DNA from: an uncultured Verrucomicrobiae bacterium
GTDB lineage: Bacteria > Verrucomicrobiota > Verrucomicrobiia > Limisphaerales > UBA11358
Direction: 5' to 3'
Length of the DNA stretch: 64,000 nucleotides
Assembly (NCBI GenBank): GCA_963789335.1
Contig: CAWBKH010000003.1
Location: forward strand, 233,757 to 297,756
A program made the translations under genes and the position numbers. Shown piece by piece: positions 1 through 64,000 of this stretch (its first letter is position 1; every line of letters starts with the position of its first letter). The notes under the pieces were generated by a model. That model was not told the DNA's origin and did not search any database. It worked only from the letters and a program-made list of their open reading frames with translations.

Positions 1-2
1 AA

Positions 3-167
3 GAATTTTTGCTCATTTTCATTCCAACCATAACGATCCTATTTTTGTTGCCGGTAATTATTTGCGGTTCATTTCCGCAAAGACTCATTGCGATTCTTCT
101 TTTGATTTGTCCTGCGTGGATCGGGTTTTATGGCTGGATTGTCGTTATTGGCAGATTGTTGAAGTAA
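3..167 (+). CDS. 3' end of a hydrophobic (membrane) protein; 5' part lies outside the window
   Basis: The frame is open from the window edge to TAA at 165-167. The translation (...LLIFIPTITILFLLPVIICGSF...WIGFYGWIVVIGRLLK) is strongly hydrophobic. It is below the 60-aa cutoff of the ORF track and no family call is possible. Confidence 0.25.
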   Translation, partial: EFLLIFIPTITILFLLPVIICGSFPQRLIAILLLICPAWIGFYGWIVVIGRLLK

Positions 168-203
168 ATCCATAATCCATTATGGCCAAGGACTCCAAAT
201 GTC

Positions 204-1049
204 ATGAATCTTTGGCTTGAAATGTTTTTTGCCATTTTATCCGGCCTAGCCGGCCTCACGCTGGGATATTTATCTCAAGGTCTTCCCAAAGGCTGGTGGC
301 TGCTCGGTTACTTCATTCCATTGGCAATCATTTTGATTTACGGCGTCGAAATTCACTTTCCATCGTTGTTGTCATCCGATCACACAGTTTTATGGCTCAC
401 CACTGGCAGGAAAAAATTCTACATGCTCGGTTTTGTGGTCGCGACGGTGCTGGCCACGCCGCTTTCGCGCCTGCCGCGCAAGCGTGACCGTGCGGTAATA
501 GTTTTTTTCATGGCTGCTGCCATTTTTACCGGCTCAGTCTGGCCGTTTCTTGCGCCGATATTCAACAGAAGCCAGCTTGCGCAATTGCATACGCGGATCA
601 ACGCCAACGGCGTATGTCTGCAAAACACCGGATACACTTGCGGACCGGCGGCGGCGGTGACGGCGCTGCAGCGGCTGGATTTGCCGGCGGAAGAAGGACA
701 AATTGCCCTGCTTTCCCAAACCAGTTCATTTACGGGCACGTCTCCCGATTTATTGGTAGAGGCATTGCAACGAAAATATGGGCCGGACGGTTTGATTGTG
801 AACTATCGTTTTTTCAAGAACCTCGACGAATTGCGACAAGCCGGCCTGACGCTCGCGGTGATCAAATTTTCATTCATGGTTGACCATTATGTCACCGTCT
901 TGAAAGTTAGCGATTCCGCCGTTATCGTGGGCGATCCGTTGAACGGCTTGGAAACCATTCCTTGTGACGAATTTCTCAGACAATGGCGGTTTTGCGGGAT
1001 CGTGCTTCAGAGAAAAATTTCAAATCCACCAACCTCCTCTAAGTTATGA
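204..1049 (+). CDS. Membrane-anchored C39-like (papain-fold) cysteine peptidase domain protein
   Basis: 281-aa ORF with about 4 N-terminal hydrophobic segments. The C-terminal half has Cys in GYTCGPAA, then His in VDHYVTV and Asp in GDP, which is the order seen in C39/C39-like peptidase domains. Motif-level call from memory, not searched. Confidence 0.65.
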   Translation: MNLWLEMFFAILSGLAGLTLGYLSQGLPKGWWLLGYFIPLAIILIYGVEIHFPSLLSSDHTVLWLTTGRKKFYMLGFVVATVLATPLSRLPRKRDRAVIVFFMAAAIFTGSVWPFLAPIFNRSQLAQLHTRINANGVCLQNTGYTCGPAAAVTALQRLDLPAEEGQIALLSQTSSFTGTSPDLLVEALQRKYGPDGLIVNYRFFKNLDELRQAGLTLAVIKFSFMVDHYVTVLKVSDSAVIVGDPLNGLETIPCDEFLRQWRFCGIVLQRKISNPPTSSKL

Positions 1050-1801
1050 CCAACCTTGTTGCCGCCGTCACAAACAAACTATTCATCACCGCCGCCTACA
1101 AATATGTGGCGTTTGCAGTCATGCTCACCAATTGCAACCAGTTCGTGCAAGAGACCCATTTGCAGATCGAACAGCCGATTGCACAAACAAACATCATTCT
1201 GTCCCGATGCAGCGTGGCTCCGCCTCGCCTCATGGGTTTAAGTGGCAGCATCGTCACCGGGAAATACTTTTTTGGTTTTGGTCACGGTCATCTCGCCAAT
1301 TTCTGGCAGTGGGAATTTCGATCGGCGTCCTCGTCAGAAGGAATCACACAACAACATGAACAATGGGCGCAAATGACCTCGCAAATCGGGACGAATGAAG
1401 TGCGCCAACTCGCTCTGGATTGGCTCGCAAATCTCGGCGTTAGCGTGGCAACATTGGAGGAGAAATATCCGTGCAAGATTACGCAGAAATTTTTTTATCA
1501 ACATCCGAGCGGCGGTTTGAAACCGCTGGATTCAGCCAAGGTGCCATTGCCGATCTTTGAAATCTCATGGGGTTCAATTCCTCTCCGTGGGCATCCTCAG
1601 TACAGTTTCCCGGCTGTAACCATGACGGTTTTCGGCCCGACGAAAGAACTTATCGAATATCATTTGCTTGATGACTCATTGATGCTCCGCCCAAAACTTG
1701 AGATTAAAGACTTTGAAAAACTCCTCGCCATCACCAATGCCGTGTTTTACCAGTTCGACGACAGCCAACGGAGTAATTTGGTCAGACAATTCGAACCTTA
1801 A
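1046..1801 (+). CDS. Hypothetical protein, translationally coupled to the upstream peptidase gene
   Basis: 251-aa ORF. Its ATG overlaps the upstream stop codon (ATGA at 1046-1049). I recognise no motif. Confidence 0.5.
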   Translation: MTNLVAAVTNKLFITAAYKYVAFAVMLTNCNQFVQETHLQIEQPIAQTNIILSRCSVAPPRLMGLSGSIVTGKYFFGFGHGHLANFWQWEFRSASSSEGITQQHEQWAQMTSQIGTNEVRQLALDWLANLGVSVATLEEKYPCKITQKFFYQHPSGGLKPLDSAKVPLPIFEISWGSIPLRGHPQYSFPAVTMTVFGPTKELIEYHLLDDSLMLRPKLEIKDFEKLLAITNAVFYQFDDSQRSNLVRQFEP

Positions 1802-1983
1802 AACGCATAAGTATGTTTCACCCCCCAATTCGCCGCTGAAGCAATTTAAAAATGTCAAATGTTCAAACGAATTCTGCCTCGCCTCGACCCGGCATGAAAA
1901 TTTCCGCAATCATGAGAAAACACTCCTTCTTGCATAAATGGGTCAGTCCGCAGCATTGACACAAAAATGTAACAACCAATTGC

Positions 1984-2514
1984 ATGGCGACAATGAAGCT
2001 GCCGATCCACCCTCCGCTCGTTCTGATTTTCATGGGCGTCTCCGGCAGCGGCAAGACGACAGTGGCAACGCTGTTTGCGAAAAAAACCGGCGCGACTTTT
2101 TACGAAGGAGATGAATTTCATCCGCCGGAAAACATCGAAAAGATGCGCCGGGGCGTTCCATTGACGGATGGCGACCGGGAGAAATGGCTGCAAACTTTGC
2201 GCAATCTGATCACGCGGTCACTCGAAGAAGGCAAATTTACCGTGATTACCTGTTCTGCCTTGAAGGCGGCTTACCGCGATTTGCTCCAGGGCGACGATTC
2301 GCGCGTTCAATTCGTGTATCTCACCGGGCCGCGTGCGGTCATTGAAGAACGGTTGAAAGCCCGAAGGCGCCATTTCATGCCGCCGTCGTTGTTGGACAGC
2401 CAGTTGGCGGCGCTTGAACCGCCAGCGGACGCCTTGACCTTCAGTTGCGAAGAAACGCCCGACGAAATTGTGACGGCGTTGATTCAGGCCCTGGGAATTG
2501 CCGGGCCGGATTGA
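1984..2514 (+). CDS. gntK: Gluconokinase (GntK/IdnK family)
   Basis: P-loop GVSGSGKTT is followed by FYEGDEFHPPENIEKM and later GDRE.WL, the characteristic gluconate kinase blocks. Size is 176 aa. Confidence 0.85.
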   Translation: MATMKLPIHPPLVLIFMGVSGSGKTTVATLFAKKTGATFYEGDEFHPPENIEKMRRGVPLTDGDREKWLQTLRNLITRSLEEGKFTVITCSALKAAYRDLLQGDDSRVQFVYLTGPRAVIEERLKARRRHFMPPSLLDSQLAALEPPADALTFSCEETPDEIVTALIQALGIAGPD

Positions 2515-3794
2515 ACCTGCCGCGCGGTTTTCGGCAGCAAAAAGGCCAGCGCGGCGGCCACCAACATTGCCACACCGAGTCCGTTGAAGGGAATCGCGAC
2601 GCTGTGATACCGCTCTTCGAGCCAACCGACGATGAACGGCCCGGCAAATCCGCCGGTGTTTCCGATGGCATTCACCAGTCCGATGACCGGTCCCATCACG
2701 TTGCGCGGCAGCGTTTCCGTGGGAATCGCCCAGAACGGCGCCAGGGCGGCAAAGGGTCCGGGGATGGCCAGGCACATGAATGCGTAGGAGAGCCAGAAAT
2801 GTTGCTGCAAGAGCACGCTCGCAATAAGGCTGGTGCCGCTTAACGTATAGACCAGCGCGACGTGCCCGCGCCGTTCCTGGGTTTTGTCGGAATGCCAGGA
2901 ATTGAGCACCATGATGACGGCGGTCACGGCGTAGGGCACCGCGAATAAAAATCCATATTGCAGGGGACTGAATTGTCTGTGCTTCAAACCTTCCGTGAAA
3001 AAGGTCATGCAGCCGTAGGCCTGGGAATTGTGGATGAAATTCATGACGATCATCACAAGAATTTCCCACCTCAGGAATCGTTCCCAGAACGGAACGGGTT
3101 TGACAGGTTCCAGCTCCGCCGCCTCCCGCTCCAAGCTTGTCTCCAAAAATTCCCGTTCCTCCGTTGAAATCCATTTTGCTTCGCGCGGATGATCGCTGAT
3201 GAAGAACCACCAGATCGGAAGCCAGATGAAGGGCAGTACGCCTTCCAGAATGAGCATCGTTTGCCAGCCGTACGCGCCCAGCAGCCAGCCGGTGAATGGG
3301 GCAGACGCCACCACCGCCAACGGCTGGCAGAGGTTCCAAAGCGCATTGGCCCGCGCCCGCTCCCGGCGGGGAAACCAATGTGCCAGCAAAACCACGGTGG
3401 CGGGATAAACGCTGCTCTCGGCCATGCCGAGACAAAACCGCATCACGGCAAACTGACGGAACGTCGTCGCCAGGCCGCAACCCACGGCGCAAGCGCCCCA
3501 GAACATCAGGCAAAGGCTGACCAGTTTTTTCGCGCTCCAGCGGCTGGCCAGATGGCCACCGGAAACTTGCAACAAAACGTAACCCAGAAAAAAAATGCCC
3601 GCCGCTTCGCCCTTCATCCGGTCATCCATCAGCAGATCCCGCATCATGTTGGAAATCTTCGGGTCCAGCGCGAGGGAGATGTTCGTGCGGTCCACGTACG
3701 AGATGGTGTACATGATGAGCGCGACCGGGATGATGCGCAGCCAGCGTTGGTGAACCATGGGCAAATGGTGTTGGAATCGAATTCCAAGCGCCAC
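2484..3794 (-). CDS. MFS transporter (anion/sugar-acid type)
   Basis: 436 aa with about 12 hydrophobic segments and a loop 2-3 motif (GGHLASRWSAKK). It is convergent with gntK and overlaps it by 31 bp. Substrate not determinable. Confidence 0.85.
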   Translation of the reverse strand: MALGIRFQHHLPMVHQRWLRIIPVALIMYTISYVDRTNISLALDPKISNMMRDLLMDDRMKGEAAGIFFLGYVLLQVSGGHLASRWSAKKLVSLCLMFWGACAVGCGLATTFRQFAVMRFCLGMAESSVYPATVVLLAHWFPRRERARANALWNLCQPLAVVASAPFTGWLLGAYGWQTMLILEGVLPFIWLPIWWFFISDHPREAKWISTEEREFLETSLEREAAELEPVKPVPFWERFLRWEILVMIVMNFIHNSQAYGCMTFFTEGLKHRQFSPLQYGFLFAVPYAVTAVIMVLNSWHSDKTQERRGHVALVYTLSGTSLIASVLLQQHFWLSYAFMCLAIPGPFAALAPFWAIPTETLPRNVMGPVIGLVNAIGNTGGFAGPFIVGWLEERYHSVAIPFNGLGVAMLVAAALAFLLPKTARQVQSGPAIPRA

Positions 3795-3891
3795 GAAGAA
3801 TTTTTTTGCGGGACCTGTCTGCGTGGTGGAGGCACCACTTCGGTCACGTCCTCATCAGGACGCGCAAAGACTTTTGGTGTGACGAAGATGA

Positions 3892-3968
3892 TGGCGGGAG
3901 CGGCGGGGCTCGAACCCGTAACCTCTGCCGTGACAGGGCAGCGCTCTAACCAATTGAGCTACGCCCCC
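3892..3968 (-). tRNA. tRNA-Asp (anticodon GUC), CCA encoded
   Basis: Reverse complement reads GGGGGCGTAGCTCAATTGGTTAGAGCGCTGCCCTGTCACGGCAGAGGTTACGGGTTCGAGCCCCGCCGCTCCCGCCA. It folds by hand with a 7-bp acceptor stem (one G-U), a D arm, anticodon stem CTGCC/GGCAG with loop CTGTCAC, T loop TTCGAGC and discriminator G. Confidence 0.9.
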
Positions 3969-4215
3969 GCAATGGGGCTGGTCAGGCTAAAAGATGCTTT
4001 CGGGAGCGTCAAGCGACTTCACAAAAATTCGGGCGGCAGACGCCAAGGAGGTGGGGGTGGGGAACCCCGCTGAAGAAACGTACTGCCACCCGAATGCAAT
4101 AATGTTACGTTTTTGTGAACCTTTGTCAACAAGTTATCGTTCACTGGCGCACTTTTTTGGCGCGCAGGCCGCTTTCGAGGCTTTACCCAGCCAAAGTTTT
4201 CCATAAAGTGCGGAC

Positions 4216-5319
4216 ATGGCCGAGTTGGAACTGGCAAAACTGTTTCAGGGACTGAACCCGGACGAACTGCAAAACCTGCGCCGCATCGCCCAGGATCGGC
4301 GGTTTGCCGCCGGGCAGGAGATTTTTCGCGAAGGAAACCCGGGCGATGGGATCTATGTGATCCAGGAGGGTCTGGTTGAGATTGCTCATCTGGTGGATTT
4401 GAAGGAGCACCGGGTGTTTTCACGGCTTGGTCCCGGTGAGGTTTTCGGAGAAATGGCGGTAATCGAAAACCTCCCGCGTTCGGCCACCGCCATTGCCGCC
4501 AAAGATACGCGGGTTCATTTCGTTCCGCGCGACGAAATGCTCGCGCTGATCAAACATTCACCGGGTCTCGCCTTCAACCTCTTGCAGGAAATCAGCCGGC
4601 GCTTGCGCGATTTCAACCAACTTCATCTGCGCGAAATCATCCAGGCCGAACGCCTGGCTGTGGTTGGCAATTTCGCCCGCTCGATCATCCACGATTTAAA
4701 AAATCCGCTGACCGTTATCAGTCTGGCGGTTGAATTGTTGGGCCAGTCCCTAACGACTCCGGAACAACGCGACCGGTCGCTCGAACACATCCGCAGGCAA
4801 GCCCAACACATCAGTGAAATGATCGGCGACATCCTTGAATTCACGCAAAGCGCCTCCGCCGAAACCGTTTTCGCTTCCGCTGAATTCCGCCAATTCGTCA
4901 ACGGACTATTGCCCGAACTGGTTGCCGATGCCGCGGTCAAAGCCGTGTCCATCGAACTGCGAAACGAGCCTCCCGCCGTCCAGCTCCTGCTGGATGTCCG
5001 CCGCGTGCGCCGGGTCTTTTTCAATTTGCTCCACAACGCCATGGACGTGATGCCCGACGGCGGTAAAATCTTTCTGCGTTTTCAGCTCGATGAAAAAGAA
5101 GTCGTCACCGAGGTGGAAGATACTGGTCCGGGTGTGGCGTCTGAAGTCGCCGACCGGCTTTTTCAACCGTTCACCACGCATGGCAAAACTCACGGCACCG
5201 GGTTGGGCCTTTGCATTTGCAAAAAAATTGTTGAAGACCACGGCGGTCGGATTTGGATGCGCCACGAGTCGGGACACGGCGCCATTTTTTCCTTCGCACT
5301 GCCGATTCGGGAAGCGTGA
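4216..5319 (+). CDS. Sensor histidine kinase with N-terminal cyclic-nucleotide-binding domain
   Basis: cNMP-binding block (FGEMAVIENLPRSATAIA), H-box (SIIHDLKNPLT), and ATPase N/G boxes (LLHNAMDV, DTGPGV, GTGLGL). Confidence 0.85.
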   Translation: MAELELAKLFQGLNPDELQNLRRIAQDRRFAAGQEIFREGNPGDGIYVIQEGLVEIAHLVDLKEHRVFSRLGPGEVFGEMAVIENLPRSATAIAAKDTRVHFVPRDEMLALIKHSPGLAFNLLQEISRRLRDFNQLHLREIIQAERLAVVGNFARSIIHDLKNPLTVISLAVELLGQSLTTPEQRDRSLEHIRRQAQHISEMIGDILEFTQSASAETVFASAEFRQFVNGLLPELVADAAVKAVSIELRNEPPAVQLLLDVRRVRRVFFNLLHNAMDVMPDGGKIFLRFQLDEKEVVTEVEDTGPGVASEVADRLFQPFTTHGKTHGTGLGLCICKKIVEDHGGRIWMRHESGHGAIFSFALPIREA

Positions 5320-5321
5320 TT

Positions 5322-5400
5322 CGCGGAACGTGAAGTGAAAACCTATTTCAGTTGAGCGCGCGCTTTACAAATCACCTTTCACGTTTCACGCTTCACTTCG
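5322..5400. repeat. Intergenic stutter-arm hairpin (GTGAA-type arms)
   Basis: Left arm is CGCGGAACGTGAAGTGAAAA and right arm is TTTCACGTTTCACGCTTCACTTCG. The complementarity is imperfect. It lies between the kinase stop (5319) and the mutL start (5402). Confidence 0.5.
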
Positions 5401-5401
5401 C

Positions 5402-7420
5402 ATGAATCGCATTCGCCTGCTGCCCGACCACGTTGCCAACCAAATCGCCGCCGGCGAAGTGGTCGAGCGCCCCGCCAGCGTCGTGAAGGAGCTGGTGGAA
5501 AATGCGCTCGACGCACAGGCGGCGCGAGTCACGGTTGAGATTCAAGCTGGCGGACGCAGCCTCGTGCGCGTGACCGACGACGGCGCGGGGATGAGCCGGG
5601 ACGACGCGCTCCTCTGCCTCGAACGCCACGCCACGAGCAAAATCCAGCGCGCCGAGGATTTGGCGGCCATCACCACGATGGGTTTTCGTGGTGAAGCTTT
5701 GCCCAGCATTGCCAGCGTCAGCCGGTTCACCTTGACGACGCACGAGCGCGATGGGAATTCCCCCGAAGGCACGCAGATTATTGTCAGCGGCGGAAAAATT
5801 GCGGAAGTGAAAGCCGCCGGCGCGCCGCCCGGCACGAGCGTGGAAGTCCGGCAGCTTTTTTTTAATCTGCCAGCGCGCCGGAAATTTTTGCGCACGGAAG
5901 AAACCGAGGCGGCGCACATCCAGCATTACCTCACATTGGCCGCGCTGGCGCATCCTGAAGTCGCGTTCACATTCCAAAAAGAAGGCCGCCTCGTCTGGCA
6001 ACTGCCTGCCTTGAAATCTGCCACGGTGGTTTCCAGCCGCCTGGAAGCTTTGCGCGAACGTTTCCGCGCCCTGCTCGGCGACGAAAAGCTATTGTCAGTC
6101 AATTTCTCCGCGTCCTTGGCCGAGGATTTCAAGCCGGAGGCAGCCGATATTTTTGAAACCACTTCTCCAGAAAATCCCCAGACGCCAGAAGCCAAATCCA
6201 AGCTCGGGGTTTGGGGTTTGATTGGTGCGCCCGGAGTTTCGCGGGCCACACGCGACAATCAGTTCATTTTTGTCAACCGCCGGCCAATTGAAAACCGCGG
6301 ACTCAACTACGCGCTCATGGAAGGTTATCACACCTCGTTGATGAAGGGCCGCTACCCGGTCTGCTGCCTGTTTCTGGAAATTGATCCGGCGGCAGTGGAT
6401 GTGAACATTCATCCGGCCAAGCGCGAAGTGAAATTTCATCGTGAGCCGGAAATCCGGAAACTGGTCGCTCAAGCGGTCAGGGAAACATTGCTGGCGTTCC
6501 ATGCCGAACCGGAGAAGCCTAAAACAAATTTCAACGCGGAGACGCAAAGACGTGGAGAAAGCCGGGTTGATACAACCGGAGAATCGCTCGAAACAAAATC
6601 CAAGCCGGGGTTTTCCGCGCCAGCCTTGCCAAACTTTCCCGAAAGGCTGAAGCCGTCGCCGTCGGTTGGATCAGAAATTCCGGTTCAACCGACACCTTTG
6701 AAAATGGGCTTCGCGCCGGGATCGTCTCCAACAACAGCACCAGCCGAGTCCGGATCGCACGCTCCATCCTCGCCGGAAGTCGGAACCCCATCTGCCATCT
6801 CCCAACTCCCATCTTCTGCGGCCACGCCGCTGCTTAACGTTCCACTCCGGCTCGTCGGCGTCATCGGCAAACTTTACGTCGTGCTGGAATCCGACCGCGG
6901 GCTTGTGTTGCTCGATCAGCATGCGGCGCACGAGCGGATCTTGTTTGAGCAAATGATGAACCGCATCGAACAGAACGTATCCGCGCCGTCGCAAAAACTG
7001 CTCCTGCCGGAAACCATCGAACTGCCCCCGCGCGACGCCCAGTTTTTGCGCGAACAACTGACCGCGCTAACCCGGCTCGGTGTCGGCTTGAGCGAATTTG
7101 GCGAGCGGACGTTTCTGCTCGACGCGTTGCCGCCGTTCGTGAAGGCCGCCGACCCGCGCCGGTTCGTGTTCGACCTCGTGGACGAATTGCGCGCCGCCGG
7201 GCGCGAGGTGAATTTGGCGCGGCTTGGCGAGCACACCGTGGCCAAGACCGTCTGCCGCCACGCGGTGAAGGCCAACGACCCGCTGGCCGGACCGGAACTG
7301 AAAAATCTCGTCGAGGATTTGCGCCACTGTGCAATGCCCTACACCTGCCCGCATGGCCGTCCGACACTGATTGAAATGAACTACCGCGAGCTGGAGAAAA
7401 AGTTTGGGCGCACACAATGA
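5402..7420 (+). CDS. mutL: DNA mismatch repair protein MutL (endonuclease-type)
   Basis: GHKL ATPase N-terminus (IAAGEVVERPASVVKELVENALDA, DDGAGM), a Pro/Ser-rich linker, and a C-terminal domain with DQHAAHERILFE (the DQHAxxExxxxE endonuclease motif). Confidence 0.95.
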   Translation: MNRIRLLPDHVANQIAAGEVVERPASVVKELVENALDAQAARVTVEIQAGGRSLVRVTDDGAGMSRDDALLCLERHATSKIQRAEDLAAITTMGFRGEALPSIASVSRFTLTTHERDGNSPEGTQIIVSGGKIAEVKAAGAPPGTSVEVRQLFFNLPARRKFLRTEETEAAHIQHYLTLAALAHPEVAFTFQKEGRLVWQLPALKSATVVSSRLEALRERFRALLGDEKLLSVNFSASLAEDFKPEAADIFETTSPENPQTPEAKSKLGVWGLIGAPGVSRATRDNQFIFVNRRPIENRGLNYALMEGYHTSLMKGRYPVCCLFLEIDPAAVDVNIHPAKREVKFHREPEIRKLVAQAVRETLLAFHAEPEKPKTNFNAETQRRGESRVDTTGESLETKSKPGFSAPALPNFPERLKPSPSVGSEIPVQPTPLKMGFAPGSSPTTAPAESGSHAPSSPEVGTPSAISQLPSSAATPLLNVPLRLVGVIGKLYVVLESDRGLVLLDQHAAHERILFEQMMNRIEQNVSAPSQKLLLPETIELPPRDAQFLREQLTALTRLGVGLSEFGERTFLLDALPPFVKAADPRRFVFDLVDELRAAGREVNLARLGEHTVAKTVCRHAVKANDPLAGPELKNLVEDLRHCAMPYTCPHGRPTLIEMNYRELEKKFGRTQ

Positions 7421-7433
7421 CGCGCTTTGTTTC

Positions 7434-7634
7434 ATGCCGAAACCAAGACGAAAGAGTATAAAAAATAGAGTTAAAAGGACTATTTGTGCCGCGCCGTCGG
7501 ACAAAAATATTTCCGGCGAGCACTGGCGGTTTTGTCCGCAGTGCGGGCATGAGTTGATCAACGAGAAATGCAAGCTGCGTTGTCCGCGCTGCCACTATTT
7601 CATGAGCTGTTCAGATTTCGATTTCGCAGGGTGA
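7434..7634 (+). CDS. Small zinc-ribbon protein (putative)
   Basis: The ATG at 7434 lies within ORF 7404..7634. There are two CxxC pairs (CPQCG, CPRCH). Function unknown and the call is weak. Confidence 0.35.
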   Translation: MPKPRRKSIKNRVKRTICAAPSDKNISGEHWRFCPQCGHELINEKCKLRCPRCHYFMSCSDFDFAG

Positions 7635-7635
7635 A

Positions 7636-7711
7636 GACGCGAATTGCGCGAATTAACGCTAATTCTTGAAAAACGGATTTCCCATTCGTGAAAATTCGTG
7701 AAATTCGCGTC
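7636..7711. repeat. Intergenic stutter-arm hairpin (CGAATT-type arms)
   Basis: GACGCGAATT (7636-7645) pairs perfectly with AATTCGCGTC (7702-7711). The inner arm units GCGCGAATT/AACGCTAATTC versus CATTCGTGA/AAATTCGTGA pair partially. Confidence 0.6.
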
Positions 7712-7761
7712 AAAGAAAAATTTTCTTCGTGTTCATCAGCTTTATTCGTGGTTAAATTTCC

Positions 7762-8349
7762 ATGTTCATGAACGATTGGAACATTCAATCCCGCGCGGCA
7801 GCGTGCGCGGCATGCGGCAAACCGTTTGCCGACCGCGAGACGTTTCATACACTGCTCTTCGATGAACGGTCGGAGTTTTTGCGCCGGTCGGACGTTTGCG
7901 AGGCGTGCTGGCAAAACCAGTTCAGCGACGGCGCGCGCGAACGCAAAGGTTTCATTTCCCACTGGCAAAGTGGTTACGAGGCGCCCGCGCCGGCGGTTGA
8001 CGCGATTCAGAAGGACACCGCCGAAACGCTGCTGCGGAAGCTCATCGAGCAAAACGATCCGCGCTACGCTCCCGCCGGTTACATTCTCGCCGTGATGCTC
8101 GAACGCAAGCGCGTGCTCAAGGTGAAGGAAGATGTCGTCCGCGACGGCAAACGGGTGTTCATCTATGAACAGCCCAAGACCGGCGACGTGTTTACCATCG
8201 CCGACCCGGCCTTGCGGCTGGATCAATTGGAAGAAGTTCAGCGCGATGTGGCCGCGTTGCTCGAACATGGGTTGAATCCGCCGGCACCGCAATCCGCTGG
8301 CGAAACTCCCGCGCCCGCGCCGGAAAATCAGCCGATTGTTCAAAATTGA
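7762..8349 (+). CDS. Conserved hypothetical protein with Cys-pair motifs
   Basis: 195-aa ORF with coding-like composition. Motifs CAACGKPF...CEACW. No family recognised. Confidence 0.55.
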   Translation: MFMNDWNIQSRAAACAACGKPFADRETFHTLLFDERSEFLRRSDVCEACWQNQFSDGARERKGFISHWQSGYEAPAPAVDAIQKDTAETLLRKLIEQNDPRYAPAGYILAVMLERKRVLKVKEDVVRDGKRVFIYEQPKTGDVFTIADPALRLDQLEEVQRDVAALLEHGLNPPAPQSAGETPAPAPENQPIVQN

Positions 8350-8350
8350 A

Positions 8351-8443
8351 AACATCGAACCTCCAACATCGAACATCGAACAACGAGTGGCTTGGCGGCA
8401 GGAAACCCCGGCGTTCAGAGTTCGATGTTGGAGGTTCAATGTT
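8351..8443. repeat. Intergenic stutter-arm hairpin, CAACAT(C/T)(G/C)AAC family
   Basis: AACATCGAACCTCCAACATCGAAC (8351-8374) pairs with GTTCGATGTTGGAGGTTCAATGTT (8420-8443), 23 of 24 positions with one G-T. It lies between the stop at 8349 and the rnc start at 8457. Confidence 0.8.
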
Positions 8444-8456
8444 CCAGAAATAATTC

Positions 8457-9146
8457 ATGCCGAACCTCGCCGAACTTCAAAGCCGTCTCGGCTACCCGTT
8501 TCGCGACGAAAACCTGTTGCGACTGGCGTTGACGCATCCGTCGGTGGCGCATGAAGGCGGCGTGCCGGTGCCGCACAATCAGCGGCTGGAATTTCTCGGC
8601 GACGCGGTGCTGCAACTCGTTTTGACGCACGAATTGTATGAAAAATTCCCGGCGTTTGATGAAGGTCCGCTGACCAAGGCGCGCGCCAAGCTGGTCAACC
8701 GCCGCACGCTGGCCGAGCACGCCCGCGAACTCGATGTCGGCGCCCACTTGGTGCTCAGCCGCGGCGAGGAGACCAGTGGCGGACGGGAACGCGCCTCCGC
8801 GCTGGCGGATGCCTTTGAAGCCTTGCTCGGCGCGATTTTTCTGGATGGCGGTTTTGGCGCGGCGCGGGGATTTATCTTGCGCGAATTCAGCGCGGCATTC
8901 GGCAAGTTGAATGTTCCGCCGACCATTGAAAATCCGAAGGGTGAATTGCAGGAATTGTTGCAGGCGCGCTCGCCCGAAGCGCCGGAATATCACCTCGTCT
9001 CCGCCACCGGACCGGATCACGACCGCGTATTTGAATGCATCGTGCAGCACGGAGGCGTCGAACTAGCGCGCGGCCGGGGCAAAAGCAAAAAGGCCGCCGA
9101 GAGCGAAGCGGCCCATGCGGCATTGAAAAAATTGCGGGAACCGTAG
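8457..9146 (+). CDS. rnc: Ribonuclease III
   Basis: RNase III signature NQRLEFLGDAVL plus a C-terminal dsRNA-binding domain (GKSKKAAESEAA). Confidence 0.92.
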   Translation: MPNLAELQSRLGYPFRDENLLRLALTHPSVAHEGGVPVPHNQRLEFLGDAVLQLVLTHELYEKFPAFDEGPLTKARAKLVNRRTLAEHARELDVGAHLVLSRGEETSGGRERASALADAFEALLGAIFLDGGFGAARGFILREFSAAFGKLNVPPTIENPKGELQELLQARSPEAPEYHLVSATGPDHDRVFECIVQHGGVELARGRGKSKKAAESEAAHAALKKLREP

Positions 9147-9165
9147 GACAGGAATCGCACCTGTC

Positions 9166-9648
9166 TTACTTTCCTTCGTCGAGAAAAGTCAGCTTCATGC
9201 CGCCTTCCCTGGGTTTGGAAAAACTGTCGAGCAGCGTTGGGGCGCTGGCGGGGACGGCGGGTTTAGTTTCTGCGTTTTGCGGTTCGAGCGCCGAACGCAG
9301 CGCGCCTTCCACAAGTTGGGCGCAATGAATTTTCATCGGCGGCAGCGGGCCGAGTTCGCCGGCCAATTCCTCGGTCTTGAGCTCCAGCGCCTCTTCGGCG
9401 GTTTTGCCACGAATCAATTCCGTCGCCAGGCTGGCAACAGCGATGGCCGTTTCACAGCCGAACGATTGAAACGTGGCGCGATCAATCACCTTCTTGCCGT
9501 TCTGCTCCTTGAACTTCACCCATAGCCGCAGCATCTCACCGCAATCGGCATTGCCCACCGTGCCGACGGCATCGGCGCCGGTCAATTCGCCCATGTTTTG
9601 CGGATTGGCGAGCGCGGCCTGAATTCGTTTTTGCAAATCGTCGTTCAT
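9166..9648 (-). CDS. IscU/NifU-N-like Fe-S cluster scaffold protein
   Basis: Scaffold Cys motifs (NADCGEML, FGCETAIA) with a C-terminal extension. I chose the internal ATG at 9648; the ORF track starts at 9678. Confidence 0.8.
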   Translation of the reverse strand: MNDDLQKRIQAALANPQNMGELTGADAVGTVGNADCGEMLRLWVKFKEQNGKKVIDRATFQSFGCETAIAVASLATELIRGKTAEEALELKTEELAGELGPLPPMKIHCAQLVEGALRSALEPQNAETKPAVPASAPTLLDSFSKPREGGMKLTFLDEGK

Positions 9649-9652
9649 GATT

Positions 9653-10795
9653 TCAATACCTCGGCACATTGGAATCAATTTCCTCCGCCCACGCGTTGAT
9701 GCCGCCCTTGACGCTCTTGAGGTATTTGAAACCTTGTTGTTTCAAAAAGGCGACGGCATGGAGCGAGCGTTCACCAACCTTGCAGTGAAGGTAATATTGC
9801 TGGTTGGGGTCGAGTTCGGTAAAACGTTGCCGGAGCTGGCTCATGGGCAACAGCGGCACGCCGTCAATGTGCGCAATCTCGTATTCGTCCGGCTCGCGGA
9901 TGTCGATCACCTTGATGCCGAGTGCCGGATTATCGAGTGCTTTTTTCATATCCTGCACCGTCACTTCGTCGGGATTCGCCGTCACCGGCTCGGGCACAAT
10001 GCCGCAGAACATTTCGTAATCAATCAATTCCTTGATGGTCGGATGCTCGCCGCAAACGGGGCATTCAGGGTCGCGGCGCAGTTTCAACTCGCGGAACTTC
10101 ATGTCGAGGGCGTTGAACAGCAGCAACCGGCCGACGAGCGAACTACCCCGTCCAATGGCGAGCTTCAAAATTTCCGTGGCCTGGATGCACCCGATGATGC
10201 CCGGCAGCACGCCGAGCACGCCGCCTTCCGCACAACTGGGCACCATGCCGGGCGGCGGTGGTTCGGGATAAAGACAGCGGTAACATGGCCCGCCGAGATG
10301 CGGCGCAAACACGCTGGCCTGTCCTTCAAACCGGAAAATCGAGCCATATACATTCGGCTTTTTGAGCAGCACGCAGGCGTCGTTGGTGAGATAGCGCGTC
10401 GGGAAATTGTCCGTGCCGTCCACCACGATGTCGTAGGGCCGGATCAGGTCGAGCGCGTTTTCGCTCGTGATGCGGGCATTGTGGAGAATGACTTCGCAAT
10501 TTGGGTTAACGCCGTGGAGTGTCTCCTTGGCGGATTGGGCCTTTGGCCGGCCGACGTCGGCGTCCGTGTGCAGAATCTGGCGTTGGAGATTGGAATAATC
10601 CACGGTGTCGAAATCCACGATGCCGATTTTGCCGATGCCGGCGGCGGCGAGATACATGGCAATGGGCGAGCCGAGGCCGCCCGCGCCGATGCACAGCACG
10701 CTGGCGCCCTTGATTTTCTTTTGGCCAGCCAGACCGACTTCCGGCAGAATCAAGTGCCGCGAATACCGGCGGATTTCGTCATTGTTCAATTCCAT
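9653..10795 (-). CDS. moeZ: MoeB/ThiF-type adenylyltransferase fused to a rhodanese domain (MoeZ-like)
   Basis: GxGxxG (GAGGLGSPIAMYLAAAGIG), Zn Cys pairs (CYRC, CPVC), and a C-terminal rhodanese with active-site loop HCKVGERS. Confidence 0.88.
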   Translation of the reverse strand: MELNNDEIRRYSRHLILPEVGLAGQKKIKGASVLCIGAGGLGSPIAMYLAAAGIGKIGIVDFDTVDYSNLQRQILHTDADVGRPKAQSAKETLHGVNPNCEVILHNARITSENALDLIRPYDIVVDGTDNFPTRYLTNDACVLLKKPNVYGSIFRFEGQASVFAPHLGGPCYRCLYPEPPPPGMVPSCAEGGVLGVLPGIIGCIQATEILKLAIGRGSSLVGRLLLFNALDMKFRELKLRRDPECPVCGEHPTIKELIDYEMFCGIVPEPVTANPDEVTVQDMKKALDNPALGIKVIDIREPDEYEIAHIDGVPLLPMSQLRQRFTELDPNQQYYLHCKVGERSLHAVAFLKQQGFKYLKSVKGGINAWAEEIDSNVPRY

Positions 10796-10851
10796 AAATC
10801 GAGCAAATCATAATAGGGCATTTAGAAGAGAAATCAAGCCACCACCAACAC

Positions 10852-11763
10852 ATGAACAACCCAAGCCCGCAAACTGCTGCCCTACGACTAAAAAGGATTT
10901 CCAAATTGTGTCCGACACTCGCCATCGTGCTGGGCAGCGGATTTCATCACGTCTTGACGGCGTTGCGAGTGGACAAAAAGGTTTCCTACGCTAAAATCCC
11001 CGGCTTTCCCGTTCCGGGTGTGAGCGGCCATGCAGGCGAATTGATTTTTGGCAAACTCAGCGACGTGCCGGTCTTGGTTTTGAGCGGGCGGGTGCATTTT
11101 TACGAAGGGCATTCGATGGAATGGCTGACCTTCCCGATTCGGGCCTTGGCCGCGTTTGGCATCCGCGATTTGCTGCTGACAAACGCGGCAGGCGGCATCA
11201 ACAGAGATTTCCGGCCTGGCGATTTCATGGTTTTGACCGACCACATCAATTGGATGGGCGCAAATCCATTGCGCGGCGAGGTTGTGCCGGGCCGGCCACG
11301 GTTTGTGGACATGACCCACGTTTATGACGCGAAGTTGAGCGCGCTTTTGTTCCGCGCCGGAGAAGGTGGCAAGTTGAAGCTGCGGCGCGGCGTCTATCTG
11401 GCCGTAAGCGGGCCGAGCTACGAGACGCCAGCGGAAATCCGCGCGTTCGCCCGACTCGGCGCGGACGCGGTGGGCATGAGCACAGTGCCGGAGGCGATTG
11501 TCGGCCGGCAATGCGGATTGAACGTGGCAGCGGTTTCCTGCATTACAAATCTGGCGGCTGGCATTGGCAAAGGCCAGTTGTCGCACAAGGAAGTATTGAA
11601 AGCCGCGGAGGAGGTGCAAGGGTTGGCAGTGGAATTGCTTAAAAGTTTTGCGAGATATTATGGTAAAACTGACAAGACGCGGTTGCGGCGGATGGAAAAA
11701 GCCGCGCATTGGCCGCCCATCAGGGGTTTACCAGGCGAAAACCCTTGTCGGTGGCTTTCGTGA
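10852..11763 (+). CDS. Purine nucleoside phosphorylase (PNP family I)
   Basis: Blocks SGHAGELIFG, RVHFYEG and GADAVGMSTVPE are typical of inosine/guanosine PNP. The C-terminal 25-30 aa look like read-through extension. Confidence 0.85.
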   Translation: MNNPSPQTAALRLKRISKLCPTLAIVLGSGFHHVLTALRVDKKVSYAKIPGFPVPGVSGHAGELIFGKLSDVPVLVLSGRVHFYEGHSMEWLTFPIRALAAFGIRDLLLTNAAGGINRDFRPGDFMVLTDHINWMGANPLRGEVVPGRPRFVDMTHVYDAKLSALLFRAGEGGKLKLRRGVYLAVSGPSYETPAEIRAFARLGADAVGMSTVPEAIVGRQCGLNVAAVSCITNLAAGIGKGQLSHKEVLKAAEEVQGLAVELLKSFARYYGKTDKTRLRRMEKAAHWPPIRGLPGENPCRWLS

Positions 11764-11815
11764 ACTTGCCTTGAAATTTTCGCAGGAAAACGTAGTCTGA
11801 AGTTTTCGCGATGGA

Positions 11816-13369
11816 ATGAAGCCGGAAATCATATTTGGTCTGGAGAGCGCTCCGTGGCCGGCGTTGCTGGTGGATGCAAAAGGCGTGGTGATGCGCGCCA
11901 ATTCGGCGGCGGCGACCGCGTTCGGCGGGGCGCTGTCGGGCGACGCGCCGTTGCTGTCTGCGATCTGGCCGGCGGAAAACGGCATGACAGCGGTGGATTT
12001 TCTCACGCGTTGGCAACAATCTCCTCTGCCGGTGGTGAGTTTGAAATTTCGCCCGCCGAACGGACCGATGGCCGCCTGTACCGTTTCCATCTGCACCTTC
12101 GCCAAGGACGACCGTAAATGGTTTGTTTTCCAATTGTTGCCCGTTACCGCGCCGCCACCGGCAAAAACTTCAGGGGCCGCGCCGCCACCGGCACCGGCTG
12201 AAAACAAAACGGAACAGGATGCGGCGCTGGCGCTCAAGCAGAAGCTGGATTGCGCCCTGCAACTGGCGCGGACAATATCGCTGGATTTTAACAACGCGCT
12301 CACGAGCATTCTCGGTCATACGTCGTTTTTGTTGAGCAAGGCCGAACCGGGGCATCCGTGGCGGCATTCATTGATGGAGGTGGAAAAATCGGCGTCCAAG
12401 GCGGCGGAAATCGCGAACGAGCTCGCCCTGTTCAGCCAGCAGGAAAAACAGCAGAACCGCCGCGTGCCACCGGGCAACTTGAATGCGGTCACGCAGCGTT
12501 GCGTCGAATTCTTCCGCAACGCCAACGCCGGGCAAATCATGTGGCATACTCAGTTCGAGCGCGAATTGTTCATGGTGCGCTTCGACGAGGCCAAGGTGCA
12601 GCAGGCGTTGACCAAAATTCTGGAGAATGCGGTGGAGGCCCTGAGTGGCACGGGACAAATCGCCGTCCAAACGCGGAACCTGGGGTTGACCGAAGCGACG
12701 CAGGATCGCAACGTGCGTTTAAACCCCGGCACGTATGTGTGCGTTGAAATCGTGGACAACGGCAAAGGCATTGATGCCGACGTATTGCCACGGATTTTCG
12801 AGCCGTTCTTCACAACCAAGAGCAGCAATCACCGCGGGCTCGGACTGGCGTTGGTTTACGGCATCATCACCAATCACGGGGGCGGCGTGGCGGTGTCGAG
12901 CCAGCCGGGCACCGGCACATCGGCGCGCGTTTATCTGCCGGCGGAAAAACAGCTCGTTCTGGAAAGCGCTGACGCGGAGGAAAACCTGAACGGCACGGAA
13001 ACCGTTTTAGTGGTGGACGACGAGGACATCTTGCTGACGATGGCGGAAACGATTTTGTCCGAATACGGTTATCACGTGCTGACGGCCAACAGCGCCCAGA
13101 AGGCCCTCGCGATGTTATCGCGCGACGATGCACATGTGGATTTGGTGGTGACGGATTTGGTGATGCCGACGATGGGCGGCCGCGAATTGGTCGAACGGAT
13201 TCACCAGCTTTCTCCGAAAATGCGTATTTTGTGCGCGAGCGGCTGCGTTTTACCGCCGGATCAGCAGATCGGCCTGCTGTTCTTGCAAAAGCCCTACACC
13301 AGTCATGAATTGCTGAGCAAGGTGCGCCAGGCGCTGGCCATCGAGTCTGCTGAACAAACTGTTGACTAA
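11816..13369 (+). CDS. Hybrid sensor histidine kinase (PAS-like, HisKA, HATPase, receiver)
   Basis: H-box SILGHTSFLL; N/G boxes ILENAVEA, DNGKGI, GLGLALV; C-terminal receiver VLVVDDE...DLVVTDLVMP. Confidence 0.85.
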   Translation: MKPEIIFGLESAPWPALLVDAKGVVMRANSAAATAFGGALSGDAPLLSAIWPAENGMTAVDFLTRWQQSPLPVVSLKFRPPNGPMAACTVSICTFAKDDRKWFVFQLLPVTAPPPAKTSGAAPPPAPAENKTEQDAALALKQKLDCALQLARTISLDFNNALTSILGHTSFLLSKAEPGHPWRHSLMEVEKSASKAAEIANELALFSQQEKQQNRRVPPGNLNAVTQRCVEFFRNANAGQIMWHTQFERELFMVRFDEAKVQQALTKILENAVEALSGTGQIAVQTRNLGLTEATQDRNVRLNPGTYVCVEIVDNGKGIDADVLPRIFEPFFTTKSSNHRGLGLALVYGIITNHGGGVAVSSQPGTGTSARVYLPAEKQLVLESADAEENLNGTETVLVVDDEDILLTMAETILSEYGYHVLTANSAQKALAMLSRDDAHVDLVVTDLVMPTMGGRELVERIHQLSPKMRILCASGCVLPPDQQIGLLFLQKPYTSHELLSKVRQALAIESAEQTVD

Positions 13370-13399
13370 GGTTTAGGTTTTCTGCTAAATACATAACCC

Positions 13400-14281
13400 A
13401 TGCAAATCGAAAGTTTAAAAGTATTCTGTGATTTGGCAGAAACCGAGAGTTTCACCAAGGCCGCCCAAATCAACGGCGTGACCCAATCGGCGGTGAGCCA
13501 GCAAATCAGCTCGCTCGAACGCATCTTCAAATCCCTGCTCATCGAGCGCAGCAAAAAGAAGTTCCGTCTCACGCGCGAGGGCCAGGTGCTCTACGATTAT
13601 AGCAAACAGATCATCCAGACCTACGAGTCGCTGCACAGCAAGCTGCAGGAATTGAAGGACATCATTTCCGGCACCATTCGCGTGGCGACGATTTACAGCA
13701 TCGGCCTGCACGATTTGCCGCCGTACATCAAAAAGTTCATGAAGGTTTATCCGACGGTGAACGTTCACGTCGAATACCGCCGCGCCAATCAGGTGTATGA
13801 GGACGTGCTGGGCAACGTTGTGGATTTGGGGCTGGTCGCGTATCCGGTGAAGGACGCGAAACTGGAAATCATCCCGCTGCGCAAGGAACCGCTCGTGCTC
13901 ATCTGCCATCCGCAGCATCCGTTTGCCAAATTGAAGAACATCAAGCTCAAGGCGCTCGTCGGCCAAAAATTCATCGCCTTCGAACCGGACATCCCAACGC
14001 GCAAAGCGCTGGACAAAATCTTGAAAGAGCACGACGTGGACGTGAACAACGTCATGGAATTCGACAACATCGAAACGGTGAAACGCGCGGTGGAAATTGA
14101 CGCGGGCGTTTCCATCGTGCCGGCAGGCACCGTTGCGCAGGAAGTCAGCAAGCAAACTCTCGCCGCCGTGCCGGTGGAAGACGGCAATTTCTTCCGACCG
14201 CTGGCCATCCTTTACAAGAAAAACAAGGTCCTTTCGCCGGCGATGAAGCAGTTTCTGACCATTCTTAAGGACGTGGTTTAA
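13400..14281 (+). CDS. LysR-family transcriptional regulator
   Basis: N-terminal HTH (FTKAAQINGVTQSAVSQQISSLE) plus a LysR substrate-binding-size C-terminus. 293 aa. Confidence 0.9.
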   Translation: MQIESLKVFCDLAETESFTKAAQINGVTQSAVSQQISSLERIFKSLLIERSKKKFRLTREGQVLYDYSKQIIQTYESLHSKLQELKDIISGTIRVATIYSIGLHDLPPYIKKFMKVYPTVNVHVEYRRANQVYEDVLGNVVDLGLVAYPVKDAKLEIIPLRKEPLVLICHPQHPFAKLKNIKLKALVGQKFIAFEPDIPTRKALDKILKEHDVDVNNVMEFDNIETVKRAVEIDAGVSIVPAGTVAQEVSKQTLAAVPVEDGNFFRPLAILYKKNKVLSPAMKQFLTILKDVV

Positions 14282-14283
14282 AA

Positions 14284-15393
14284 TTATTTCAGATTCGACG
14301 GATTCAGCGGCTTCAAATCCTTCGGCACAAACAAGCCGTCCTTGCGGATGATCTCGCCGTCGAACCACACCTCGCCGCCGCCACACTCCCGGCGTTGAAT
14401 CAGCACCATGTCCCAGTGCACCGCCGAGCGGTTGCCGTTGTCGCATTCCTCGTAGGCCTGCCCCGGCGTAAAGTGCAGGGAGCCGGCGATTTTTTCGTCG
14501 AACAAAATGTCGCACATCGGGTTCAGTATGTAGGGATTGAAGCCGAGTGAGAATTCGCCGACGTAACGCGCTCCGGCGTCGGTATTCAGGATTTCGTTCA
14601 ACCGTTTTGGGTTGTTCGCCGTCGCGTTGATGATTTTGCCGTCCTTGAATTCGAGCCGGACGTTTTCAAATTTTGTTCCCGAATAAATGGTCGGCGTGTT
14701 GAACTGAATCACGCCGTTTACGGAGTTTTTCACCGGACACGAAAACACCTCGCCGTCGGGGATGTTCCGGTCGCCCTTGCACATCTTCGCGCCGATGCCC
14801 TTGATGCTGAACGTCAAATCCGTGCCCGGCGCTTTGAGATGGACCTTGTCAGCGCGCTTCATCCCGCGTTCCAGCGGCACCATCGCGTGCGCCATTTTCG
14901 CGTAGTCCATCGTGCAAACGTCGAAATACAAATTCTCGAACGCCTCGGTGCTCATACCCGCGGCCTGCGCCATGCTCGGCGTCGGCCAGCGCAACACGCA
15001 CCAGCGCGTTTTGTTGACGCGATAATCCTGCACTGGACGGACGATGCGTGAATAAAGCTGCATCCGGTCGCTCGGCACGTCGGAATTCTCGCTAATGTTG
15101 GCGCTGCCACGAATGGCGATGTACGCCTGCATTTTCTTCATGCGGAACATCTCAATGTCGCGAACAAGCGCGGCGTGCTTTTCACTCGTTTCGAGCAACA
15201 GCTCGCGGGAAACGCGCGTGTGCCGGACCTCCACAAGCGGTGTTGCGCCTGCCGCGCGCGCGGCCCGGACGAGTTCGATGCTGAATTCGTCCGGCACGTC
15301 AATCATGTCGAGCAACACGCGGTCGCCTTTTTTTAATTCGGTTGAATACTCCACCAACAGCTTGGCCAGTTTTTTGTAACGCGGATCAGTCAT
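14284..15393 (-). CDS. Aminopeptidase, M29 (AmpS/PepS) family
   Basis: 369 aa with blocks [11 protein letters not shown] and HFTPGQAY...WDMV that I associate with thermophilic metalloprotease M29. Confidence 0.8.
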
Positions 15394-15519
15394 AAAGTTG
15401 CTTGAGGCTAAGCGTTTAAGCCTGGCAAGTCGAGCCGATTAGCACTTAAAGCCAATTATTTATTGTATTTCGATAAAATATACTTGAATAACAGAATTGA
15501 TGGGTTTATTCTTTGCGCC

Positions 15520-16086
15520 ATGAATATAACCGCACCTATACTGATTCCCGCGTTTTGCCTGTTTTATCTGGCCTTCGGGCGCGATGCTCATAAAACTACC
15601 CTAATTGCCCGCCGCATCCGCATCAAAAAAGCGAGCCGAATCTTCCAGGCCGTGACATGGGTGGGTCTCGTCTTTGGTGCTTACTCGTTTCTGGCCTTTC
15701 TGTTCGGCTGGCCGTTTCGGATCAGCGACATACGGGTGGTTATCTCGCAGCATCACATTTACGAGTCGTCCAGCGAAATGCCGCCAACGATTCTGGCCAT
15801 GTGGATTATCAAAACGTGTCTGGAGTTATTTTGCGCCGGAGTGATGCTCCGGCTGTTCCGGCTTTACGGGCGCGGCATCCTCTTTTCGACCAAGAACGTC
15901 ACCTGCATCCGGTTTCTCGGCTGGTGGCTCATCATTGACTGGGTGATTGATTATCAGATGCAAGGCTTGCTAAAAGACATGGATTTGAGCAGCACGCCCG
16001 TCTTCGTCGGTTTTTTAATCATCTTTGTTGCTTGGATTATGGATGAGGGCCGGAAGATCCAGGAGGAACAGGAGTTAACCGTTTAA
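15520..16086 (+). CDS. DUF2975-like membrane protein, paralog 1
   Basis: I chose the ATG at 15520; the ORF track has an earlier TTG at 15463. About 4 TM segments. The tail AWIMDEGRKIQEEQELTV is identical to paralog 2. It lies upstream of a YozG-like HTH gene, the usual DUF2975 partner (from memory). Confidence 0.65.
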   Translation: MNITAPILIPAFCLFYLAFGRDAHKTTLIARRIRIKKASRIFQAVTWVGLVFGAYSFLAFLFGWPFRISDIRVVISQHHIYESSSEMPPTILAMWIIKTCLELFCAGVMLRLFRLYGRGILFSTKNVTCIRFLGWWLIIDWVIDYQMQGLLKDMDLSSTPVFVGFLIIFVAWIMDEGRKIQEEQELTV

Positions 16087-16106
16087 TCAAAACACTACTC
16101 AAATTT

Positions 16107-16676
16107 ATGAATGCGAATGATATTGCTCCCGTGCGCAACACTGAGCGGCTGAACCGCATCCAATCCGTCAGCCGAGTTGTGCGGTATATCATTCTTGGAT
16201 TTTTCGTCTTAACGATCGGGTTTTGGCTTTTGGCCTTTTTAAACCACCTGTCTTCGTCATTACTTTGGACGGCCAACGGTTTGGGGCGCGCGCTGTTGGA
16301 CGTTTCGCTGACTTCAGTCTTGTGTCTTTGGTATTGGAAACTGGCGAAGCTGTTCCACTTTTACGAGCGCGGTTTGATTTTTTCCACCGGGACCATTCGC
16401 TGCGTCAAGACGCTGGGGGTTTTGTGCGTCATCAACTGGCTGCTCCTTCTGATTCTGAATGTTGCGAATCGCTGGTTTCCCGCGCCACCGCCGCCACCCT
16501 TGCCACCGGGCGTCAAAGTGACGGTTGTAAAATCCAGTTTTCACATGGGCTTCTTTTCTTTTTCAGTTGGCGGAATTAACTTCAACTTCCTGCTGGCTGG
16601 AATCGTCATCATCTTAATCGCGTGGATCATGGACGAAGGCCGGAAAATTCAAGAGGAACAGGAATTGACCGTTTAA
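16107..16676 (+). CDS. DUF2975-like membrane protein, paralog 2
   Basis: 189 aa with the same architecture and an identical 18-aa C-terminal tail. Confidence 0.65.
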   Translation: MNANDIAPVRNTERLNRIQSVSRVVRYIILGFFVLTIGFWLLAFLNHLSSSLLWTANGLGRALLDVSLTSVLCLWYWKLAKLFHFYERGLIFSTGTIRCVKTLGVLCVINWLLLLILNVANRWFPAPPPPPLPPGVKVTVVKSSFHMGFFSFSVGGINFNFLLAGIVIILIAWIMDEGRKIQEEQELTV

Positions 16677-16680
16677 GTTT

Positions 16681-16917
16681 ATGCCCATCATCGTCAATCT
16701 GGACGTGGTTCTCGCGCAGCGGAAAATGCGGCTGAACGATCTGGCGGAGGCCGTCGGCATCACGCCGCAAAACCTGTCCATCCTCAAAACCGGCAAGGCG
16801 CGGGCCGTCCGTTTCTCCACGCTCGAAGCGATTTGCGAAACGCTTGAATGCCAGCCCGGCGAAATTTTGGAATTCCGCCCGGAAACGGCGAAAAAGAAAC
16901 TGGCGGCGCGAAGTTGA
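16681..16917 (+). CDS. Cro/C1 (XRE)-type HTH transcriptional regulator, YozG-like
   Basis: 78 aa with HTH MRLNDLAEAVGITPQNLSILKTGKA. Confidence 0.85.
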   Translation: MPIIVNLDVVLAQRKMRLNDLAEAVGITPQNLSILKTGKARAVRFSTLEAICETLECQPGEILEFRPETAKKKLAARS

Positions 16918-16925
16918 TTTGAGTC

Positions 16926-16997
16926 GTGGCAGCGGACGTGAGTCCGCTCTGTCTTCAAAGAAACTAAACATTTGAGCCGGCTCACCCCGGCTGCTAC
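16926..16997. repeat. GC-rich REP-like inverted repeat (GTRGCAGC...GTGAG type)
   Basis: Left arm GTGGCAGCGGACGTGAGTCCGC versus the reverse complement of the right arm GTAGCAGCCGGGGTGAGCCGGC. Each arm is itself a small hairpin (AGCGGAC/GTCCGCT and GCCGG/CCGGC). A related copy lies at 39061-39136. Confidence 0.6.
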
Positions 16998-17008
16998 AAA
17001 TTTCGGAA

Positions 17009-18919
17009 ATGGATCGTGAAGCGTTGGACAAATTTTGCGAGCGGGGGATTCTGGCGCTTGTACTGGCCATTCTGGTTTTTGGCCCGCTGGCGATGGGGGC
17101 GGTGAACACGTGGGCATTTCTCGTCATTCAAGGGCTCACGATGGGCGTGATGCTGATATGGGCGCTGCGATTATGGGTTAATCCGAACTTCCGACTGCTT
17201 TGGCCGCCGATTTGTTGGGTCGTGCTGGCGTTCACCATTTATGCCATTGGACGTTATCTCACGGCGGACATTGAATACGCGGCGCGGCTGGAATTGATCC
17301 AGGTCCTGGTGTGCGCGTTTTTATTTTTCGCCATCGTCAATAACTTGCACCGCCAGGAAAGCGCCCAAATCGTCAGTTTCACGCTGATTTTTCTGGCGGC
17401 GGGAATTTCAGGTTACGCCGTTTATCAGTTTCTGACGCATTCGGATCGCGTGTGGTGGATCGTTTCGCCATATTATCCCGGACGCGCCTCGGGCACCTAT
17501 GTTTCGCCAAATAATTTTGCCGGGTTTCTCGAAATGCTTTTACCACTGGCACTAGCTTATGCGCTGGCGGGACGCGTCAAACCCTTGGTGCGGGCGCTGC
17601 TCATTTACGCGGTCGTGGGTATTCTGGTGGGCCTGGCGGTGACGTTTTCGCGCGGCGGCTGGGTGGCGGCCGCAATCGGCCTGCTGGCAGTTCTGGCAAT
17701 TTTAATGACCCACCGAAATCACCGCCTGCCATCATTGCTGTTGTTCATCACGATTATTGTGGCGGTCGGTGGAACGATCGTGGCTGCGAAAAACACAGGG
17801 GCGACGTTCAACTATGTTCAGCGGATAGAAAAACCAGCGGCTTTTGTCACAGAGGACTGGGCGGTGCGACGTGACATGTGGGGTGCCGCCTTGAGGATGT
17901 GGCGGGACCATTTCTGGTGGGGTGTCGGGCCGGGTCTTTACGACTATCGCTTCTGGGCCTATCGTCCGGAAAGCATGCAAACGCGCCCGGAGTGGGCGCA
18001 TAATGATTATCTGAATTTATTGGCCGATTGGGGCGCGGTCGGGGGCGTCATTGTGCTGGCGGGCATGGCGATGTTCGGCGTGGGTTTGATTAAAACGTTC
18101 AAATATGTCCGCCCGCCGGCAAATGATCTGGACCGGGTTTTCAGCAATCGCTTCGCTTTTTTTCTTGGCGCGTCCGCCGGTTTGCTCGCGCTGGCAGCGC
18201 ACTCGGTGGTGGATTTCAATCTGCATATTCCGGCCAATGCAATTCTTGGAGTGACGCTGCTGGCGTTGTTGAGCAGCAATCTCCGATTTGCGACAGAACG
18301 CTATTGGTTGGCGATGAGAATTCCAGTTAAGGCGCTGACGGCACTGGTGCTGGCTGCGGGCTTCACTTACTTGGGTTGTCAAGAATGGCACATGGGTCAC
18401 GAACAGCTTTGGTTGATGCGAGCGCAACAGTTGCCGGATTTTTCACCCGTTCGCGCCGCGGCTTTAATCGAGGCGTTTGATGCGGAGCCAAAGAATTTCG
18501 AAACGGCCTACAACATCGGCGAAGCCTATCGCATGCAAAGCTTCAACGGTGGACAAGATTACCAGGCCTTGGCCAAAACGGCAATGGAATGGTATGCCTG
18601 CGGCATGAAACTTGACCGGTATGACGGCTACGCTTATTTGCGCTATGGCATGTGCCTCGACTGGCTGGGGCGTCATGCCGAGGCCGGGCCGTATTTCAGC
18701 CGGGCCGAAGCGCTTGACCCCAACGGTTATTATACGGTTGCCATTGTAGGCTGGCACTACGTGCAAGTGGGGGATTATGCCGCCGCCAGATCATGGATGG
18801 CACGATCCCTGCATCTTCACTGGCAGGAAAATGTGATTGCCAGTTCCTATTTCACGATGGCTGAGCAGAAACTGCTTCAAAACGCCTCCGGCAAAAATCC
18901 TTTACCGGCAGGATTTTAA
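17009..18919 (+). CDS. O-antigen ligase (Wzy_C)-like polytopic membrane protein with C-terminal TPR-like region
   Basis: 636 aa with 10 or more hydrophobic segments, a large loop (WAHNDYLNLLADWG-type block), and a helical-repeat C-terminus. Confidence 0.75.
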   Translation: MDREALDKFCERGILALVLAILVFGPLAMGAVNTWAFLVIQGLTMGVMLIWALRLWVNPNFRLLWPPICWVVLAFTIYAIGRYLTADIEYAARLELIQVLVCAFLFFAIVNNLHRQESAQIVSFTLIFLAAGISGYAVYQFLTHSDRVWWIVSPYYPGRASGTYVSPNNFAGFLEMLLPLALAYALAGRVKPLVRALLIYAVVGILVGLAVTFSRGGWVAAAIGLLAVLAILMTHRNHRLPSLLLFITIIVAVGGTIVAAKNTGATFNYVQRIEKPAAFVTEDWAVRRDMWGAALRMWRDHFWWGVGPGLYDYRFWAYRPESMQTRPEWAHNDYLNLLADWGAVGGVIVLAGMAMFGVGLIKTFKYVRPPANDLDRVFSNRFAFFLGASAGLLALAAHSVVDFNLHIPANAILGVTLLALLSSNLRFATERYWLAMRIPVKALTALVLAAGFTYLGCQEWHMGHEQLWLMRAQQLPDFSPVRAAALIEAFDAEPKNFETAYNIGEAYRMQSFNGGQDYQALAKTAMEWYACGMKLDRYDGYAYLRYGMCLDWLGRHAEAGPYFSRAEALDPNGYYTVAIVGWHYVQVGDYAAARSWMARSLHLHWQENVIASSYFTMAEQKLLQNASGKNPLPAGF

Positions 18920-19018
18920 GGATTGCCGACAAAAATCATGATTTGACTTTTGAACGTCGTGGTTTATATTTTCAAAAAATTGTTTGACAAAAGGAAAAAA
19001 TCCTGAAATGGTGACTTT

Positions 19019-19867
19019 ATGAAATACATACAGACGTTGATTACCATGGCGGTTGGCGGCGCTGTATTAGCGCTGGGTAGCAGCAGCGCAGTCGCGCAAT
19101 CGGTTAAACCTTGTATGGTGACAGTTGTGCGTATTCAAGGCCAGGCACGCTATTCCTTGGGTGACAACACTTGGCACCCGTTGGTTGCCGGCAAGATTCT
19201 GAGAGCCGGGGCCATTATTCAAAGCGGTGCCAACTCGACGGTGGATGTCGTGTTAAGCGGGAACCGGATCGCGATGCCCCAAGCCTCTCCGTCTCCGACC
19301 ACGATTTCGCTCGCAGCCGATCCCAACGTTCGCGGGTTCGTTGCCAACAAACCCATGGTTCAGCAAAATGTAATCCGCATGTTTGGCAATACCGTACTAG
19401 CCGTTGATAAGTTGACCGTCTCAGACACCGGCGTGGACACGGTCAGCGACACGGAACTCGATCTGCGGGCGGGCGGCATTTTCTTACATATAGAGAAAAT
19501 GTCAGCCACGTCACAATTCATTATTAAAATTCCAGACGGTGTGGCGGGCATTCGCGGTTTTATCGGGGAATTGCTATTAGACCAATCTGGCCACGTTGTT
19601 CATTTCGCAACGTATAAAGGTTCAGCGGGACTTTCTATAGTAGGCACAGGCGGTGGCGGCGGCTCGGGTGTCTGGCTTTTGAATGACCTGACAGAATATA
19701 CGCCTATGCATGGTGTCACGCCACTGGGCGGAGACCTTCTACAATCTTTCAAAGGTCTCATACCTGCAGTGCCAACCGGGTATTATATTCTTTCGGGACT
19801 TCCCTACCCGGTTAACCAGATCAACTGCAATTTGTTTGATACCACGCCGTGGCGCCTTGGAGCGTAA
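19019..19867 (+). CDS. Secreted FecR-like domain protein (tentative)
   Basis: Signal peptide (AVLALGSSSAVAQ). The N-terminal block VVRIQGQARYS...W.PLVAGKILRAGAIIQSG resembles FecR-type sensor domains. From memory, unverified. Confidence 0.5.
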   Translation: MKYIQTLITMAVGGAVLALGSSSAVAQSVKPCMVTVVRIQGQARYSLGDNTWHPLVAGKILRAGAIIQSGANSTVDVVLSGNRIAMPQASPSPTTISLAADPNVRGFVANKPMVQQNVIRMFGNTVLAVDKLTVSDTGVDTVSDTELDLRAGGIFLHIEKMSATSQFIIKIPDGVAGIRGFIGELLLDQSGHVVHFATYKGSAGLSIVGTGGGGGSGVWLLNDLTEYTPMHGVTPLGGDLLQSFKGLIPAVPTGYYILSGLPYPVNQINCNLFDTTPWRLGA

Positions 19868-19892
19868 ATTTCCTTCATCTTAGGTGAAGAGC

Positions 19893-19927
19893 AAAAACCA
19901 GAGCAGCCTTGAGTTGCTCTGGTTTTT
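19893..19927 (+). terminator. Rho-independent terminator (potentially bidirectional)
   Basis: AAAAA, then CCAGAGCA (19898-19905), a 9-nt loop, TGCTCTGG (19915-19922), then TTTTT (19923-19927). Confidence 0.6.
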
Positions 19928-19943
19928 CGTTTAATCCGGCGGG

Positions 19944-22202
19944 GTGCAGTTAAAACCCATTCAACGTACCACGGCTCTTTTGGCGGTGGCTGTCCTTCTG
20001 CTCGTTTGCGCTGTTTGTTTGCTGCGACTCGACTTCTTTGAACGATTGGAACGAATGACCTATGATTTGCGCATGCGGGCGGCCCTGAATTTCCCCGCGC
20101 CCGTTGCGACCAATCTCGCTTTCGTCGCCATTGAAGATTCGAGCCTCAAGGCCGTGTTAAGCGGCCGGCTGGGATACCGTTTCGGGCTTTTATGGCCGCG
20201 CCAAGTCTATGGCCGGCTCGTCGAAGAACTCTCGGCGGAAGGTGCCAAGGCCGTCGCGTTTGATGTGCAATTTGGCGAACTGCGGCCGGACCAGCCGCCC
20301 GTGCAAATGGCCGACGGCAGTTTGATGGATTCCGACGCCTATTTCGCGCTGCAATCCCGACTCGCCGGCAATGTCATCCTTGCCGCCACACCCGACGTGA
20401 TACCCCCCGAATTGTTCGCCACCAACGCATTCGCGCTTGGCGACATCACGACCGAGAAGGATTCCGATGGTGTGCTCCGCCGCGTCAAAGCCTTCCGCGA
20501 CTACCGACTCTGGAATCCACTATTCCAAAAGGCCGCGAATGAATTTAATTTGGACCTGGCGAATGCAACCTTCGCATCCGGCAAAATCATTTTGCCGCAA
20601 ATCGGAACGACAAACGTTGTCGTAGTCCCCGTGGACGCGGAAAGCAATTTTGATCTGACGGATTTCGTAGGCGACAAGCTTCCGGCCGGCATGCCGCCGA
20701 AGGCCAAAGCTTTCACCGACGAACGCGTCTGGCACATGGGCATTGTTTTGGCCGCTCAGGAACTAAAACTGGATCTGGCCCATGCGGACGTGGATTTGGC
20801 GGGCGGTCGCATTACCCTGCACGGCCCCAACGGGTTGGTGCGCGTGATTCCCGTGGACGCCCAGGGTTATTTTTATGTTGATTGGCGACTGACACCGAAC
20901 AATCCGCATATCACACGAGCTCCCATCGAAAGCCTGCTCTGGCAGGACAAGCAGCGCCTGCTCGGCCAGACCAACGGACTCAGTGACGCCTTCCGGGGCA
21001 AGTTGGTCGTGGTCGGTTCCGCGGTGCAGGGCAATAACCTCACTGACCGCGGCGCGACGCCGTTGGAAAAAGACACCTTGCTGGTGGGCAAACACTGGAA
21101 CGTTGCCAACTCCATCATCACCGGCCGGTTCATCCGCCGCGCTTCGCTGGGAACGGAACTGGCGCTCATCGTCGTCCTGGGCGCGCTAACGGCGTTTCTC
21201 ACCTGGCAATTTCGTGCGGTCACGGCCTCGCTGGCGGTTTTGTTGTTGCTGGTCGCCTATTTTGTCGTCGGATTTTTTGTTTTTGTAAAATTTCTGTACT
21301 GGCTGCCATTGGTGCTTCCGGTTGTGGGCGCGGTGCTGGTCGAACATCTCAGTCTGGTCACCTATCGTGTCGCCTTTGAGGAACGCGAACAACGCCGCAT
21401 CAAATCGGTTTTCTCCAAAATCGTTTCGCCGGATGTGGTGAACGAACTGCTGGGTGCAAAAAAACTTTCGTTGGGCGGTGCGCGCTGCGAGGTGACGGTG
21501 TTTTTCGCAGACATTCGCGGATTCACCTCAATGACGGATGAAACCCAGGAACGCGTGGCGGAATTCGCGCGTGAACATCTACTTGATGCTGCCGCGACGG
21601 AGGCATGTTTCGACGAATCGGCGCGCGAAACGCTCAATACCGTGAACCTTTATCTTGCCGTCGTCGCCGATGCGGTGAAAAAACACGGTGGCACTTTGGA
21701 TAAATACATCGGTGACTGTGTCATGGCGTTCTGGGGCGCGCCGACTCCAAACGAAAAACACGCGCTGGGTTGTGTGCGCACGGCGATTGACACGCAGCGC
21801 GCCGTTCACGAATTGAATCAAAAACGTCTGGCGCAAAATCCCGCGCGCGAAGCCGAAAACCCGGCGCGGCTTTCCGCCGGTTTGCCGCCCCTGCCGCCGT
21901 TGACCGCGCTGCAACTGGGCACCGGCATCAACACCGGACTCGTGGCCGTTGGTTTGATGGGTTCGGACGCGCATATTTTGAACTACACGGTGTTTGGCCG
22001 TGAGGTGAATGTGGCCAGCCGCCTGGAAAGCGTCTCCGGCAGCGGCCGCATCATCATCAGCGACACCACGTATAACCATCTGCTCCGCGACGATCCGGCG
22101 CTGGCGGCCACTTGCATCGAGATGTTCCCGGTTACGGTCAAGGGCATTCGCGCCGCCGTGCGGGTTTACGAAGTGCCGTGGCAGTTGCCGGACGCGAAGT
22201 GA
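19944..22202 (+). CDS. CHASE2-domain adenylate/guanylate cyclase
   Basis: N-terminal TM segment, an extracytoplasmic region of about 330 aa, three TM segments, then a class III cyclase domain (VTVFFADIRGFTS, GDCVMAFWGAP, YTVFGREVNVASRLES). Confidence 0.85.
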   Translation: MQLKPIQRTTALLAVAVLLLVCAVCLLRLDFFERLERMTYDLRMRAALNFPAPVATNLAFVAIEDSSLKAVLSGRLGYRFGLLWPRQVYGRLVEELSAEGAKAVAFDVQFGELRPDQPPVQMADGSLMDSDAYFALQSRLAGNVILAATPDVIPPELFATNAFALGDITTEKDSDGVLRRVKAFRDYRLWNPLFQKAANEFNLDLANATFASGKIILPQIGTTNVVVVPVDAESNFDLTDFVGDKLPAGMPPKAKAFTDERVWHMGIVLAAQELKLDLAHADVDLAGGRITLHGPNGLVRVIPVDAQGYFYVDWRLTPNNPHITRAPIESLLWQDKQRLLGQTNGLSDAFRGKLVVVGSAVQGNNLTDRGATPLEKDTLLVGKHWNVANSIITGRFIRRASLGTELALIVVLGALTAFLTWQFRAVTASLAVLLLLVAYFVVGFFVFVKFLYWLPLVLPVVGAVLVEHLSLVTYRVAFEEREQRRIKSVFSKIVSPDVVNELLGAKKLSLGGARCEVTVFFADIRGFTSMTDETQERVAEFAREHLLDAAATEACFDESARETLNTVNLYLAVVADAVKKHGGTLDKYIGDCVMAFWGAPTPNEKHALGCVRTAIDTQRAVHELNQKRLAQNPAREAENPARLSAGLPPLPPLTALQLGTGINTGLVAVGLMGSDAHILNYTVFGREVNVASRLESVSGSGRIIISDTTYNHLLRDDPALAATCIEMFPVTVKGIRAAVRVYEVPWQLPDAK

Positions 22203-22247
22203 CTTTTCTTTCTCGTCAATTTTGCCGTGCGTGCTAAAGTGACTGTG

Positions 22248-22739
22248 ATGCGCACGGTGATTTATCCCGGCAGCTTTGATCCGCTAACCAACGGACATTT
22301 GGACGTGATTCAGCGCGCGGCCAAATTGTCCGACCGCGTCGTCGTGGCCGTGGCGAAGAACGAGGACAAACATCCGCTGTTCACGCTGGATGAACGACTC
22401 GCCTTGGTGAGACAAGCGGTACAAAACGTGCCGGGCGTTGAAGCCGACGCATTTGGCGGCCTGCTCATCAAGTATGCGGTGAGCCGAAAAGCGGAGGCAA
22501 TTGTGCGCGGGCTGCGCGCGGTGTCGGATTTTGAATTTGAGTTTCAACTGGCGCTGATGAATCGCAAGCTGAACGAAAACGTCGAAACGATTTTCATGAT
22601 GCCGAAGGACACTTACACGTTTTTGAGTTCGCGCATTGTGAAGGAAATCGCGCGGCTGGGCGGCGACGTGAGCGCATTCGTGCCGGAGCATGTGCGAATC
22701 GCCCTTGCAAAAAAATTTCCCAAGGCGAAAAAATCTTGA
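22248..22739 (+). CDS. coaD: Phosphopantetheine adenylyltransferase
   Basis: IYPGSFDPLTNGHLD (T/HxGH nucleotidyltransferase motif). I chose the ATG at 22248. Confidence 0.92.
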   Translation: MRTVIYPGSFDPLTNGHLDVIQRAAKLSDRVVVAVAKNEDKHPLFTLDERLALVRQAVQNVPGVEADAFGGLLIKYAVSRKAEAIVRGLRAVSDFEFEFQLALMNRKLNENVETIFMMPKDTYTFLSSRIVKEIARLGGDVSAFVPEHVRIALAKKFPKAKKS

Positions 22740-22751
22740 ACGGAGCACGTC

Positions 22752-23225
22752 ATGCCGCTGATTGTCAATTTGCGCCACTTGGAGGAGCACAACGTGTCCT
22801 TGTGCGGGGAACTGCCCGTGGAGGAACTGGACATGGAGACGGGCGACGAAATGGTCCGTGCCACCCGGCCGGTGCAATATGACATTGAGATTCAGAAAAT
22901 GGAGGGCGGTTTGTTGGTTCGCGGCTCGCTGCGGCTCGCACTGGAATGCTGTTGCGTGCGGTGCTTGAAACCTTTCACTCAGGAGCTGGAATTGAAGGCG
23001 TGGACATGCCATTTGCCGTTCGAAGGCGAAGACCGGGTGATCGTGAACAATGATTGTGTGGACTTGACGCCCTTGGCGCGCGAAGATATGCTCTTGGAAT
23101 TTCCGCGGCATCCGTTGTGCAAGCCGGATTGCGGCGGACTGAAAACCAAGACTGTCAAGGCCCGTGAAAACGCTGGTGAAATTGCTCCGTCCGCGTGGGC
23201 TGAATTGGATAAATTGAAACTGTAA
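22752..23225 (+). CDS. yceD: YceD/DUF177 family protein
   Basis: 157 aa, located directly upstream of rpmF as is usual. C-terminal Cys cluster (CCVRC...CKPDC). Confidence 0.8.
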   Translation: MPLIVNLRHLEEHNVSLCGELPVEELDMETGDEMVRATRPVQYDIEIQKMEGGLLVRGSLRLALECCCVRCLKPFTQELELKAWTCHLPFEGEDRVIVNNDCVDLTPLAREDMLLEFPRHPLCKPDCGGLKTKTVKARENAGEIAPSAWAELDKLKL

Positions 23226-23233
23226 ATTTTATT

Positions 23234-23422
23234 ATGGGTGTCCCAAAACGCAAACCATCCCACAGCCGGCAGCGCATGCGCCGCGCTTACAACAGCGTCT
23301 TAACGCTGCCGCAACTGAGCACCTGCCCGCAATGCGCCGCGCCGTATGTGCCGCACCGGGTTTGCCCGGCGTGCGGTTATTATAAAGGCCGTCAGGTGTT
23401 AAGCGTTACGGCCGGCACTTGA
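23234..23422 (+). CDS. rpmF: 50S ribosomal protein L32
   Basis: MGVPKRKPSHSRQRMRRA N-terminus with CPQC...CPAC zinc-ribbon pairs. Confidence 0.95.
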   Translation: MGVPKRKPSHSRQRMRRAYNSVLTLPQLSTCPQCAAPYVPHRVCPACGYYKGRQVLSVTAGT

Positions 23423-23463
23423 TTGACCGTTCGTTTGCGGAAAATTTCCGCGTTCTTTCATCT

Positions 23464-24504
23464 ATGCGAATAGCGGTGGATGTCATGGGCGGCGACCACG
23501 GATGCGGAGTCGTCATCGAAGGCGTCAGGCGGGCACTGGAGGGCAACAAGAAAATCACCGCCCTTTATCTGGTTGGCAATCAAGCCAAGATTCATGCGGC
23601 ATTGCCCACCCGGGGTTTTCGCGACCATCGCGTACGCGTCGTTCATGCCAGCGAAGTCGTGGAAATGGAGGACAAACCGGCCAGTGCCCTTCGTAAAAAA
23701 CGCGACAGTTCCATTGCGCGTGCCTCTGAACTGATCCACGAGGGCAAAGCCGATGCCCTGGTTTCGCTCGGCAATACCGGCGGCATCTTCGCCGCGGCCA
23801 CGTTCAAAGTCGGCCGCATCCCCGGGGTGGAACGCGGCTGTATCGCCACGGTCATTCCCCGTCAGGGAAATGAATTTGTTCTTCTCGACTCTGGCGCAAA
23901 CATCGAATGCAAACCCATTCACCTCGCGCAATTCGCGGTGATGGGCAGCATTTATTCGCGCGAGGTTTTGCGGCGCAGAAATCCCCGCGTGGGCATTTTG
24001 AGCATCGGCCGGGAAGATTCCAAGGGCAATGAATTGACGCTCGAAGCCTTCAAACTCTGCCGGCGGCTGGATTTGAATTTCATTGGCAATGTTGAAGGTC
24101 ACGATTTGTTCAAAGACCACGTGGACGTGGTGGTTTGCGACGGTTTTGTCGGCAACGTCGTTTTGAAAACGTGTGAAAGCCTGGCAGTCGCCATGTTTTC
24201 GATGCTCAAACGTGAATTGACGCAGAATACCAAACGCAAGCTCGGCGCGCTCCTGGCACAAAGCGCCTTTCAGGCGATTCGCCGGCGCATGGACCCGGAA
24301 GTTTACGGGGGCGCGCCGCTGCTCGGATTCAATGGCATGGTGTTCAAGGCACACGCTTCGGCGCGCGAACGCGCCGTTGCCAGCGCATTGCAGGTGACTA
24401 CTGAGGCATTGCAGCATCACGTCAATGAAATCATCGCCCGCGAAATCGCGCGCGCAAATGAAAAATTGGAAGTCGGAGAAATTTCCGCTCCCGTTTCCGC
24501 ATGA
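23464..24504 (+). CDS. plsX: Phosphate acyltransferase PlsX
   Basis: MRIAVDVMGGDHG N-terminus in the conserved rpmF-plsX-fabH context. Confidence 0.92.
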   Translation: MRIAVDVMGGDHGCGVVIEGVRRALEGNKKITALYLVGNQAKIHAALPTRGFRDHRVRVVHASEVVEMEDKPASALRKKRDSSIARASELIHEGKADALVSLGNTGGIFAAATFKVGRIPGVERGCIATVIPRQGNEFVLLDSGANIECKPIHLAQFAVMGSIYSREVLRRRNPRVGILSIGREDSKGNELTLEAFKLCRRLDLNFIGNVEGHDLFKDHVDVVVCDGFVGNVVLKTCESLAVAMFSMLKRELTQNTKRKLGALLAQSAFQAIRRRMDPEVYGGAPLLGFNGMVFKAHASARERAVASALQVTTEALQHHVNEIIAREIARANEKLEVGEISAPVSA

Positions 24505-25526
24505 GCCCAAAATTCAAAAACCCGCGCGCCCGGTTTAATTTCCAGGGACGCACCTGTTCGATCAGCGGCGTTGGCTCGTATGTGCCGGCCAAAATTCTGA
24601 CCAACGCGGATTTGGAGAAAATGGTGGACACCTCGGATGAATGGATCACCACGCGCACCGGCATCAAGGAACGGCGGGTGGCGGCGAAGAATGAGTTCAC
24701 GTCGGACATGGCGGTGAAAGCGGCGCAACGCGCGATGAAAATGGCCAGCGTCACCGCCGAACAACTTGACCTCATTGCTGTGGCGACCATCACCCCGGAC
24801 ATGCCGTTTCCCGCCACGGCGTGCCTGGTGCAACAGAAACTCGGCGCGCGGCGCGCGGCGGCCTTTGACTTGGAGGCGGCTTGCTCGGGTTTCATTTACG
24901 GCTTGGAAATCGGGCAGCAATTCATCATGTCACGGACCTACGACACGGTGCTCGTCATCGGGGCGGAAAAACTTTCTTCGATTGTGGATTGGAAGGACCG
25001 CAACACCTGTGTTCTTTTCGGCGACGGCGCGGGCGCGGCGGTCCTGCAAAACCGTCCCAATGCCCACGGTTTGTTGACCGCAGTGATGGGCGCCGACGGA
25101 GAAAAATCAAATTTGCTCTACATGCCCGGCGGTGGCAGCCGTTGTCCCGCCTCCATGGAAACCGTGCTGGCGAAACGCCATTACCTGCAAATGGAGGGGC
25201 GCGAGACCTTCAAAAATGCCGTGCAGGCCATGTGCACGGCGGCGCAGGAGGCATTGCGCCGTTGTGAGCTCGACATCTCCAAGATCAAATGCGTCATTCC
25301 GCATCAGGCCAACCGCCGCATCATTGACGTGGTGGGCGAACGCCTCGGCGCAACCCCGGAGCAAATGTTTATCAATTTGGACCGCTACGGCAATACCTCC
25401 GCGGCCTCGGTGGCCATTGCCCTGGACGAAGCCGTGGCCTCGGGAAAAGTCCATCGGGGCGATTTGGTCCTGCTGGTGGTTTTTGGGGCCGGCCTGACGT
25501 GGGGCGCGGCCGTCATTGAGTGGTAG
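24501..25526 (+). CDS. fabH: 3-oxoacyl-ACP synthase III
   Basis: Active-site Cys in EAACSGF, then HQANRRI and GNTSAAS blocks. The start overlaps the plsX stop (ATGA). Confidence 0.93.
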   Translation: MSPKFKNPRARFNFQGRTCSISGVGSYVPAKILTNADLEKMVDTSDEWITTRTGIKERRVAAKNEFTSDMAVKAAQRAMKMASVTAEQLDLIAVATITPDMPFPATACLVQQKLGARRAAAFDLEAACSGFIYGLEIGQQFIMSRTYDTVLVIGAEKLSSIVDWKDRNTCVLFGDGAGAAVLQNRPNAHGLLTAVMGADGEKSNLLYMPGGGSRCPASMETVLAKRHYLQMEGRETFKNAVQAMCTAAQEALRRCELDISKIKCVIPHQANRRIIDVVGERLGATPEQMFINLDRYGNTSAASVAIALDEAVASGKVHRGDLVLLVVFGAGLTWGAAVIEW

Positions 25527-25595
25527 TGGCTAATTCACGGGATTGAGGGTGCTAATTTGACGTTTAAATTTCGCATGTTAATTTAAAGTGACTTT

Positions 25596-25931
25596 ATGAG
25601 TGCAAGAAAATTCGGAAACGATGGTTCATTCCGGCAACAGTTCACAGTCGAGGCGCGGCAAACCCGTCTGGAACTTTCCACCGATTCGGTTGTGATCCAC
25701 AAAAGCGGCGTTGAATTTCGCAGCCCGGTGCCGTTCAATTTGTGGACGGAAATGACGGTCGCCCTGCAATCACCGCGTGATGAAAGCCCCATTCAGTGCA
25801 GCGGGGTGGTCATCGCCTGTTCCGGCAACAAGCATGTCGGCTACCACGTTTCGCTTCTCTTCACCGGCATGTCCAAACAGGCGCAGTCGCGGCTGACGAC
25901 CATGGCCTATTCCGAATTGGGCGTGGGGTAA
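25596..25931 (+). CDS. Hypothetical small protein
   Basis: 111-aa ORF with coding-like composition. Only weak PilZ-like resemblance, so no family is called. Confidence 0.45.
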   Translation: MSARKFGNDGSFRQQFTVEARQTRLELSTDSVVIHKSGVEFRSPVPFNLWTEMTVALQSPRDESPIQCSGVVIACSGNKHVGYHVSLLFTGMSKQAQSRLTTMAYSELGVG

Positions 25932-26014
25932 GTGCCCAATTTTCAAAATCAACGGCACTTTTTCATTAGCCTCCGTGATTGATACGGAGGCTGATTTGTT
26001 TTACCCTGATTCAC

Positions 26015-26992
26015 ATGAAAATTTTACTGACTACGACTTCGTTCCAGGACACACCCGGCGCGCACCATGATTTGCTCGCCCAAACCGGCTGGGAAATCGT
26101 TCGCGCCCGCGGCCCCTTGAATGAGGCCGACACGCTCGCGCTCGTCGGCGACGCGGAAGGCTACATTTGCGGCGACGACGCCATCACGCGCAAAGTGTTG
26201 GAAAAGGCTCGCCCCAAACTCAAGGTCATCAGCAAATACGGCATCGGCGTGGACAAGATTGATGTGAAGTCCGCGACAGAATTCGGCATTCCCGTCCTCT
26301 TTACGCCCGGCGTCAACCACACGACCGTGGCCGAACACACGTTTCTGCTGTTGCTGGCGCTGGAGAAGAATTTCCTCTACGGCGTGGACGCCAGCCGCAA
26401 AGGCGAGTGGAAACGCAAGACCGGCCACGAACTGCTGGACAAAACTATCGGCATCGTCGGCCTGGGCCGCATTGGCAAGGAAGTTGCCATCCGCGCCCGC
26501 GCCTTCGGCATGACCCCGATTGGCTTCGACATTTATTGGGACGAGAAATTCGCGAAGGAGCACGGCGTGAAACGCGCTGCGTCACTCGATGAGATTTTTG
26601 CCGTGAGCGATTACATTTCGCTGCACACGAACCTCACGCCGGAAACGCGGGGCATGATTAACGCCAAGTCGTTTGTCAAAATGAAGAAGGGCGTTTTGAT
26701 TTTGAACTGCGCGCGCGGCGAGATTGTGAACACGGCGGACATGGTGGCCGCGCTCCAATCCGGGCAGGTGGGTGGCTACGGCACGGACGTGCTGGACAAG
26801 GAACCACCGCCGGCCGACCATCCGCTGCTCAAGCTGCCGAACGTCGTCTGCACGCCGCACATTGCGTCGCGCACTTATGAAAGCGTGGTGCGCCAGGCGA
26901 CGACTTCTGTGAGAAACCTCATCCTCGCGATGAACGGCGAAAAGCCCATCGCGCAGGTGAATCCCGAAGTGCCGGTGAAGAAAGTAGTTTGA
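26015..26992 (+). CDS. D-isomer-specific 2-hydroxyacid dehydrogenase (SerA/GhrB-like)
   Basis: NAD fold GIVGLGRIGKEVA, with the catalytic Arg/Glu/His context (NCARGEIV, TPHIAS). Confidence 0.88.
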   Translation: MKILLTTTSFQDTPGAHHDLLAQTGWEIVRARGPLNEADTLALVGDAEGYICGDDAITRKVLEKARPKLKVISKYGIGVDKIDVKSATEFGIPVLFTPGVNHTTVAEHTFLLLLALEKNFLYGVDASRKGEWKRKTGHELLDKTIGIVGLGRIGKEVAIRARAFGMTPIGFDIYWDEKFAKEHGVKRAASLDEIFAVSDYISLHTNLTPETRGMINAKSFVKMKKGVLILNCARGEIVNTADMVAALQSGQVGGYGTDVLDKEPPPADHPLLKLPNVVCTPHIASRTYESVVRQATTSVRNLILAMNGEKPIAQVNPEVPVKKVV

Positions 26993-27457
26993 CGTTATTA
27001 ACTCCATGCAGCAATCCGACATTCAAAAATATTGCAACCTGATGGAAGAGGTAAAACGCCGAACGCTTGTTATAAATGCGTTTGGCAATCGTTTGACCAC
27101 AACACCATACGGAGCAACAAACATTGAATGTGTTTATCTGCAACTACGAAAAATTCTGGAACTAATTGCTTTGGGATCGCTCGTGGCAAACAAAGTAGAA
27201 TTTTCAAAAGTATATTCAGAATTTTCAAAATACTGGAACGCAAAGCATTTGTTGCGAGATCTTGAAAAGGTCAATCCCCAATTCTATCCTCAACCAATAA
27301 TTGAAAGGCCGGGAACAAAACCGGAAGTAACGGCAGACTGTGATCCCAAAACTAGCGGCTTTCTAACAAAGGAAGATTTTCTGAAGCTTTACGAAAAATG
27401 TGGGAAAATAATGCACGCTGGTAATCCTTACGGAACTCAAATTGATTATTCATATTA

Positions 27458-28615
27458 TGAGACCTCTGCAAAAGGTCGTTTGAGTTGCTGATTTGATGTC
27501 AAAGTCATTATTCAACGAAAAATGGGTTTGGCGGCACGCCACGGTCGGCGATGTGAGCCACCGTTTTGAACTTTTTTGTCCGCCGCGCGGGCGTTCTGAA
27601 TGTTTTGCTTCATGTTCCGGTCAAACTCACCAGCCGTTTCAAGTTCCAACAGATGCTCTTGAACTCCAACTCCAGCCGATTGGGATCGCGCCCCACATAC
27701 CGCACTCGCCCGTAGCCCGTGCTGCGCTTCCACCAGCCAAAGATTTTCTCAATCCCACACCGCACCCGGCTCATCACCGCATTGAACAGCACCGTCGTCC
27801 GGTCCAAGGGCTGTCCCCGAAACGCTTTGCGCAAAATGCCGTTGCCGATTTTCCGGCGCTCACACCAACGAGCGCGTTGAGCGCTCCAATAGGCTTTGTC
27901 GGCCATGACCATTTCCTCATCCCCTTTGACCACGGTTTCAAATTCCTGACTGTCATGAACGCTGGCGTCCGTCAAGGTGACGCAACGAATCACCGTCTGA
28001 TCCCGGTCAACGGCCACGTGCGCTTTGTAGCCGTAGTGGGGTTGACCGCCCTTGACGGTAAAGCCCGCGTCGTCATCGCCGCCTCCTTTATCTGCCCGGC
28101 TCGGGGCGCGACGCGCCGCCTGCAACAGCGTGGCGTCCACCAGGGTGCAGGTTTTCAGGATGAACCCTTTTTGTTCCAGTTGATGGTTGACCAGCGCCAG
28201 CAGTTTTTCCTGCAGACCGTAACGGATGAGCCGCTGGCGAAAGCGCACCAGCGTGGTTTCATCGGGCACGCTGTCCTGCAAACCCAGCCCCACAAACCGC
28301 CGCCAACTCATCCGGTCGGCGACCAACTCCTCGCATTGCGGATCCGACAGCCCGTAGCAATGCTGGAGCAGGCTCATTTTGAAGAGCACCAGCGGCGGGT
28401 GCGGCGGATGGCCGGTGGTGGCCGGATACATCCGGTGCAGCACCGCTTCAATCGGTTTGAAATCCAGCGCGTGATCCAGCCCTTCCAAGAAATCGTTGGT
28501 CGGCACCGCAGGCATGAGGCTGTCCAAAAGTCCCAATTGAGGATTGCTCATCGTTTCCATGTCTCTCTGACTTCGATTCAACCGCCCTGTTCAAATGAGT
28601 TTTGCAGAGGTCTCA
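27458..28615 (-). mobile_element. IS5-family insertion sequence (1158 bp)
   Basis: Perfect 16-bp terminal inverted repeats TGAGACCTCTGCAAAA (27458-27473) and TTTTGCAGAGGTCTCA (28600-28615). Flanking TTA direct duplication at 27455-27457 and 28616-28618. A single DDE transposase ORF lies inside. Confidence 0.9.
27610..28581 (-). CDS. IS5-family DDE transposase
   Basis: 323 aa with the N-terminal block LFKMSLLQHCYGLSD..CEE typical of IS5/DUF772 transposases, plus a DDE region (VDATLL, MADKAY, ...IEKIFGWWK). Confidence 0.92.
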   Translation of the reverse strand: MNRSQRDMETMSNPQLGLLDSLMPAVPTNDFLEGLDHALDFKPIEAVLHRMYPATTGHPPHPPLVLFKMSLLQHCYGLSDPQCEELVADRMSWRRFVGLGLQDSVPDETTLVRFRQRLIRYGLQEKLLALVNHQLEQKGFILKTCTLVDATLLQAARRAPSRADKGGGDDDAGFTVKGGQPHYGYKAHVAVDRDQTVIRCVTLTDASVHDSQEFETVVKGDEEMVMADKAYWSAQRARWCERRKIGNGILRKAFRGQPLDRTTVLFNAVMSRVRCGIEKIFGWWKRSTGYGRVRYVGRDPNRLELEFKSICWNLKRLVSLTGT

Positions 28616-28810
28616 TTATGAGAAATCAATTCAGGATTGGTTAAATAGGATTACCGGTCTCTTAAGCTCACACTATATCAAACTTGTCAATGACCCGAAC
28701 CTTTATTTGGTTCATATGCGAGAAGATGAAAAGGGCCGGAATGTAGGTCATTATATTTTCGCTCCAATTAATCGCCCAGACTTGATGTCGAAATAAACAG
28801 TTTATTTTCT

Positions 28811-29909
28811 ATGCCCGAAACCTATTACATCGTTTCCAAGGAAAAACACGACGCGCTTGTGAAGAAGGCATATTTGTCGCGCGGATACACCGCCGACGAG
28901 GCCGCCGCCGGCGCGCGGTTTTGTTCCAGCGCGTCGTATTACGGCATCCGCACGCACAACGCCATCAAGGCGCTGCATCTGGATGAATTGTTCGGCAGCA
29001 AGGTCGGCCGCTGGAAGCCCGGCGCGAAAATCGAGAAGCTGCCGTCGCGCTTCGCCGCCGCCGAAATCTGGAACGCGCATTTCAAGCTCGGCCAGGCCGT
29101 GGCCTACGAGGCGATGGACACCTGCATGAAACTCGCCGACAAATTCGGCGTGGGCATGGTGAGCGTGGACAACGCGACGCATTATCTCTGGGGCGGCGGC
29201 TACGTCATGGACGCCGCGCTCAAGGGCTACCTCGCCTACACCAATTGCACCTCGGCCACGTCCGAAGTCGTGCCGTTCGGCGGCAAGACGCCGACGATGG
29301 GCACCAACCCGCATTCGTGGGCGATTCCCGACGCAGGACGCGATCGGTTTTCCCATCGTGATTGACTGGGCGACCTCGACCGTCGCCATGGGCCGCGTGC
29401 AGGTGATGAAACGCGAAGGCAAACAGCTTCCGCCCGGCTGCGCGGTGGACGCCGACGGCAAGGAAACGACCGATCCGAACAAGGCCGTCGCGTTGCTGCC
29501 GTTTGGCGCGCACAAGGGCTACGGGCTTGGTTTGATTGACGAACTTTACGCGGGCTTCATCGGCGGCGGTTTGCCGCAAATCCGCGGCACGGCGCTCGGC
29601 GACCCGAAGGAAAAGCGTGCCTCGACATTTTTCTTCCAGGTCATCCATCCCGACGCGCTCAACGGCAACGATTACGCCAAGGGCCGCACGCAGGCGCAAA
29701 ACGTCAAGGCGGTCATCGCCGACATTCTCGGCCACGGCAACGAGAAGTGCCTGCTGCCCGGCCAGCCGGAGGCGCGGAACGGCGAGCTTTCCAAGAAGCA
29801 TGGCGGCTTGCTGTTCACCAAGGCGGAAATCGAGGAACTGAATCATCTCGCCAAGGAAGTTGGCGAGACGCCGTGGAATCTCGCTGATTTCAAGACGGCG
29901 ACGGTGTAA
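28811..29909 (+). pseudogene. Ldh_2 (malate/L-lactate/sulfolactate dehydrogenase-like) oxidoreductase with one frameshift
   Basis: ORFs 28811..29365 and 29358..29909 are the two halves of one protein. ...MGTNPHSWAIP (first frame) continues as TQDAIGFPIVIDWATSTVAMGRV in the next frame. There is one extra base near 29328-29331 (the run in attcccgacg). Confidence 0.75.
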
Positions 29910-29950
29910 TTTCATGAAATTCAACTGACAAAATTCAACGACAGAACATT

Positions 29951-31051
29951 ATGGCAATTCAACTTCGCGACAAATCATCCTGCAAATACGACCAAATTTC
30001 CCTCGGCGAAATCATGCTGCGGCTCGACCCCGGCGAAGGCCGCATCCGCACCGCGCGGCATTTCACGGCGTGGGAAGGCGGCGGCGAATACAACACCTCG
30101 CGCGGCCTGCGCAAATGTTTCGGCTAGAAAACCGCCGTCTGCACCGCGTTCGTGGACAATGAGGTCGGCCACCTCATCGAGGATTTCATCATGCAGGGCG
30201 GCGTGGACACGGATTTCATCTAGTGGCGCGCCGGACGACGGCATCGGCCGCAGCATCCGCAACGGCCTGAATTTCACCGAGCGCGGCTTCGGCATCCGCG
30301 GCGCGGTCGGCGTGCCGGACCGCGGCAATTCCGCCGCGTCGCAACTGAAGCCCGGCGATTTCGACTGGGAAACACATTTTCGGCAAGCTCGGCGCGCGCT
30401 GGTTTCACACCGGCGGCATTTTCGCCGCGTTGTCCGACACGACCGCCGAGCTTACGATTGAAGCCGTGAAGGCCGCGAAGAAGCACGGCACGATCGTCAG
30501 CTACGATTTGAATTACCGTCCGTCGCTCTGGAAATCCATCGGCGGCCTCAAGAAAGCGCAGGAAGTGAACCGCGAAATCGCCAAATACGTGGACGTGATG
30601 ATCGGCAACGAGGAGGATTTCACCGCGTCGCCTCGGCTTCGAGGTGAAGGGCGCGGACCAAAATTTGAGCAAGATTGAAACCGACGCGTTCAAGGCGATG
30701 ATCGAAACGGCGGTGAAGGCGTATCCGAATTTCAAGGTGGCCGCCACGACGCTGCGCCGCGTCATCACCGCGACGAAGAACGACTGGAGCGCGATTCTCT
30801 GGCACGACGGGAAATTTCACGAGAGCCGGAAATATCCGGAACTGGAAATTCTCGACCGCGTCGGCGGCGGCGACAGTTTCGCCAGCGGCCTGCAATTCGG
30901 TTTCCTGGAATTCAACGACGCGCAGAAGGCGGTGGATTACGGCGCGGCGCACGGCGCGCTCGCCTCGACCACGCCCGGCGACACCAGCATGGCCACGCGC
31001 AAGGAAGTCGAGAAGACCATGGGCGGCGGCAGCGCGCGGGTGCAACGTTGA
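29951..31051 (+). pseudogene. PfkB-family sugar-acid kinase (KdgK-like), multiply disrupted
   Basis: ATG at 29951 and an in-frame TAG at 30125-30127 (...RKCFG*KTAVCTAF...). Frame switches occur near 30221-30232, at 30370-30372 (gggaaacac) and at 30629-30632 (tcgcctcgg). The homologous peptide can be followed through three frames to the stop at 31049-31051 (…GGGDSFASGLQFG…). Confidence 0.85.
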
Positions 31052-31114
31052 AAGTTAAAACGTTAAAGCGTTGAAGCGGATTCTGAAACCGCTTAAACTG
31101 TTCATCGCTTCAAC
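31047..31114. repeat. Intergenic stutter-arm hairpin (GTTAAAG/GTTGAAG-type arms)
   Basis: GTTGAAAGTTAAAACGTTAAAGCGTTGAAGCGG versus CCGCTTAAACTGTTCATCGCTTCAAC. It lies between the kinase pseudogene and the SDR gene. Confidence 0.55.
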
Positions 31115-31126
31115 AAATTACGAACC

Positions 31127-31901
31127 ATGAAAACACCAGCAGAATTGTTCTCACTCAAAGGCAAAGTGGCGGTGGTCATCGGCGGCACGGGTGAACTGTG
31201 CGGCGCGATTGCAGAAGGGATGGCGAAGGCCGGCGCGACGGTTGCGCTGGTGGGTCGCGACCCGAACAAGGCCAAGGCGCGCATGGACAAAATCGCCAAG
31301 GACGGCGGCAAGTCGGAATTTTTTCCCTGTGACACGACTTCCAAGGCCGGGCTGCAAAAGCTGCTGGCCGACGTGCTGGCAAAATTGGGCCGCGTGGATA
31401 TTCTGGTCAATGGCGCGGGCGTGAATTCGCCGACGCCGTTCTTCGACATTCCTGAAGACGAGATTGACCGCATTCTGGCGGTGAATTTGAAGGGACTCAT
31501 GCTGGCGTGCCAGATTTTCGGCAAGCACATGGTTGAAAAAGGTTCCGGCAGCATCATCAATGTCGGCTCGGCTTCCGGCCTGAATCCGCTGTCGCGCGTG
31601 TTCACCTACTCGGCTTCCAAGGCCGGCGTGCATAACATTTCCAAGAACCTCGCGCGCGAATGGGCGACGAAAGGGGTGCGCGTGAACATTCTGGTGCCGG
31701 GGTTTTTCCCCGCCGAACAAAACCGGAAAGTGTTCAGCCCCGACCGTGTGAAAACAATTCATCGCCAAAACACCGATGAATCGTTTTGGCGAAGCGCATG
31801 AATTGGTCGGCGCGGCGTTATTGCTGGCGTCCGACGCCGGCAGCTTCATCACTGGCGCCGAACTGGTCGTGGACGGCGGGTTCGATGCAATGACCATTTG
31901 A
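31127..31901 (+). pseudogene. Short-chain dehydrogenase/reductase (KduD/gluconate 5-dehydrogenase-like) with one frameshift
   Basis: [11 protein letters not shown] cofactor motif and YSASKAG catalytic motif. ORF 31127..31801 ends prematurely. The expected C-terminus ([45 protein letters not shown]) reads in the next frame to 31899-31901. The switch is within 31749-31761 (gtgaaaacaattc). Confidence 0.75.
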
Positions 31902-31970
31902 TTTTTCACCCAAAAAAATCAGCTCGTCGGAGCGGATGCTTCAACGGGCTTTTGCTTTTGGAAAGAGTTG

Positions 31971-33356
31971 TTACAGATCGGTAATCGGGTTATGCCGTGG
32001 CACGAGCATTTTCATAACGGCCCACGCAATCAGATAGCTCAACGCACAGACGATGAACATGAAGAAGTAGGCCGTTTGCGGATTTTGTTTGAACACGTCC
32101 GCCAGTCTGCCAGCCAACAGTTGTACCGCCACGCCGCCGATGCCGCCAGCCGTCGTGCCGATGCCAGTGACCGAGGCAACAGTTTTCTTCGGGAACATGT
32201 CGGAAACGGTCGTGAACAGGTTGGCCGACCACGCCTGATGAGCGGCGGCGCCGATGGAAATCATGGCAATCGCCAGCGCGGCGGCCGCATTTCCGAACCG
32301 GCTGACATCGCCAAAATACTGGGTGAACAACACCGCCAGCGGCGCCACGGCAATGAGGAACATGGCCAGCATGCGCGCCCGATAGACCGACATTCCTTTC
32401 TTGATGAGTGTCAGCGGAATGCTTCCGCCATAAATGCTGCCGATGATGGAAATGCCAAACACGATAAACGTCGGCCACATCACCTGCTTCGTCGTCATGT
32501 GAAATTGCTTTTCCAAGTAGTCCGGCAGCCAGAACAAATAAAACCACCAGATGCCATCGGTCATGAACTTCCCAAAAAAGAACGCCCAACCTTGGCGATA
32601 GCCAAAGAGCCGCCACCAGGAAAACCTTGCCTTGTCTCCATTGACATCCGTGGCTGCGGTTTCGTCGTCAATGTGAATGTAATCGTATTCCGCCTTGGAG
32701 AGCCGTCTTTGTTTGGCGGGCGTCTCATAGAGCCAAAACCAGAAAATCAACCAGAGAAAACCCGATGCGCCCGTGAGAATGAACGCCATTTTCCAGCCGA
32801 GTTGATGGCTGAAACTGACGAGGATGATTGGAACCACCAGCGCGGCCACCATGGCGCCCGAGTTCGAGCCGGCGTTAAAAATGCCGGTGGCCAGGGCGCG
32901 CTCGCGCTTGGGAAACCACTCGGCCACCGTTTTAATCGAGGCGGGAAAGTTGCCGGCTTCGCCCACCGCGAACGCGCTGCGGATGACGATGTGCGACACC
33001 AGCAGCCGCCCGACAAACGCGTTGACCATGCCGCAGATGGACCAGAAAATAAGCGACAGCGCCAAACCCAGTTTGGTGCCGATTCGATCCATCACCCAGC
33101 CCATGATCAGCGTCATGCCGGCGTAAAATCCCGTGAAGAACGAAGTCAAATAAGAAAAATCCTGGTTGGACCAGCCAAACCCGCCCTGCGCCACCGGCAC
33201 GCAGAAGATGTAGTCCTTCAGGTAACTGATGACCTGCCGGTCCAGGTAGTTGAAGGTGGTGGAGAAAAACAACAGCCCGCAGATGATCCAGCGATAATTG
33301 CGAAATCCCGGCGGAGATGGACTTGGGGAATTCATGCGTTCTTGGAAAATATCCAA
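31971..33356 (-). CDS. MFS transporter, hexuronate (ExuT)-like
   Basis: 461 aa with 12 TM-like segments and blocks NYLDRQVIS, GWVMDRIGTK and EAGNFPA typical of the ACS/ExuT subfamily (from memory). Confidence 0.8.
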   Translation of the reverse strand: MDIFQERMNSPSPSPPGFRNYRWIICGLLFFSTTFNYLDRQVISYLKDYIFCVPVAQGGFGWSNQDFSYLTSFFTGFYAGMTLIMGWVMDRIGTKLGLALSLIFWSICGMVNAFVGRLLVSHIVIRSAFAVGEAGNFPASIKTVAEWFPKRERALATGIFNAGSNSGAMVAALVVPIILVSFSHQLGWKMAFILTGASGFLWLIFWFWLYETPAKQRRLSKAEYDYIHIDDETAATDVNGDKARFSWWRLFGYRQGWAFFFGKFMTDGIWWFYLFWLPDYLEKQFHMTTKQVMWPTFIVFGISIIGSIYGGSIPLTLIKKGMSVYRARMLAMFLIAVAPLAVLFTQYFGDVSRFGNAAAALAIAMISIGAAAHQAWSANLFTTVSDMFPKKTVASVTGIGTTAGGIGGVAVQLLAGRLADVFKQNPQTAYFFMFIVCALSYLIAWAVMKMLVPRHNPITDL

Positions 33357-33428
33357 AAAATTAAGGGCGATTCAAGCGTTAAATCCACCTTTACAAACCG
33401 CCGGCGCTTGTGTAACGCTGTGCGCAAT

Positions 33429-33806
33429 ATGTGGAAGAAAATTCTACCGGTTTTGCCGGTGTTGTTGCTGACGGGATGTGCCACGACGTTTACCAATCTG
33501 ACGCCGCTGGAACAACCGCGCAACGCCAACAACCTTTACCCCGTCGAAGTCGCCTTTGCTTCGCAACAGCAATCAATGCGGTGGGACTCACTCCATCCTT
33601 ACGTGCTCGCCAACGGCCAGCTCTACGACATGCGCCCGACGCCGCTGATGACCAATCGCTGGGAAGGTTTTGTACCCGTGCCGCCCGGAGCCACTGACGT
33701 CACCTACCGTTATAAATTTGACTATCTTTACAACGATTTCAACAAGCCGCCCCAGCCCGGCAACGCCCTTTCGCCGGCGTATAAACTGACCATTCTCGGT
33801 CAGTAA
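33429..33806 (+). CDS. Small lipoprotein (hypothetical)
   Basis: The ATG at 33429 is in the frame of the mostly antisense long ORF 31968..33806. Signal peptide with lipobox LLLTGC. 125 aa. Confidence 0.55.
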   Translation: MWKKILPVLPVLLLTGCATTFTNLTPLEQPRNANNLYPVEVAFASQQQSMRWDSLHPYVLANGQLYDMRPTPLMTNRWEGFVPVPPGATDVTYRYKFDYLYNDFNKPPQPGNALSPAYKLTILGQ

Positions 33807-33812
33807 CGCCGC

Positions 33813-34262
33813 TCATTGCCTTGGCCGGAGAAGAATGGCCTTTTTTTCCGAGCCTTCGACTTCGACGCTGTGCGTTTCCACGTCGGGATCGTCCTTGAGT
33901 GCTTGGTGCACCACCCGGCGGTCAAAGGCCGTCATCGGTTCTAATTCCACCGTATCGCCCCAGCGCCGGACTTTGTCCGCGGCGTTCTTGGCTTTTTTCA
34001 CGAGGGCTTCGCGCGCCTGCGCACGATAGCCGCCCACGTCCACCATCACCTTGGGCGCGGTGGCATCCTGCTGAAAAAGCAGGCGGTTGGCGATGTATTG
34101 CAGGTCGGAAAGGGTCTGCCCTTGGCGGCCAATGAGCCGTCCGGCGTCATCGGTTTTTACCTCAAGTAAAAGACCTTCTTCCAACTTGTGTTCCTCGATG
34201 GTGGCGGAAAAACCGAGGGTTTCCAGAATTTTTCCCAGTGTTTCTTTTGGTTGAGCGGACAT
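33813..34262 (-). CDS. jag: Jag/KhpB-like RNA-binding protein (KH + R3H)
   Basis: R3H-type C-terminus (FDRRVVHQALKDDPDVETHS) and its position downstream of yidC. Confidence 0.85.
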   Translation of the reverse strand: MSAQPKETLGKILETLGFSATIEEHKLEEGLLLEVKTDDAGRLIGRQGQTLSDLQYIANRLLFQQDATAPKVMVDVGGYRAQAREALVKKAKNAADKVRRWGDTVELEPMTAFDRRVVHQALKDDPDVETHSVEVEGSEKKAILLRPRQ

Positions 34263-34271
34263 AAATTAGTG

Positions 34272-34360
34272 GTCGAGAGTCGAGAGTCGAAAGTCGAGGG
34301 CCAAGCGGCAGACGGCGAGAGCATTTTTCAGCCCTCGTCTCTCGGCGTTCGTCTCTCGAC
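34272..34360. repeat. Intergenic stutter-arm hairpin, GTCGAG(A/T)G family
   Basis: GTCGAGAGTCGAGAGTCGAAAGTCGAGGGC (34272-34301) versus GCCCTCGTCTCTCGGCGTTCGTCTCTCGAC (34331-34360), about 22 of 30 complementary. It lies between the yidC stop and the jag start. Confidence 0.75.
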
Positions 34361-34375
34361 TCTTTTGCATCGGCA

Positions 34376-36207
34376 TTATTTTTTCTTTTTCGGCGGCGGA
34401 GTCAATGCCGGAGCAGCACCGGAAGCAACCGGAGCCTGATTCATTTTCGTAAGCTTGGTCTGCGCAATTGTCAGAAGATTGTTGACCGTCCAGTAGAGCG
34501 TCAAGCCCGACGAATAGTTGTAAAGGAAAAGCAGGAAAATCAGCGGCAGATAGCGCATGATTTTCGCCTGGCTAGGGTCCATGCCCGGCGACGGCGGTTG
34601 CAGGTGCGATTGCCACAACATCGCGCCGCCCATCAACAACGGCAGCAAGTTAAACGGCAACCCCTCTGGCGTGCTGATGAACGGAATAAACGTCAGCCCC
34701 GGAATCATGAACAACGTGTCGGGTTTCGACAAATCCGCCACCCACAGGAAATGCGCCCCGCGCAGTTCAATCGCGCTGCGGATCATCGTGTAAAAGCCCA
34801 GGAACACCGGCATTTGAATCAACATCGGCAAACACCCGCTCATCGGGCTTACCTTGTGTTTGCGATACATTTCCCACTGTTTCTGTGTGAGTTTCTGCGG
34901 ATCGTCCTTGTATTTCGCCTGAAGCGCCTTTAATTCCGGCGCCAGCGCCTGCATCTTCTTCATCGAACGCGTGCTCTTGGCCATCAAAGGCCAGAACAGC
35001 ACCTTGAGGATGACCGTGAACAGCACGATGACCCAGCCGTAACCCAGCTTGGTCACATCATGCAGCCAGTTCATGCCCACTAACAGCGCCTTGGCAAAAA
35101 ATCCCCAGATGCCTCCGTAATTCATCACGAGGTCGGCGTGATTTTTGAACTTCTCCCCGATGCGGGCCAGCGTCCGGTATTCCTTTGGCCCCGCAAAGAG
35201 AACGATTTGCCGTTCAATTACCTGGTTGGTTCCGAGGGTTTGCGCCGGATAAACCAGGGCGGTTTGAATGCCTTCCGGTGACGGGCGCCCGGCTCCGGCT
35301 CGACATTGGGAAACGGCGGCAAATGAACCGGGCGCGCAATGACCTCTGCGGCTGGTTTTTCCGGCATCGCCAGCAGTGTGAAAAATTGATTGTGCGCCGC
35401 GGCCCAAACCACATTGCTCGTGCCCTCGCGATATTCGGTCTTGGGCGTACGGGGGAAGAAAATCAAAAACGTGGTGTTGGTGCTGAAATAGGACAAGCTG
35501 ATCTGCTCGTCCTTCGCGCCGTTGTACCACATCATGCCGACATTGTAGCCGTTGTCGTCCGGTCCCATCGGGGTCGCCGTGCCGACCACCCAGTCCTGCC
35601 TCGGCAATGCCAGCAATTTGTCGGACGTGTTGACCAGCCGCACGGTCACGTTCACCAGATAATCCGCGCCGATGTGAAATTCCTTCACGATGCGCAGACC
35701 GTCGGGAAGGGACTTTTCCGCGCGAACACCGTCGTCGGTTTTCGTCAAAGTGAAGTTGCCGTCGCCAATCAAACTCGCATCACCCAAAATCGCCAGCACC
35801 GGCACGGACGCGCGGGTGTTCAACGTGGCCACGCCATTGGTCGTCATCGCCGTCTTCCAGCGTAGCGAGACGGTTTCAGGGTAATCCAGCAGCTCGACCG
35901 ATTTCAATCCACCGCCGCGCGATGTGAATATGTAACGCGCGTGCATGTTGGTAAGCACAATCGTTTGTTCCGGCATGTTGGTGCCGACGGAAAATACGGG
36001 AGCGGCGGTGGAAGCGGTTGTTGCGGCTGTTGGCGCGGCGGAAACGGCGTTTGAAGCCGCGGTCGCAGTTTGGGTTGGTTCCGTGACCAACGTGTTTGTG
36101 CCCGTTGCCGGTTGGGTCATCTGCGAGGCGTACCTCTGCTCCGTGACGAACCATACACCCAGCAGAACGATGCAGAGAGTGACAACAATGATGCCGGTGC
36201 GGTCCAT
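34376..36207 (-). CDS. yidC: Membrane protein insertase YidC, reading frame interrupted by one apparent 1-nt deletion
   Basis: The N-terminal part is ORF 35218..36207 (TM segment plus periplasmic domain). The C-terminal insertase core is in ORF 34376..35530 (FWPLMAKSTRSMKKMQALAPELKALQAKYKDDPQK, MSGCLPMLIQMPVF). The frames must join within 35221-35530, most plausibly near 35278-35295 (...EPEPGA / RPSPEGIQTALVY...). Confidence 0.85.
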
Positions 36208-36213
36208 GAGTAA

Positions 36214-36492
36214 TTAAATTCCGAACTCCTTTTTCGGCGCCGGATCATGCCCGCAATCGCCCCACGGATGACAGCGGCAAATCCGTTTGACGGCCAGCCA
36301 GCCGCCAGCCAGCGCGCCCCGCGAACGAATGGCGTCCATCGCGTATTGCGAACAACTCGGCGTGAACCGGCAGCCGCCAGTCGGCCCGAACAGAAAAACG
36401 AGCGCGGGCGAAACCGTCCAGCGATACAGCCGTATGAGGAAGATCAAAACGGACTTGGGAACATTCAACAACCAACATTCAACATTGAACAT
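36214..36492 (-). CDS. yidD: Membrane protein insertion efficiency factor YidD
   Basis: LIRLYRWTVSP...CRFTPSCSQYAMDAI...RCHPW. The start is uncertain. The ATG at 36492 lies inside the hairpin repeat, and a TTG further downstream is also possible. Confidence 0.8.
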   Translation of the reverse strand: MFNVECWLLNVPKSVLIFLIRLYRWTVSPALVFLFGPTGGCRFTPSCSQYAMDAIRSRGALAGGWLAVKRICRCHPWGDCGHDPAPKKEFGI

Positions 36493-36547
36493 CCAATGAG
36501 AGCAGGAGCGTTCCCCCATTGGGAGTTGGGCGTTGAATGTTGAGTGT
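36459..36547. repeat. Intergenic stutter-arm hairpin, CAACATTCAAC family
   Basis: GAACATTCAACAACCAACATTCAACATTGAACATCCAATG (36459-36498) versus CATTGGGAGTTGGGCGTTGAATGTTGAGTGT (36517-36547). The apical stem CCAATG/CATTGG is perfect. It lies between rnpA and yidD. Confidence 0.75.
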
Positions 36548-36557
36548 AGAGAGTTTT

Positions 36558-36953
36558 TCATTTCAGCAGATTCGCGCGATTCAGTGCCGCCAGAAAATCC
36601 TTTTCGACCTCGGCGAATTTTTTCCCGACGATTGAATTCCGCGCGACGAGCACCAGTTCGATCGGCTGGGCAAACTCATTTTGGTGCTGCCGGAAACTTT
36701 CTCGCAACAACCGCCGTGCCCGGCTGCGCACCACCGCGCCGCCGATTTTTCGACTGGTAACGACGCCCAGTCGCGGCGCGCCACCGTCCGGCAATACATG
36801 CCAGTTGGCAATGAGACACCCCAGCGCGAGCCGCTGCCCCTCCTGGCGCACGCGCGCAAAATCGCGCTGCTGCTGGAGCCGCGTTGAGCGACGCAGGCGC
36901 AGGCGTCTGGCAGCCGGTGTCCGGCGTCCGGCGTCTGGAGACGGGGTGGGCAT
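36558..36953 (-). CDS. rnpA: Ribonuclease P protein component
   Basis: Basic 131-aa protein (RLRRSTRLQQQRDFARV..., VTSRKIGGAVVRSRARR) between rpmH and yidD. Confidence 0.85.
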   Translation of the reverse strand: MPTPSPDAGRRTPAARRLRLRRSTRLQQQRDFARVRQEGQRLALGCLIANWHVLPDGGAPRLGVVTSRKIGGAVVRSRARRLLRESFRQHQNEFAQPIELVLVARNSIVGKKFAEVEKDFLAALNRANLLK

Positions 36954-36965
36954 GAAACACGCGGA

Positions 36966-37103
36966 TTAAACGGGCGTCAGGCGTTTGCGTCCCACGCGGC
37001 GGCGGTTGCGCAGCGTGGCGCGACCACTCTTGGTGGATTTGCGGGCGAGAAATCCGTGCTGCCGTTTGCGCCGGATTTTTGATGGCTGATACTGGCGTTT
37101 CAT
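36966..37103 (-). CDS. rpmH: 50S ribosomal protein L34
   Basis: Hand translation gives [45 protein letters not shown] (45 aa). Too short for the ORF track. Confidence 0.93.
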
Positions 37104-37296
37104 AAATCAATAAATCAAATTTGATGCGCGCCTTTTGCGCGGAAAAACTCCGTTTGACGGAGCGCCGAGATTAGCAGTGAAACGCCTTCTGTCAAGGCGC
37201 GGTTCTGGAAATGATGGGCGGGTGAAGCCGGGTAAAGACCCGACTTTATTGCCGATTTGGCCAGCCACCTGTAGGATAATGCGGTCATCTTTCGAC

Positions 37297-37782
37297 ATGG
37301 ACAAGTTCATTGACGCGCTTTGCCTCCAATGCGGCCTTTGCTGCAATGGAGTCCTGTTTGCCGACGTTCGTCCGGAACCGGGCGATTCTTCACCGCTCTT
37401 CAACGGCAAGCGCTCGCGCGTTGCGCAGCCGTGTCCCGCCTTCAACGCCGCCACGTGCGCGTGCGCCATCTATGCCGAACGCCCGATGCGTTGCCGGAAA
37501 TTTGAATGCCGCCAACTCCTCGGTGTGCGCGCCGGAACGACGACGATAGAAAAGGCCTTTCGTCAAATCCGTGCCGCGCGTGAGCTGGCCGCCGAAGTCG
37601 AGAAATTGCTGACCGAACTCGGTTTCAACGACGTGCGGTTGCCGTTCAGCCGCCGCTTTCAACGCTGCCAGCGCGCTGCCGAAAGTGGCAAACTGCCGGA
37701 GACGCAACTTGACCGGCTGGCTGATTTGCAATTGGCGGTGCATCATTTGACGGGATTGCTGGCGAAGGAGTTTTACGCGTGA
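37297..37782 (+). CDS. YkgJ-family cysteine-cluster protein
   Basis: I chose the ATG at 37297. CLQCGLCC, then CPAF...CAIY..RP..CRKFEC, the UPF0153/YkgJ pattern. Confidence 0.7.
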   Translation: MDKFIDALCLQCGLCCNGVLFADVRPEPGDSSPLFNGKRSRVAQPCPAFNAATCACAIYAERPMRCRKFECRQLLGVRAGTTTIEKAFRQIRAARELAAEVEKLLTELGFNDVRLPFSRRFQRCQRAAESGKLPETQLDRLADLQLAVHHLTGLLAKEFYA

Positions 37783-39032
37783 GAACCATCCGCTGGACGG
37801 AATACGGGGAATTGACGGTCCTGTTCTTCCTCCAGTCCATGGCCGTCGGCATCTGGATGGTGCCTTTGAGCGTGGTGTTCAAGGCCCACAACTTGGAGGG
37901 CATCGCGCCCTACGCCTTTGCCACTTCCGCCCTGGCTGCTTTCATTTCACCGCTGATTTTCGGCGCGATGGCAGACCGCCATGCCTCGCCGGTGGCCGTA
38001 TTGCGCGGGCTGGCTGTGGCGAGCGCGGCCACCCTGTCGCTCGCCGCTTGGAGCATCAAATCCGGTTGGTCGCCGGGATTGGTGTTGGTGCTGGTGCAAA
38101 TCTACGCGCTGTGCGCCGCGCCCACGGGCAGCATTGTGAGCGCCATCGTCTTCTCGCGCCTGCAAAATTCCGAGCGCCAGTTCGGGCCGATTCGCGCCGG
38201 GGCGACCGTGGGCTGGATGGCGGGCTGCTGGCTGGTCAGCGCGCTGAATGCCGACGCCTCCACTTTGTCGGAATTTACTTGTGCCACCACCTGGCTGGCG
38301 CTGGCGGCGTTCACCTTCCTATTGCCCAGTGTGCCCCCGCCGAAAGCCACCGGCCAGCCGACCCTGTTGCAACGGCTGGGCTGGGACGCGATTGTGCTGC
38401 TGAAAAATCACGATCACCGCGCGGTCTTTGTTACCGCAGCGTTGTTCAGCATACCGCTGGCGGCATTTTATCCGTTCACGCCGCTGCAACTCCAACAACT
38501 CGGCTTTCAACATACATCCGCCTGGATGACGTTGGCCCAAACCACGGAATTGATCAGCATGTTTTCGCTGGCGGGATTGTTTTTGCGGTGGCGGTTAAAA
38601 TGGATTTTTGTGGCGGGGCTGGCCTTCGGACTGTTGCGTTTTCTTTTGTGCGCGGGCAACGGCAGAATATGGGTGCTGGCCGGCACCAGCTTGCACGGTT
38701 TCTCCTTCACCTTGTATTTCATCACCGCGCAGATTTACATCAATGAACGCGTTGGCCCCGAATGGCGGGCGCGGGCGCAGGCCATGTTGGCGCTGATGAC
38801 CAACGGCGTCGGAAACCTTTTCGGATATCTGGGCACTGGTTGGTGGTTCAACGCCTGCACGCGGCCTGCCGGAACACAATGGCCGGTCTTCTGGAGTGGC
38901 GTGACGTTGGCGGTTGGCGTCGTGATGATTTACTTCCTGGCCGCCTACCACGGAAAATATTCGGGCACCTCCCGGCCACCGGCAACCGGTCCCGTTATCA
39001 AAGCCCCCATTCCGCTCGGCGAAACCCGTTGA
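37779..39032 (+). CDS. MFS transporter (nucleoside:H+ symporter-like)
   Basis: 417 aa with 12 TM-like segments. The start overlaps the upstream stop. The subfamily guess comes from N-terminal similarity remembered for the NupG/YegT type and is unverified. Confidence 0.7.
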   Translation: MRTIRWTEYGELTVLFFLQSMAVGIWMVPLSVVFKAHNLEGIAPYAFATSALAAFISPLIFGAMADRHASPVAVLRGLAVASAATLSLAAWSIKSGWSPGLVLVLVQIYALCAAPTGSIVSAIVFSRLQNSERQFGPIRAGATVGWMAGCWLVSALNADASTLSEFTCATTWLALAAFTFLLPSVPPPKATGQPTLLQRLGWDAIVLLKNHDHRAVFVTAALFSIPLAAFYPFTPLQLQQLGFQHTSAWMTLAQTTELISMFSLAGLFLRWRLKWIFVAGLAFGLLRFLLCAGNGRIWVLAGTSLHGFSFTLYFITAQIYINERVGPEWRARAQAMLALMTNGVGNLFGYLGTGWWFNACTRPAGTQWPVFWSGVTLAVGVVMIYFLAAYHGKYSGTSRPPATGPVIKAPIPLGETR

Positions 39033-39060
39033 CCGCCCGTCAAAGAATTCCGCTTCACTC

Positions 39061-39136
39061 GTAGCCGCCGACGTGAGGAGGCGGAACTCGTCCGGGAATT
39101 ATGGCGTTCTGTCCGCCTCGTTCCCTCGGTGGCTAC
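39061..39136. repeat. GC-rich REP-like inverted repeat (GTAGCCRCCGA... type)
   Basis: GTAGCCGCCGACGTGAGGAGGCGGA versus the reverse complement of the right arm GTAGCCACCGAGGGAACGAGGCGGA. Same size class and end motif as 16926-16997. Confidence 0.6.
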
Positions 39137-39188
39137 TGTTTTAACGGGTTGTTAGCCAGCTTCGGGAAAATGGACAACCGGCTAGTCT

Positions 39189-39764
39189 TCACTGGTTGGA
39201 CGCGTCACAGAATTCCTTGCCCATGATATAATCGTCCATCACGAAACCGCCGCCGATGTCCGTGACCACAGGTTCAGCGATAACAAATCCGTTTCGTTTG
39301 TACGCGGCAATGGCCTTGGCATTGCGCTTGTTGACGGAGAGAATCAAGCGATGCGCTCCGCCGACGCGAACCTCCTGCTCGCAATGCTGCAATAGCCGGC
39401 TGCCCAGTCCGCGACCTTGCAACTCCGGTAAAAGGTAAAGCTTGTGCAATTTGAAGGTAGGGACAGCGCGCTGCGCTGTCCGGACGCCGCGGCGCAGCGT
39501 CCCTACCTCTGCGGAGCCGTAGGACGCGAATCCGACTGGTTTGCCGTCCACGATCAGAAGGTCGTAACGAATGCCCTGGGAACGAATCTCCTCGCGCATT
39601 GTGTCCTGCGCATACATCCGCGCCAGCATGTAATCAATCTGCGCATGGGTGATGATGCCCGGATAACACGCCCGCCAGATGATGCCCGCCAGTTCGGAAA
39701 TGGCTGCCAGATCGGTTTCTGCAGCCTGAATGATTTCCGTCTGGACTGGTCGATTGGATTTCAT
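39189..39764 (-). CDS. GNAT-family N-acetyltransferase carrying an in-frame repeat insertion
   Basis: I chose the ATG at 39764. Motif A is QGRGLGSRLL. The 20 codons AEVGTLRRGVRTAQRAVPTF just before the motif-A strand span the palindromic element at 39456-39507 plus a few flanking bases. Confidence 0.8.
   Translation of the reverse strand: MKSNRPVQTEIIQAAETDLAAISELAGIIWRACYPGIITHAQIDYMLARMYAQDTMREEIRSQGIRYDLLIVDGKPVGFASYGSAEVGTLRRGVRTAQRAVPTFKLHKLYLLPELQGRGLGSRLLQHCEQEVRVGGAHRLILSVNKRNAKAIAAYKRNGFVIAEPVVTDIGGGFVMDDYIMGKEFCDASNQ
39456..39507. repeat. 52-bp GC-rich compound palindrome inside the GNAT coding sequence
   Basis: GGTAG [GGACAGCGC gct GCGCTGTCC] [GGACGC cgcggcgca GCGTCC] CTACC. The outer 9-bp stem is GGTAGGGAC/GTCCCTACC, with two internal hairpins. 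Confidence 0.8.
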
Positions 39765-40164
39765 TTGCGCCGACGGTCGTGAATCCGGAGAGCCATGCGG
39801 ATTTTTTACCACGGATGACACAGGTGGGCACGGATTCTTTGGCCACAAAAGCAGGGCGCGCCACTCCGTGCGCGCCGTCTTCAGCGATACAAAGCCAAAA
39901 CTTCAACCGCAGATGAACGCGGATGGACGCTGATTTTTTCAACGCCAGGACGTGAAGACGCAAAGACCGCAAAAAGACTAACCGCGAAACACGCTGAACA
40001 CTCGAAATTTATTTGCCGCACACGTCGCGCCGTAGCCTTGGCGAAGGCGGAAAACCCATTGCCGGAAACTGGCCTTCGGCGTAATCTCGCCGCGTCAGTC
40101 AAAAAAACTAAACGACCAGAAAACCAATTTAACCAAAATCATTTCGCGTAGCTTCGGCTGCTGT

Positions 40165-40291
40165 CCAACTCGAAACTAGCACTTTCATTCACAGGACGGC
40201 GTTCGAAGGCACGCCCACATCGGGCGTGCCTGAAAACGTTCCTGTGAAGGCATGCTAGTGCCTGAGTTGGGGCGTGAGTAGGTCACGCCCC
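40165..40291. repeat. Nested hairpin structures upstream of the Type ISP gene
   Basis: Outer pair CCAACTC (40165-40171)/GAGTTGG (40264-40270); inner pair TTCACAGGA/TCCTGTGAA; apical pair AGGCACGCCC/GGGCGTGCCT; then a second hairpin GGGGCGTGA (40269-40277)/TCACGCCCC (40283-40291). Confidence 0.55.
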
Positions 40292-40377
40292 TTCGCATTT
40301 TCAGGCACAGCATTTCTTCACCGGACAAGCCATCCCGACAGGGCTGATTCGCACGCGAGCGAATTCAGCTTGTCTGC

Positions 40378-43300
40378 ATGGGGACGCTTTCCATCTACGA
40401 TGTCCTTGCATATTTCCGCGAGGAGGCCACTTCCAACCGCGATCTCGGCGACCGCTTCGAGCGGCTTATTTGCCGTTACCTCGAACTGGACCCCATCTAC
40501 GCCGAGCGGTTCTCCAACGTCTGGATGTGGAATGAGTGGCCACGCAAAGGAAATGTCGGCGATGTAGGCATAGATATTGTGGCAGAGGAGCGTACCACCG
40601 GTGCGTTCTGCGCCATCCAGTGCAAGTTTTACCTGCCAGAGCACACCATCGCAAAAGAGGACATAGATTCTTTCTTCACGGCGTCAGGCAAAGAATTGTT
40701 CACGTCCGGCATGATTGTCTCGACCACCGACCGGTGGAGTAAAAACGCCGAGCACGCGCTGGCGAACCAATCCAAGCCCGTCACCCGGTTAACCGTCCAT
40801 GACCTCGACGCCAGCCCGATTGACTGGTCGAAATTCACGCTTCAGCGCCCGCAAGACCTCAGCCTTCGCCCGCAAAAGAAACCCCGCGATGATCAGAAAT
40901 CGGCCATTGCAGACGTGCTCAAAGGATTCGCCCAAGCCGACCGCGGCAAGCTCATCATGGCGTGCGGCACGGGCAAAACCTTCACCGCGCTGAAGATTGC
41001 CGAGAAAGTTGCGCCCACCGGCCACGTTCTGTTTCTTGTACCATCGCTTTCGTTGATGTCGCAAACCTTGCGCGAATGGACTGCTGAATCCGTCCGCCCC
41101 ATTCACAGCCTCGCCGTCTGTTCCGACACCACCATCGGCAAACGCACTGCCAAAACAGACGACGACAAGGCCGATATTACCATCTATGACCTTGCGTTTC
41201 CTGCAACAACTTCCGCCAGGCAGATTAACTGGCAGTATCGCGCCATCTGCACCATGGCAGAGAAAAAAAAGACGCCCGCGCAGATGACGGTCGTCTTTTC
41301 CACCTACCAATCCATTGAGGCAGTGTCGGAGGCGCAAAAGGCCGGCCTGCCGGAATTTGATCTCATTATCTGCGATGAAGCGCATCGCACCACCGGCGTC
41401 ACGTTGAGCGGCGAGGACGAAAGCCACTTCGTCAAAATCCACGACGCCGATTTCATCAAAGGTAAAAAACGACTCTACATGACCGCCACGCCGCGCATCT
41501 ACGGCGACGAGGCCAAGGTGAAGGCCAAGGACGCCGACGCCGAAATTTGCTCAATGGATAATCCCGCGCTCTTTGGCGAGGAATTCCATCGCCTCGGTTT
41601 CGGTGAAGCCGTCAGCAAATCGCTCCTGTCCGACTATAAGGTGCTCGTCCTCGCCGTGGATGAGAAATATGTCAACAAAACTTTCCAACGCCAGATTGCC
41701 GACAAGAACAATGAGATAGACCTCAACGATGCCGTCCGCATCACCGGCTGTTGGAACGGACTGGCCAAACGCTTCGATCACTCCACCGCCACAGCCGCTG
41801 ACTTGCAGGGCGACGTGGCGCACATGCGCCGTGCCGTGGCCTTTTCCCGTTCCATCAAAGACTCGAAAGCCTTCGTCGAAAAATTCGGCCAGATCGTTGC
41901 CGCCTACCGCGAGACGCATCCGGACGCGGAAAACCTGCTCACCTGCGAACTGGATCACGTGGACGGCACTTACGATGCCCTCAAGCGCAACGCCCGGCTC
42001 GACTGGCTCAAAGCCACCGCGCCGGAGAACACCTGCCGCATCCTTTCCAATGCGCGCTGCCTTTCCGAAGGCGTGGACGTTCCGGCGCTGGACGCCGTGC
42101 TGTTCCTCAATCCCCGCAAATCCCAGATTGATGTTGTCCAGTCGGTCGGTCGCCTGATGCGCCGGGCGGAAGGCAAGAAATACGGCTACATCATCCTGCC
42201 TGTCGGCATCCCGGCGGACGTGCCTGCTGAGGAAGCGCTGAAGGACAACGAGAAATACAAGGTCATCTGGCAAGTATTGCAGGCGCTCCGTGCTCATGAC
42301 GACCGCTTCAACGCTACCGTCAATCACATCGAACTCAACAAGCATCGCCCCGATGTAATCCAGGTCATCGGCATTGGTGGCGACGACCCGAAAGCACCGG
42401 GCGACGGAAAAAGCGACGGCGACGGTCAGATGACAGCACGCGAAGTGCAGGGCGCATTTGCCTTCCCGCATTTGGAGGAATGGAAGGACGCCATCTACGC
42501 CCGCATCGTTTTGAAGTGCGGCGACCGCCGCTACTGGGAAAGCTGGGCGAAGGACGTAGCCGTCATCGCCGAACGCCACGCCGACCGCATCCGGGCACTG
42601 CTGGAAAGTGGCGATGCGTGCCATAAACAAGCCTTCGCCGATTTCCTTACCGGCCTGCGCGACAACATCAATCCCAGCATCGGCGCGGACGATGCCATCG
42701 AGATGTTTTCCCAGCACCTCATCACGCGTCCGGTCTTCGACGCGCTGTTCGAGAACTACGCTTTCACGCAGCAAAATCCCATGTCCAAAGCCATGCAGCA
42801 GATGCTTGACACGCTGCACGACCAGGCGCTGGAGAAGGAAACCGCCGCGCTGGAGAAATTCTACGCCAGCGTCCGCCAGCGCGCCTCTGGCATAGACAAC
42901 GCGGAAGGCCGCCAGCGCGTCGTCATCGAGCTTTACGACAAATTCTTCCGCACCGCTTTTCCGAAGATGGCTGAACGCCTCGGCATCGTCTATACGCCGG
43001 TCGAGGTGGTAGATTTCATCGTTCACAGCGTGGAAGATGTCTTGCAGCATGAGTTCCGGTCATCACTTGGGGCGAAGGATGTCCATGTGATTGACCCGTT
43101 CACCGGCACTGGCACATTCATCGTGCGCCTGCTCCAGAGCGGCTTCATCCAGCCTGCTGACCTGCTGCGCAAATACCAGCACGAACTCCACGCCAACGAA
43201 ATCGTCCTGCTCGCCTACTACATCGCCGCCATCAACATCGAGGAAACCTTCCACGGCCTGCAACGCGCGAATGGTTCAGTGAGCTACAGATTGGGAACTT

Positions 43301-45477
43301 CTGGTATGGGGAGCGCGCCCGCCCCGGGCGCAGTTTCCCGCGCCCTCGCGGGAAACCCGGGGGCGTCCGAACCATCCACCGCTTCCGCCATGACCCCGCG
43401 CTCAGAGTTGCCGACGAGGGCGTCGGCAACAGCAGCCGGGGCGGCTGCGCTCCCCCAGACAAATTACATTCCATTCGAGGGCATCGTGCTGACGGACACG
43501 TTCCAGATGGCGGAAACCAAGGGTGAGATGGAGGAAAAGATGTTCCCGGAAAACAACCGCCGGGTGAAACGCCAGAAGCAAAGCCCCATCCGCGTCGTGA
43601 CTGGCAATCCACCTTACTCTGTAGGGCAGGCGAGTGAAAACGACCAGAACAAGAATCTTAAATACGACAACCTCGACGGTCGCATCCGCTCGACTTACGC
43701 AGAGCGTTCAGCGGCGAAGCTTAAGAAAAGCCTCTACAACAGCTATATCCGGGCTTTTCGCTGGGCCAGCGACCGCATTCAAGATAAAGGCATCGTAGCT
43801 TTCGTTTCGAACGGCAGATTCATCGACAACAATTCGATGGACGGACTTCGAGCCTGTGTTGTTAGTGAGTTCACTACCATCTATGTTTTTAATCTCCGAG
43901 GTGACGCTCACACTTCAGGCGAACAGAGGCGCATGGAGAAGGGCAATGTCTTTGGTGAAGGCACGAAAGATCCAATCGCGATTACTATCCTCGTCAAAAA
44001 TCCGCTGAAGACAGGAAAGTGCGAAATCTACTACCATGACATTGGTGACTATCTCGACCGCGCAGAAAAGCTCAACACAATCCGTGCGCTTCAAAGCATC
44101 AACGGCATACACCGCGATAAGAAATGGAAACGCCTCCAGCCAAACGCTAGCCATGATTGGATAAATCAACGCGACCCGACGTTCGGGAAGTTTGTTTTGT
44201 TTGGCGACAAGCAGGACGCCAGTGCAACCACGGTTTTTGAAGACTACTCTCAGGGCCTCCTAACCAGCCGTGACAAGTGGTGTTATCATTACGCCCGCTC
44301 TGCCGTTGCAGTCCATATGCATCGGATGATTCAATTCTATAACGAACAGGTTGATCGAGTTGCCAGAGTCGTCGCTGGAAAAAACAGGGCCGAGATCACT
44401 GAACTTGTGAACAAGGTCATCAACACAGACCCCAAGAAAATCTCTTGGTCAGGAAATTTAAAAGACGACGTAGCAAAACTAACAAAGCACGAATTTTGCG
44501 AAGACCGCATATTGATTGGTGTCTATCGGCCGTTTGCGAAGCAAGCAGTTTATATGGATCGCGATTTCAACGAGCGCGTTTACCAGATACCGCGAATTTT
44601 CCCGAAGGCGGGAGTGCCGAATCAGGTCATAGTCGTTTCTGGTATTGGCGCTGCGAAGGACTTCTCCGCACTCATTACCGATTGTGTTCCGAACTTCCAC
44701 ATGCACGACACTGGCCAGTGCTTTCCCTTTTACCTCTACGAAAAGGACGAGCCAACCGAGTCAAAAGCAGGCGAAGAAACGAAGCTTCGTGAAGTGGATT
44801 TAATCGCCAAAGAGCCGGAAGGCGAGTTGGTAGAAGGCTGCCAGCGGCGCAGCGCCATCACGGATGCCATCCTCGCCGATTTTCGCGCGGCCTACGAAGC
44901 ACGGGTCACGAAGGAGGACATCTTTTACTACGTCTATGGCGTGCTGCATTCGCCGGAGTATCGCACCCGTTTCGCCAGCGACCTGAAGAAGATGCTGCCG
45001 CGCCTGCCCTTCACGCGGGAGACGGCGGACTTCTGGCGCTTCAGCCAGGCGGGCCGCGACCTCGCCCAGTGGCATTTGAATTACGAGACCATCGAGCCGT
45101 GGCCGGTGAAGGAATTCGCCAGCGAACTCCTGAGCGACCCGGCAACGGATTTCCTCGTGCAAAAGATGACCTTTGGCCGGAAGGACCGGCAGGTGGACAA
45201 AACGACCATCCATTACAACGCGCGCATCACACTCACCGGCATCCCGCTCGAAGCCTACGATTACGTTGTGAACGGCAAGCCCGCGCTCGAATGGATCATG
45301 GAGCGTTACCAGATCACTGTGGACAAGGACAGCGGCATCCGCAACGACCCGAACGATTGGGCGCGGGAGCACAACCAACCCCGCTACATCCTCGACCTCC
45401 TCAAACGCATCATCCGCGTGAGCCTAGAAACGATGAAGATTGTGAATGCATTGCCGCCGTTGAACGAGCGGAAATGA
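40378..45477 (+). CDS. Type ISP-like restriction-modification enzyme (Mrr-like nuclease, SF2 ATPase, N6-adenine methyltransferase, target-recognition region)
   Basis: 1699 aa. The N-terminal PD-(D/E)xK-like block is GIDIVAEE...AIQCKF. Walker A is ACGTGKTF and DEAH is ICDEAHRT. MTase motif I is DPFTGTGTF and motif IV is GNPPYS. This is the LlaGI/LlaBIII-type domain order as I remember it. Confidence 0.8.
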   Translation: MGTLSIYDVLAYFREEATSNRDLGDRFERLICRYLELDPIYAERFSNVWMWNEWPRKGNVGDVGIDIVAEERTTGAFCAIQCKFYLPEHTIAKEDIDSFFTASGKELFTSGMIVSTTDRWSKNAEHALANQSKPVTRLTVHDLDASPIDWSKFTLQRPQDLSLRPQKKPRDDQKSAIADVLKGFAQADRGKLIMACGTGKTFTALKIAEKVAPTGHVLFLVPSLSLMSQTLREWTAESVRPIHSLAVCSDTTIGKRTAKTDDDKADITIYDLAFPATTSARQINWQYRAICTMAEKKKTPAQMTVVFSTYQSIEAVSEAQKAGLPEFDLIICDEAHRTTGVTLSGEDESHFVKIHDADFIKGKKRLYMTATPRIYGDEAKVKAKDADAEICSMDNPALFGEEFHRLGFGEAVSKSLLSDYKVLVLAVDEKYVNKTFQRQIADKNNEIDLNDAVRITGCWNGLAKRFDHSTATAADLQGDVAHMRRAVAFSRSIKDSKAFVEKFGQIVAAYRETHPDAENLLTCELDHVDGTYDALKRNARLDWLKATAPENTCRILSNARCLSEGVDVPALDAVLFLNPRKSQIDVVQSVGRLMRRAEGKKYGYIILPVGIPADVPAEEALKDNEKYKVIWQVLQALRAHDDRFNATVNHIELNKHRPDVIQVIGIGGDDPKAPGDGKSDGDGQMTAREVQGAFAFPHLEEWKDAIYARIVLKCGDRRYWESWAKDVAVIAERHADRIRALLESGDACHKQAFADFLTGLRDNINPSIGADDAIEMFSQHLITRPVFDALFENYAFTQQNPMSKAMQQMLDTLHDQALEKETAALEKFYASVRQRASGIDNAEGRQRVVIELYDKFFRTAFPKMAERLGIVYTPVEVVDFIVHSVEDVLQHEFRSSLGAKDVHVIDPFTGTGTFIVRLLQSGFIQPADLLRKYQHELHANEIVLLAYYIAAINIEETFHGLQRANGSVSYRLGTSGMGSAPAPGAVSRALAGNPGASEPSTASAMTPRSELPTRASATAAGAAALPQTNYIPFEGIVLTDTFQMAETKGEMEEKMFPENNRRVKRQKQSPIRVVTGNPPYSVGQASENDQNKNLKYDNLDGRIRSTYAERSAAKLKKSLYNSYIRAFRWASDRIQDKGIVAFVSNGRFIDNNSMDGLRACVVSEFTTIYVFNLRGDAHTSGEQRRMEKGNVFGEGTKDPIAITILVKNPLKTGKCEIYYHDIGDYLDRAEKLNTIRALQSINGIHRDKKWKRLQPNASHDWINQRDPTFGKFVLFGDKQDASATTVFEDYSQGLLTSRDKWCYHYARSAVAVHMHRMIQFYNEQVDRVARVVAGKNRAEITELVNKVINTDPKKISWSGNLKDDVAKLTKHEFCEDRILIGVYRPFAKQAVYMDRDFNERVYQIPRIFPKAGVPNQVIVVSGIGAAKDFSALITDCVPNFHMHDTGQCFPFYLYEKDEPTESKAGEETKLREVDLIAKEPEGELVEGCQRRSAITDAILADFRAAYEARVTKEDIFYYVYGVLHSPEYRTRFASDLKKMLPRLPFTRETADFWRFSQAGRDLAQWHLNYETIEPWPVKEFASELLSDPATDFLVQKMTFGRKDRQVDKTTIHYNARITLTGIPLEAYDYVVNGKPALEWIMERYQITVDKDSGIRNDPNDWAREHNQPRYILDLLKRIIRVSLETMKIVNALPPLNERK
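43308..43455. repeat. About 148-bp TIR-bounded GC-rich palindromic element inside the Type ISP ORF
   Basis: The ends are GGGGAGCGCGCCCGCCCCGG and CCGGGGCGGCTGCGCTCCCC, with 19 of 20 positions complementary. Internal hairpins are GTTTCCCGCG-CCCT-CGCGGGAAAC and GTTGCCGAC-GAGGGC-GTCGGCAAC. It is translated as a low-complexity stretch (GSAPAPGAVSRALAGNPGASEPSTASAMTPRSELPTRASATAAGAAALP). Confidence 0.75.
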
Positions 45478-45543
45478 ACGGTAGGGCTGTTGCAACCGAT
45501 AAATTTCGCGTGTTCCGCGTGGTTCGCGGTTTCCGATTGAATG

Positions 45544-45642
45544 GAGACAGGCTGGAAGCATCCACCTTCGCCAGCTTCGGCGCGACAAGCTGTACTACGG
45601 CATTGTCCGTCCGAGCATCTGCTGGCTGAGGGCCGCGACGGC
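45544..45642. repeat. Direct repeat copy 1 (orphan duplicate of the 3' end of gene 46809..47915)
   Basis: Matches 46787-46856 except for one mismatch and a 29-bp insertion (45561-45589). On the minus strand it encodes ...AVAALSQQMLGRTMP* with no gene upstream of it. Confidence 0.85.
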
Positions 45643-45716
45643 AGCGAGGAGGATTGAATGGAACTACACCGCAAATTCGGGCTGACACGCCTGCCGAGTT
45701 GGGTTAATTTACTGTC

Positions 45717-45959
45717 ATGAGCAAAGCCGACATTCTGGCAGAGTTGCCCAAGCTGACACCGGCGGAATTGGCTGAAATTCAATCTCGAATTGAAGACCTC
45801 GCCACCTACGGTTCGGACGGCTGGCGGACGGACAGCGACCTTACAGAAGCGGAGAAACGGTTGATTGAGGCGCGATTGGACGACTTGGATCAGCATCCCG
45901 AAAAATCAATCCCTTGGCCGGAAGCGGAAGCGCGCCTCAAGGCCCGCTTTGGCAAGTGA
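45717..45959 (+). CDS. Addiction-module antitoxin component (TIGR02574-like)
   Basis: 80 aa. MSKADILAELPKLTPAELAEIQSRIEDL is the pattern I associate with the putative addiction module component family paired with RelE/ParE toxins. Confidence 0.7.
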   Translation: MSKADILAELPKLTPAELAEIQSRIEDLATYGSDGWRTDSDLTEAEKRLIEARLDDLDQHPEKSIPWPEAEARLKARFGK

Positions 45960-46258
45960 CCTACCAACTGGGCATTCACCCGGACGCACTCGCCGACATT
46001 GAGTCCGCCGGGGAGTGGTATGAGGAACGGCAACCGGGCTTGGGGGCTGATTTCTCGCGCACCGTCCGGCAAGCCATCAACACGCTGCCCGCCAATCCCC
46101 TGATTTATTGCCTGCGTGAGCGGCACCGGCAGGTTCGCTGGTTCTTCCCACCGCGGTTTCCCTATCGCATCGTGTATCGGGTGAAACGGGATTTGATTAC
46201 CATCGTTGCCGTCATCCACGCGGCCCGCCATGACCGACATTGGCGTGAACGGTTATGA
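45956..46258 (+). CDS. RelE/ParE-family toxin
   Basis: The GTG at 45956 overlaps the antitoxin stop (GTGA). 100 aa. The start MTYQLGIHPDALADIESAGEWY and the end ...YRIVYRVKRDLITIVAVIHAARH are typical ParE/RelE features. Confidence 0.75.
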   Translation: MTYQLGIHPDALADIESAGEWYEERQPGLGADFSRTVRQAINTLPANPLIYCLRERHRQVRWFFPPRFPYRIVYRVKRDLITIVAVIHAARHDRHWRERL

Positions 46259-46788
46259 CACCCGTCGAACTTGTCAGCCTCGCGCCCAACGACGCCCGCT
46301 ATCCGTCGCGTTTGCGCGAGTGATTGGACGAACAAGCGCCGCCGCAACTTTGGGCGCTCGGCAACTTGTCCCTGCTGCAAGAGCGCAAGACCGCGCTCTT
46401 CTGCTCCGCCCGCTGCCCCGGCGACGCCATCCTCCGCGCCTGCGACAAGGCCCGCCGGTGGCGCGACGAGCATCGCTGCATCATCAGCGCCTTCCACTCC
46501 GTGGTTGAAAAGGAATGTCTGCGCAGCTTGCGGCGTGGGACACAGCCCATCATCATCCGCCCCGCCCGCAGCCTGGAAAACTTCCGCCTGCCATCGGACT
46601 GGAAAGAACCGCTGGCCCGAAATCGTTTGTTGCTTCTGTCCTGTTTCACCGCCAAGCAGAACCGCGTCACGACCGAACTTGCTGCCCGCCGCAACGAACT
46701 CGTTGCTGCTCTCGCAGACGAAATCTGGTTCGCCCACATCACCCCCGGCGGTCAGATGGAACGATTGGCAAAGAAGTTTTCCATTTGA
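46255..46788 (+). CDS. Short DprA/Smf-like (Rossmann/SLOG) protein with an in-frame TGA at codon 23
   Basis: The ATG at 46255 overlaps the toxin stop (ATGA). The translation MTPVELVSLAPNDARYPSRLRE is followed by TGA (46321-46323), then LDEQAPPQLWALGNLSLLQERKTALFCSARCPG... This resembles the YP..L...PP.L...G....AIVGSR core of DprA. The ORF track starts it at TTG 46324. Confidence 0.55.
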
Positions 46789-46856
46789 GACAGGCTGGAA
46801 GCACTGTCCTACGGCATTGTCCGTCCGAGCATCTGCTGGCTGAGGGCCGCGACGGC
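46787..46856. repeat. Direct repeat copy 2 (overlaps the true 3' end of gene 46809..47915)
   Basis: See copy 1. It starts within the DprA-like stop codon and covers the last 16 codons plus stop of the minus-strand gene. Confidence 0.85.
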
Positions 46857-47915
46857 TTCGTCGAGCGCGGGCAACGAAGACGCGGGCCAGAGTTGAATTT
46901 GCAGTTCGTCGCAGAGCGGTTGCAGCACGGGTTGGAGACGTGAACCGCCGATGATAATTTTTTCCGGCAGTTGGCCGGCCAGGAGCAGCGCATCCACCAG
47001 TCCGCGACCGGCGGCTTCGCCGGGGGTGAGCGCGCCGCTTTGCACGCCCATGCCAACCACGAGGCCGCGCTGTTGTTCCACCAGCAAGCTGATTCGGCCA
47101 AAGCAGGGCCTTCCGTTTTCGAGGAATGAACCGCCGGGCAGCAGGCTGCAATCAAATTCACACGCCGTGCCCGGCGCGCGTTTGAGGGCGCGGAGTTTTT
47201 CGCGCTGGCCGGCGGGAGTTTGAAAAGGGTCAAAGCCGGTGGGCGGTGACGGCAGGAGCGGACGCCAGTCGAGGTCCCGCGGCGTGAGCGGGCGATCCGG
47301 CAGAATGACGGGAACAAAAGGAATCTCCGCAGGCGCGCAGCCGTCGAAAATTTGGGGATGTTCCTCGAACAGTTTGTAGAAGGCGGTGAGACGCGGCAGA
47401 TCGGCGAGGAGCTGGCTGGCTTCGGTCTGGTTGATGTGCCAGGGAAGCCAGCCGGGTTCGGCGGAGCGGAATTGCGGCCAGACACTGCCTTTGCCGGCGG
47501 GTTTGAAGGCGGCGGCTTTAAGCGCGGCCAGGTCTTCCTTCCACAACTCGCGCTTGGGAACTAACTCGACTTTCAGGCAATCCATGCCGTCGGCGCTGTT
47601 GAAGTCCTCCGGGTCAGGTGTGTCACTGAGCATCTGGAGCATCCAGCGCAAGCCGGCTGGACGACGATAAAATACGGCGGCGAAAATGCTTCCGGCCGCA
47701 CCGAGCACGCAGCCAATGCGAGTCTCGCCGGTGATGGGATCAATCAGACCAACGACATCACTGTCATAGGCAAATTCCCACGGTTTGACGGCGGCGAACG
47801 CGGCGGCGGCGTCAAGCAAGGCGTGCCAGGTTTCAGACGCAACGGGCGGAGGCGGAGCGAGTTTGGGCACGGTGATAAATTGAATTCGTGTTAATTCGTG
47901 TAATTCGTGTCTCAA
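46809..47915 (-). CDS. Hypothetical protein (368 aa)
   Basis: Long ORF with coding-like composition and no motif I recognise. The start is uncertain (TTG 47915 or GTG 47870), because the first 15 codons are encoded by a CGAATT-type repeat arm. Confidence 0.6.
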   Translation of the reverse strand: MRHELHELTRIQFITVPKLAPPPPVASETWHALLDAAAAFAAVKPWEFAYDSDVVGLIDPITGETRIGCVLGAAGSIFAAVFYRRPAGLRWMLQMLSDTPDPEDFNSADGMDCLKVELVPKRELWKEDLAALKAAAFKPAGKGSVWPQFRSAEPGWLPWHINQTEASQLLADLPRLTAFYKLFEEHPQIFDGCAPAEIPFVPVILPDRPLTPRDLDWRPLLPSPPTGFDPFQTPAGQREKLRALKRAPGTACEFDCSLLPGGSFLENGRPCFGRISLLVEQQRGLVVGMGVQSGALTPGEAAGRGLVDALLLAGQLPEKIIIGGSRLQPVLQPLCDELQIQLWPASSLPALDEAVAALSQQMLGRTMP

Positions 47916-49246
47916 AGTCCCAGTTTCTTAAACCGGCTGTTCACTTCCTTGAGATGGAAGTCGAGCGAGCAGAGCTTTTCCAGTTCACCGGGCTTGAAAT
48001 GTTTGGCGACCACCGGGTCGGACTTCAACTGTTCAACAAAATCCGCATCGTCGCGTCCAGCGTGTTTGACTTCCCAGGTTCTCATGGCCGCGTCTTGGAC
48101 GAGTTTATAAGCGGCTTCGCGCGTCAGGCCTTTTTTGATGAGCGCCAACAAAACCGTCTGCGAATTCCACATGCCTAAACTCAGGCCGAGGTTTTTCTTC
48201 ATGTTTTCAGGATAGACAGCTAGGCCGTCCATCAGGCGCGTAAGCAGGCCAAACATGTAGTCCAGCAGCGTGCAGGAATCGGGGAAGATGATGCGCTCGA
48301 CGGACGAATGCGAAATGTCGCGCTCGTGCCAGAGGGCGACGTTTTCGAGGGCGGCGACGGCATTGCCGCGGAGCACGCGGGCAAGGCCGGTGAGGCGTTC
48401 CCAAGTGATGGGATTGCGCTTGTGCGGCATGGCGCTGCTGCCTTTCTGGCCTTTGGTAAACGGTTCCTCGGCTTCGAGCACTTCCGTGCGCTGGAGGTGG
48501 CGGAACTCGACGGCCCAGCGTTCGATGCTGGCGCCAACGAGCGCCAGCGTGGTCATAAATTCGGCATGAATGTCGCGCTGGACGACTTGGGTGGCAATGG
48601 GCGCGGGACTCAGGCCGAGTTTCCGGCACACGGCCAGCTCGACCCGAGGCGAAAGATGCGCGCTGGTGCCGACGGCACCGCTGAGTTTACCGACGGCAAC
48701 GGCTTCGCGAACCACCACCAGTCGGCGCAAGGCGCGCGTAAACTCATCATGCATCAATGCGAGCTTGAGGCCGAACGTCGTCGGCTCGGCGTGAATGCCG
48801 TGGCTGCGGCCAATGCAGGGCGTGAATTTGTATTTGCGCGCCTGCCTGGCGATGGAGGCACGGACTGTCCGCACGTCTTGAATCAAAAGGTCCGCGCTTT
48901 GAACCATCTGGACGGCGAAGGCGGTGTCAATGATGTCGCTGCTGGTGAGGCCAAAGTGGAACCAGCGGCTGGCTTGATGCTGAATTTTTTCAGCGACGGC
49001 GGTGGTGAAGCCGATGACGTCGTGGTTGAGGGTTTTTTCCAGTTCTTTCTGGCGCAGAACGAGGTCGGGCAAATTGGCGGACCATTTGTCCGCACCGCGT
49101 TTTATTTTGGCGAAGTCGGCGCGTGGCACGACGCCTTCCCGAACCAGCGCTTCGCTGGCGAGCAGTTCGATTTGCAGCCAGAGACGGAGCTTGTTCTCGT
49201 CGGTCCAGATGGCTCGCATTTCCGGGCGGGAATAGCGCGTAATCAT
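47912..49246 (-). CDS. purB: Adenylosuccinate lyase
   Basis: Fumarate-lyase signature GSSAMPHKRNP. 444 aa. Confidence 0.95.
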   Translation of the reverse strand: MITRYSRPEMRAIWTDENKLRLWLQIELLASEALVREGVVPRADFAKIKRGADKWSANLPDLVLRQKELEKTLNHDVIGFTTAVAEKIQHQASRWFHFGLTSSDIIDTAFAVQMVQSADLLIQDVRTVRASIARQARKYKFTPCIGRSHGIHAEPTTFGLKLALMHDEFTRALRRLVVVREAVAVGKLSGAVGTSAHLSPRVELAVCRKLGLSPAPIATQVVQRDIHAEFMTTLALVGASIERWAVEFRHLQRTEVLEAEEPFTKGQKGSSAMPHKRNPITWERLTGLARVLRGNAVAALENVALWHERDISHSSVERIIFPDSCTLLDYMFGLLTRLMDGLAVYPENMKKNLGLSLGMWNSQTVLLALIKKGLTREAAYKLVQDAAMRTWEVKHAGRDDADFVEQLKSDPVVAKHFKPGELEKLCSLDFHLKEVNSRFKKLGL

Positions 49247-49265
49247 GGGACGAGCCTAAAGCGCC

Positions 49266-49333
49266 GAGAGTCGAGTGTCGAGTGTCGAGTGCTTCAGAAA
49301 ACGTTCTCCTCTCTCGACCCGCGACACTCTAGC
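49266..49333. repeat. Intergenic stutter-arm hairpin, GTCGAG(A/T)G family
   Basis: GAGAGTCGAGTGTCGAGTGTCGAGTGC (49266-49292) versus CTCCTCTCTCGACCCGCGACACTCTAGC (49306-49333). It lies between the rhomboid stop and the purB start. Confidence 0.7.
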
Positions 49334-50249
49334 GTTTCGTCATTTTGTTGCGGGCATTTTCCAGGATTTCGCGTTCGCGCGCGGTCAGGCTTTGGATGCC
49401 GTGCGCGGAAATCTTGTCGAGAATGGGGTCCACCTCGCTTTTCAAAAACTCATCGGCGGACAACTCCTCGTCGGGTTTGCCCGCCGCCGAATGCCAGAAC
49501 TTGCCCCGGCCTGCGCGGGTGATGACAAATTCACGCGGCGCGGCTGGGCGCAACGGTGAAAATCCCCATTGCGGCCAATGCCATCGGCCTTGAACGAAGT
49601 ACCGCGCGAAAACAAAGCCCATCAACATGCCGCCCAGATGCGCCGCATGGGCGATGTTGCCGCCCAGCAAGGTGCTCACCCATGAAAACGGAAACAAAAT
49701 GCCGAGCACGCTCAATGCCGTGATTCCCCAAAGCAGGTATTTCGCCCGCAAAGTCACCGGCAGAAAGAAAAACAGAAGCAGGGTCAATTCGCGCTCCGGG
49801 TAAAGCGCGGCGAAGGCTGCCACCAATCCGAGCGCGGCGGCCGACGCGCCCACCACCGCCGTGCCGAAATGACTGGGCCAGATCAGCGCCCCCGCCATTT
49901 GCACCAATCCTCCGAGCACGCCGCTGGAGAAATAAAGGACCAGACATTTTTGAGGCCCAAGGGTTTCCTCCATCTCGCGCCCAAAAACGTAGATCACCCA
50001 GCAGTTGAGGAAAATATGCAACAGACCGCCGTGCATGAACTGGTAGGTCAGCAACTGCCAGACAAAGCCATGCTTCAAGCCATCGAGGCTCAATGCGAAA
50101 TAATTGTCCGTGGAAAAAAGCGGCGGGTAACCGCAGGCGATGCATTCGATGAGAAAGACAATCGCGTTCGCGATCAGCAGCGCCACAGTGAAAGACAACC
50201 GCGGCCGGTAATATGCCGGCTGGCGCATGTAATCACGATCTTCAAGCAT
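49329..50249 (-). CDS. Rhomboid-family intramembrane serine protease
   Basis: Six TM-like segments, with the HxxxN block (GLLHIFLNC) and a GxSx block (VGASAAALG). Confidence 0.8.
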
Positions 50250-50285
50250 AACGGTGACGAAAACTAATCGCCGGCCAAGCCGTTT

Positions 50286-50984
50286 TCAACGGTCTTTTCG
50301 CGGCAAGTCTTCGACAATACAGCCGTCCGCCAGTTCAAAAACACGCCGCGCGTGCGCGGCCACCTTGGCGTCGTGCGTGGCGATGATCAGCGTGGTTTGC
50401 TTCTCCATGTGCAATTTTTCAAGCAATTCGATGATTTCGCCGCCGGTGTGCGAATCCAGATTGCCGGTCGGCTCGTCGGCCAGAACCAGTTCCGGCTCAT
50501 TGATGAGGGCGCGGGCGATGGCGACGCGCTGCTGTTCGCCGCCGGAAAGCTCGAACGGCTTGTGCTCCAAGCGGTCGCCGAGGCCGACGCGGGCGAGCAA
50601 TTCGCGCCCGCGCGCCTCGGCTTGGGCGGCGGAGACGCGGGCCACCCGCGCCGGCAGGCAGACGTTTTCCAGCGCGTCGAGTTCCGGCAGCAGATGATAC
50701 GCCTGGAAAACGAAGCCGACGCGGCGGTTGCGGAAATCGGTCAGTTGCCGTTCGGAAAAGGCGGCGAGATTTTGGCCGGCAAAATGAATTTCACCCGCAT
50801 TCGGCGAGTCCAGTCCGCCGATCAAATGCAGCAGCGTGCTTTTGCCCGCGCCGGACGCGCCGCGCAACGCGAGGAATTCGCCGCGCGGCACGTCGAGGTT
50901 CACGCCGCGCAGGACTTCGAGCGTGCGCCTGCCCATCGCGTAAGATTTGGTGAGGGCGCGGGCGGAGAGGAGCGGCTCGTTCAT
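50286..50984 (-). CDS. lolD: ABC transporter ATP-binding protein, LolD/MacB-type
   Basis: Walker [10 protein letters not shown], signature LSGGEQQRV, Walker [10 protein letters not shown] chose the ATG at 50984. Confidence 0.85.
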
Positions 50985-51010
50985 GGCCGGCCTCCGTTTA
51001 TGAGATAAAA

Positions 51011-51106
51011 AACATTCAACATCCAACATTCAACGCTCAACGCCCGAAGAATCGTACGTCTGCCATCCATTGGATGTTCGATGTCGAATGTTGAATGTTG
51101 AATGTT
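51011..51106. repeat. Intergenic stutter-arm hairpin, CAACATTCAAC family
   Basis: AACATTCAACATCCAACATTCAACGCTCAACGCC (51011-51044) versus GGATGTTCGATGTCGAATGTTGAATGTTGAATGTT (51072-51106). It lies between the lolC/E stop and the lolD start. Confidence 0.75.
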
Positions 51107-51113
51107 CCCCATT

Positions 51114-52391
51114 TCATTCATAACGCAGCGCCTCCACGGGTTTCAGCCGGCCGGCCCGCATCGCCGGCAGCACGCCGCCGAGAATGCAGATGACAAACGA
51201 GCTTCCGCAAATCACCGCGATGTCGCGGACGTCAATCACCGCCGGCAGCTCGCTGAAGCCATAAATGGAGGCGGGAAACAATTCAAAGCCGGTCCAGTGA
51301 TTCATGAAATGCAGAAATTCATTGCGATAGGTCAGCGCGAGAATGCCGAGTCCGTAGCCGGCCAGCACGCCGAGCACGCCGATGATGGCGCTTTGCGCAA
51401 GAAACACGCCGGAGATTTGCAGATTGGTCGCCCCCAGCGCCTTCAGCATTCCGATTTCGCGCGTTTTCTGGACCACGAAGGTGATTTGCGCGCTCAGGAT
51501 GCACAGCGCCGCCACGATGACGATGAAAAACAGCAGGTAAAACATCACGTTTTTTTCAACGGCGACCGCGCCGAGAATGGCGGAATTCTCTTCCAACCAG
51601 GTGGTGATCCGGAAATCGTCGCCGAGCGTTCGCTGCAACTGTTGCCTTACCACCGGCGCCTGATAGGGGTCGCGCAACATGACCATCAGCCCATGAACGC
51701 TGTCGCCCAAGTCGTACAAATCCTGGGCATTGTCCAGCGACGTGACGACGACGGAATAATCGTAATCGTAATAGCCTACGTCAAAGATGCCGGTGATGGT
51801 GTAATCTTCCGGCAAAATGCTTTCTTCCTCTTTGTGTTCATACGCCTTTTTCATTCGCTCAATTTCATTGGGTGAAGTAATTGAAACGTGGTCCCCAACG
51901 GTCAGATTCAAGCTTTCAGCCAGGGCACTGCCGATGACCAGGCCATATCCGCTTAGGTCGAATTTCCCGGCGATGATTTTTTGGGGCAGCACGCTCACCG
52001 AGCTTTCCAGAGCGGGATCCGCTCCCCGCAGATACGGCACGGCGAAGAACGGCTGCTGCCCTTCATTGGTGGGTTCCGTTTCCATGAGCACCGGGCCGAG
52101 AACGTAAGGTGCCACGCCGACCACGTTTTGGTTCGACGAGACAAGGTCCATCACCGCGCGGTAATCTTGCATGGTTTCACCATTCGCGACAATTCTCAGA
52201 TTGGCGTTGAAGCCCAGAATTTTTGCGCGCAAATCGCGGTCGAAGCCGCTCATCACGCTGATGACGATGATGAGCACGGCCACGCCCAGCGCAACGCCGA
52301 CAATGGAAATGAGGGTGATGACGGAAACGAAGGTCCGTTTGGGCCGCAAATAACGCAGTGCGAGCAACAATTCAAACGGCAATCGAGACAT
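51114..52391 (-). CDS. Lipoprotein-releasing system permease (LolC/E, FtsX-like)
   Basis: 425 aa with the topology TM, large periplasmic domain, then 3 TM. Adjacent to the lolD-like ATPase. Confidence 0.85.
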   Translation of the reverse strand: MSRLPFELLLALRYLRPKRTFVSVITLISIVGVALGVAVLIIVISVMSGFDRDLRAKILGFNANLRIVANGETMQDYRAVMDLVSSNQNVVGVAPYVLGPVLMETEPTNEGQQPFFAVPYLRGADPALESSVSVLPQKIIAGKFDLSGYGLVIGSALAESLNLTVGDHVSITSPNEIERMKKAYEHKEEESILPEDYTITGIFDVGYYDYDYSVVVTSLDNAQDLYDLGDSVHGLMVMLRDPYQAPVVRQQLQRTLGDDFRITTWLEENSAILGAVAVEKNVMFYLLFFIVIVAALCILSAQITFVVQKTREIGMLKALGATNLQISGVFLAQSAIIGVLGVLAGYGLGILALTYRNEFLHFMNHWTGFELFPASIYGFSELPAVIDVRDIAVICGSSFVICILGGVLPAMRAGRLKPVEALRYE

Positions 52392-52441
52392 GACCGCAGG
52401 CTAAAGACGTGTCGGGCAGGTGTCAACGAAGCGCGCGCAGT

Positions 52442-53263
52442 TCATTCACGTCCCTTTCGCGATGGGCGGAACGGATTGCCCCGGTTTGGCATGGCGGGCG
52501 CGCGCGGCACGAAAAGCAGGCTGACAAACAGATAAATCCAGCCGATTAAAAAGTGGGCGCCGAAGGTGAAACCGAAGGAAACCAAATTAAGAATTCCGGT
52601 TCCGTAAAATAAAATGGCCGCCGCCATCAACAACGCGCCCGGCATCAAGGCCGCGCCCGCCAGCCGCCAGCTTTGGCAGAAGTTCAGGTCGCGATTCGCA
52701 AAAAAACCGAGCGTCCAGACCGGCAGAAAATAAAGGGTCGCCAGCAGCCACCAGCTCAACAGGAGGCCAATCACCACTGCTGCGCTGACGGCCAATAAAA
52801 GTTCCATCGTCCAAGCGCCCCACAACGGTTCAAGGACATTGCGATTGAGGGCGATGACATAATCAGAGGGATAATACCAATCCAGATAGCCGAACAAGGA
52901 AAAAACACGAACGGTTTCCCTGCCGAATTCGATTTGCACGTCCGCCGTCGAGCGAATCTGGCCGGAGTGATCCAAGTCCACGTCAAAGGCGAGGAAGCGG
53001 CCATCGGCGAGCAGTTGCGGCGAGTGATCGTGCCAATCCAGCCGGCCGGCACGGATTTCACCGGAGGCAGGCAGTTTTTGAATCGCGGTCGCCACTATCG
53101 GGGAATAGCCGTTGTAAATAAACCAGACGACCGCGGTGGCGGCGAGCAACGCCACGATGAATTGCACGAGCAACAATCGTCCGAGCCGCGCGCCGGCAAA
53201 CGCCGCCACGCCGCGCGGGGTGAAAGGTTCCCACGCGCGAGTTGATTTGACCGACGCGCTCAT
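52442..53263 (-). CDS. Hypothetical polytopic membrane protein
   Basis: 273 aa with several hydrophobic segments. No family recognised. Confidence 0.5.
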   Translation of the reverse strand: MSASVKSTRAWEPFTPRGVAAFAGARLGRLLLVQFIVALLAATAVVWFIYNGYSPIVATAIQKLPASGEIRAGRLDWHDHSPQLLADGRFLAFDVDLDHSGQIRSTADVQIEFGRETVRVFSLFGYLDWYYPSDYVIALNRNVLEPLWGAWTMELLLAVSAAVVIGLLLSWWLLATLYFLPVWTLGFFANRDLNFCQSWRLAGAALMPGALLMAAAILFYGTGILNLVSFGFTFGAHFLIGWIYLFVSLLFVPRAPAMPNRGNPFRPSRKGRE

Positions 53264-53310
53264 CGGGCCGCAGCTTACTCAAATCGTGGAGACGTTAAAA
53301 CTTTGAAGTA

Positions 53311-53339
53311 TTGAAGCGTGTGTCTTGAACACACTTCAA
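53311..53339. repeat. Small intergenic hairpin (TTGAAG-type)
   Basis: TTGAAGCGTGTGT, loop CTTGA, then ACACACTTCAA (one bulge). It is preceded by further TTGAAG/TTAAAA stutter (53295-53310). Confidence 0.5.
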
Positions 53340-53373
53340 CATTCTCTCGGTCAACGCCTCGACGGTCCGCCAA

Positions 53374-53826
53374 TCAGGCCTTTCTTTCTTCCGGCGGTTC
53401 TGGTGGCTTGGGCGGCGGGTTTTGCTCCGGCGGCGGCGCGTGAATGACCGGAATCGGATAGCGCAATTTCATCACGTCGTCCACGAGCACCTCGACGAAG
53501 TGCGTCCCGGCAGTCTTGAATTCGATCTGGCCAAAAACCATGACGTTCGTGGCGTGCAACGCGGCGTCCTTTAATTCAAATCTCATCTCGCCTTTGCGCA
53601 GCACGGTCGTCTGGTCGGGAGCGATCAGCTTGATGCTTTCGGTGAACTGGCCGATGCCCGCCGTCCAGCGGTTGAACACGAAAAGCCGGCTGGCGACCAC
53701 CGGCAGTTGCGGCACGCGCAGAAAATTGATAACGCCGATGAGAAAAAAATTGCCGTTGGATTCCTGGCGGACTTCTTCGCACAGGAGGGAGCATTGTAGA
53801 TCGGGTAAAATTCGGGTGGGTTGCAT
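53374..53826 (-). CDS. Hypothetical protein (150 aa, Pro-rich C-terminus)
   Basis: ORF with coding-like composition. No motif recognised. Confidence 0.5.
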   Translation of the reverse strand: MQPTRILPDLQCSLLCEEVRQESNGNFFLIGVINFLRVPQLPVVASRLFVFNRWTAGIGQFTESIKLIAPDQTTVLRKGEMRFELKDAALHATNVMVFGQIEFKTAGTHFVEVLVDDVMKLRYPIPVIHAPPPEQNPPPKPPEPPEERKA

Positions 53827-53829
53827 GAT

Positions 53830-53910
53830 GGTTAAACAGGTTAAATGGTTAAGTCGGTTAAATGCGTTAAATGGGAGACTGGCAAAACCACTTGTTTAAC
53901 TTGTTTGGCC
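53830..53910. repeat. Intergenic stutter repeat (GGTTAAAT-type) with partial hairpin potential
   Basis: GGTTAAACAGGTTAAATGGTTAAGTCGGTTAAATGCGTTAAATGGG versus CCACTTGTTTAACTTGTTTGGCC. It lies between the folD stop and the next start. Confidence 0.5.
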
Positions 53911-53920
53911 AATCACTCAT

Positions 53921-54805
53921 TTAGCTGATTGAGTTCTCCGCCGCGCGTACGGTGTTCGACATCAACATGGCAATCGTCATCGGCCCGACGCCGCCGGGAT
54001 TGGGCGTGATTTTCCCGGCGATGGGTTGCACGCGTGTGAAATCCACGTCGCCCACCAGCCGCGAACCGTTCCTTGCGTTTGGATCGCCGACGCGATTGAC
54101 TCCCACGTCAATCACCGTCGCGCCGGGCTTGACCATGTCCGCCTTCACAAATTCGGCGACACCGATCGCCGCGATCAAAATGTCCGCGCGGCGGCAATGC
54201 GCCGGGATGTCGCGCGTGGCGGAATGACAAATCGTCACCGTCGCGTTCGCGTTTTTATCCTTCTGGCAAAGCATCGCGACCATCGGCTTTCCCACGATGT
54301 TGCCCCGGCCCAAAATCACCACTTCCGCCCCGTTCGTTTTGACACCCGAACGGATCAACAACTCGCGGATGCCCGCGGGGGTACAGGGCTGGAAACCCGT
54401 TGGATCACCCAGCATCAATTTGCCGACGTTGACCGGATGAAAGCCGTCCACGTCCTTCTGCGGCAAAACGGTCGAGTAAACCACGGATTCCCGGATTTGT
54501 TTCGGCAACGGCGCCTGCACCAAAATTCCGTGCAGGCGTGGATCGGCATTTAATTTTCCCAGCAGCGCCAACAATTCACTCTCGCCGGTTTGTTCGGGCA
54601 AGACGTGCGTTTCGGAGAAAATTCCGAGCTCGGCGCAGGCCTTTTCCTTGCGCCCAACGTAAACCTTCGAGGCCGGGTCTTCACCCACGCGGACGAAGGC
54701 CAAGCCGGGCGAAACGCCGCGCGTTTTCAACGCGGCGATGCGACCGGCGAGTTCCCGCTGGATTTGCGCAGCAATCGCGCGCCCGTCAATGAGCTGCGTT
54801 GCCAC
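53921..54805 (-). CDS. folD: Bifunctional methylenetetrahydrofolate dehydrogenase/cyclohydrolase
   Basis: I chose the GTG at 54805, giving MATQLIDGRAIAAQI... Blocks VGEDPASKVYV and ILGRGNIVGKP. Confidence 0.9.
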   Translation of the reverse strand: MATQLIDGRAIAAQIQRELAGRIAALKTRGVSPGLAFVRVGEDPASKVYVGRKEKACAELGIFSETHVLPEQTGESELLALLGKLNADPRLHGILVQAPLPKQIRESVVYSTVLPQKDVDGFHPVNVGKLMLGDPTGFQPCTPAGIRELLIRSGVKTNGAEVVILGRGNIVGKPMVAMLCQKDKNANATVTICHSATRDIPAHCRRADILIAAIGVAEFVKADMVKPGATVIDVGVNRVGDPNARNGSRLVGDVDFTRVQPIAGKITPNPGGVGPMTIAMLMSNTVRAAENSIS

Positions 54806-55847
54806 GTTGTCTGGGGCTGCGGAGATCCTGGTGTTCGACGGCATTGGTGGAAACCACCTGGATGCTCTGGATGGCAATGATCGGGCTGCTCGGCCAGCGT
54901 TGATCAAGAGCCTCCACGCCGGTGACAATGATTTGCATGTTGATGTAGCGGCTCAGGTCGAGGTCCGGCGCGGTCGAATAAAGATAATCAATCGTCTCGT
55001 ACGTGTTGGGATCGTATAACTTGTATTTTGTCGGCGCGACCGGACTGGTGACCGCCCCAACCACACCTTCATGCGACACCACGCGGTTCACCGGCGGCGG
55101 CGGCGGGGCCGGTTGGGTGACCGGCGGGGTGGCGGGCGGTTGCTGCTCCGGCACCGTTGTGGGCGTTGGGGTGGTGGGAGCGGGTTGGGGCGCCGGGGCT
55201 GCCTGCGTCAAATACATGGCGGCAACGAAAGCATAGGTATTGGCCGGCGGCTCGATCTCCATCCAATTGCCCTTGGTCCGGATAACATTCACCGGCGTGC
55301 CGCGTTCAATGGTGCCGAGGACGCTGTAATTTTCACCCGGTCCGCCGCGCAGATTTAATTTTTTTGCCAGCACGTTGTTGTTTGCCTTGTCAATGTACTT
55401 GGCAAAGACCCAAACGTGCGCACTCGACGGAAGGGCAATTTGAGCCCATTGCGCGGGTTCATTGGCCTTGTGTTTTTCCAGATTGATTTGGGACAAAACC
55501 GTCACCGTTTCACCCTGGGTAAGATGCGCCACGACTTCGCCCTTGAGACCGGCCTGGCCGCGCGCGTTCAGGCTCTTGACGGCGACCTGCGCCGGACCGG
55601 GAACGAGCGTGACTGTCGGTTCGGACAGCGGAATCATTCTGGCCGGGGCGGCTTTATGCTTCCGGTGTCTGACGGGCTTGGGGGTGGCCGCCGGCGCGCC
55701 GGCCTCAAGGGAGCTTGGCGCCGTCGCGGGCGCGGCTTCGGCGGGCGGTGGCGCAGCGGGCGCGGTGGAGACCGCATTTGTGTTGTCCTGCGCGACTGCG
55801 CTTGTTGCGAGCATCACGCCTACCATCAACCAGCAATTCGTTTTCAT
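54786..55847 (-). CDS. Secreted protein with bacterial SH3-like repeats and a Pro-rich linker
   Basis: Signal peptide. Two blocks of the form LN.R.GPG..Y.V.G....G..V.V. The C-terminus overlaps folD by about 20 nt. Confidence 0.6.
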   Translation of the reverse strand: MKTNCWLMVGVMLATSAVAQDNTNAVSTAPAAPPPAEAAPATAPSSLEAGAPAATPKPVRHRKHKAAPARMIPLSEPTVTLVPGPAQVAVKSLNARGQAGLKGEVVAHLTQGETVTVLSQINLEKHKANEPAQWAQIALPSSAHVWVFAKYIDKANNNVLAKKLNLRGGPGENYSVLGTIERGTPVNVIRTKGNWMEIEPPANTYAFVAAMYLTQAAPAPQPAPTTPTPTTVPEQQPPATPPVTQPAPPPPPVNRVVSHEGVVGAVTSPVAPTKYKLYDPNTYETIDYLYSTAPDLDLSRYINMQIIVTGVEALDQRWPSSPIIAIQSIQVVSTNAVEHQDLRSPRQRGNAAH

Positions 55848-56554
55848 ATTTCTGCAAGTAAAGTTTTAATCTCAGTTTCTGTCAATATACGCCATCGTCC
55901 GGGCTTTAATTCGCCCAGTTTAATCTTGCCAATTTGAGTCCGTTGCAGCCGTTTGACCGCCAATCCCTGCGACTCAAACAGCCGCCGCACTTCGCGGTTT
56001 TTACCTTCGGCCAGTTCCAGCTCCACCATGCTGCGCGTGCGGCCGGCCGAAATGAGTCTTGCCCCCTGCGCCCGGAGTTTTTCCCCGGCGTGCCATACAC
56101 CCCGCAAAAATTGCTCCAACATCACTTTGTCTGCACGCCCTGCAACTGTCGCGATGTATTTTTTTCGAACGCCATAGCGCGGATGAGTCAGGCGCAGGGC
56201 GAATTGTCCATCATTTGTCAGGAAAAGCAATCCTTCGCTGGCAAAATCGAGCCGGCCCACGGAATGAAGAATTTGCCATTCTTTGGGCAAAAAATCGTAA
56301 ATTGTCGGCCGGCCCGCTTCATCCAGGCGCGAACAAACACAGCCGACCGGCTTGTGCAGGGCCACGTAAAGCTTCCGTTTGGCGCGAACGGGTTTGCCAT
56401 CCACGGTAACCGCATCCTGCTCAGGCTCAACTTTGGCGCCGAGCACCCGGACCGGCTGGCCGTTGACCTGAACGCGCCCGGCCAGAATGATCTGTTCGCT
56501 GGCACGGCGCGAAGCCACGCCTGCTTCTGCCAGAAACTTTTGCAAACGAACCAC
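55844..56554 (-). CDS. Pseudouridine synthase, RsuA/RluB family
   Basis: S4 domain (LQKFLAEAGVASRRASEQ) and a catalytic Asp block (HSVGRLDFASEGLL). I chose the GTG at 56554, because the upstream ORF part is encoded by the GTGACCA repeat. Confidence 0.85.
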   Translation of the reverse strand: MVRLQKFLAEAGVASRRASEQIILAGRVQVNGQPVRVLGAKVEPEQDAVTVDGKPVRAKRKLYVALHKPVGCVCSRLDEAGRPTIYDFLPKEWQILHSVGRLDFASEGLLFLTNDGQFALRLTHPRYGVRKKYIATVAGRADKVMLEQFLRGVWHAGEKLRAQGARLISAGRTRSMVELELAEGKNREVRRLFESQGLAVKRLQRTQIGKIKLGELKPGRWRILTETEIKTLLAEI

Positions 56555-56559
56555 AAAAA

Positions 56560-56623
56560 GTGACCAGTGACCAGTGACCAGTGGCGGGAATTCGCGTCGT
56601 CCGCCACCCGACACCCGTCACAC
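56560..56623. repeat. Intergenic stutter-arm hairpin (GTGACCA-type arms)
   Basis: GTGACCAGTGACCAGTGACCAGTGGCGG (56560-56587) versus CCGCCACCCGACACCCGTCACAC (56601-56623). Confidence 0.65.
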
Positions 56624-56773
56624 TTCCGGTTTGGTTTTGCGGAGACCGGTAATGCGGTCGCCGTCCTTCCACTGGCCGCGTTTCTTGAGCAGCGCCGTGC
56701 GCTCGAAACGTTTGAGGACATTGCGTTTGCCGCCCAATACGGACGCCGCGCGCAGACTGCGATGCTGTGACAT
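56618..56773 (-). CDS. Small basic protein (51 aa, putative)
   Basis: Hand translation gives MSQHRSLRAASVLGGKRNVLKRFERTALLKKRGQWKDGDRITGLRKTKPEV. It resembles small basic proteins I recall from PVC genomes. Below the ORF-track cutoff. Confidence 0.45.
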   Translation of the reverse strand: MSQHRSLRAASVLGGKRNVLKRFERTALLKKRGQWKDGDRITGLRKTKPEV

Positions 56774-56936
56774 AAATTATCTTCGGTTAAATTTTCGGTA
56801 AAAAACGAGCGGAAAGAATAACAGATTTGGTTGTCTCCGCAATGACGAATTGACAGATTCAATTCATGCAAATGGAGCATTTGCGAAGACCCAGGCTGGG
56901 AAATTCACCACTGCAATTCCTGCGAACGGCGCGCTT

Positions 56937-57329
56937 TCAAATCCGGTGTAGAGGATAATGCTGGTCAATGAATTTGTAATCACGGTCATTTTCCAAAAAT
57001 GTCACGCCATGTTGAATGACGACGGCGGAAATCAGGCAGTCAACCGAATTTCTGATCGTGATGCCCTTGCGCCGCAGTTCGCGGTAAATCGTTGCGCCTA
57101 GTTCAAAAGTGGAACGGTTGTCCTCCAGATAGATCAAGTTTTCAAAACGCCGTTTGGCGGCGACAAATTCCCTTTCCTCGCGGATGCCTTGCAAAACTTC
57201 GGCCAGCACAAACCCGCAGCAACAAAGGTCATCACGGCTTTGAATGCACTGTTCCAGCTTTTCGGTCTGCCGGGTTTCCTGGCCGTGGAAGAAATCAATC
57301 CAAACCGTCGAATCAACGAGCAGTTTCAC
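56937..57329 (-). CDS. vapC: PIN-domain toxin VapC
   Basis: 130 aa with acidic PIN residues (LVDSTVWID..., ...VLAEV..., ...RNSVDCLI). It overlaps the upstream antitoxin gene by 4 nt. Confidence 0.85.
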   Translation of the reverse strand: MKLLVDSTVWIDFFHGQETRQTEKLEQCIQSRDDLCCCGFVLAEVLQGIREEREFVAAKRRFENLIYLEDNRSTFELGATIYRELRRKGITIRNSVDCLISAVVIQHGVTFLENDRDYKFIDQHYPLHRI

Positions 57330-57529
57330 GGAATCCGCGCCCGGCGCATCACATCAAGATTTCCCGTCCAACGAACCCGGCCTTTGAGCGATAACAATTC
57401 CATTTGCTTTTCGCGCCGCACCAATTCCTGGAGTGCGTGATGCACCAGCGCCCGCCGGGTTTTTAATCCGGTCATTTTCAAGCCGCGCCGCACCAAGACG
57501 TCGTCCAAAACAATGTTCGTTCGTTTCAT
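57326..57529 (-). CDS. vapB: VapB-type antitoxin (DUF2191-like)
   Basis: I chose the ATG at 57529. MKRTNIVLDDVLVRRGLKMTGLKTRRALVHHAL is typical of this antitoxin family. Confidence 0.78.
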   Translation of the reverse strand: MKRTNIVLDDVLVRRGLKMTGLKTRRALVHHALQELVRREKQMELLSLKGRVRWTGNLDVMRRARIP

Positions 57530-57648
57530 TGCATACACATTACACACAGAAAAATATGTATGCAAGTCTGATTCACCGCTTCCATGCCAACAAAGAACGC
57601 ACCGCAGGAACGAATCCCCGGCGCAAACGCACGGCGCTCCGCCGCGGG

Positions 57649-58050
57649 TCACGCTCCCGGCAGCCGTTGCAATTCCATGAGCAACCGTTCCGGGTGGACC
57701 GGCTTGTGCAGGACGGGAGACTTCACTTGGTTGAGGAACGAATGGTATTTGGGATCATCCGCCACGCCGGTGAGGAAGATGAAACGGTGGCAGAGATACG
57801 GCTTCACCCGCTCAATCGCGCTGTAAAACAAGTCGCCTTCCAGTTCCGGCATTCTGAGATCACAAATAATGGCGTCCACGTCCCGGCTGAGGAGGTGTTT
57901 TAAGGCCACCGCGCCGTTGGCAGCGGTGCTGACTTCGTAGTTGAACGTTTCGAGGAGATGTTCGTAGATCAACGCCAGTTCGAGGTCGTCGTCCACAATG
58001 AGCACGCATTTTTTGTGCGGCGCCGGTTGCCTGTCCACGACGGTTGACAT
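57649..58050 (-). CDS. Single-domain response regulator (receiver only)
   Basis: I chose the ATG at 58050. VLIVDDD...DAIICDLRMPELEG...HKP. Confidence 0.8.
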   Translation of the reverse strand: MSTVVDRQPAPHKKCVLIVDDDLELALIYEHLLETFNYEVSTAANGAVALKHLLSRDVDAIICDLRMPELEGDLFYSAIERVKPYLCHRFIFLTGVADDPKYHSFLNQVKSPVLHKPVHPERLLMELQRLPGA

Positions 58051-58280
58051 CGGTGCTTTCGGGTGCGTCGTCCCGGAACGCCTGATTTTCAACGCCTGCG
58101 TCACCAAGACGACCGCCGGCGCGTTCTGAGCGTGACCGGGAATGTCTGGACCAATATGGCACAACTCACGAATGCGGACAAGCGCCGTCCGGTGTTGGTA
58201 ACAACTTGGTTTGGTGGGGCGAAACTACTGACGAGCCGGCTCGCGAGGACGCTCACCTCACCGAAGTTTTCACCAAAATT

Positions 58281-59555
58281 TCAATCACATTTTTCCGCCA
58301 ACGCCTGCTCCCGCTCCAGCAAAGTGGGATGGGAATAGTAAAATCCGCTGTAGAAGGGATGCGGTGTGAGATTGCTCAAATTCTTTTCGTTCAGCTTGCG
58401 CAACGCGCCAATCAGGGATTGTGCCTCGTTCATCACCCGCGCGGCGAAGGCGTCGGCCTGGTATTCGTAGCGCCGCGACCACCAATGAATCAGCGGAGAA
58501 AACCAGAATGTGACCGTGCCCGCCAGCAGTCCAAACAACAACAGCGCCGGCGCCACGCTTCCCGGTTCAAAGCCAAAGGCGCGATAAAACCAGTCCTGCC
58601 GGGCTAGGACGGAAATGAGATAAAACCCGGCCAGCGAACTGACCGCCGAGAACGCCAGCATTTTAGGGATGTGCTTTTTCTTGTAATGGCCGATTTCGTG
58701 CGCAAGCACCGCTTCCAGTTCCGGCTCGGACAACTGCTGGACGAGCGTGTCGAACAGCACAATTTTCCGGAACCGCCCGAATCCGGTGAAGAACGCGTTC
58801 GAGTGGCGCGAACGTTTGCTGCCGTCCATCAACTGGATGCTCCGGGCGCGGAATTGGGTTCGCTTCGCCAGTTCGAGCAGCCGTGCGCGCAGACCGCCTT
58901 CCGGCAACGGAGTGAATTTGTTGAACAACGGCAGAATCAGTACCGGCGCAAGCACCAACATCAGGAATTGAAACGCGAGCAACGCGGCCCACGCCCACAG
59001 CCACCACCACGCTCCGGTCCATTGGACTATTTTCAAGATGAGCACCAGAAGCGGATAACCGAGCACGATGGCCAGCAAGAAACCCTTCAGCAGATCCGTC
59101 CACCAAGTCTTTGGCGTCATGGTGTTGAAGCCGAATTTCTCCTCTAACCGGAATTGTGAGAACCAACTGAACGGCAAACTGGGCAGCGATATCACCAGAC
59201 CGATGGCAAACAAAAACGCCGCCATCGCCCACGCCGACTGGCCCAGCCCGTCGGAAAAACGCTGAAACGCCCAAGGCAAAACGCCGCTGAACAAAAAGAT
59301 GATCAAAACGGCCATATTGTAACCGTCTTCCTTATCTGCGAATTCGCTTTTGGCCAGCGTGTATTCAACGGACTTTCGGTAGGTTGGCTCATCGATCATT
59401 CCACGGAAGGCAGGCGGGACTTCGTTTGCGTGCGCCAGTACATGTCGGCGATTGAGACGCGAGAGCCAGAGTTCGGCGATCCAACGAGCGCAAATCAGCA
59501 TCATGAACGCCGCATTTAAAAAATACGGCGCCGCAATTGGGACAATTCCGCTCAC
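58281..59555 (-). CDS. M48-family zinc metallopeptidase (Ste24/HtpX-like)
   Basis: [10 protein letters not shown] motif and multiple TM segments. The start is uncertain: GTG at 59555 or 59558 overlapping the dapL stop, or ATG at 59504. The ORF-track start at 60047 is antisense overlap. Confidence 0.82.
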
Positions 59556-60790
59556 CACTTCAACTCCTGCAACCGGCGCGCGACTTCTTCCGCGTTGGCG
59601 CGGCTGTTGAAGGCGCTGATGCGGAAATAGCCTTCGCCCTTCGAGCCGAAACCGCTGCCGGGCGTGATGACCACGTTGGCTTCGCCAAGAATTTTGTCGA
59701 ACGCCTGCCAGCTCGTGACGCCTTTCGGCGCTTTCACCCAGATGTACGGTGCGTTCAGGCCGCCAAAGACTTTCAGTCCGGCCTTCTTCACGCCTTCGCG
59801 CAAGACCTTCGCTTTGCCAAGATAATGCTCGATAAGTGCGCGCACCTGCGTCTTGCCGTCCGGCGAGTAAAGCGCCTCCGCCCCGCGCTGGACAATGTAA
59901 CTGACGCCGTTGAATTTCGTCGTCGCGCGCCGCAGCCAGAGCGGATGCAGCGGCTGAAGCTCGCCGGATTTCGGCTGCGCAAGGAGCGACTTGGGCACGA
60001 CGGTAAACGCGCAGCGGACGCCGGTAAATCCGCCGTTCTTCGAGCAACTGCGGAACTCGATGGCGCAGTCGCGCGCGCCGGGAATTTCGTAAATCGAATG
60101 CGGCAGCGCCGGGTCGGTGATGTACGCCTCGTAAGCCGCGTCAAACAGGATGACCGCCTTGTGTTCCAACGCGTATTTCACCCACGCCTCAAGCTGCGGA
60201 CGATTAGCCGCCGCGCCGGTCGGATTGTTCGGCGAGCACAGATAAATAATGTCCACGTGCCGTTTCGGCGGTTCAGGAATAAAACCATTGCTGGGCCGGC
60301 ACGGCAGATAAACGAGCTTGGAATAAGCGCCCGCTTCGTTGGCCTCGCCGGTGTGGCCGGCCATCACGTTCGTATCCACATAAACCGGATAAACCGGATC
60401 GCTGATGGCGATTTTGTTTTTGTGGCCGAAGATGTCGAGAATGTTGCCGGTGTCGCATTTCGTGCCGTCGCTGACGAAAATCTCGTCGTCGGCCACTTCG
60501 CAACCGCGGTCGCGGAAATCGTTTTGCGCGATGGCATGACGCAGCCACTCATAGCCCTGCTCCGGGCCGTAGCCTTTGAACGTCTCGCGCACGGCCATTT
60601 CGTCCACGGCCTTGTGCATGGCGGCAATGGTGGCGGGCGGCAGCGGCTCCGTCACGTCGCCGATGCCACAACGGATGAGGCGCTGGGCGGCTTCGGGGTT
60701 CGCCTCGCAAAAAACCTTAACGCGCCGGCCGATTTCAGGAAAAAGATAACCGGCTTTGAGCTTGAGATAATTGTCGTTGAGAAATGCCAT
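59552..60790 (-). CDS. dapL: LL-diaminopimelate aminotransferase
   Basis: [21 protein letters not shown]-terminus and PLP-Lys block [13 protein letters not shown] chose the ATG at 60790. Confidence 0.9.
60691..60790. repeat. 100-bp segment (dapL codons 1-33) duplicated at 61168-61267
   Basis: See the paired copy. About 88 of 100 nt are identical. Confidence 0.85.
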
Positions 60791-60936
60791 ATACAAAATG
60801 GAGAGTGCAGACTAGACAAGTCGGCGCCGCTTATCAAGGCGGCGGTCCAAGTCGAACCGAACGTGCTATCCACGCTGATCTTCCGATGTGGCAAATAAGC
60901 TTCAGGATGTTCAGAAAGTGGTATTCCTCCCATTCT

Positions 60937-61161
60937 CTAGTCGTTATAGAACAGGGCGCAGAAAACGATGATGGATGATTCCTCCCTTCTGGGCATGACA
61001 TTCGGATCGGGAGGCAGGATCAGGGAGCTCATGTGCGTGGACATCAACCTCACGTCCGGATGGTTCACGAGAAATTGGTTGATCTGTTCTTCGAGGGCTG
61101 TCACCGGCGACTTGCCGGAAGGCAGCTCATGGAGAACGACTTCAAATGTTTTTACTTTCAT
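60937..61161 (-). CDS. Hypothetical small protein (74 aa) between the two dapL 5' copies
   Basis: The ATG sits 6 nt downstream (minus strand) of the duplication junction. [12 protein letters not shown]...EEQINQFL... is loosely reminiscent of Cse60-like small proteins (weak memory-based impression). Confidence 0.4.
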
Positions 61162-61167
61162 TTCGCA

Positions 61168-61267
61168 CTTCGGGGTTCGCCTCGCAAAAAACTTTCACCC
61201 GCCGGCCAATTTCCGGGAAAAGATAACCGGCTTTGAGCTTGAGATAATTGTCGTTTAAATGGGCCAC
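61168..61267. repeat. Orphan copy of the dapL 5' end (GTG + 32 codons)
   Basis: The minus strand reads [33 protein letters not shown], then diverges (VRNESKNI*). Compared with the functional copy there are 8 synonymous codon changes, one replacement (F to H) and ATG to GTG. Confidence 0.85.
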
Positions 61268-61353
61268 GAACGTTGTCTTGTTGAAAAACCTAAGCCTCAG
61301 AATTTACGGCAACGAGCGGGTCGAAGCAAGCCGACGATAAACGAGGTAAGGGG

Positions 61354-62067
61354 CTATTGTGAACGTCGCAAACTCAAGAACAAACCACCCAAGGCTAACA
61401 AGCCAAAGACACTCGGTTCTGGGACGGTTTGACTGGAAAATTGTATCGCATCCAAAAAGAGAGTCTCGTCATTCACATGGGGGTTTTCTCCGAAAACCGT
61501 AAAAGCCAGTTGTGCGGTTTGATTCGCCCACTGACTGACATCCGCACCATAGAGAGTGTAGTTTGGGCCAGTTCCTAGAACCGTCAGCGATAGTGTCTGA
61601 CCACCGAGCGTGACAGCGAAAGCACCTGATAAATCAAACCATTCGTTTGCTTTGAATTGAAGCGATTCCGTACCGGCGGGAACGAATCCAGTTTGAGAAA
61701 GGGTCACGTCGGTTGGTATAGCGCCGTTTGACGTATATCCAAGTCCCGATTCGAGAACAGCGGTATAATTGCCTTCAATCACCTCTCCGGAAAAATCGGA
61801 TAAAGAGGAAGAATTACGGTCAATGATAGCGATTCCAGCGCTGTCTAAAAAAATGCTGTCGTACAAAGCATTCGTGTCAATGGCTCCTGCAATGGTTTGG
61901 GTCCATCCCGGAAACGCTGGGGCAAACTGAACAGCATGGTAAGGGTCTCCTGGCACTGGAACCAGAGTTGCCGACTCAAAATCCGAATCTTGAAATTCCT
62001 GCCCGGATGCCTCTCGCAAGAAAGCGAGTGAAACCATAACCAAGCACGCGGTCGCTTGAAGTTTCAT
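61354..62067 (-). CDS. PEP-CTERM sorting-domain secreted protein
   Basis: Signal peptide. The C-terminus is VPEPSVFGLLALGGLFLSLRRSQ (PEP motif, TM segment, basic tail). Confidence 0.8.
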   Translation of the reverse strand: MKLQATACLVMVSLAFLREASGQEFQDSDFESATLVPVPGDPYHAVQFAPAFPGWTQTIAGAIDTNALYDSIFLDSAGIAIIDRNSSSLSDFSGEVIEGNYTAVLESGLGYTSNGAIPTDVTLSQTGFVPAGTESLQFKANEWFDLSGAFAVTLGGQTLSLTVLGTGPNYTLYGADVSQWANQTAQLAFTVFGENPHVNDETLFLDAIQFSSQTVPEPSVFGLLALGGLFLSLRRSQ

Positions 62068-62167
62068 AAATAACTCATTTTATCTTCAATTAAAACTTAA
62101 TCAAAGTCAAGTTTAAAGTAGGTTTTATTTCTTCGAAAACGCCTCCGCAAACTGCCGCTGATGCGCC

Positions 62168-62767
62168 TTACTTCCGGTTAATTCTCTTGCACGCCTGTTT
62201 GTAAATGTGCGGATACAACACGCCGACGAACGGCAGGTTGCGGTAGCGTTCCGCGAAATCCAGTCCGTAGCCGACGACAAAGTCGTCCGGCACGGTAAAT
62301 CCGACGTAATCGGCTGCGATTTTTTCAACGCGCCGCGCAGGTTTGTCGAGCAACACGCAGATTTTAACGCGGCGCGGCTTGAGGGCGCGAACTTTGGGCA
62401 GCACGCGGTTTAGGGTTTGGCCCGTGTCGAGAATGTCGTCCACCAACAGCACGTCGCGTCCGCGCATGTCCAGCCGCAGTTGCTTGGTGAAAGTCAGTTC
62501 GCCGGATTTCACGCCTTCGCCATAACTGGAAACGCCCAGAAAATCCAGCCGCAGCGGCAGATTCAAATGCCGCAGCAAATCCGCCAGGAACATCACCGTG
62601 CCGTTGAGCAGCGAGACGACGACCGTTTCGCGCCCGTGAAAGTCGCGTTCGATTTCCCGCGCTAGGGCGCGGACACGTTGTGCGAGTTGCGCTTCCGTAA
62701 TGAGCACGCGCTCGACTTCCTTGCGCCAGCGCGAAGGGACGCGCGCAAAATTACGGTTGGAGGCCAT
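62168..62767 (-). CDS. hpt: Hypoxanthine phosphoribosyltransferase
   Basis: PRPP-binding motif VLLVDDILDTGQT. Size and blocks are typical of Hpt. Confidence 0.9.
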   Translation of the reverse strand: MASNRNFARVPSRWRKEVERVLITEAQLAQRVRALAREIERDFHGRETVVVSLLNGTVMFLADLLRHLNLPLRLDFLGVSSYGEGVKSGELTFTKQLRLDMRGRDVLLVDDILDTGQTLNRVLPKVRALKPRRVKICVLLDKPARRVEKIAADYVGFTVPDDFVVGYGLDFAERYRNLPFVGVLYPHIYKQACKRINRK

Positions 62768-62771
62768 GACT

Positions 62772-63164
62772 TCAAATGTGTTTGTTGTCGCTTTCGTCCT
62801 TCACCGTGTAACCGCTTTCCTGCCGCTGGAAATTCACCGCGTTCTTTTTGACGTAAGCGGCGAACACATCGTCGGCGCTCAGGCCGAGCACCTGGGCCAG
62901 GCTGATGAGGAAATGAAACAGGTCCACGACCTCGACCCGCGCGTTCTGCGCGTCGAACTTCTGGTACTTCGCCCACCATTTCCACGGCACGCTGTCGGTG
63001 AGTTCGGCGATTTCCTGCGTCATGGCGCGGCAATAATTCAAAATCCATTTCGTCTGGTCCGCCTCGCTCATGCCTTCGGTCCGGACACCGATGCGTTCGT
63101 TCAAGGCTTTTTGCATGCGGAACAATTCACGGAGTTGATCGGGCTTTTCCATGCGCAAAAGCAT
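62772..63164 (-). CDS. All-alpha NTP pyrophosphohydrolase, dimeric dUTPase-like
   Basis: Blocks LNYCRAMTQEIAELTD, WKWW and EVVDLFHFLISLA resemble the dUTPase_2/MazG-like fold. The start is uncertain (ATG at 63164 or 63152). Confidence 0.6.
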   Translation of the reverse strand: MLLRMEKPDQLRELFRMQKALNERIGVRTEGMSEADQTKWILNYCRAMTQEIAELTDSVPWKWWAKYQKFDAQNARVEVVDLFHFLISLAQVLGLSADDVFAAYVKKNAVNFQRQESGYTVKDESDNKHI

Positions 63165-63300
63165 TCGCTGACGATTGATGGGAAGCAAGCCGAAAACATG
63201 GGGTGTGAAACGTGAAATGCGAATCTTTTCGGACCGATCATCACGCCTCACATGTCACTTGCCGCTTGTCACCCATTACCCAACGGCCTATAAAAGTCGC

Positions 63301-63936
63301 ATGTTGCCAACGCTTCTGACCGACGGCGGCCCGGTGATCTGGCTGATTTTGATCGCCGCGGCCGTTGCCCTCGTCGTATTTATCGAACGTGTGCTGTACT
63401 GCCACCGCTCGCAGATCAATTCCGCGGAATTCCTCAACGGCGTGCGCAACGTGCTCAAGCGTGACAACGTCGTCGAAGCGATTTCCATTTGCGACGCCAC
63501 GCCCGGCCCGGTGGCGCGCCTGGTCAAAACCGCCATTCTGAACCGCGACCGCGGCCGTGAACGCGTGCGCGAGGCAGTTGAGGAAGCCGGCCTGACCGAG
63601 GTGCCACAGCTCGAGGAACGCTTGAACCTGCTCGCGACCATCGCGCAACTGGCGCCGCTGCTCGGCCTGCTCGGCACGGTGATCGGTTTCATCCAGATGT
63701 TCATGCAATTGCAGGAGCAGGGGCCTTATGCGCCCATTACCGGCGAGCATTCGCTGACGGCAGGCATCTGGCAGGCCCTCATCTGCGCGGCAGCGGGCAT
63801 TGCCGTGGCGATCCCGGTCCACGCCGGCTACAATTATCTGGTCAGCCGCATCAACAAAATCGTCCTCGACATGGAACGCGCCGCCGCTGAAATCGTCAAC
63901 ATCGTCACCGAAACCGACCTTCCGAAATCCCCATGA
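63301..63936 (+). CDS. MotA/TolQ/ExbB-family proton channel
   Basis: I chose the ATG at 63301. Three TM segments and the conserved C-terminal block (LLGLLGTVIGFI...GIAVAIP). Confidence 0.85.
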   Translation: MLPTLLTDGGPVIWLILIAAAVALVVFIERVLYCHRSQINSAEFLNGVRNVLKRDNVVEAISICDATPGPVARLVKTAILNRDRGRERVREAVEEAGLTEVPQLEERLNLLATIAQLAPLLGLLGTVIGFIQMFMQLQEQGPYAPITGEHSLTAGIWQALICAAAGIAVAIPVHAGYNYLVSRINKIVLDMERAAAEIVNIVTETDLPKSP

Positions 63937-64000
63937 AATTTCCGCGCAATGCCCGGTTGTTGCGCAGCACGCTTGACGTGGCGCCATTCGCGGTGGTTTT
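63933..64000 (+). CDS. ExbD/TolR-family protein, 5' fragment (continues beyond window)
   Basis: The ATG overlaps the tolQ-like stop (ATGA). The sequence MKFPRNARLLRSTLDVAPFAVV matches the usual ExbD/TolR N-terminus. Confidence 0.6.
   Translation, partial: MKFPRNARLLRSTLDVAPFAVV

What the first reader, a model, noticed from the sequence alone, without database searches (positions are those of the whole stretch)
45544..46856. Three-gene cassette (antitoxin / ParE-RelE-like toxin / short DprA-like protein) bracketed by att-like direct repeats
Seen:
- A 99-bp repeat (45544-45642) and a 70-bp repeat (46787-46856) are identical apart from one mismatch and a 29-bp indel.
- The right copy contains the last 16 codons and the stop of the minus-strand 368-aa gene (...AVAALSQQMLGRTMP*).
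- The left copy is an orphan duplicate of that same gene end.
- Exactly three plus-strand genes lie between the copies. They are chained by overlapping stop/start codons: GTGA at 45956-45959 and ATGA at 46255-46258.

Inference: a small module inserted site-specifically at the 3' end of the 368-aa gene, regenerating that end. This is the classic attL/attR signature, but no integrase is present in the window. A type II TA pair translationally coupled to a truncated DprA/Smf-like Rossmann (SLOG-type) protein is not an arrangement I know as a described system. It could be a tripartite TA or defence module, or a mobilisable cargo unit.
Basis: partly seen in the sequence, partly recalled or inferred. 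Interest (0 to 1): 0.7.

Follow-up and report, generated by a model that had tools for sequence, protein, structure and literature searches.

The report
Decayed restriction-operon remnant with recombination scar
The "cassette" is what is left of a restriction-modification-type defence operon whose big enzyme genes were lost, leaving a toxin-antitoxin pair and a broken DprA-like gene, and its flanking repeats are a scar of sloppy recombination rather than the footprint of a site-specific integrase.

Summary
The repeats and the three chained ORFs are real, but two points need correcting.

**1. The third gene is broken.** It carries an in-frame TGA (46321-46323) in place of a family-conserved Arg, plus four more changes at conserved sites.

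**2. The repeats are not att sites.**
- The left copy plus the 66 nt to its left is the native 3' flank of the 368-aa gene, as relatives show.
- Its junction with the cassette is a perfect 12-nt identity (GGCCGCGACGGC) between that gene and the last codons of an Eco57I/Type IIG-class methyltransferase.
- Only 'GRDGSEED*' of that methyltransferase survives in the window.
- The first ~30 nt of the right copy are a hairpin that follows DprA-like genes in other genomes.

**What the short DprA-like family is.** It has over 1,500 homologs across many phyla and is the conserved last gene of operons reading HKD-nuclease/Snf2 helicase -> Type IIG-class MTase -> (variable inserted genes) -> DprA-like. 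MTase or its tail lies upstream in 47 of 61 assessable loci.

**Where the TA pair fits.** It is one of many genes found inserted in that gap. L104 keeps the intact order MTase-antitoxin-ParE-DprA.

**Verdict.** This is a decayed operon remnant joined to the 368-aa gene by microhomology-mediated recombination, inside a hotspot where R-M systems turn over. The DprA-like/R-M association and a covarying ~250-nt leader RNA upstream of the neighbouring Type ISP gene appear undescribed.

The parts
39980..40012 (.). Left arm of a 33-nt inverted repeat bracketing the 5' RNA + Type ISP block. It is the inverted copy of motif X.
   Evidence: 91% complementary with 45499-45531; the motif occurs only twice in the window
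40131..40377 (+). Conserved structured leader (candidate cis-regulatory RNA) directly upstream of the Type ISP start codon
   Evidence: homologs upstream of the first R-M gene in 11 other loci; 56 pairs, 18 with compensatory change, 0/500 shuffles reach that; no Rfam match; covariance-model hits
40378..45477 (+). Type ISP restriction-modification enzyme (Mrr nuclease, SF2 helicase, N6-MTase, coupler, ISP C-terminal specificity domain), 1699 aa
   Evidence: Pfam; PADLOC REase_MTase_IIG, 2254 bits
45478..45543 (.). 'X': native 3' flank of the 368-aa gene. It contains the right arm (45499-45531) of the inverted repeat.
   Evidence: contiguous with the gene end in L094 and L095; partly in L087
45544..45642 (-). 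Left repeat copy: the native long-variant hairpin (including the 29 nt at 45561-45589), the stop codon and the last 16 codons of the 368-aa gene, now orphaned
   Evidence: the native status of the 29-nt variant is shown by L089, L090, L091 and L095
45631..45657 (+). Remnant of the Type IIG/Eco57I-class methyltransferase C-terminus (G R D G S E E D stop). Its first 12 nt (GGCCGCGACGGC, 45631-45642) are the microhomology shared with the 368-aa gene and form the junction.
   Evidence: tail consensus HYGFTxEELDFI[IL]NYDIKYRLGRD..EE* in 23 MTases; L104 intact tail; window 45631-45767 is 97.8% identical to L104
45717..45959 (+). Antitoxin (PF09720 / TIGR02574-like), 80 aa
   Evidence: the exact protein and 9 relatives at >=90% identity occur on other contigs; homologs in L104, L018 and L007
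45956..46258 (+). ParE/RelE-family toxin, 100 aa, GTG start overlapping the antitoxin stop
   Evidence: PF05016, 6.9e-13; homologs in L104, L018 and L007
46255..46788 (+). Short DprA-like (SLOG/Rossmann) gene, disrupted. There is a nonsense TGA at 46321-46323 (Arg23 to stop), plus G79A, I91S, L93R and C102R at conserved positions. The longest remaining ORF is 46324-46788 (154 aa, TTG start).
   Evidence: fold; PADLOC PsyrA 2e-14
46787..46856 (-). Right repeat copy: the short-variant hairpin (46787-46808, native to the DprA module's 3' end) fused to the functional stop and last 16 codons of the 368-aa gene
   Evidence: the same hairpin follows the DprA stop in L103, L105 and L106
46809..47915 (-). 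368-aa core gene (DUF7309 + DUF6930), overlapping purB by 4 nt. Its 3' end is the recombination target.

Best explanation
Window 45631-46788 is the surviving 3' part of a defence operon of the type HKD(PLD)-nuclease/Snf2 helicase -> Eco57I/Type IIG-class methyltransferase -> antitoxin -> ParE -> short DprA-like protein.

**Shown**
- The helicase gene and nearly all of the methyltransferase gene are gone. Only the last 8 MTase codons remain.
- The ParE-type TA pair looks intact.
- The DprA-like gene has a nonsense codon at position 23 and excess substitutions at conserved sites.

**Inferred: how it got here**
- The remnant was joined to the chromosome by illegitimate, microhomology-mediated recombination.
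- The most economical version is homology-facilitated illegitimate recombination. Incoming DNA from a related strain carried MTase-TA-DprA-hairpin next to its own 368-aa gene.
- That DNA paired homologously in the 368-aa gene (or purB) on one side.
- On the other side it joined at a perfect 12-nt identity (GGCCGCGACGGC) between the MTase tail and the recipient's 368-aa gene, 16 codons from its end.
- The recipient's original gene end, long hairpin and flank X were left behind as the left copy. The donor's short hairpin and gene end now complete the gene as the right copy.

**Inferred: function**
- In intact operons the short DprA-like protein is probably an accessory or regulatory subunit. It would bind ssDNA and/or RecA, or restrain the helicase-nuclease, by analogy with ShosA, PsyrA/RqlI and H. 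pylori DprA.
- In this window it is probably inactive.
- The TA pair likely persists because it is addictive, which would also explain why deletions stop just upstream of it.
For: **The DprA-like family and its operon**
- More than 1,500 homologs of ~175 aa.
- In L001, L003, L012, L014 and L056 the gene overlaps the stop of a ~1,100-aa MTase, which follows a ~1,150-aa PLD+SNF2 protein.
- PADLOC and Pfam call these 'HKD+Snf2' and REase_MTase_IIG (1051 bits) / Eco57I.
- Of 61 species-level loci with at least 1.5 kb upstream, 47 have the MTase or its tail on the same strand. Thirteen keep only a tail remnant.

**The tail remnant**
- Consensus ...HYGFTxEELDFI[IL]NYDIKYRLGRD..EE*.
- L018 retains ~35 codons upstream of antitoxin-ParE-DprA.
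- L104 has the intact MTase end, then antitoxin, ParE and an intact DprA-like gene, and is 97.8% identical to window 45631-45767.

**The junction**
- L104 reads CTC-GGCCGCGACGGC-GGCGAGGAGGATTGA.
- The 368-aa gene reads GAG-GGCCGCGACGGC-TTCGTC.

**Native status of the left copy and X**.

**The short hairpin belongs to the DprA module**.

**A second, independent junction of the same kind**: in L105 a 368-aa-gene 3' fragment abuts another MTase tail.

**Hotspot context**
- L087 is an empty site.
- L092, L095 and L099 carry other cargo at the same place.

**Decay of the window's DprA-like copy**; the stop is confirmed by L102.

**Functional analogies**
- Fold match to DprA and ShosA.
- ShosA binds ssDNA and RecA (PMC12961424).
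- RqlI/PsyrA binds and restrains a helicase (PMC4670107).
- H. pylori DprA inhibits restriction enzymes and stimulates MTases (PMC3597690).
Against: - No donor genome was recovered with MTase-ParE-type TA-DprA-short hairpin directly abutting a full-length 368-aa gene. L105 has the right junction but only a ~97-nt gene fragment and different inserted genes. L104's downstream flank differs.
- L018 also places a decayed copy of the same Type ISP gene just upstream of the MTase tail. A single HFIR event in the window's lineage does not explain this. It hints that ISP and MTase-TA-DprA blocks were already neighbours in some ancestor.
- The 48-nt coding part of the two copies is 100% identical. This requires a very close donor or later gene conversion.
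- The function of the DprA-like protein rests only on gene-neighbourhood association and structural analogy.
- TA toxicity is untested.
- Re-initiation at TTG 46324 could still give a partly functional 154-aa protein.
Confidence: 0.68

Rival explanations
1. Whole-island insertion followed by internal deletion. A complete island (5' RNA - HKD/Snf2 helicase - MTase - TA - DprA - hairpin - a copy of the 368-aa gene's 3' end) first recombined into the 3' end of the 368-aa gene through the ~100-200-nt gene-end homology it carried, duplicating that end. Later a deletion between the two 12-nt direct repeats (in the orphan gene end and in the MTase tail) removed the RNA, the helicase and most of the MTase.
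For: - L105 shows a DprA module that carries a ~97-nt fragment of the 368-aa gene at its DprA-proximal end, detached from a full gene.
- Tail-only remnants are common (13 loci), so R-M loss by deletion is frequent.
- The 12-mer is a perfect direct repeat in the required orientation.
- Some islands lie next to a large serine recombinase and a ParB-like gene (L012, L014-L017).
Against: - It needs two events where one suffices.
- No locus was found with the full island flanked by both gene-end copies.
- No recombinase is present in the window.
- Serine integrases do not create long duplications.
Confidence: 0.22
2. A small mobilisable TA+DprA cassette integrated site-specifically, with attL/attR equal to the two repeats, using an integrase encoded elsewhere.
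For: - There are long, nearly identical direct repeats, and the gene's 3' end is regenerated.
- The short-read contig L102 starts and ends inside the repeats, which is compatible with, but not evidence for, a circle.
- The hairpin element recurs at insertion boundaries in relatives.
Against: - One repeat end coincides with a chance 12-nt identity inside the coding tail of a deleted MTase gene. In L104 and L018 that tail continues upstream as MTase sequence, not as att sequence.
- The other repeat end is the DprA module's own 3' hairpin.
- No integrase or tRNA lies nearby.
- The same trio in L104, L018 and L007 is not flanked by this repeat.
Confidence: 0.06
3. A functional tripartite module. 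The DprA-like protein is a third component of the ParE toxin-antitoxin system (for example a second antitoxin, chaperone or sensor), translationally coupled for that reason.
For: - Overlapping stop/start codons occur in the window and in L104.
- The trio recurs in L104 and L018.
- DprA-like proteins act as antitoxins in ShosTA and PsyrTA.
Against: - Most family members have no ParE-type TA upstream. Seven of 46 loci with a detectable MTase tail have it within 120 nt of the DprA-like start, five of them overlapping or abutting.
- Elsewhere the gap holds YhcG/DUF1016, Bro-N, DUF3644, ORF6N, DUF3800, HepT/MNT or DUF4926/DUF2283 genes.
- The antitoxins of the window and L104 are only 48% identical, while the DprA-like proteins are 77% identical.
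- The window's DprA-like copy is broken while the TA pair is intact.
Confidence: 0.04

Closest known systems
ParDE/RelE-superfamily type II toxin-antitoxin pairs (PF05016 toxin with PF09720/TIGR02574 'addiction module' antitoxin)
   Same: - The antitoxin is upstream and overlaps the toxin start.
- Both proteins are small (80 and 100 aa).
- Both Pfam matches are above gathering score.
   Different: Nothing unusual in the pair itself. Its position, embedded between an R-M methyltransferase gene and a DprA-like gene, is the only notable aspect.
ShosA (ShosTA) and PsyrA/RqlI (PsyrTA/RqlHI): DprA-like antitoxin components of defence systems
   Same: - DprA Rossmann-like core. Foldseek to ShosA 8zva gives TM 0.81, E 1e-10. 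The PADLOC PsyrA model scores 2e-14 to 6e-20.
- The gene is encoded downstream of a large, potentially self-damaging enzyme.
- RqlI binds and restrains a helicase (PMC4670107). ShosA binds ssDNA and RecA (PMC12961424).
   Different: - Only ~175 aa. There is no SAM domain, no C-terminal helix or HTH, and no MoCo-like extension.
- The partners are an HKD-nuclease/Snf2 helicase and a Type IIG-class MTase, not a PRTase (ShosT) or a RecQ-PRTase (PsyrT/RqlH).
- The PsyrA profile is matched only over positions ~96-249 of 398.
Canonical DprA/Smf (natural transformation, RecA loader)
   Same: - Same fold: 3uqz, 4ljk and 3maj at E ~1e-10, TM 0.75-0.77.
- H. pylori DprA interacts functionally with R-M enzymes (PMC3597690).
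   Different: - ~20% identity.
- The window copy is below the Pfam gathering score (22.2 against 29.6) and far below TIGR00732 (17 against 191 bits).
- It lacks the flanking SAM and winged-helix domains.
- It sits in defence operons that move between phyla, not in a competence locus.
ATP-dependent R-M-like systems with an HKD-nuclease/Snf2 helicase plus N6-MTase (Type I/III-like HKD systems; Type ISP; 'Type-2 BREX-related'/Hma systems)
   Same: - The partner genes of the family are an HKD+Snf2 protein and an Eco57I/IIG-class MTase.
- The window's neighbour is a Type ISP enzyme.
- HKD-helicase effectors paired with an N6-MTase are described in PMC12839542.
   Different: - No DUF499 or DUF3780 component was seen.
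- A DprA-like third gene is not mentioned in that survey (0 occurrences of DprA, SLOG or Smf) or in the other papers retrieved.
Homology-facilitated illegitimate recombination (HFIR) in natural transformation
   Same: - One side lies in long homology (368-aa gene/purB).
- The other side joins at a short GC-rich microhomology (12 nt).
- The result inserts foreign DNA next to the anchor.
   Different: This is inferred from sequence scars only. The concept is taken from my own knowledge of the HFIR literature, and the search returned only papers that mention it. Competence of this organism is unknown.

Membership tests
Type II TA, ParE/RelE toxin with PF09720-type antitoxin | Toxin matches the ParE_toxin profile above the curated cut-off | tested here: met
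   PF05016, 49.4 bits against 23, residues 7-91 of 100
Type II TA, ParE/RelE toxin with PF09720-type antitoxin | Small antitoxin gene immediately upstream, co-directional and overlapping or adjacent | tested here: met
   45717-45959 overlaps the GTG at 45956; PF09720 25.1 bits against 23.3; TIGR02574 26.2 bits, below its 31.9 cut-off
Type II TA, ParE/RelE toxin with PF09720-type antitoxin | Toxin is toxic and is neutralised by the antitoxin | not testable with these tools
   needs expression assays
Canonical DprA/Smf | Matches the DprA family models at curated thresholds | tested here: not met
   PF02481 22.2 bits, below 29.6; TIGR00732 17.3 against 191 bits. Most full-length homologs do carry a precomputed PF02481 hit.
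Canonical DprA/Smf | Rossmann-like DprA core fold | tested here: met
   model pLDDT 92.5; 3uqz E 7e-11, TM 0.76
Canonical DprA/Smf | Multi-domain architecture (N-terminal SAM and/or C-terminal winged helix), ~280-380 aa | tested here: not met
   the family is ~173-180 aa and aligns only to the core of 282-353-aa targets
PsyrTA/RqlHI or ShosTA (DprA-like antitoxin systems) | Adjacent cognate toxin (RecQ-like helicase with PRTase, or ShosT PRTase) | tested here: not met
   the neighbours are ParE, a Type IIG MTase, an HKD-Snf2 helicase or Type ISP; no PRTase or RecQ
PsyrTA/RqlHI or ShosTA (DprA-like antitoxin systems) | DprA-like domain similar to PsyrA/ShosA | tested here: met
   PsyrA 2e-14 and 5.7e-20, partial profile; ShosA TM 0.81
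Integrase-mediated integrative element (attL/attR) | Recombinase gene in or next to the element | tested here: not met
   none between 33.8 and 50 kb. Serine recombinases occur only in some distant loci.
Integrase-mediated integrative element (attL/attR) | Direct repeats at both ends that regenerate the target gene's 3' end | tested here: met
Integrase-mediated integrative element (attL/attR) | Repeat ends correspond to the element's own ends (the same ends wherever the element occurs) | tested here: not met
   in L104 and L018 the sequence left of the 12-mer is MTase coding sequence; the hairpin belongs to the DprA 3' flank in other contexts.
Integrase-mediated integrative element (attL/attR) | Empty-site allele in relatives | tested here: inconclusive
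   L087 is empty for the whole 6.9-kb region (ISP + TA + DprA). No allele was found that lacks only the 1.2-kb cassette.
HKD-Snf2 helicase / Type IIG-class MTase / short DprA-like operon (family defined here) | MTase with the conserved ...HYGFTxEELDFI[IL]NYDIKYRLGRD tail upstream and co-directional with the DprA-like gene | tested here: met
   The window keeps only GRDGSEED* (45634-45657; the shared 12-mer starts at 45631). It is 97.8% identical at nucleotide level to the L104 tail, spacer and antitoxin start.
HKD-Snf2 helicase / Type IIG-class MTase / short DprA-like operon (family defined here) | Intact helicase-nuclease and MTase genes | tested here: not met
   both are absent from the window. 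The upstream enzyme is an unrelated Type ISP, separated from the cassette by native flank.
HKD-Snf2 helicase / Type IIG-class MTase / short DprA-like operon (family defined here) | Intact ~175-aa DprA-like ORF | tested here: not met
   stop at codon 23 and 4 further deviations at conserved columns

The most novel reading that the evidence does not exclude
The short DprA-like protein is a previously unrecognised, widely transferred accessory component of ATP-dependent R-M-like systems (HKD-nuclease/Snf2 helicase + Type IIG-class MTase). It would act as an antitoxin-like restraint, or as an ssDNA/RecA-loading repair factor that limits self-damage by the helicase-nuclease. Together with the nucleotide-conserved MTase tail and, in Verrucomicrobiota, a structured ~250-nt leader RNA, it forms conserved 'bookends'. 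Between these, R-M cargo (HKD-Snf2/IIG, Type III, Type ISP) and small inserted cassettes (TA pairs and others) are swapped by recombination. The window would then be a snapshot of that turnover.
Probability: 0.3. Interest if true: 0.75.

Novelty: new variant of a known kind. Interest (0 to 1): 0.5.

Why it matters
**For the window itself:** the result is deflationary. The 'att-bracketed tripartite cassette' is a decayed operon remnant plus a recombination scar.

**From the comparative work, three leads:**
1. A large, cross-phylum family of ~175-aa DprA-core proteins is tied to helicase/methyltransferase restriction systems. I found no description of this association. It parallels the DprA-like antitoxins ShosA and PsyrA, and the known DprA/R-M interplay in H. 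pylori. It therefore gives a testable route to how such nucleases are kept from harming the host.
2. A strongly covarying leader RNA precedes diverse R-M genes and has no Rfam match. It is a candidate new regulator of R-M expression.
3. The locus documents, at base-pair resolution, how defence cargo is exchanged and lost at a chromosomal hotspot. The traces are microhomology joins in MTase tails, hairpin elements at the boundaries, and a TA pair marking the deletion limit.

Tried and rejected
- **Greedy six-frame ORF picking** for neighbourhood clustering failed in this high-GC DNA, because antisense ORFs displaced real genes. I replaced it with same-strand ORFs anchored on the DprA match.
- **Look-up of P0001**, the 99%-identical annotated 140-aa product, found no contig. 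The source organism was therefore not named; the nearest relatives are Verrucomicrobiota MAGs.
- **Rfam** at E<=1 over 39800-47000 found nothing.
- **Sigma-70 promoter and intrinsic-terminator scans** of 45400-46950 found nothing. This is uninformative for Verrucomicrobiota.
- **Integrase, tRNA and composition checks** gave no integrase, only a distant tRNA-Asp, and no sharp GC shift at the cassette.
- **A remnant DprA 3' end just left of the left copy** (the basis for a tandem duplication + deletion model) was rejected. That stretch is native flank X.
- **The 11-mer GATTGAATGGA on both sides of the left copy as a target-site duplication** was rejected. The right-hand copy is the MTase stop region, conserved in L018 and L104.
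- **Selenocysteine or programmed read-through of the TGA** was rejected. The conserved residue is Arg, and a single CGA->TGA change explains it.
- **Integron cassette or attC:** nothing supports this. There is no intI, only two repeat copies, and one repeat end lies inside coding sequence.
- **Literature searches** for a described DprA-like/R-M operon found none.
Full report
**1. Checking the observation**

The two repeat copies exist where stated. The left copy is 45544-45642 and the right copy is 46787-46856. They align as 17 identical nt, a 29-nt segment present only on the left (45561-45589), then 53 nt with one mismatch. The 48-nt core and the 17-mer each occur exactly twice in the 64-kb window, with none expected by chance.

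The right copy contains the stop and last 16 codons of the minus-strand 368-aa gene (46809-47915; Pfam DUF7309 + DUF6930). That gene overlaps purB by 4 nt.

Three plus-strand ORFs lie between the copies, with GTGA and ATGA overlaps:
- ORF1 (45717-45959) is a PF09720-type antitoxin.
- ORF2 (45956-46258) is a ParE-family toxin.
- ORF3 is not intact. Reading from the ATG at 46255 meets an in-frame TGA at 46321-46323.

In every aligned homolog the TGA position is the Arg of a conserved 'RLRERLG' motif. An independent short-read assembly (L102) is 100% identical across the cassette, including the stop. The window's copy also deviates at one family-invariant position (G79A) and at three more near-invariant ones (I91S, L93R, C102R). 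Homologs average about one such deviation.

**2. What the third protein is**

The 154-aa remnant retrieves more than 1,500 relatives, nearly all 172-200 aa long and 65-88% identical. An AlphaFold model of the intact 88%-identical homolog is confident (pLDDT 92.5, pTM 0.90). The first 24 residues, which are lost here, form a strand and a helix of the fold.

Foldseek places the model with:
- the DprA core: S. pneumoniae 3uqz (E 7e-11), H. pylori 4ljk, and 3maj;
- ShosA 8zva, which gives the highest TM-score, 0.81;
- LOG, MoCo-carrier and ThsA-SLOG proteins, but only weakly.

So the DprA/SLOG call is right. However, the protein is a bare core domain. It falls below the Pfam and TIGRFAM DprA thresholds, and its best defence-library match is a partial hit to PsyrA.

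**3. Where the family lives**

The contexts of homologs overturn the idea of a TA-centred module.

*The core operon.* In L001, L003 and L004 the DprA-like gene overlaps the stop of a ~1,100-aa Eco57I-type methyltransferase, which in turn follows a ~1,130-aa PLD-nuclease/helicase. A scan of one genome per species returned 79 loci. They come from Verrucomicrobiota, Nitrospirota, Planctomycetota, Deltaproteobacteria, Binatia, Hydrogenedentota and others. The two large partners are:
- an HKD (PLD/NgoFVII-like) nuclease fused to a Snf2 helicase (PADLOC 'HKD+Snf2');
- a protein that matches a Type IIG REase-MTase model end to end at 1051 bits.

*How often the MTase is there.* The MTases end in a very conserved tail...HYGFTxEELDFI[IL]NYDIKYRLGRD..EE*. 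That tail, or the MTase, lies upstream on the same strand in:
- 47 of 61 loci with at least 1.5 kb of upstream sequence;
- 30 of 37 loci with at least 8 kb.

In 13 loci only a short tail remnant is left.

*What fills the gap.* The tail is within 120 nt of the DprA-like start in 7 loci (5 of them overlapping or abutting) and is separated from it by 0.4-3 kb in 37. The gap holds an assortment of genes commonly found embedded in R-M operons (that characterisation is from my own knowledge). Identified so far are YhcG/DUF1016 nuclease, Bro-N, DUF3644, ORF6N, DUF3800, HepT/MNT, DUF4926/DUF2283, and ParE-type TA pairs.

*Cargo replacement.* In L007 and L032 a Type III R-M system sits upstream of an MTase-tail remnant plus the DprA-like gene. 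L030 has a mosaic ISP/IIG enzyme. So the R-M cargo is replaced while the tail and the DprA-like gene persist.

**4. The window's cassette is such a remnant**

*L018.* It carries a decayed copy of the window's own Type ISP gene, then about 35 codons of MTase tail, then antitoxin-ParE-DprA. Homology with the window stops at the ISP stop codon and resumes at 45631.

*L104.* It preserves the intact state:
- an MTase ending ...ARHYGFTAEELDFIINYDIKYRLGRDGGEED*;
- an antitoxin (78 aa), ParE (99 aa) and an intact 176-aa DprA-like gene, with the same overlapping stops and starts.

*The junction.* Window 45631-45767 is 97.8% identical to L104. In the window the MTase frame reads only G-R-D-G-S-E-E-D-stop (45634-45657). 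The L104 DNA at this point is ...CTC GGCCGCGACGGC GGCGAGGAGGATTGA. The 368-aa gene strand reads ...GAG GGCCGCGACGGC TTCGTC. The right-hand end of the repeat is therefore a perfect 12-nt identity between an MTase tail and the 368-aa gene. This is a microhomology junction, not an att core.

*Mosaicism.* Beyond the conserved first 17 residues, the antitoxins of the window and L104 are only 48% identical. The TA cassette is therefore itself mosaic.

**5. Which repeat copy is which**

Sixteen metagenomic relatives carry the 368-aa gene at 66-82% identity. They share the synteny g247-rhomboid-purB-368aa-...-GNAT-MFS.

- **Empty site.** L087 has the gene followed about 430 nt later by GNAT. It has no ISP, no TA, no DprA-like gene and no leader RNA.
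- **Left copy is native.** In L089, L090, L091 and L095 the sequence after the stop aligns continuously with the window's left copy, including the 29 nt. L094 carries a different hairpin after the stop. The adjoining flank X (45478-45543) is matched by L094, by L095 (downstream of its second hairpin copy) and in part by L087. So the left copy plus X is the native end of the gene.
- **Right copy is partly DprA-module sequence.** The short hairpin that begins the right copy (GAGACAGGCTGGAAGCACTGTCCTACG...) directly follows the DprA-like stop codon in the unrelated contigs L103, L105 and L106, and in a long variant in L104.
- **Relatives carry duplicated hairpins.** L091 and L095 carry two copies of this hairpin 130-170 nt apart with no gene between them. 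These are duplicated hairpins only, not a duplicated gene end.
- **A second junction of the same kind.** In L105 a complete 5' RNA-helicase-MTase-DUF3800-200aa-DprA operon ends in the short hairpin plus only about 97 nt of the 368-aa gene. That fragment then abuts the tail of a different MTase-type ORF (...VYAFYGLTPEEIKIVEAVSK*).

**6. Mechanism of the duplication (inferred)**

The simplest path is homology-facilitated illegitimate recombination.
- Donor DNA of the form ...MTase-TA-DprA-short hairpin-368aa gene... pairs with the recipient in the 368-aa gene or purB.
- Its other end joins the recipient at the 12-nt identity, 16 codons from the gene's end.
- The product is exactly what is seen: ISP-X-long hairpin-48 nt | MTase tail-TA-DprA-short hairpin-48 nt-gene body.

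This accounts for the 29-nt indel and the mismatch as allelic differences between donor and recipient.

A two-step alternative cannot be excluded. In it a whole island recombines in through a gene-end fragment it carries, as L105 suggests, and is then deleted between the two 12-mers.

An integrase/att model is disfavoured for three reasons. One junction lies inside a decayed coding tail. The other 'repeat end' is the DprA module's own hairpin. No recombinase is present.

One thing remains unexplained: why L018 also has an ISP remnant just upstream of the MTase tail. ISP and HKD-Snf2 blocks may have been neighbours before both lineages lost the helicase and MTase genes.

**7. Function (inferred)**

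The family's tight, co-directional and often overlapping linkage to a helicase-nuclease/MTase pair suggests an accessory role. So does its higher conservation: 62-73% identity, against about 45-50% for the helicase in the same loci.

Precedents for DprA-like proteins in this kind of role:
- ShosA is a DprA-like type IV antitoxin that needs dimerisation, ssDNA binding and RecA binding (PMC12961424; PMC11961720).
- RqlI/PsyrA contains a DprA-homology region. It binds and restrains the toxic helicase RqlH/PsyrT and is encoded downstream of it (PMC4670107).
- H. pylori DprA inhibits restriction enzymes and stimulates methyltransferases (PMC3597690).

I therefore propose that the short DprA-like protein limits or repairs self-damage by the R-M helicase-nuclease. 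I hold this with low-to-moderate confidence. In the window it is most likely inactive. The TA pair is intact and probably persists because it is addictive, which would also explain why deletions stop just upstream of its conserved leader.

**8. Novelty and verdict**

The TA pair is ordinary. The repeat is a recombination scar. The DprA-like gene here is a pseudogene, or at best truncated.

What seems new is the family-level association of a bare DprA core protein with HKD-Snf2/Type IIG R-M-like operons. I found no description of it. The structured leader RNA next door also seems new.

I classify the finding as a new variant of a known kind, a decayed member of an R-M operon type with an undescribed accessory gene, and rate it of moderate interest.

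Noticed in passing
window 40131-40377 (+); homologs include L012 2856-3095, L007 1345-1600, L105 1227-1493, L095 5070-5315 (-): A ~250-nt conserved, highly structured leader lies directly upstream of the first R-M gene, whatever the R-M type (Type ISP, HKD-Snf2, Type III mod, IIG).
- Invariant core: AUUUCGCGUAGCUUCGGCUGCUGUCC.
- Six helices and 56 pairs. 18 pairs show compensatory change, against 10.8+-1.9 in shuffles (0/500 reach the observed value) and 2-8 in slid controls.
- A GC hairpin followed by a U-run sits in the middle.
- The 5' core can pair either locally (UUCG hairpin) or with the sequence just before the start codon.
- There is no Rfam match.
- A covariance model finds it in 11 DprA-like loci, all Verrucomicrobiota, and in 3 hotspot relatives. 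It finds none in other phyla.
   Followed up: partly
window 39980-40012 and 45499-45531: A 33-nt inverted repeat, 91% complementary, brackets the leader RNA + Type ISP block. The right arm lies in the native flank X. The motif occurs only at these two places in the window. It could be transposon-like terminal repeats, or an insertion into the centre of a palindromic REP-like element.
   Followed up: partly
window 46787-46815; L103 978, L106 1541, L105 7489, L104 2133, L092 5913, L091 7500 and 7625, L095 1502 and 1633: A hairpin element family, GAGACAGGCKGGAMGC[0 or ~29-35 nt]CTGTCCTRCGKCAT(CAGCGGTTAAAAA).
- It sits immediately after DprA-like stop codons.
- It also sits at the end of the 368-aa gene, where it supplies the gene's last two codons and stop.
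- It occurs in tandem in some relatives.
- It looks like a REP/terminator-like element that marks island boundaries.
   Followed up: partly
L090 1457-1564 vs 2607-2709; L098 1395-1468 vs 2097-2170; L099 6091-6186 vs 6760-6855: In relatives, insertions of 0.5-2 kb lie between purB and the 368-aa gene, which overlap in the window. In these three loci the insertions come with orphan duplicates of the purB 3' end. The inserts include a 183-aa/DUF6036-nucleotidyltransferase pair, an ORF6N protein with a membrane protein, and a lipoprotein. This is the same kind of gene-end duplication as in the finding.
   Followed up: partly
L008 1235-3320; L010 571-2190: Tandem recombination scars lie downstream of an intact DprA-like gene. 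The order is MTase-tail remnant, MNT-HepT pair, a second MTase-tail remnant, then a 57-72-nt remnant of a DprA-like 3' end.
   Followed up: partly
L012, L014, L015, L016, L017: 1.2-3.4 kb downstream of the DprA-like gene: A large serine recombinase (Resolvase + Recombinase domains) and a ParB/RepB-like gene follow the operon in five Verrucomicrobiota loci. In those genomes the operon may ride on an integrative element.
   Followed up: partly
window 43308-43455, inside the Type ISP ORF (about aa 965-1030): A GC-rich imperfect palindrome (49-nt arms, 78% complementary) lies in frame between the N6-MTase and Eco57I-like regions. It encodes a low-complexity Ala/Ser/Pro/Gly stretch. Profile matches to the enzyme split into two stretches around it. 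It may be an inserted repeat element tolerated within the ORF.
   Followed up: no
window 33800-37000: The cluster jag - yidC - yidD - rnpA lies about 4-7 kb upstream of the island (read from the ORF translations; not profile-searched). The defence hotspot therefore sits in a core, possibly origin-proximal region.
   Followed up: no
L099 9737-10489 (-): In this hotspot relative a weak, probably decayed copy of the leader RNA (30.6 bits) is followed by an 86-aa ORF and a ParE-family toxin (36% identical to the window's). The 368-aa gene there is truncated at about residue 177.
   Followed up: partly
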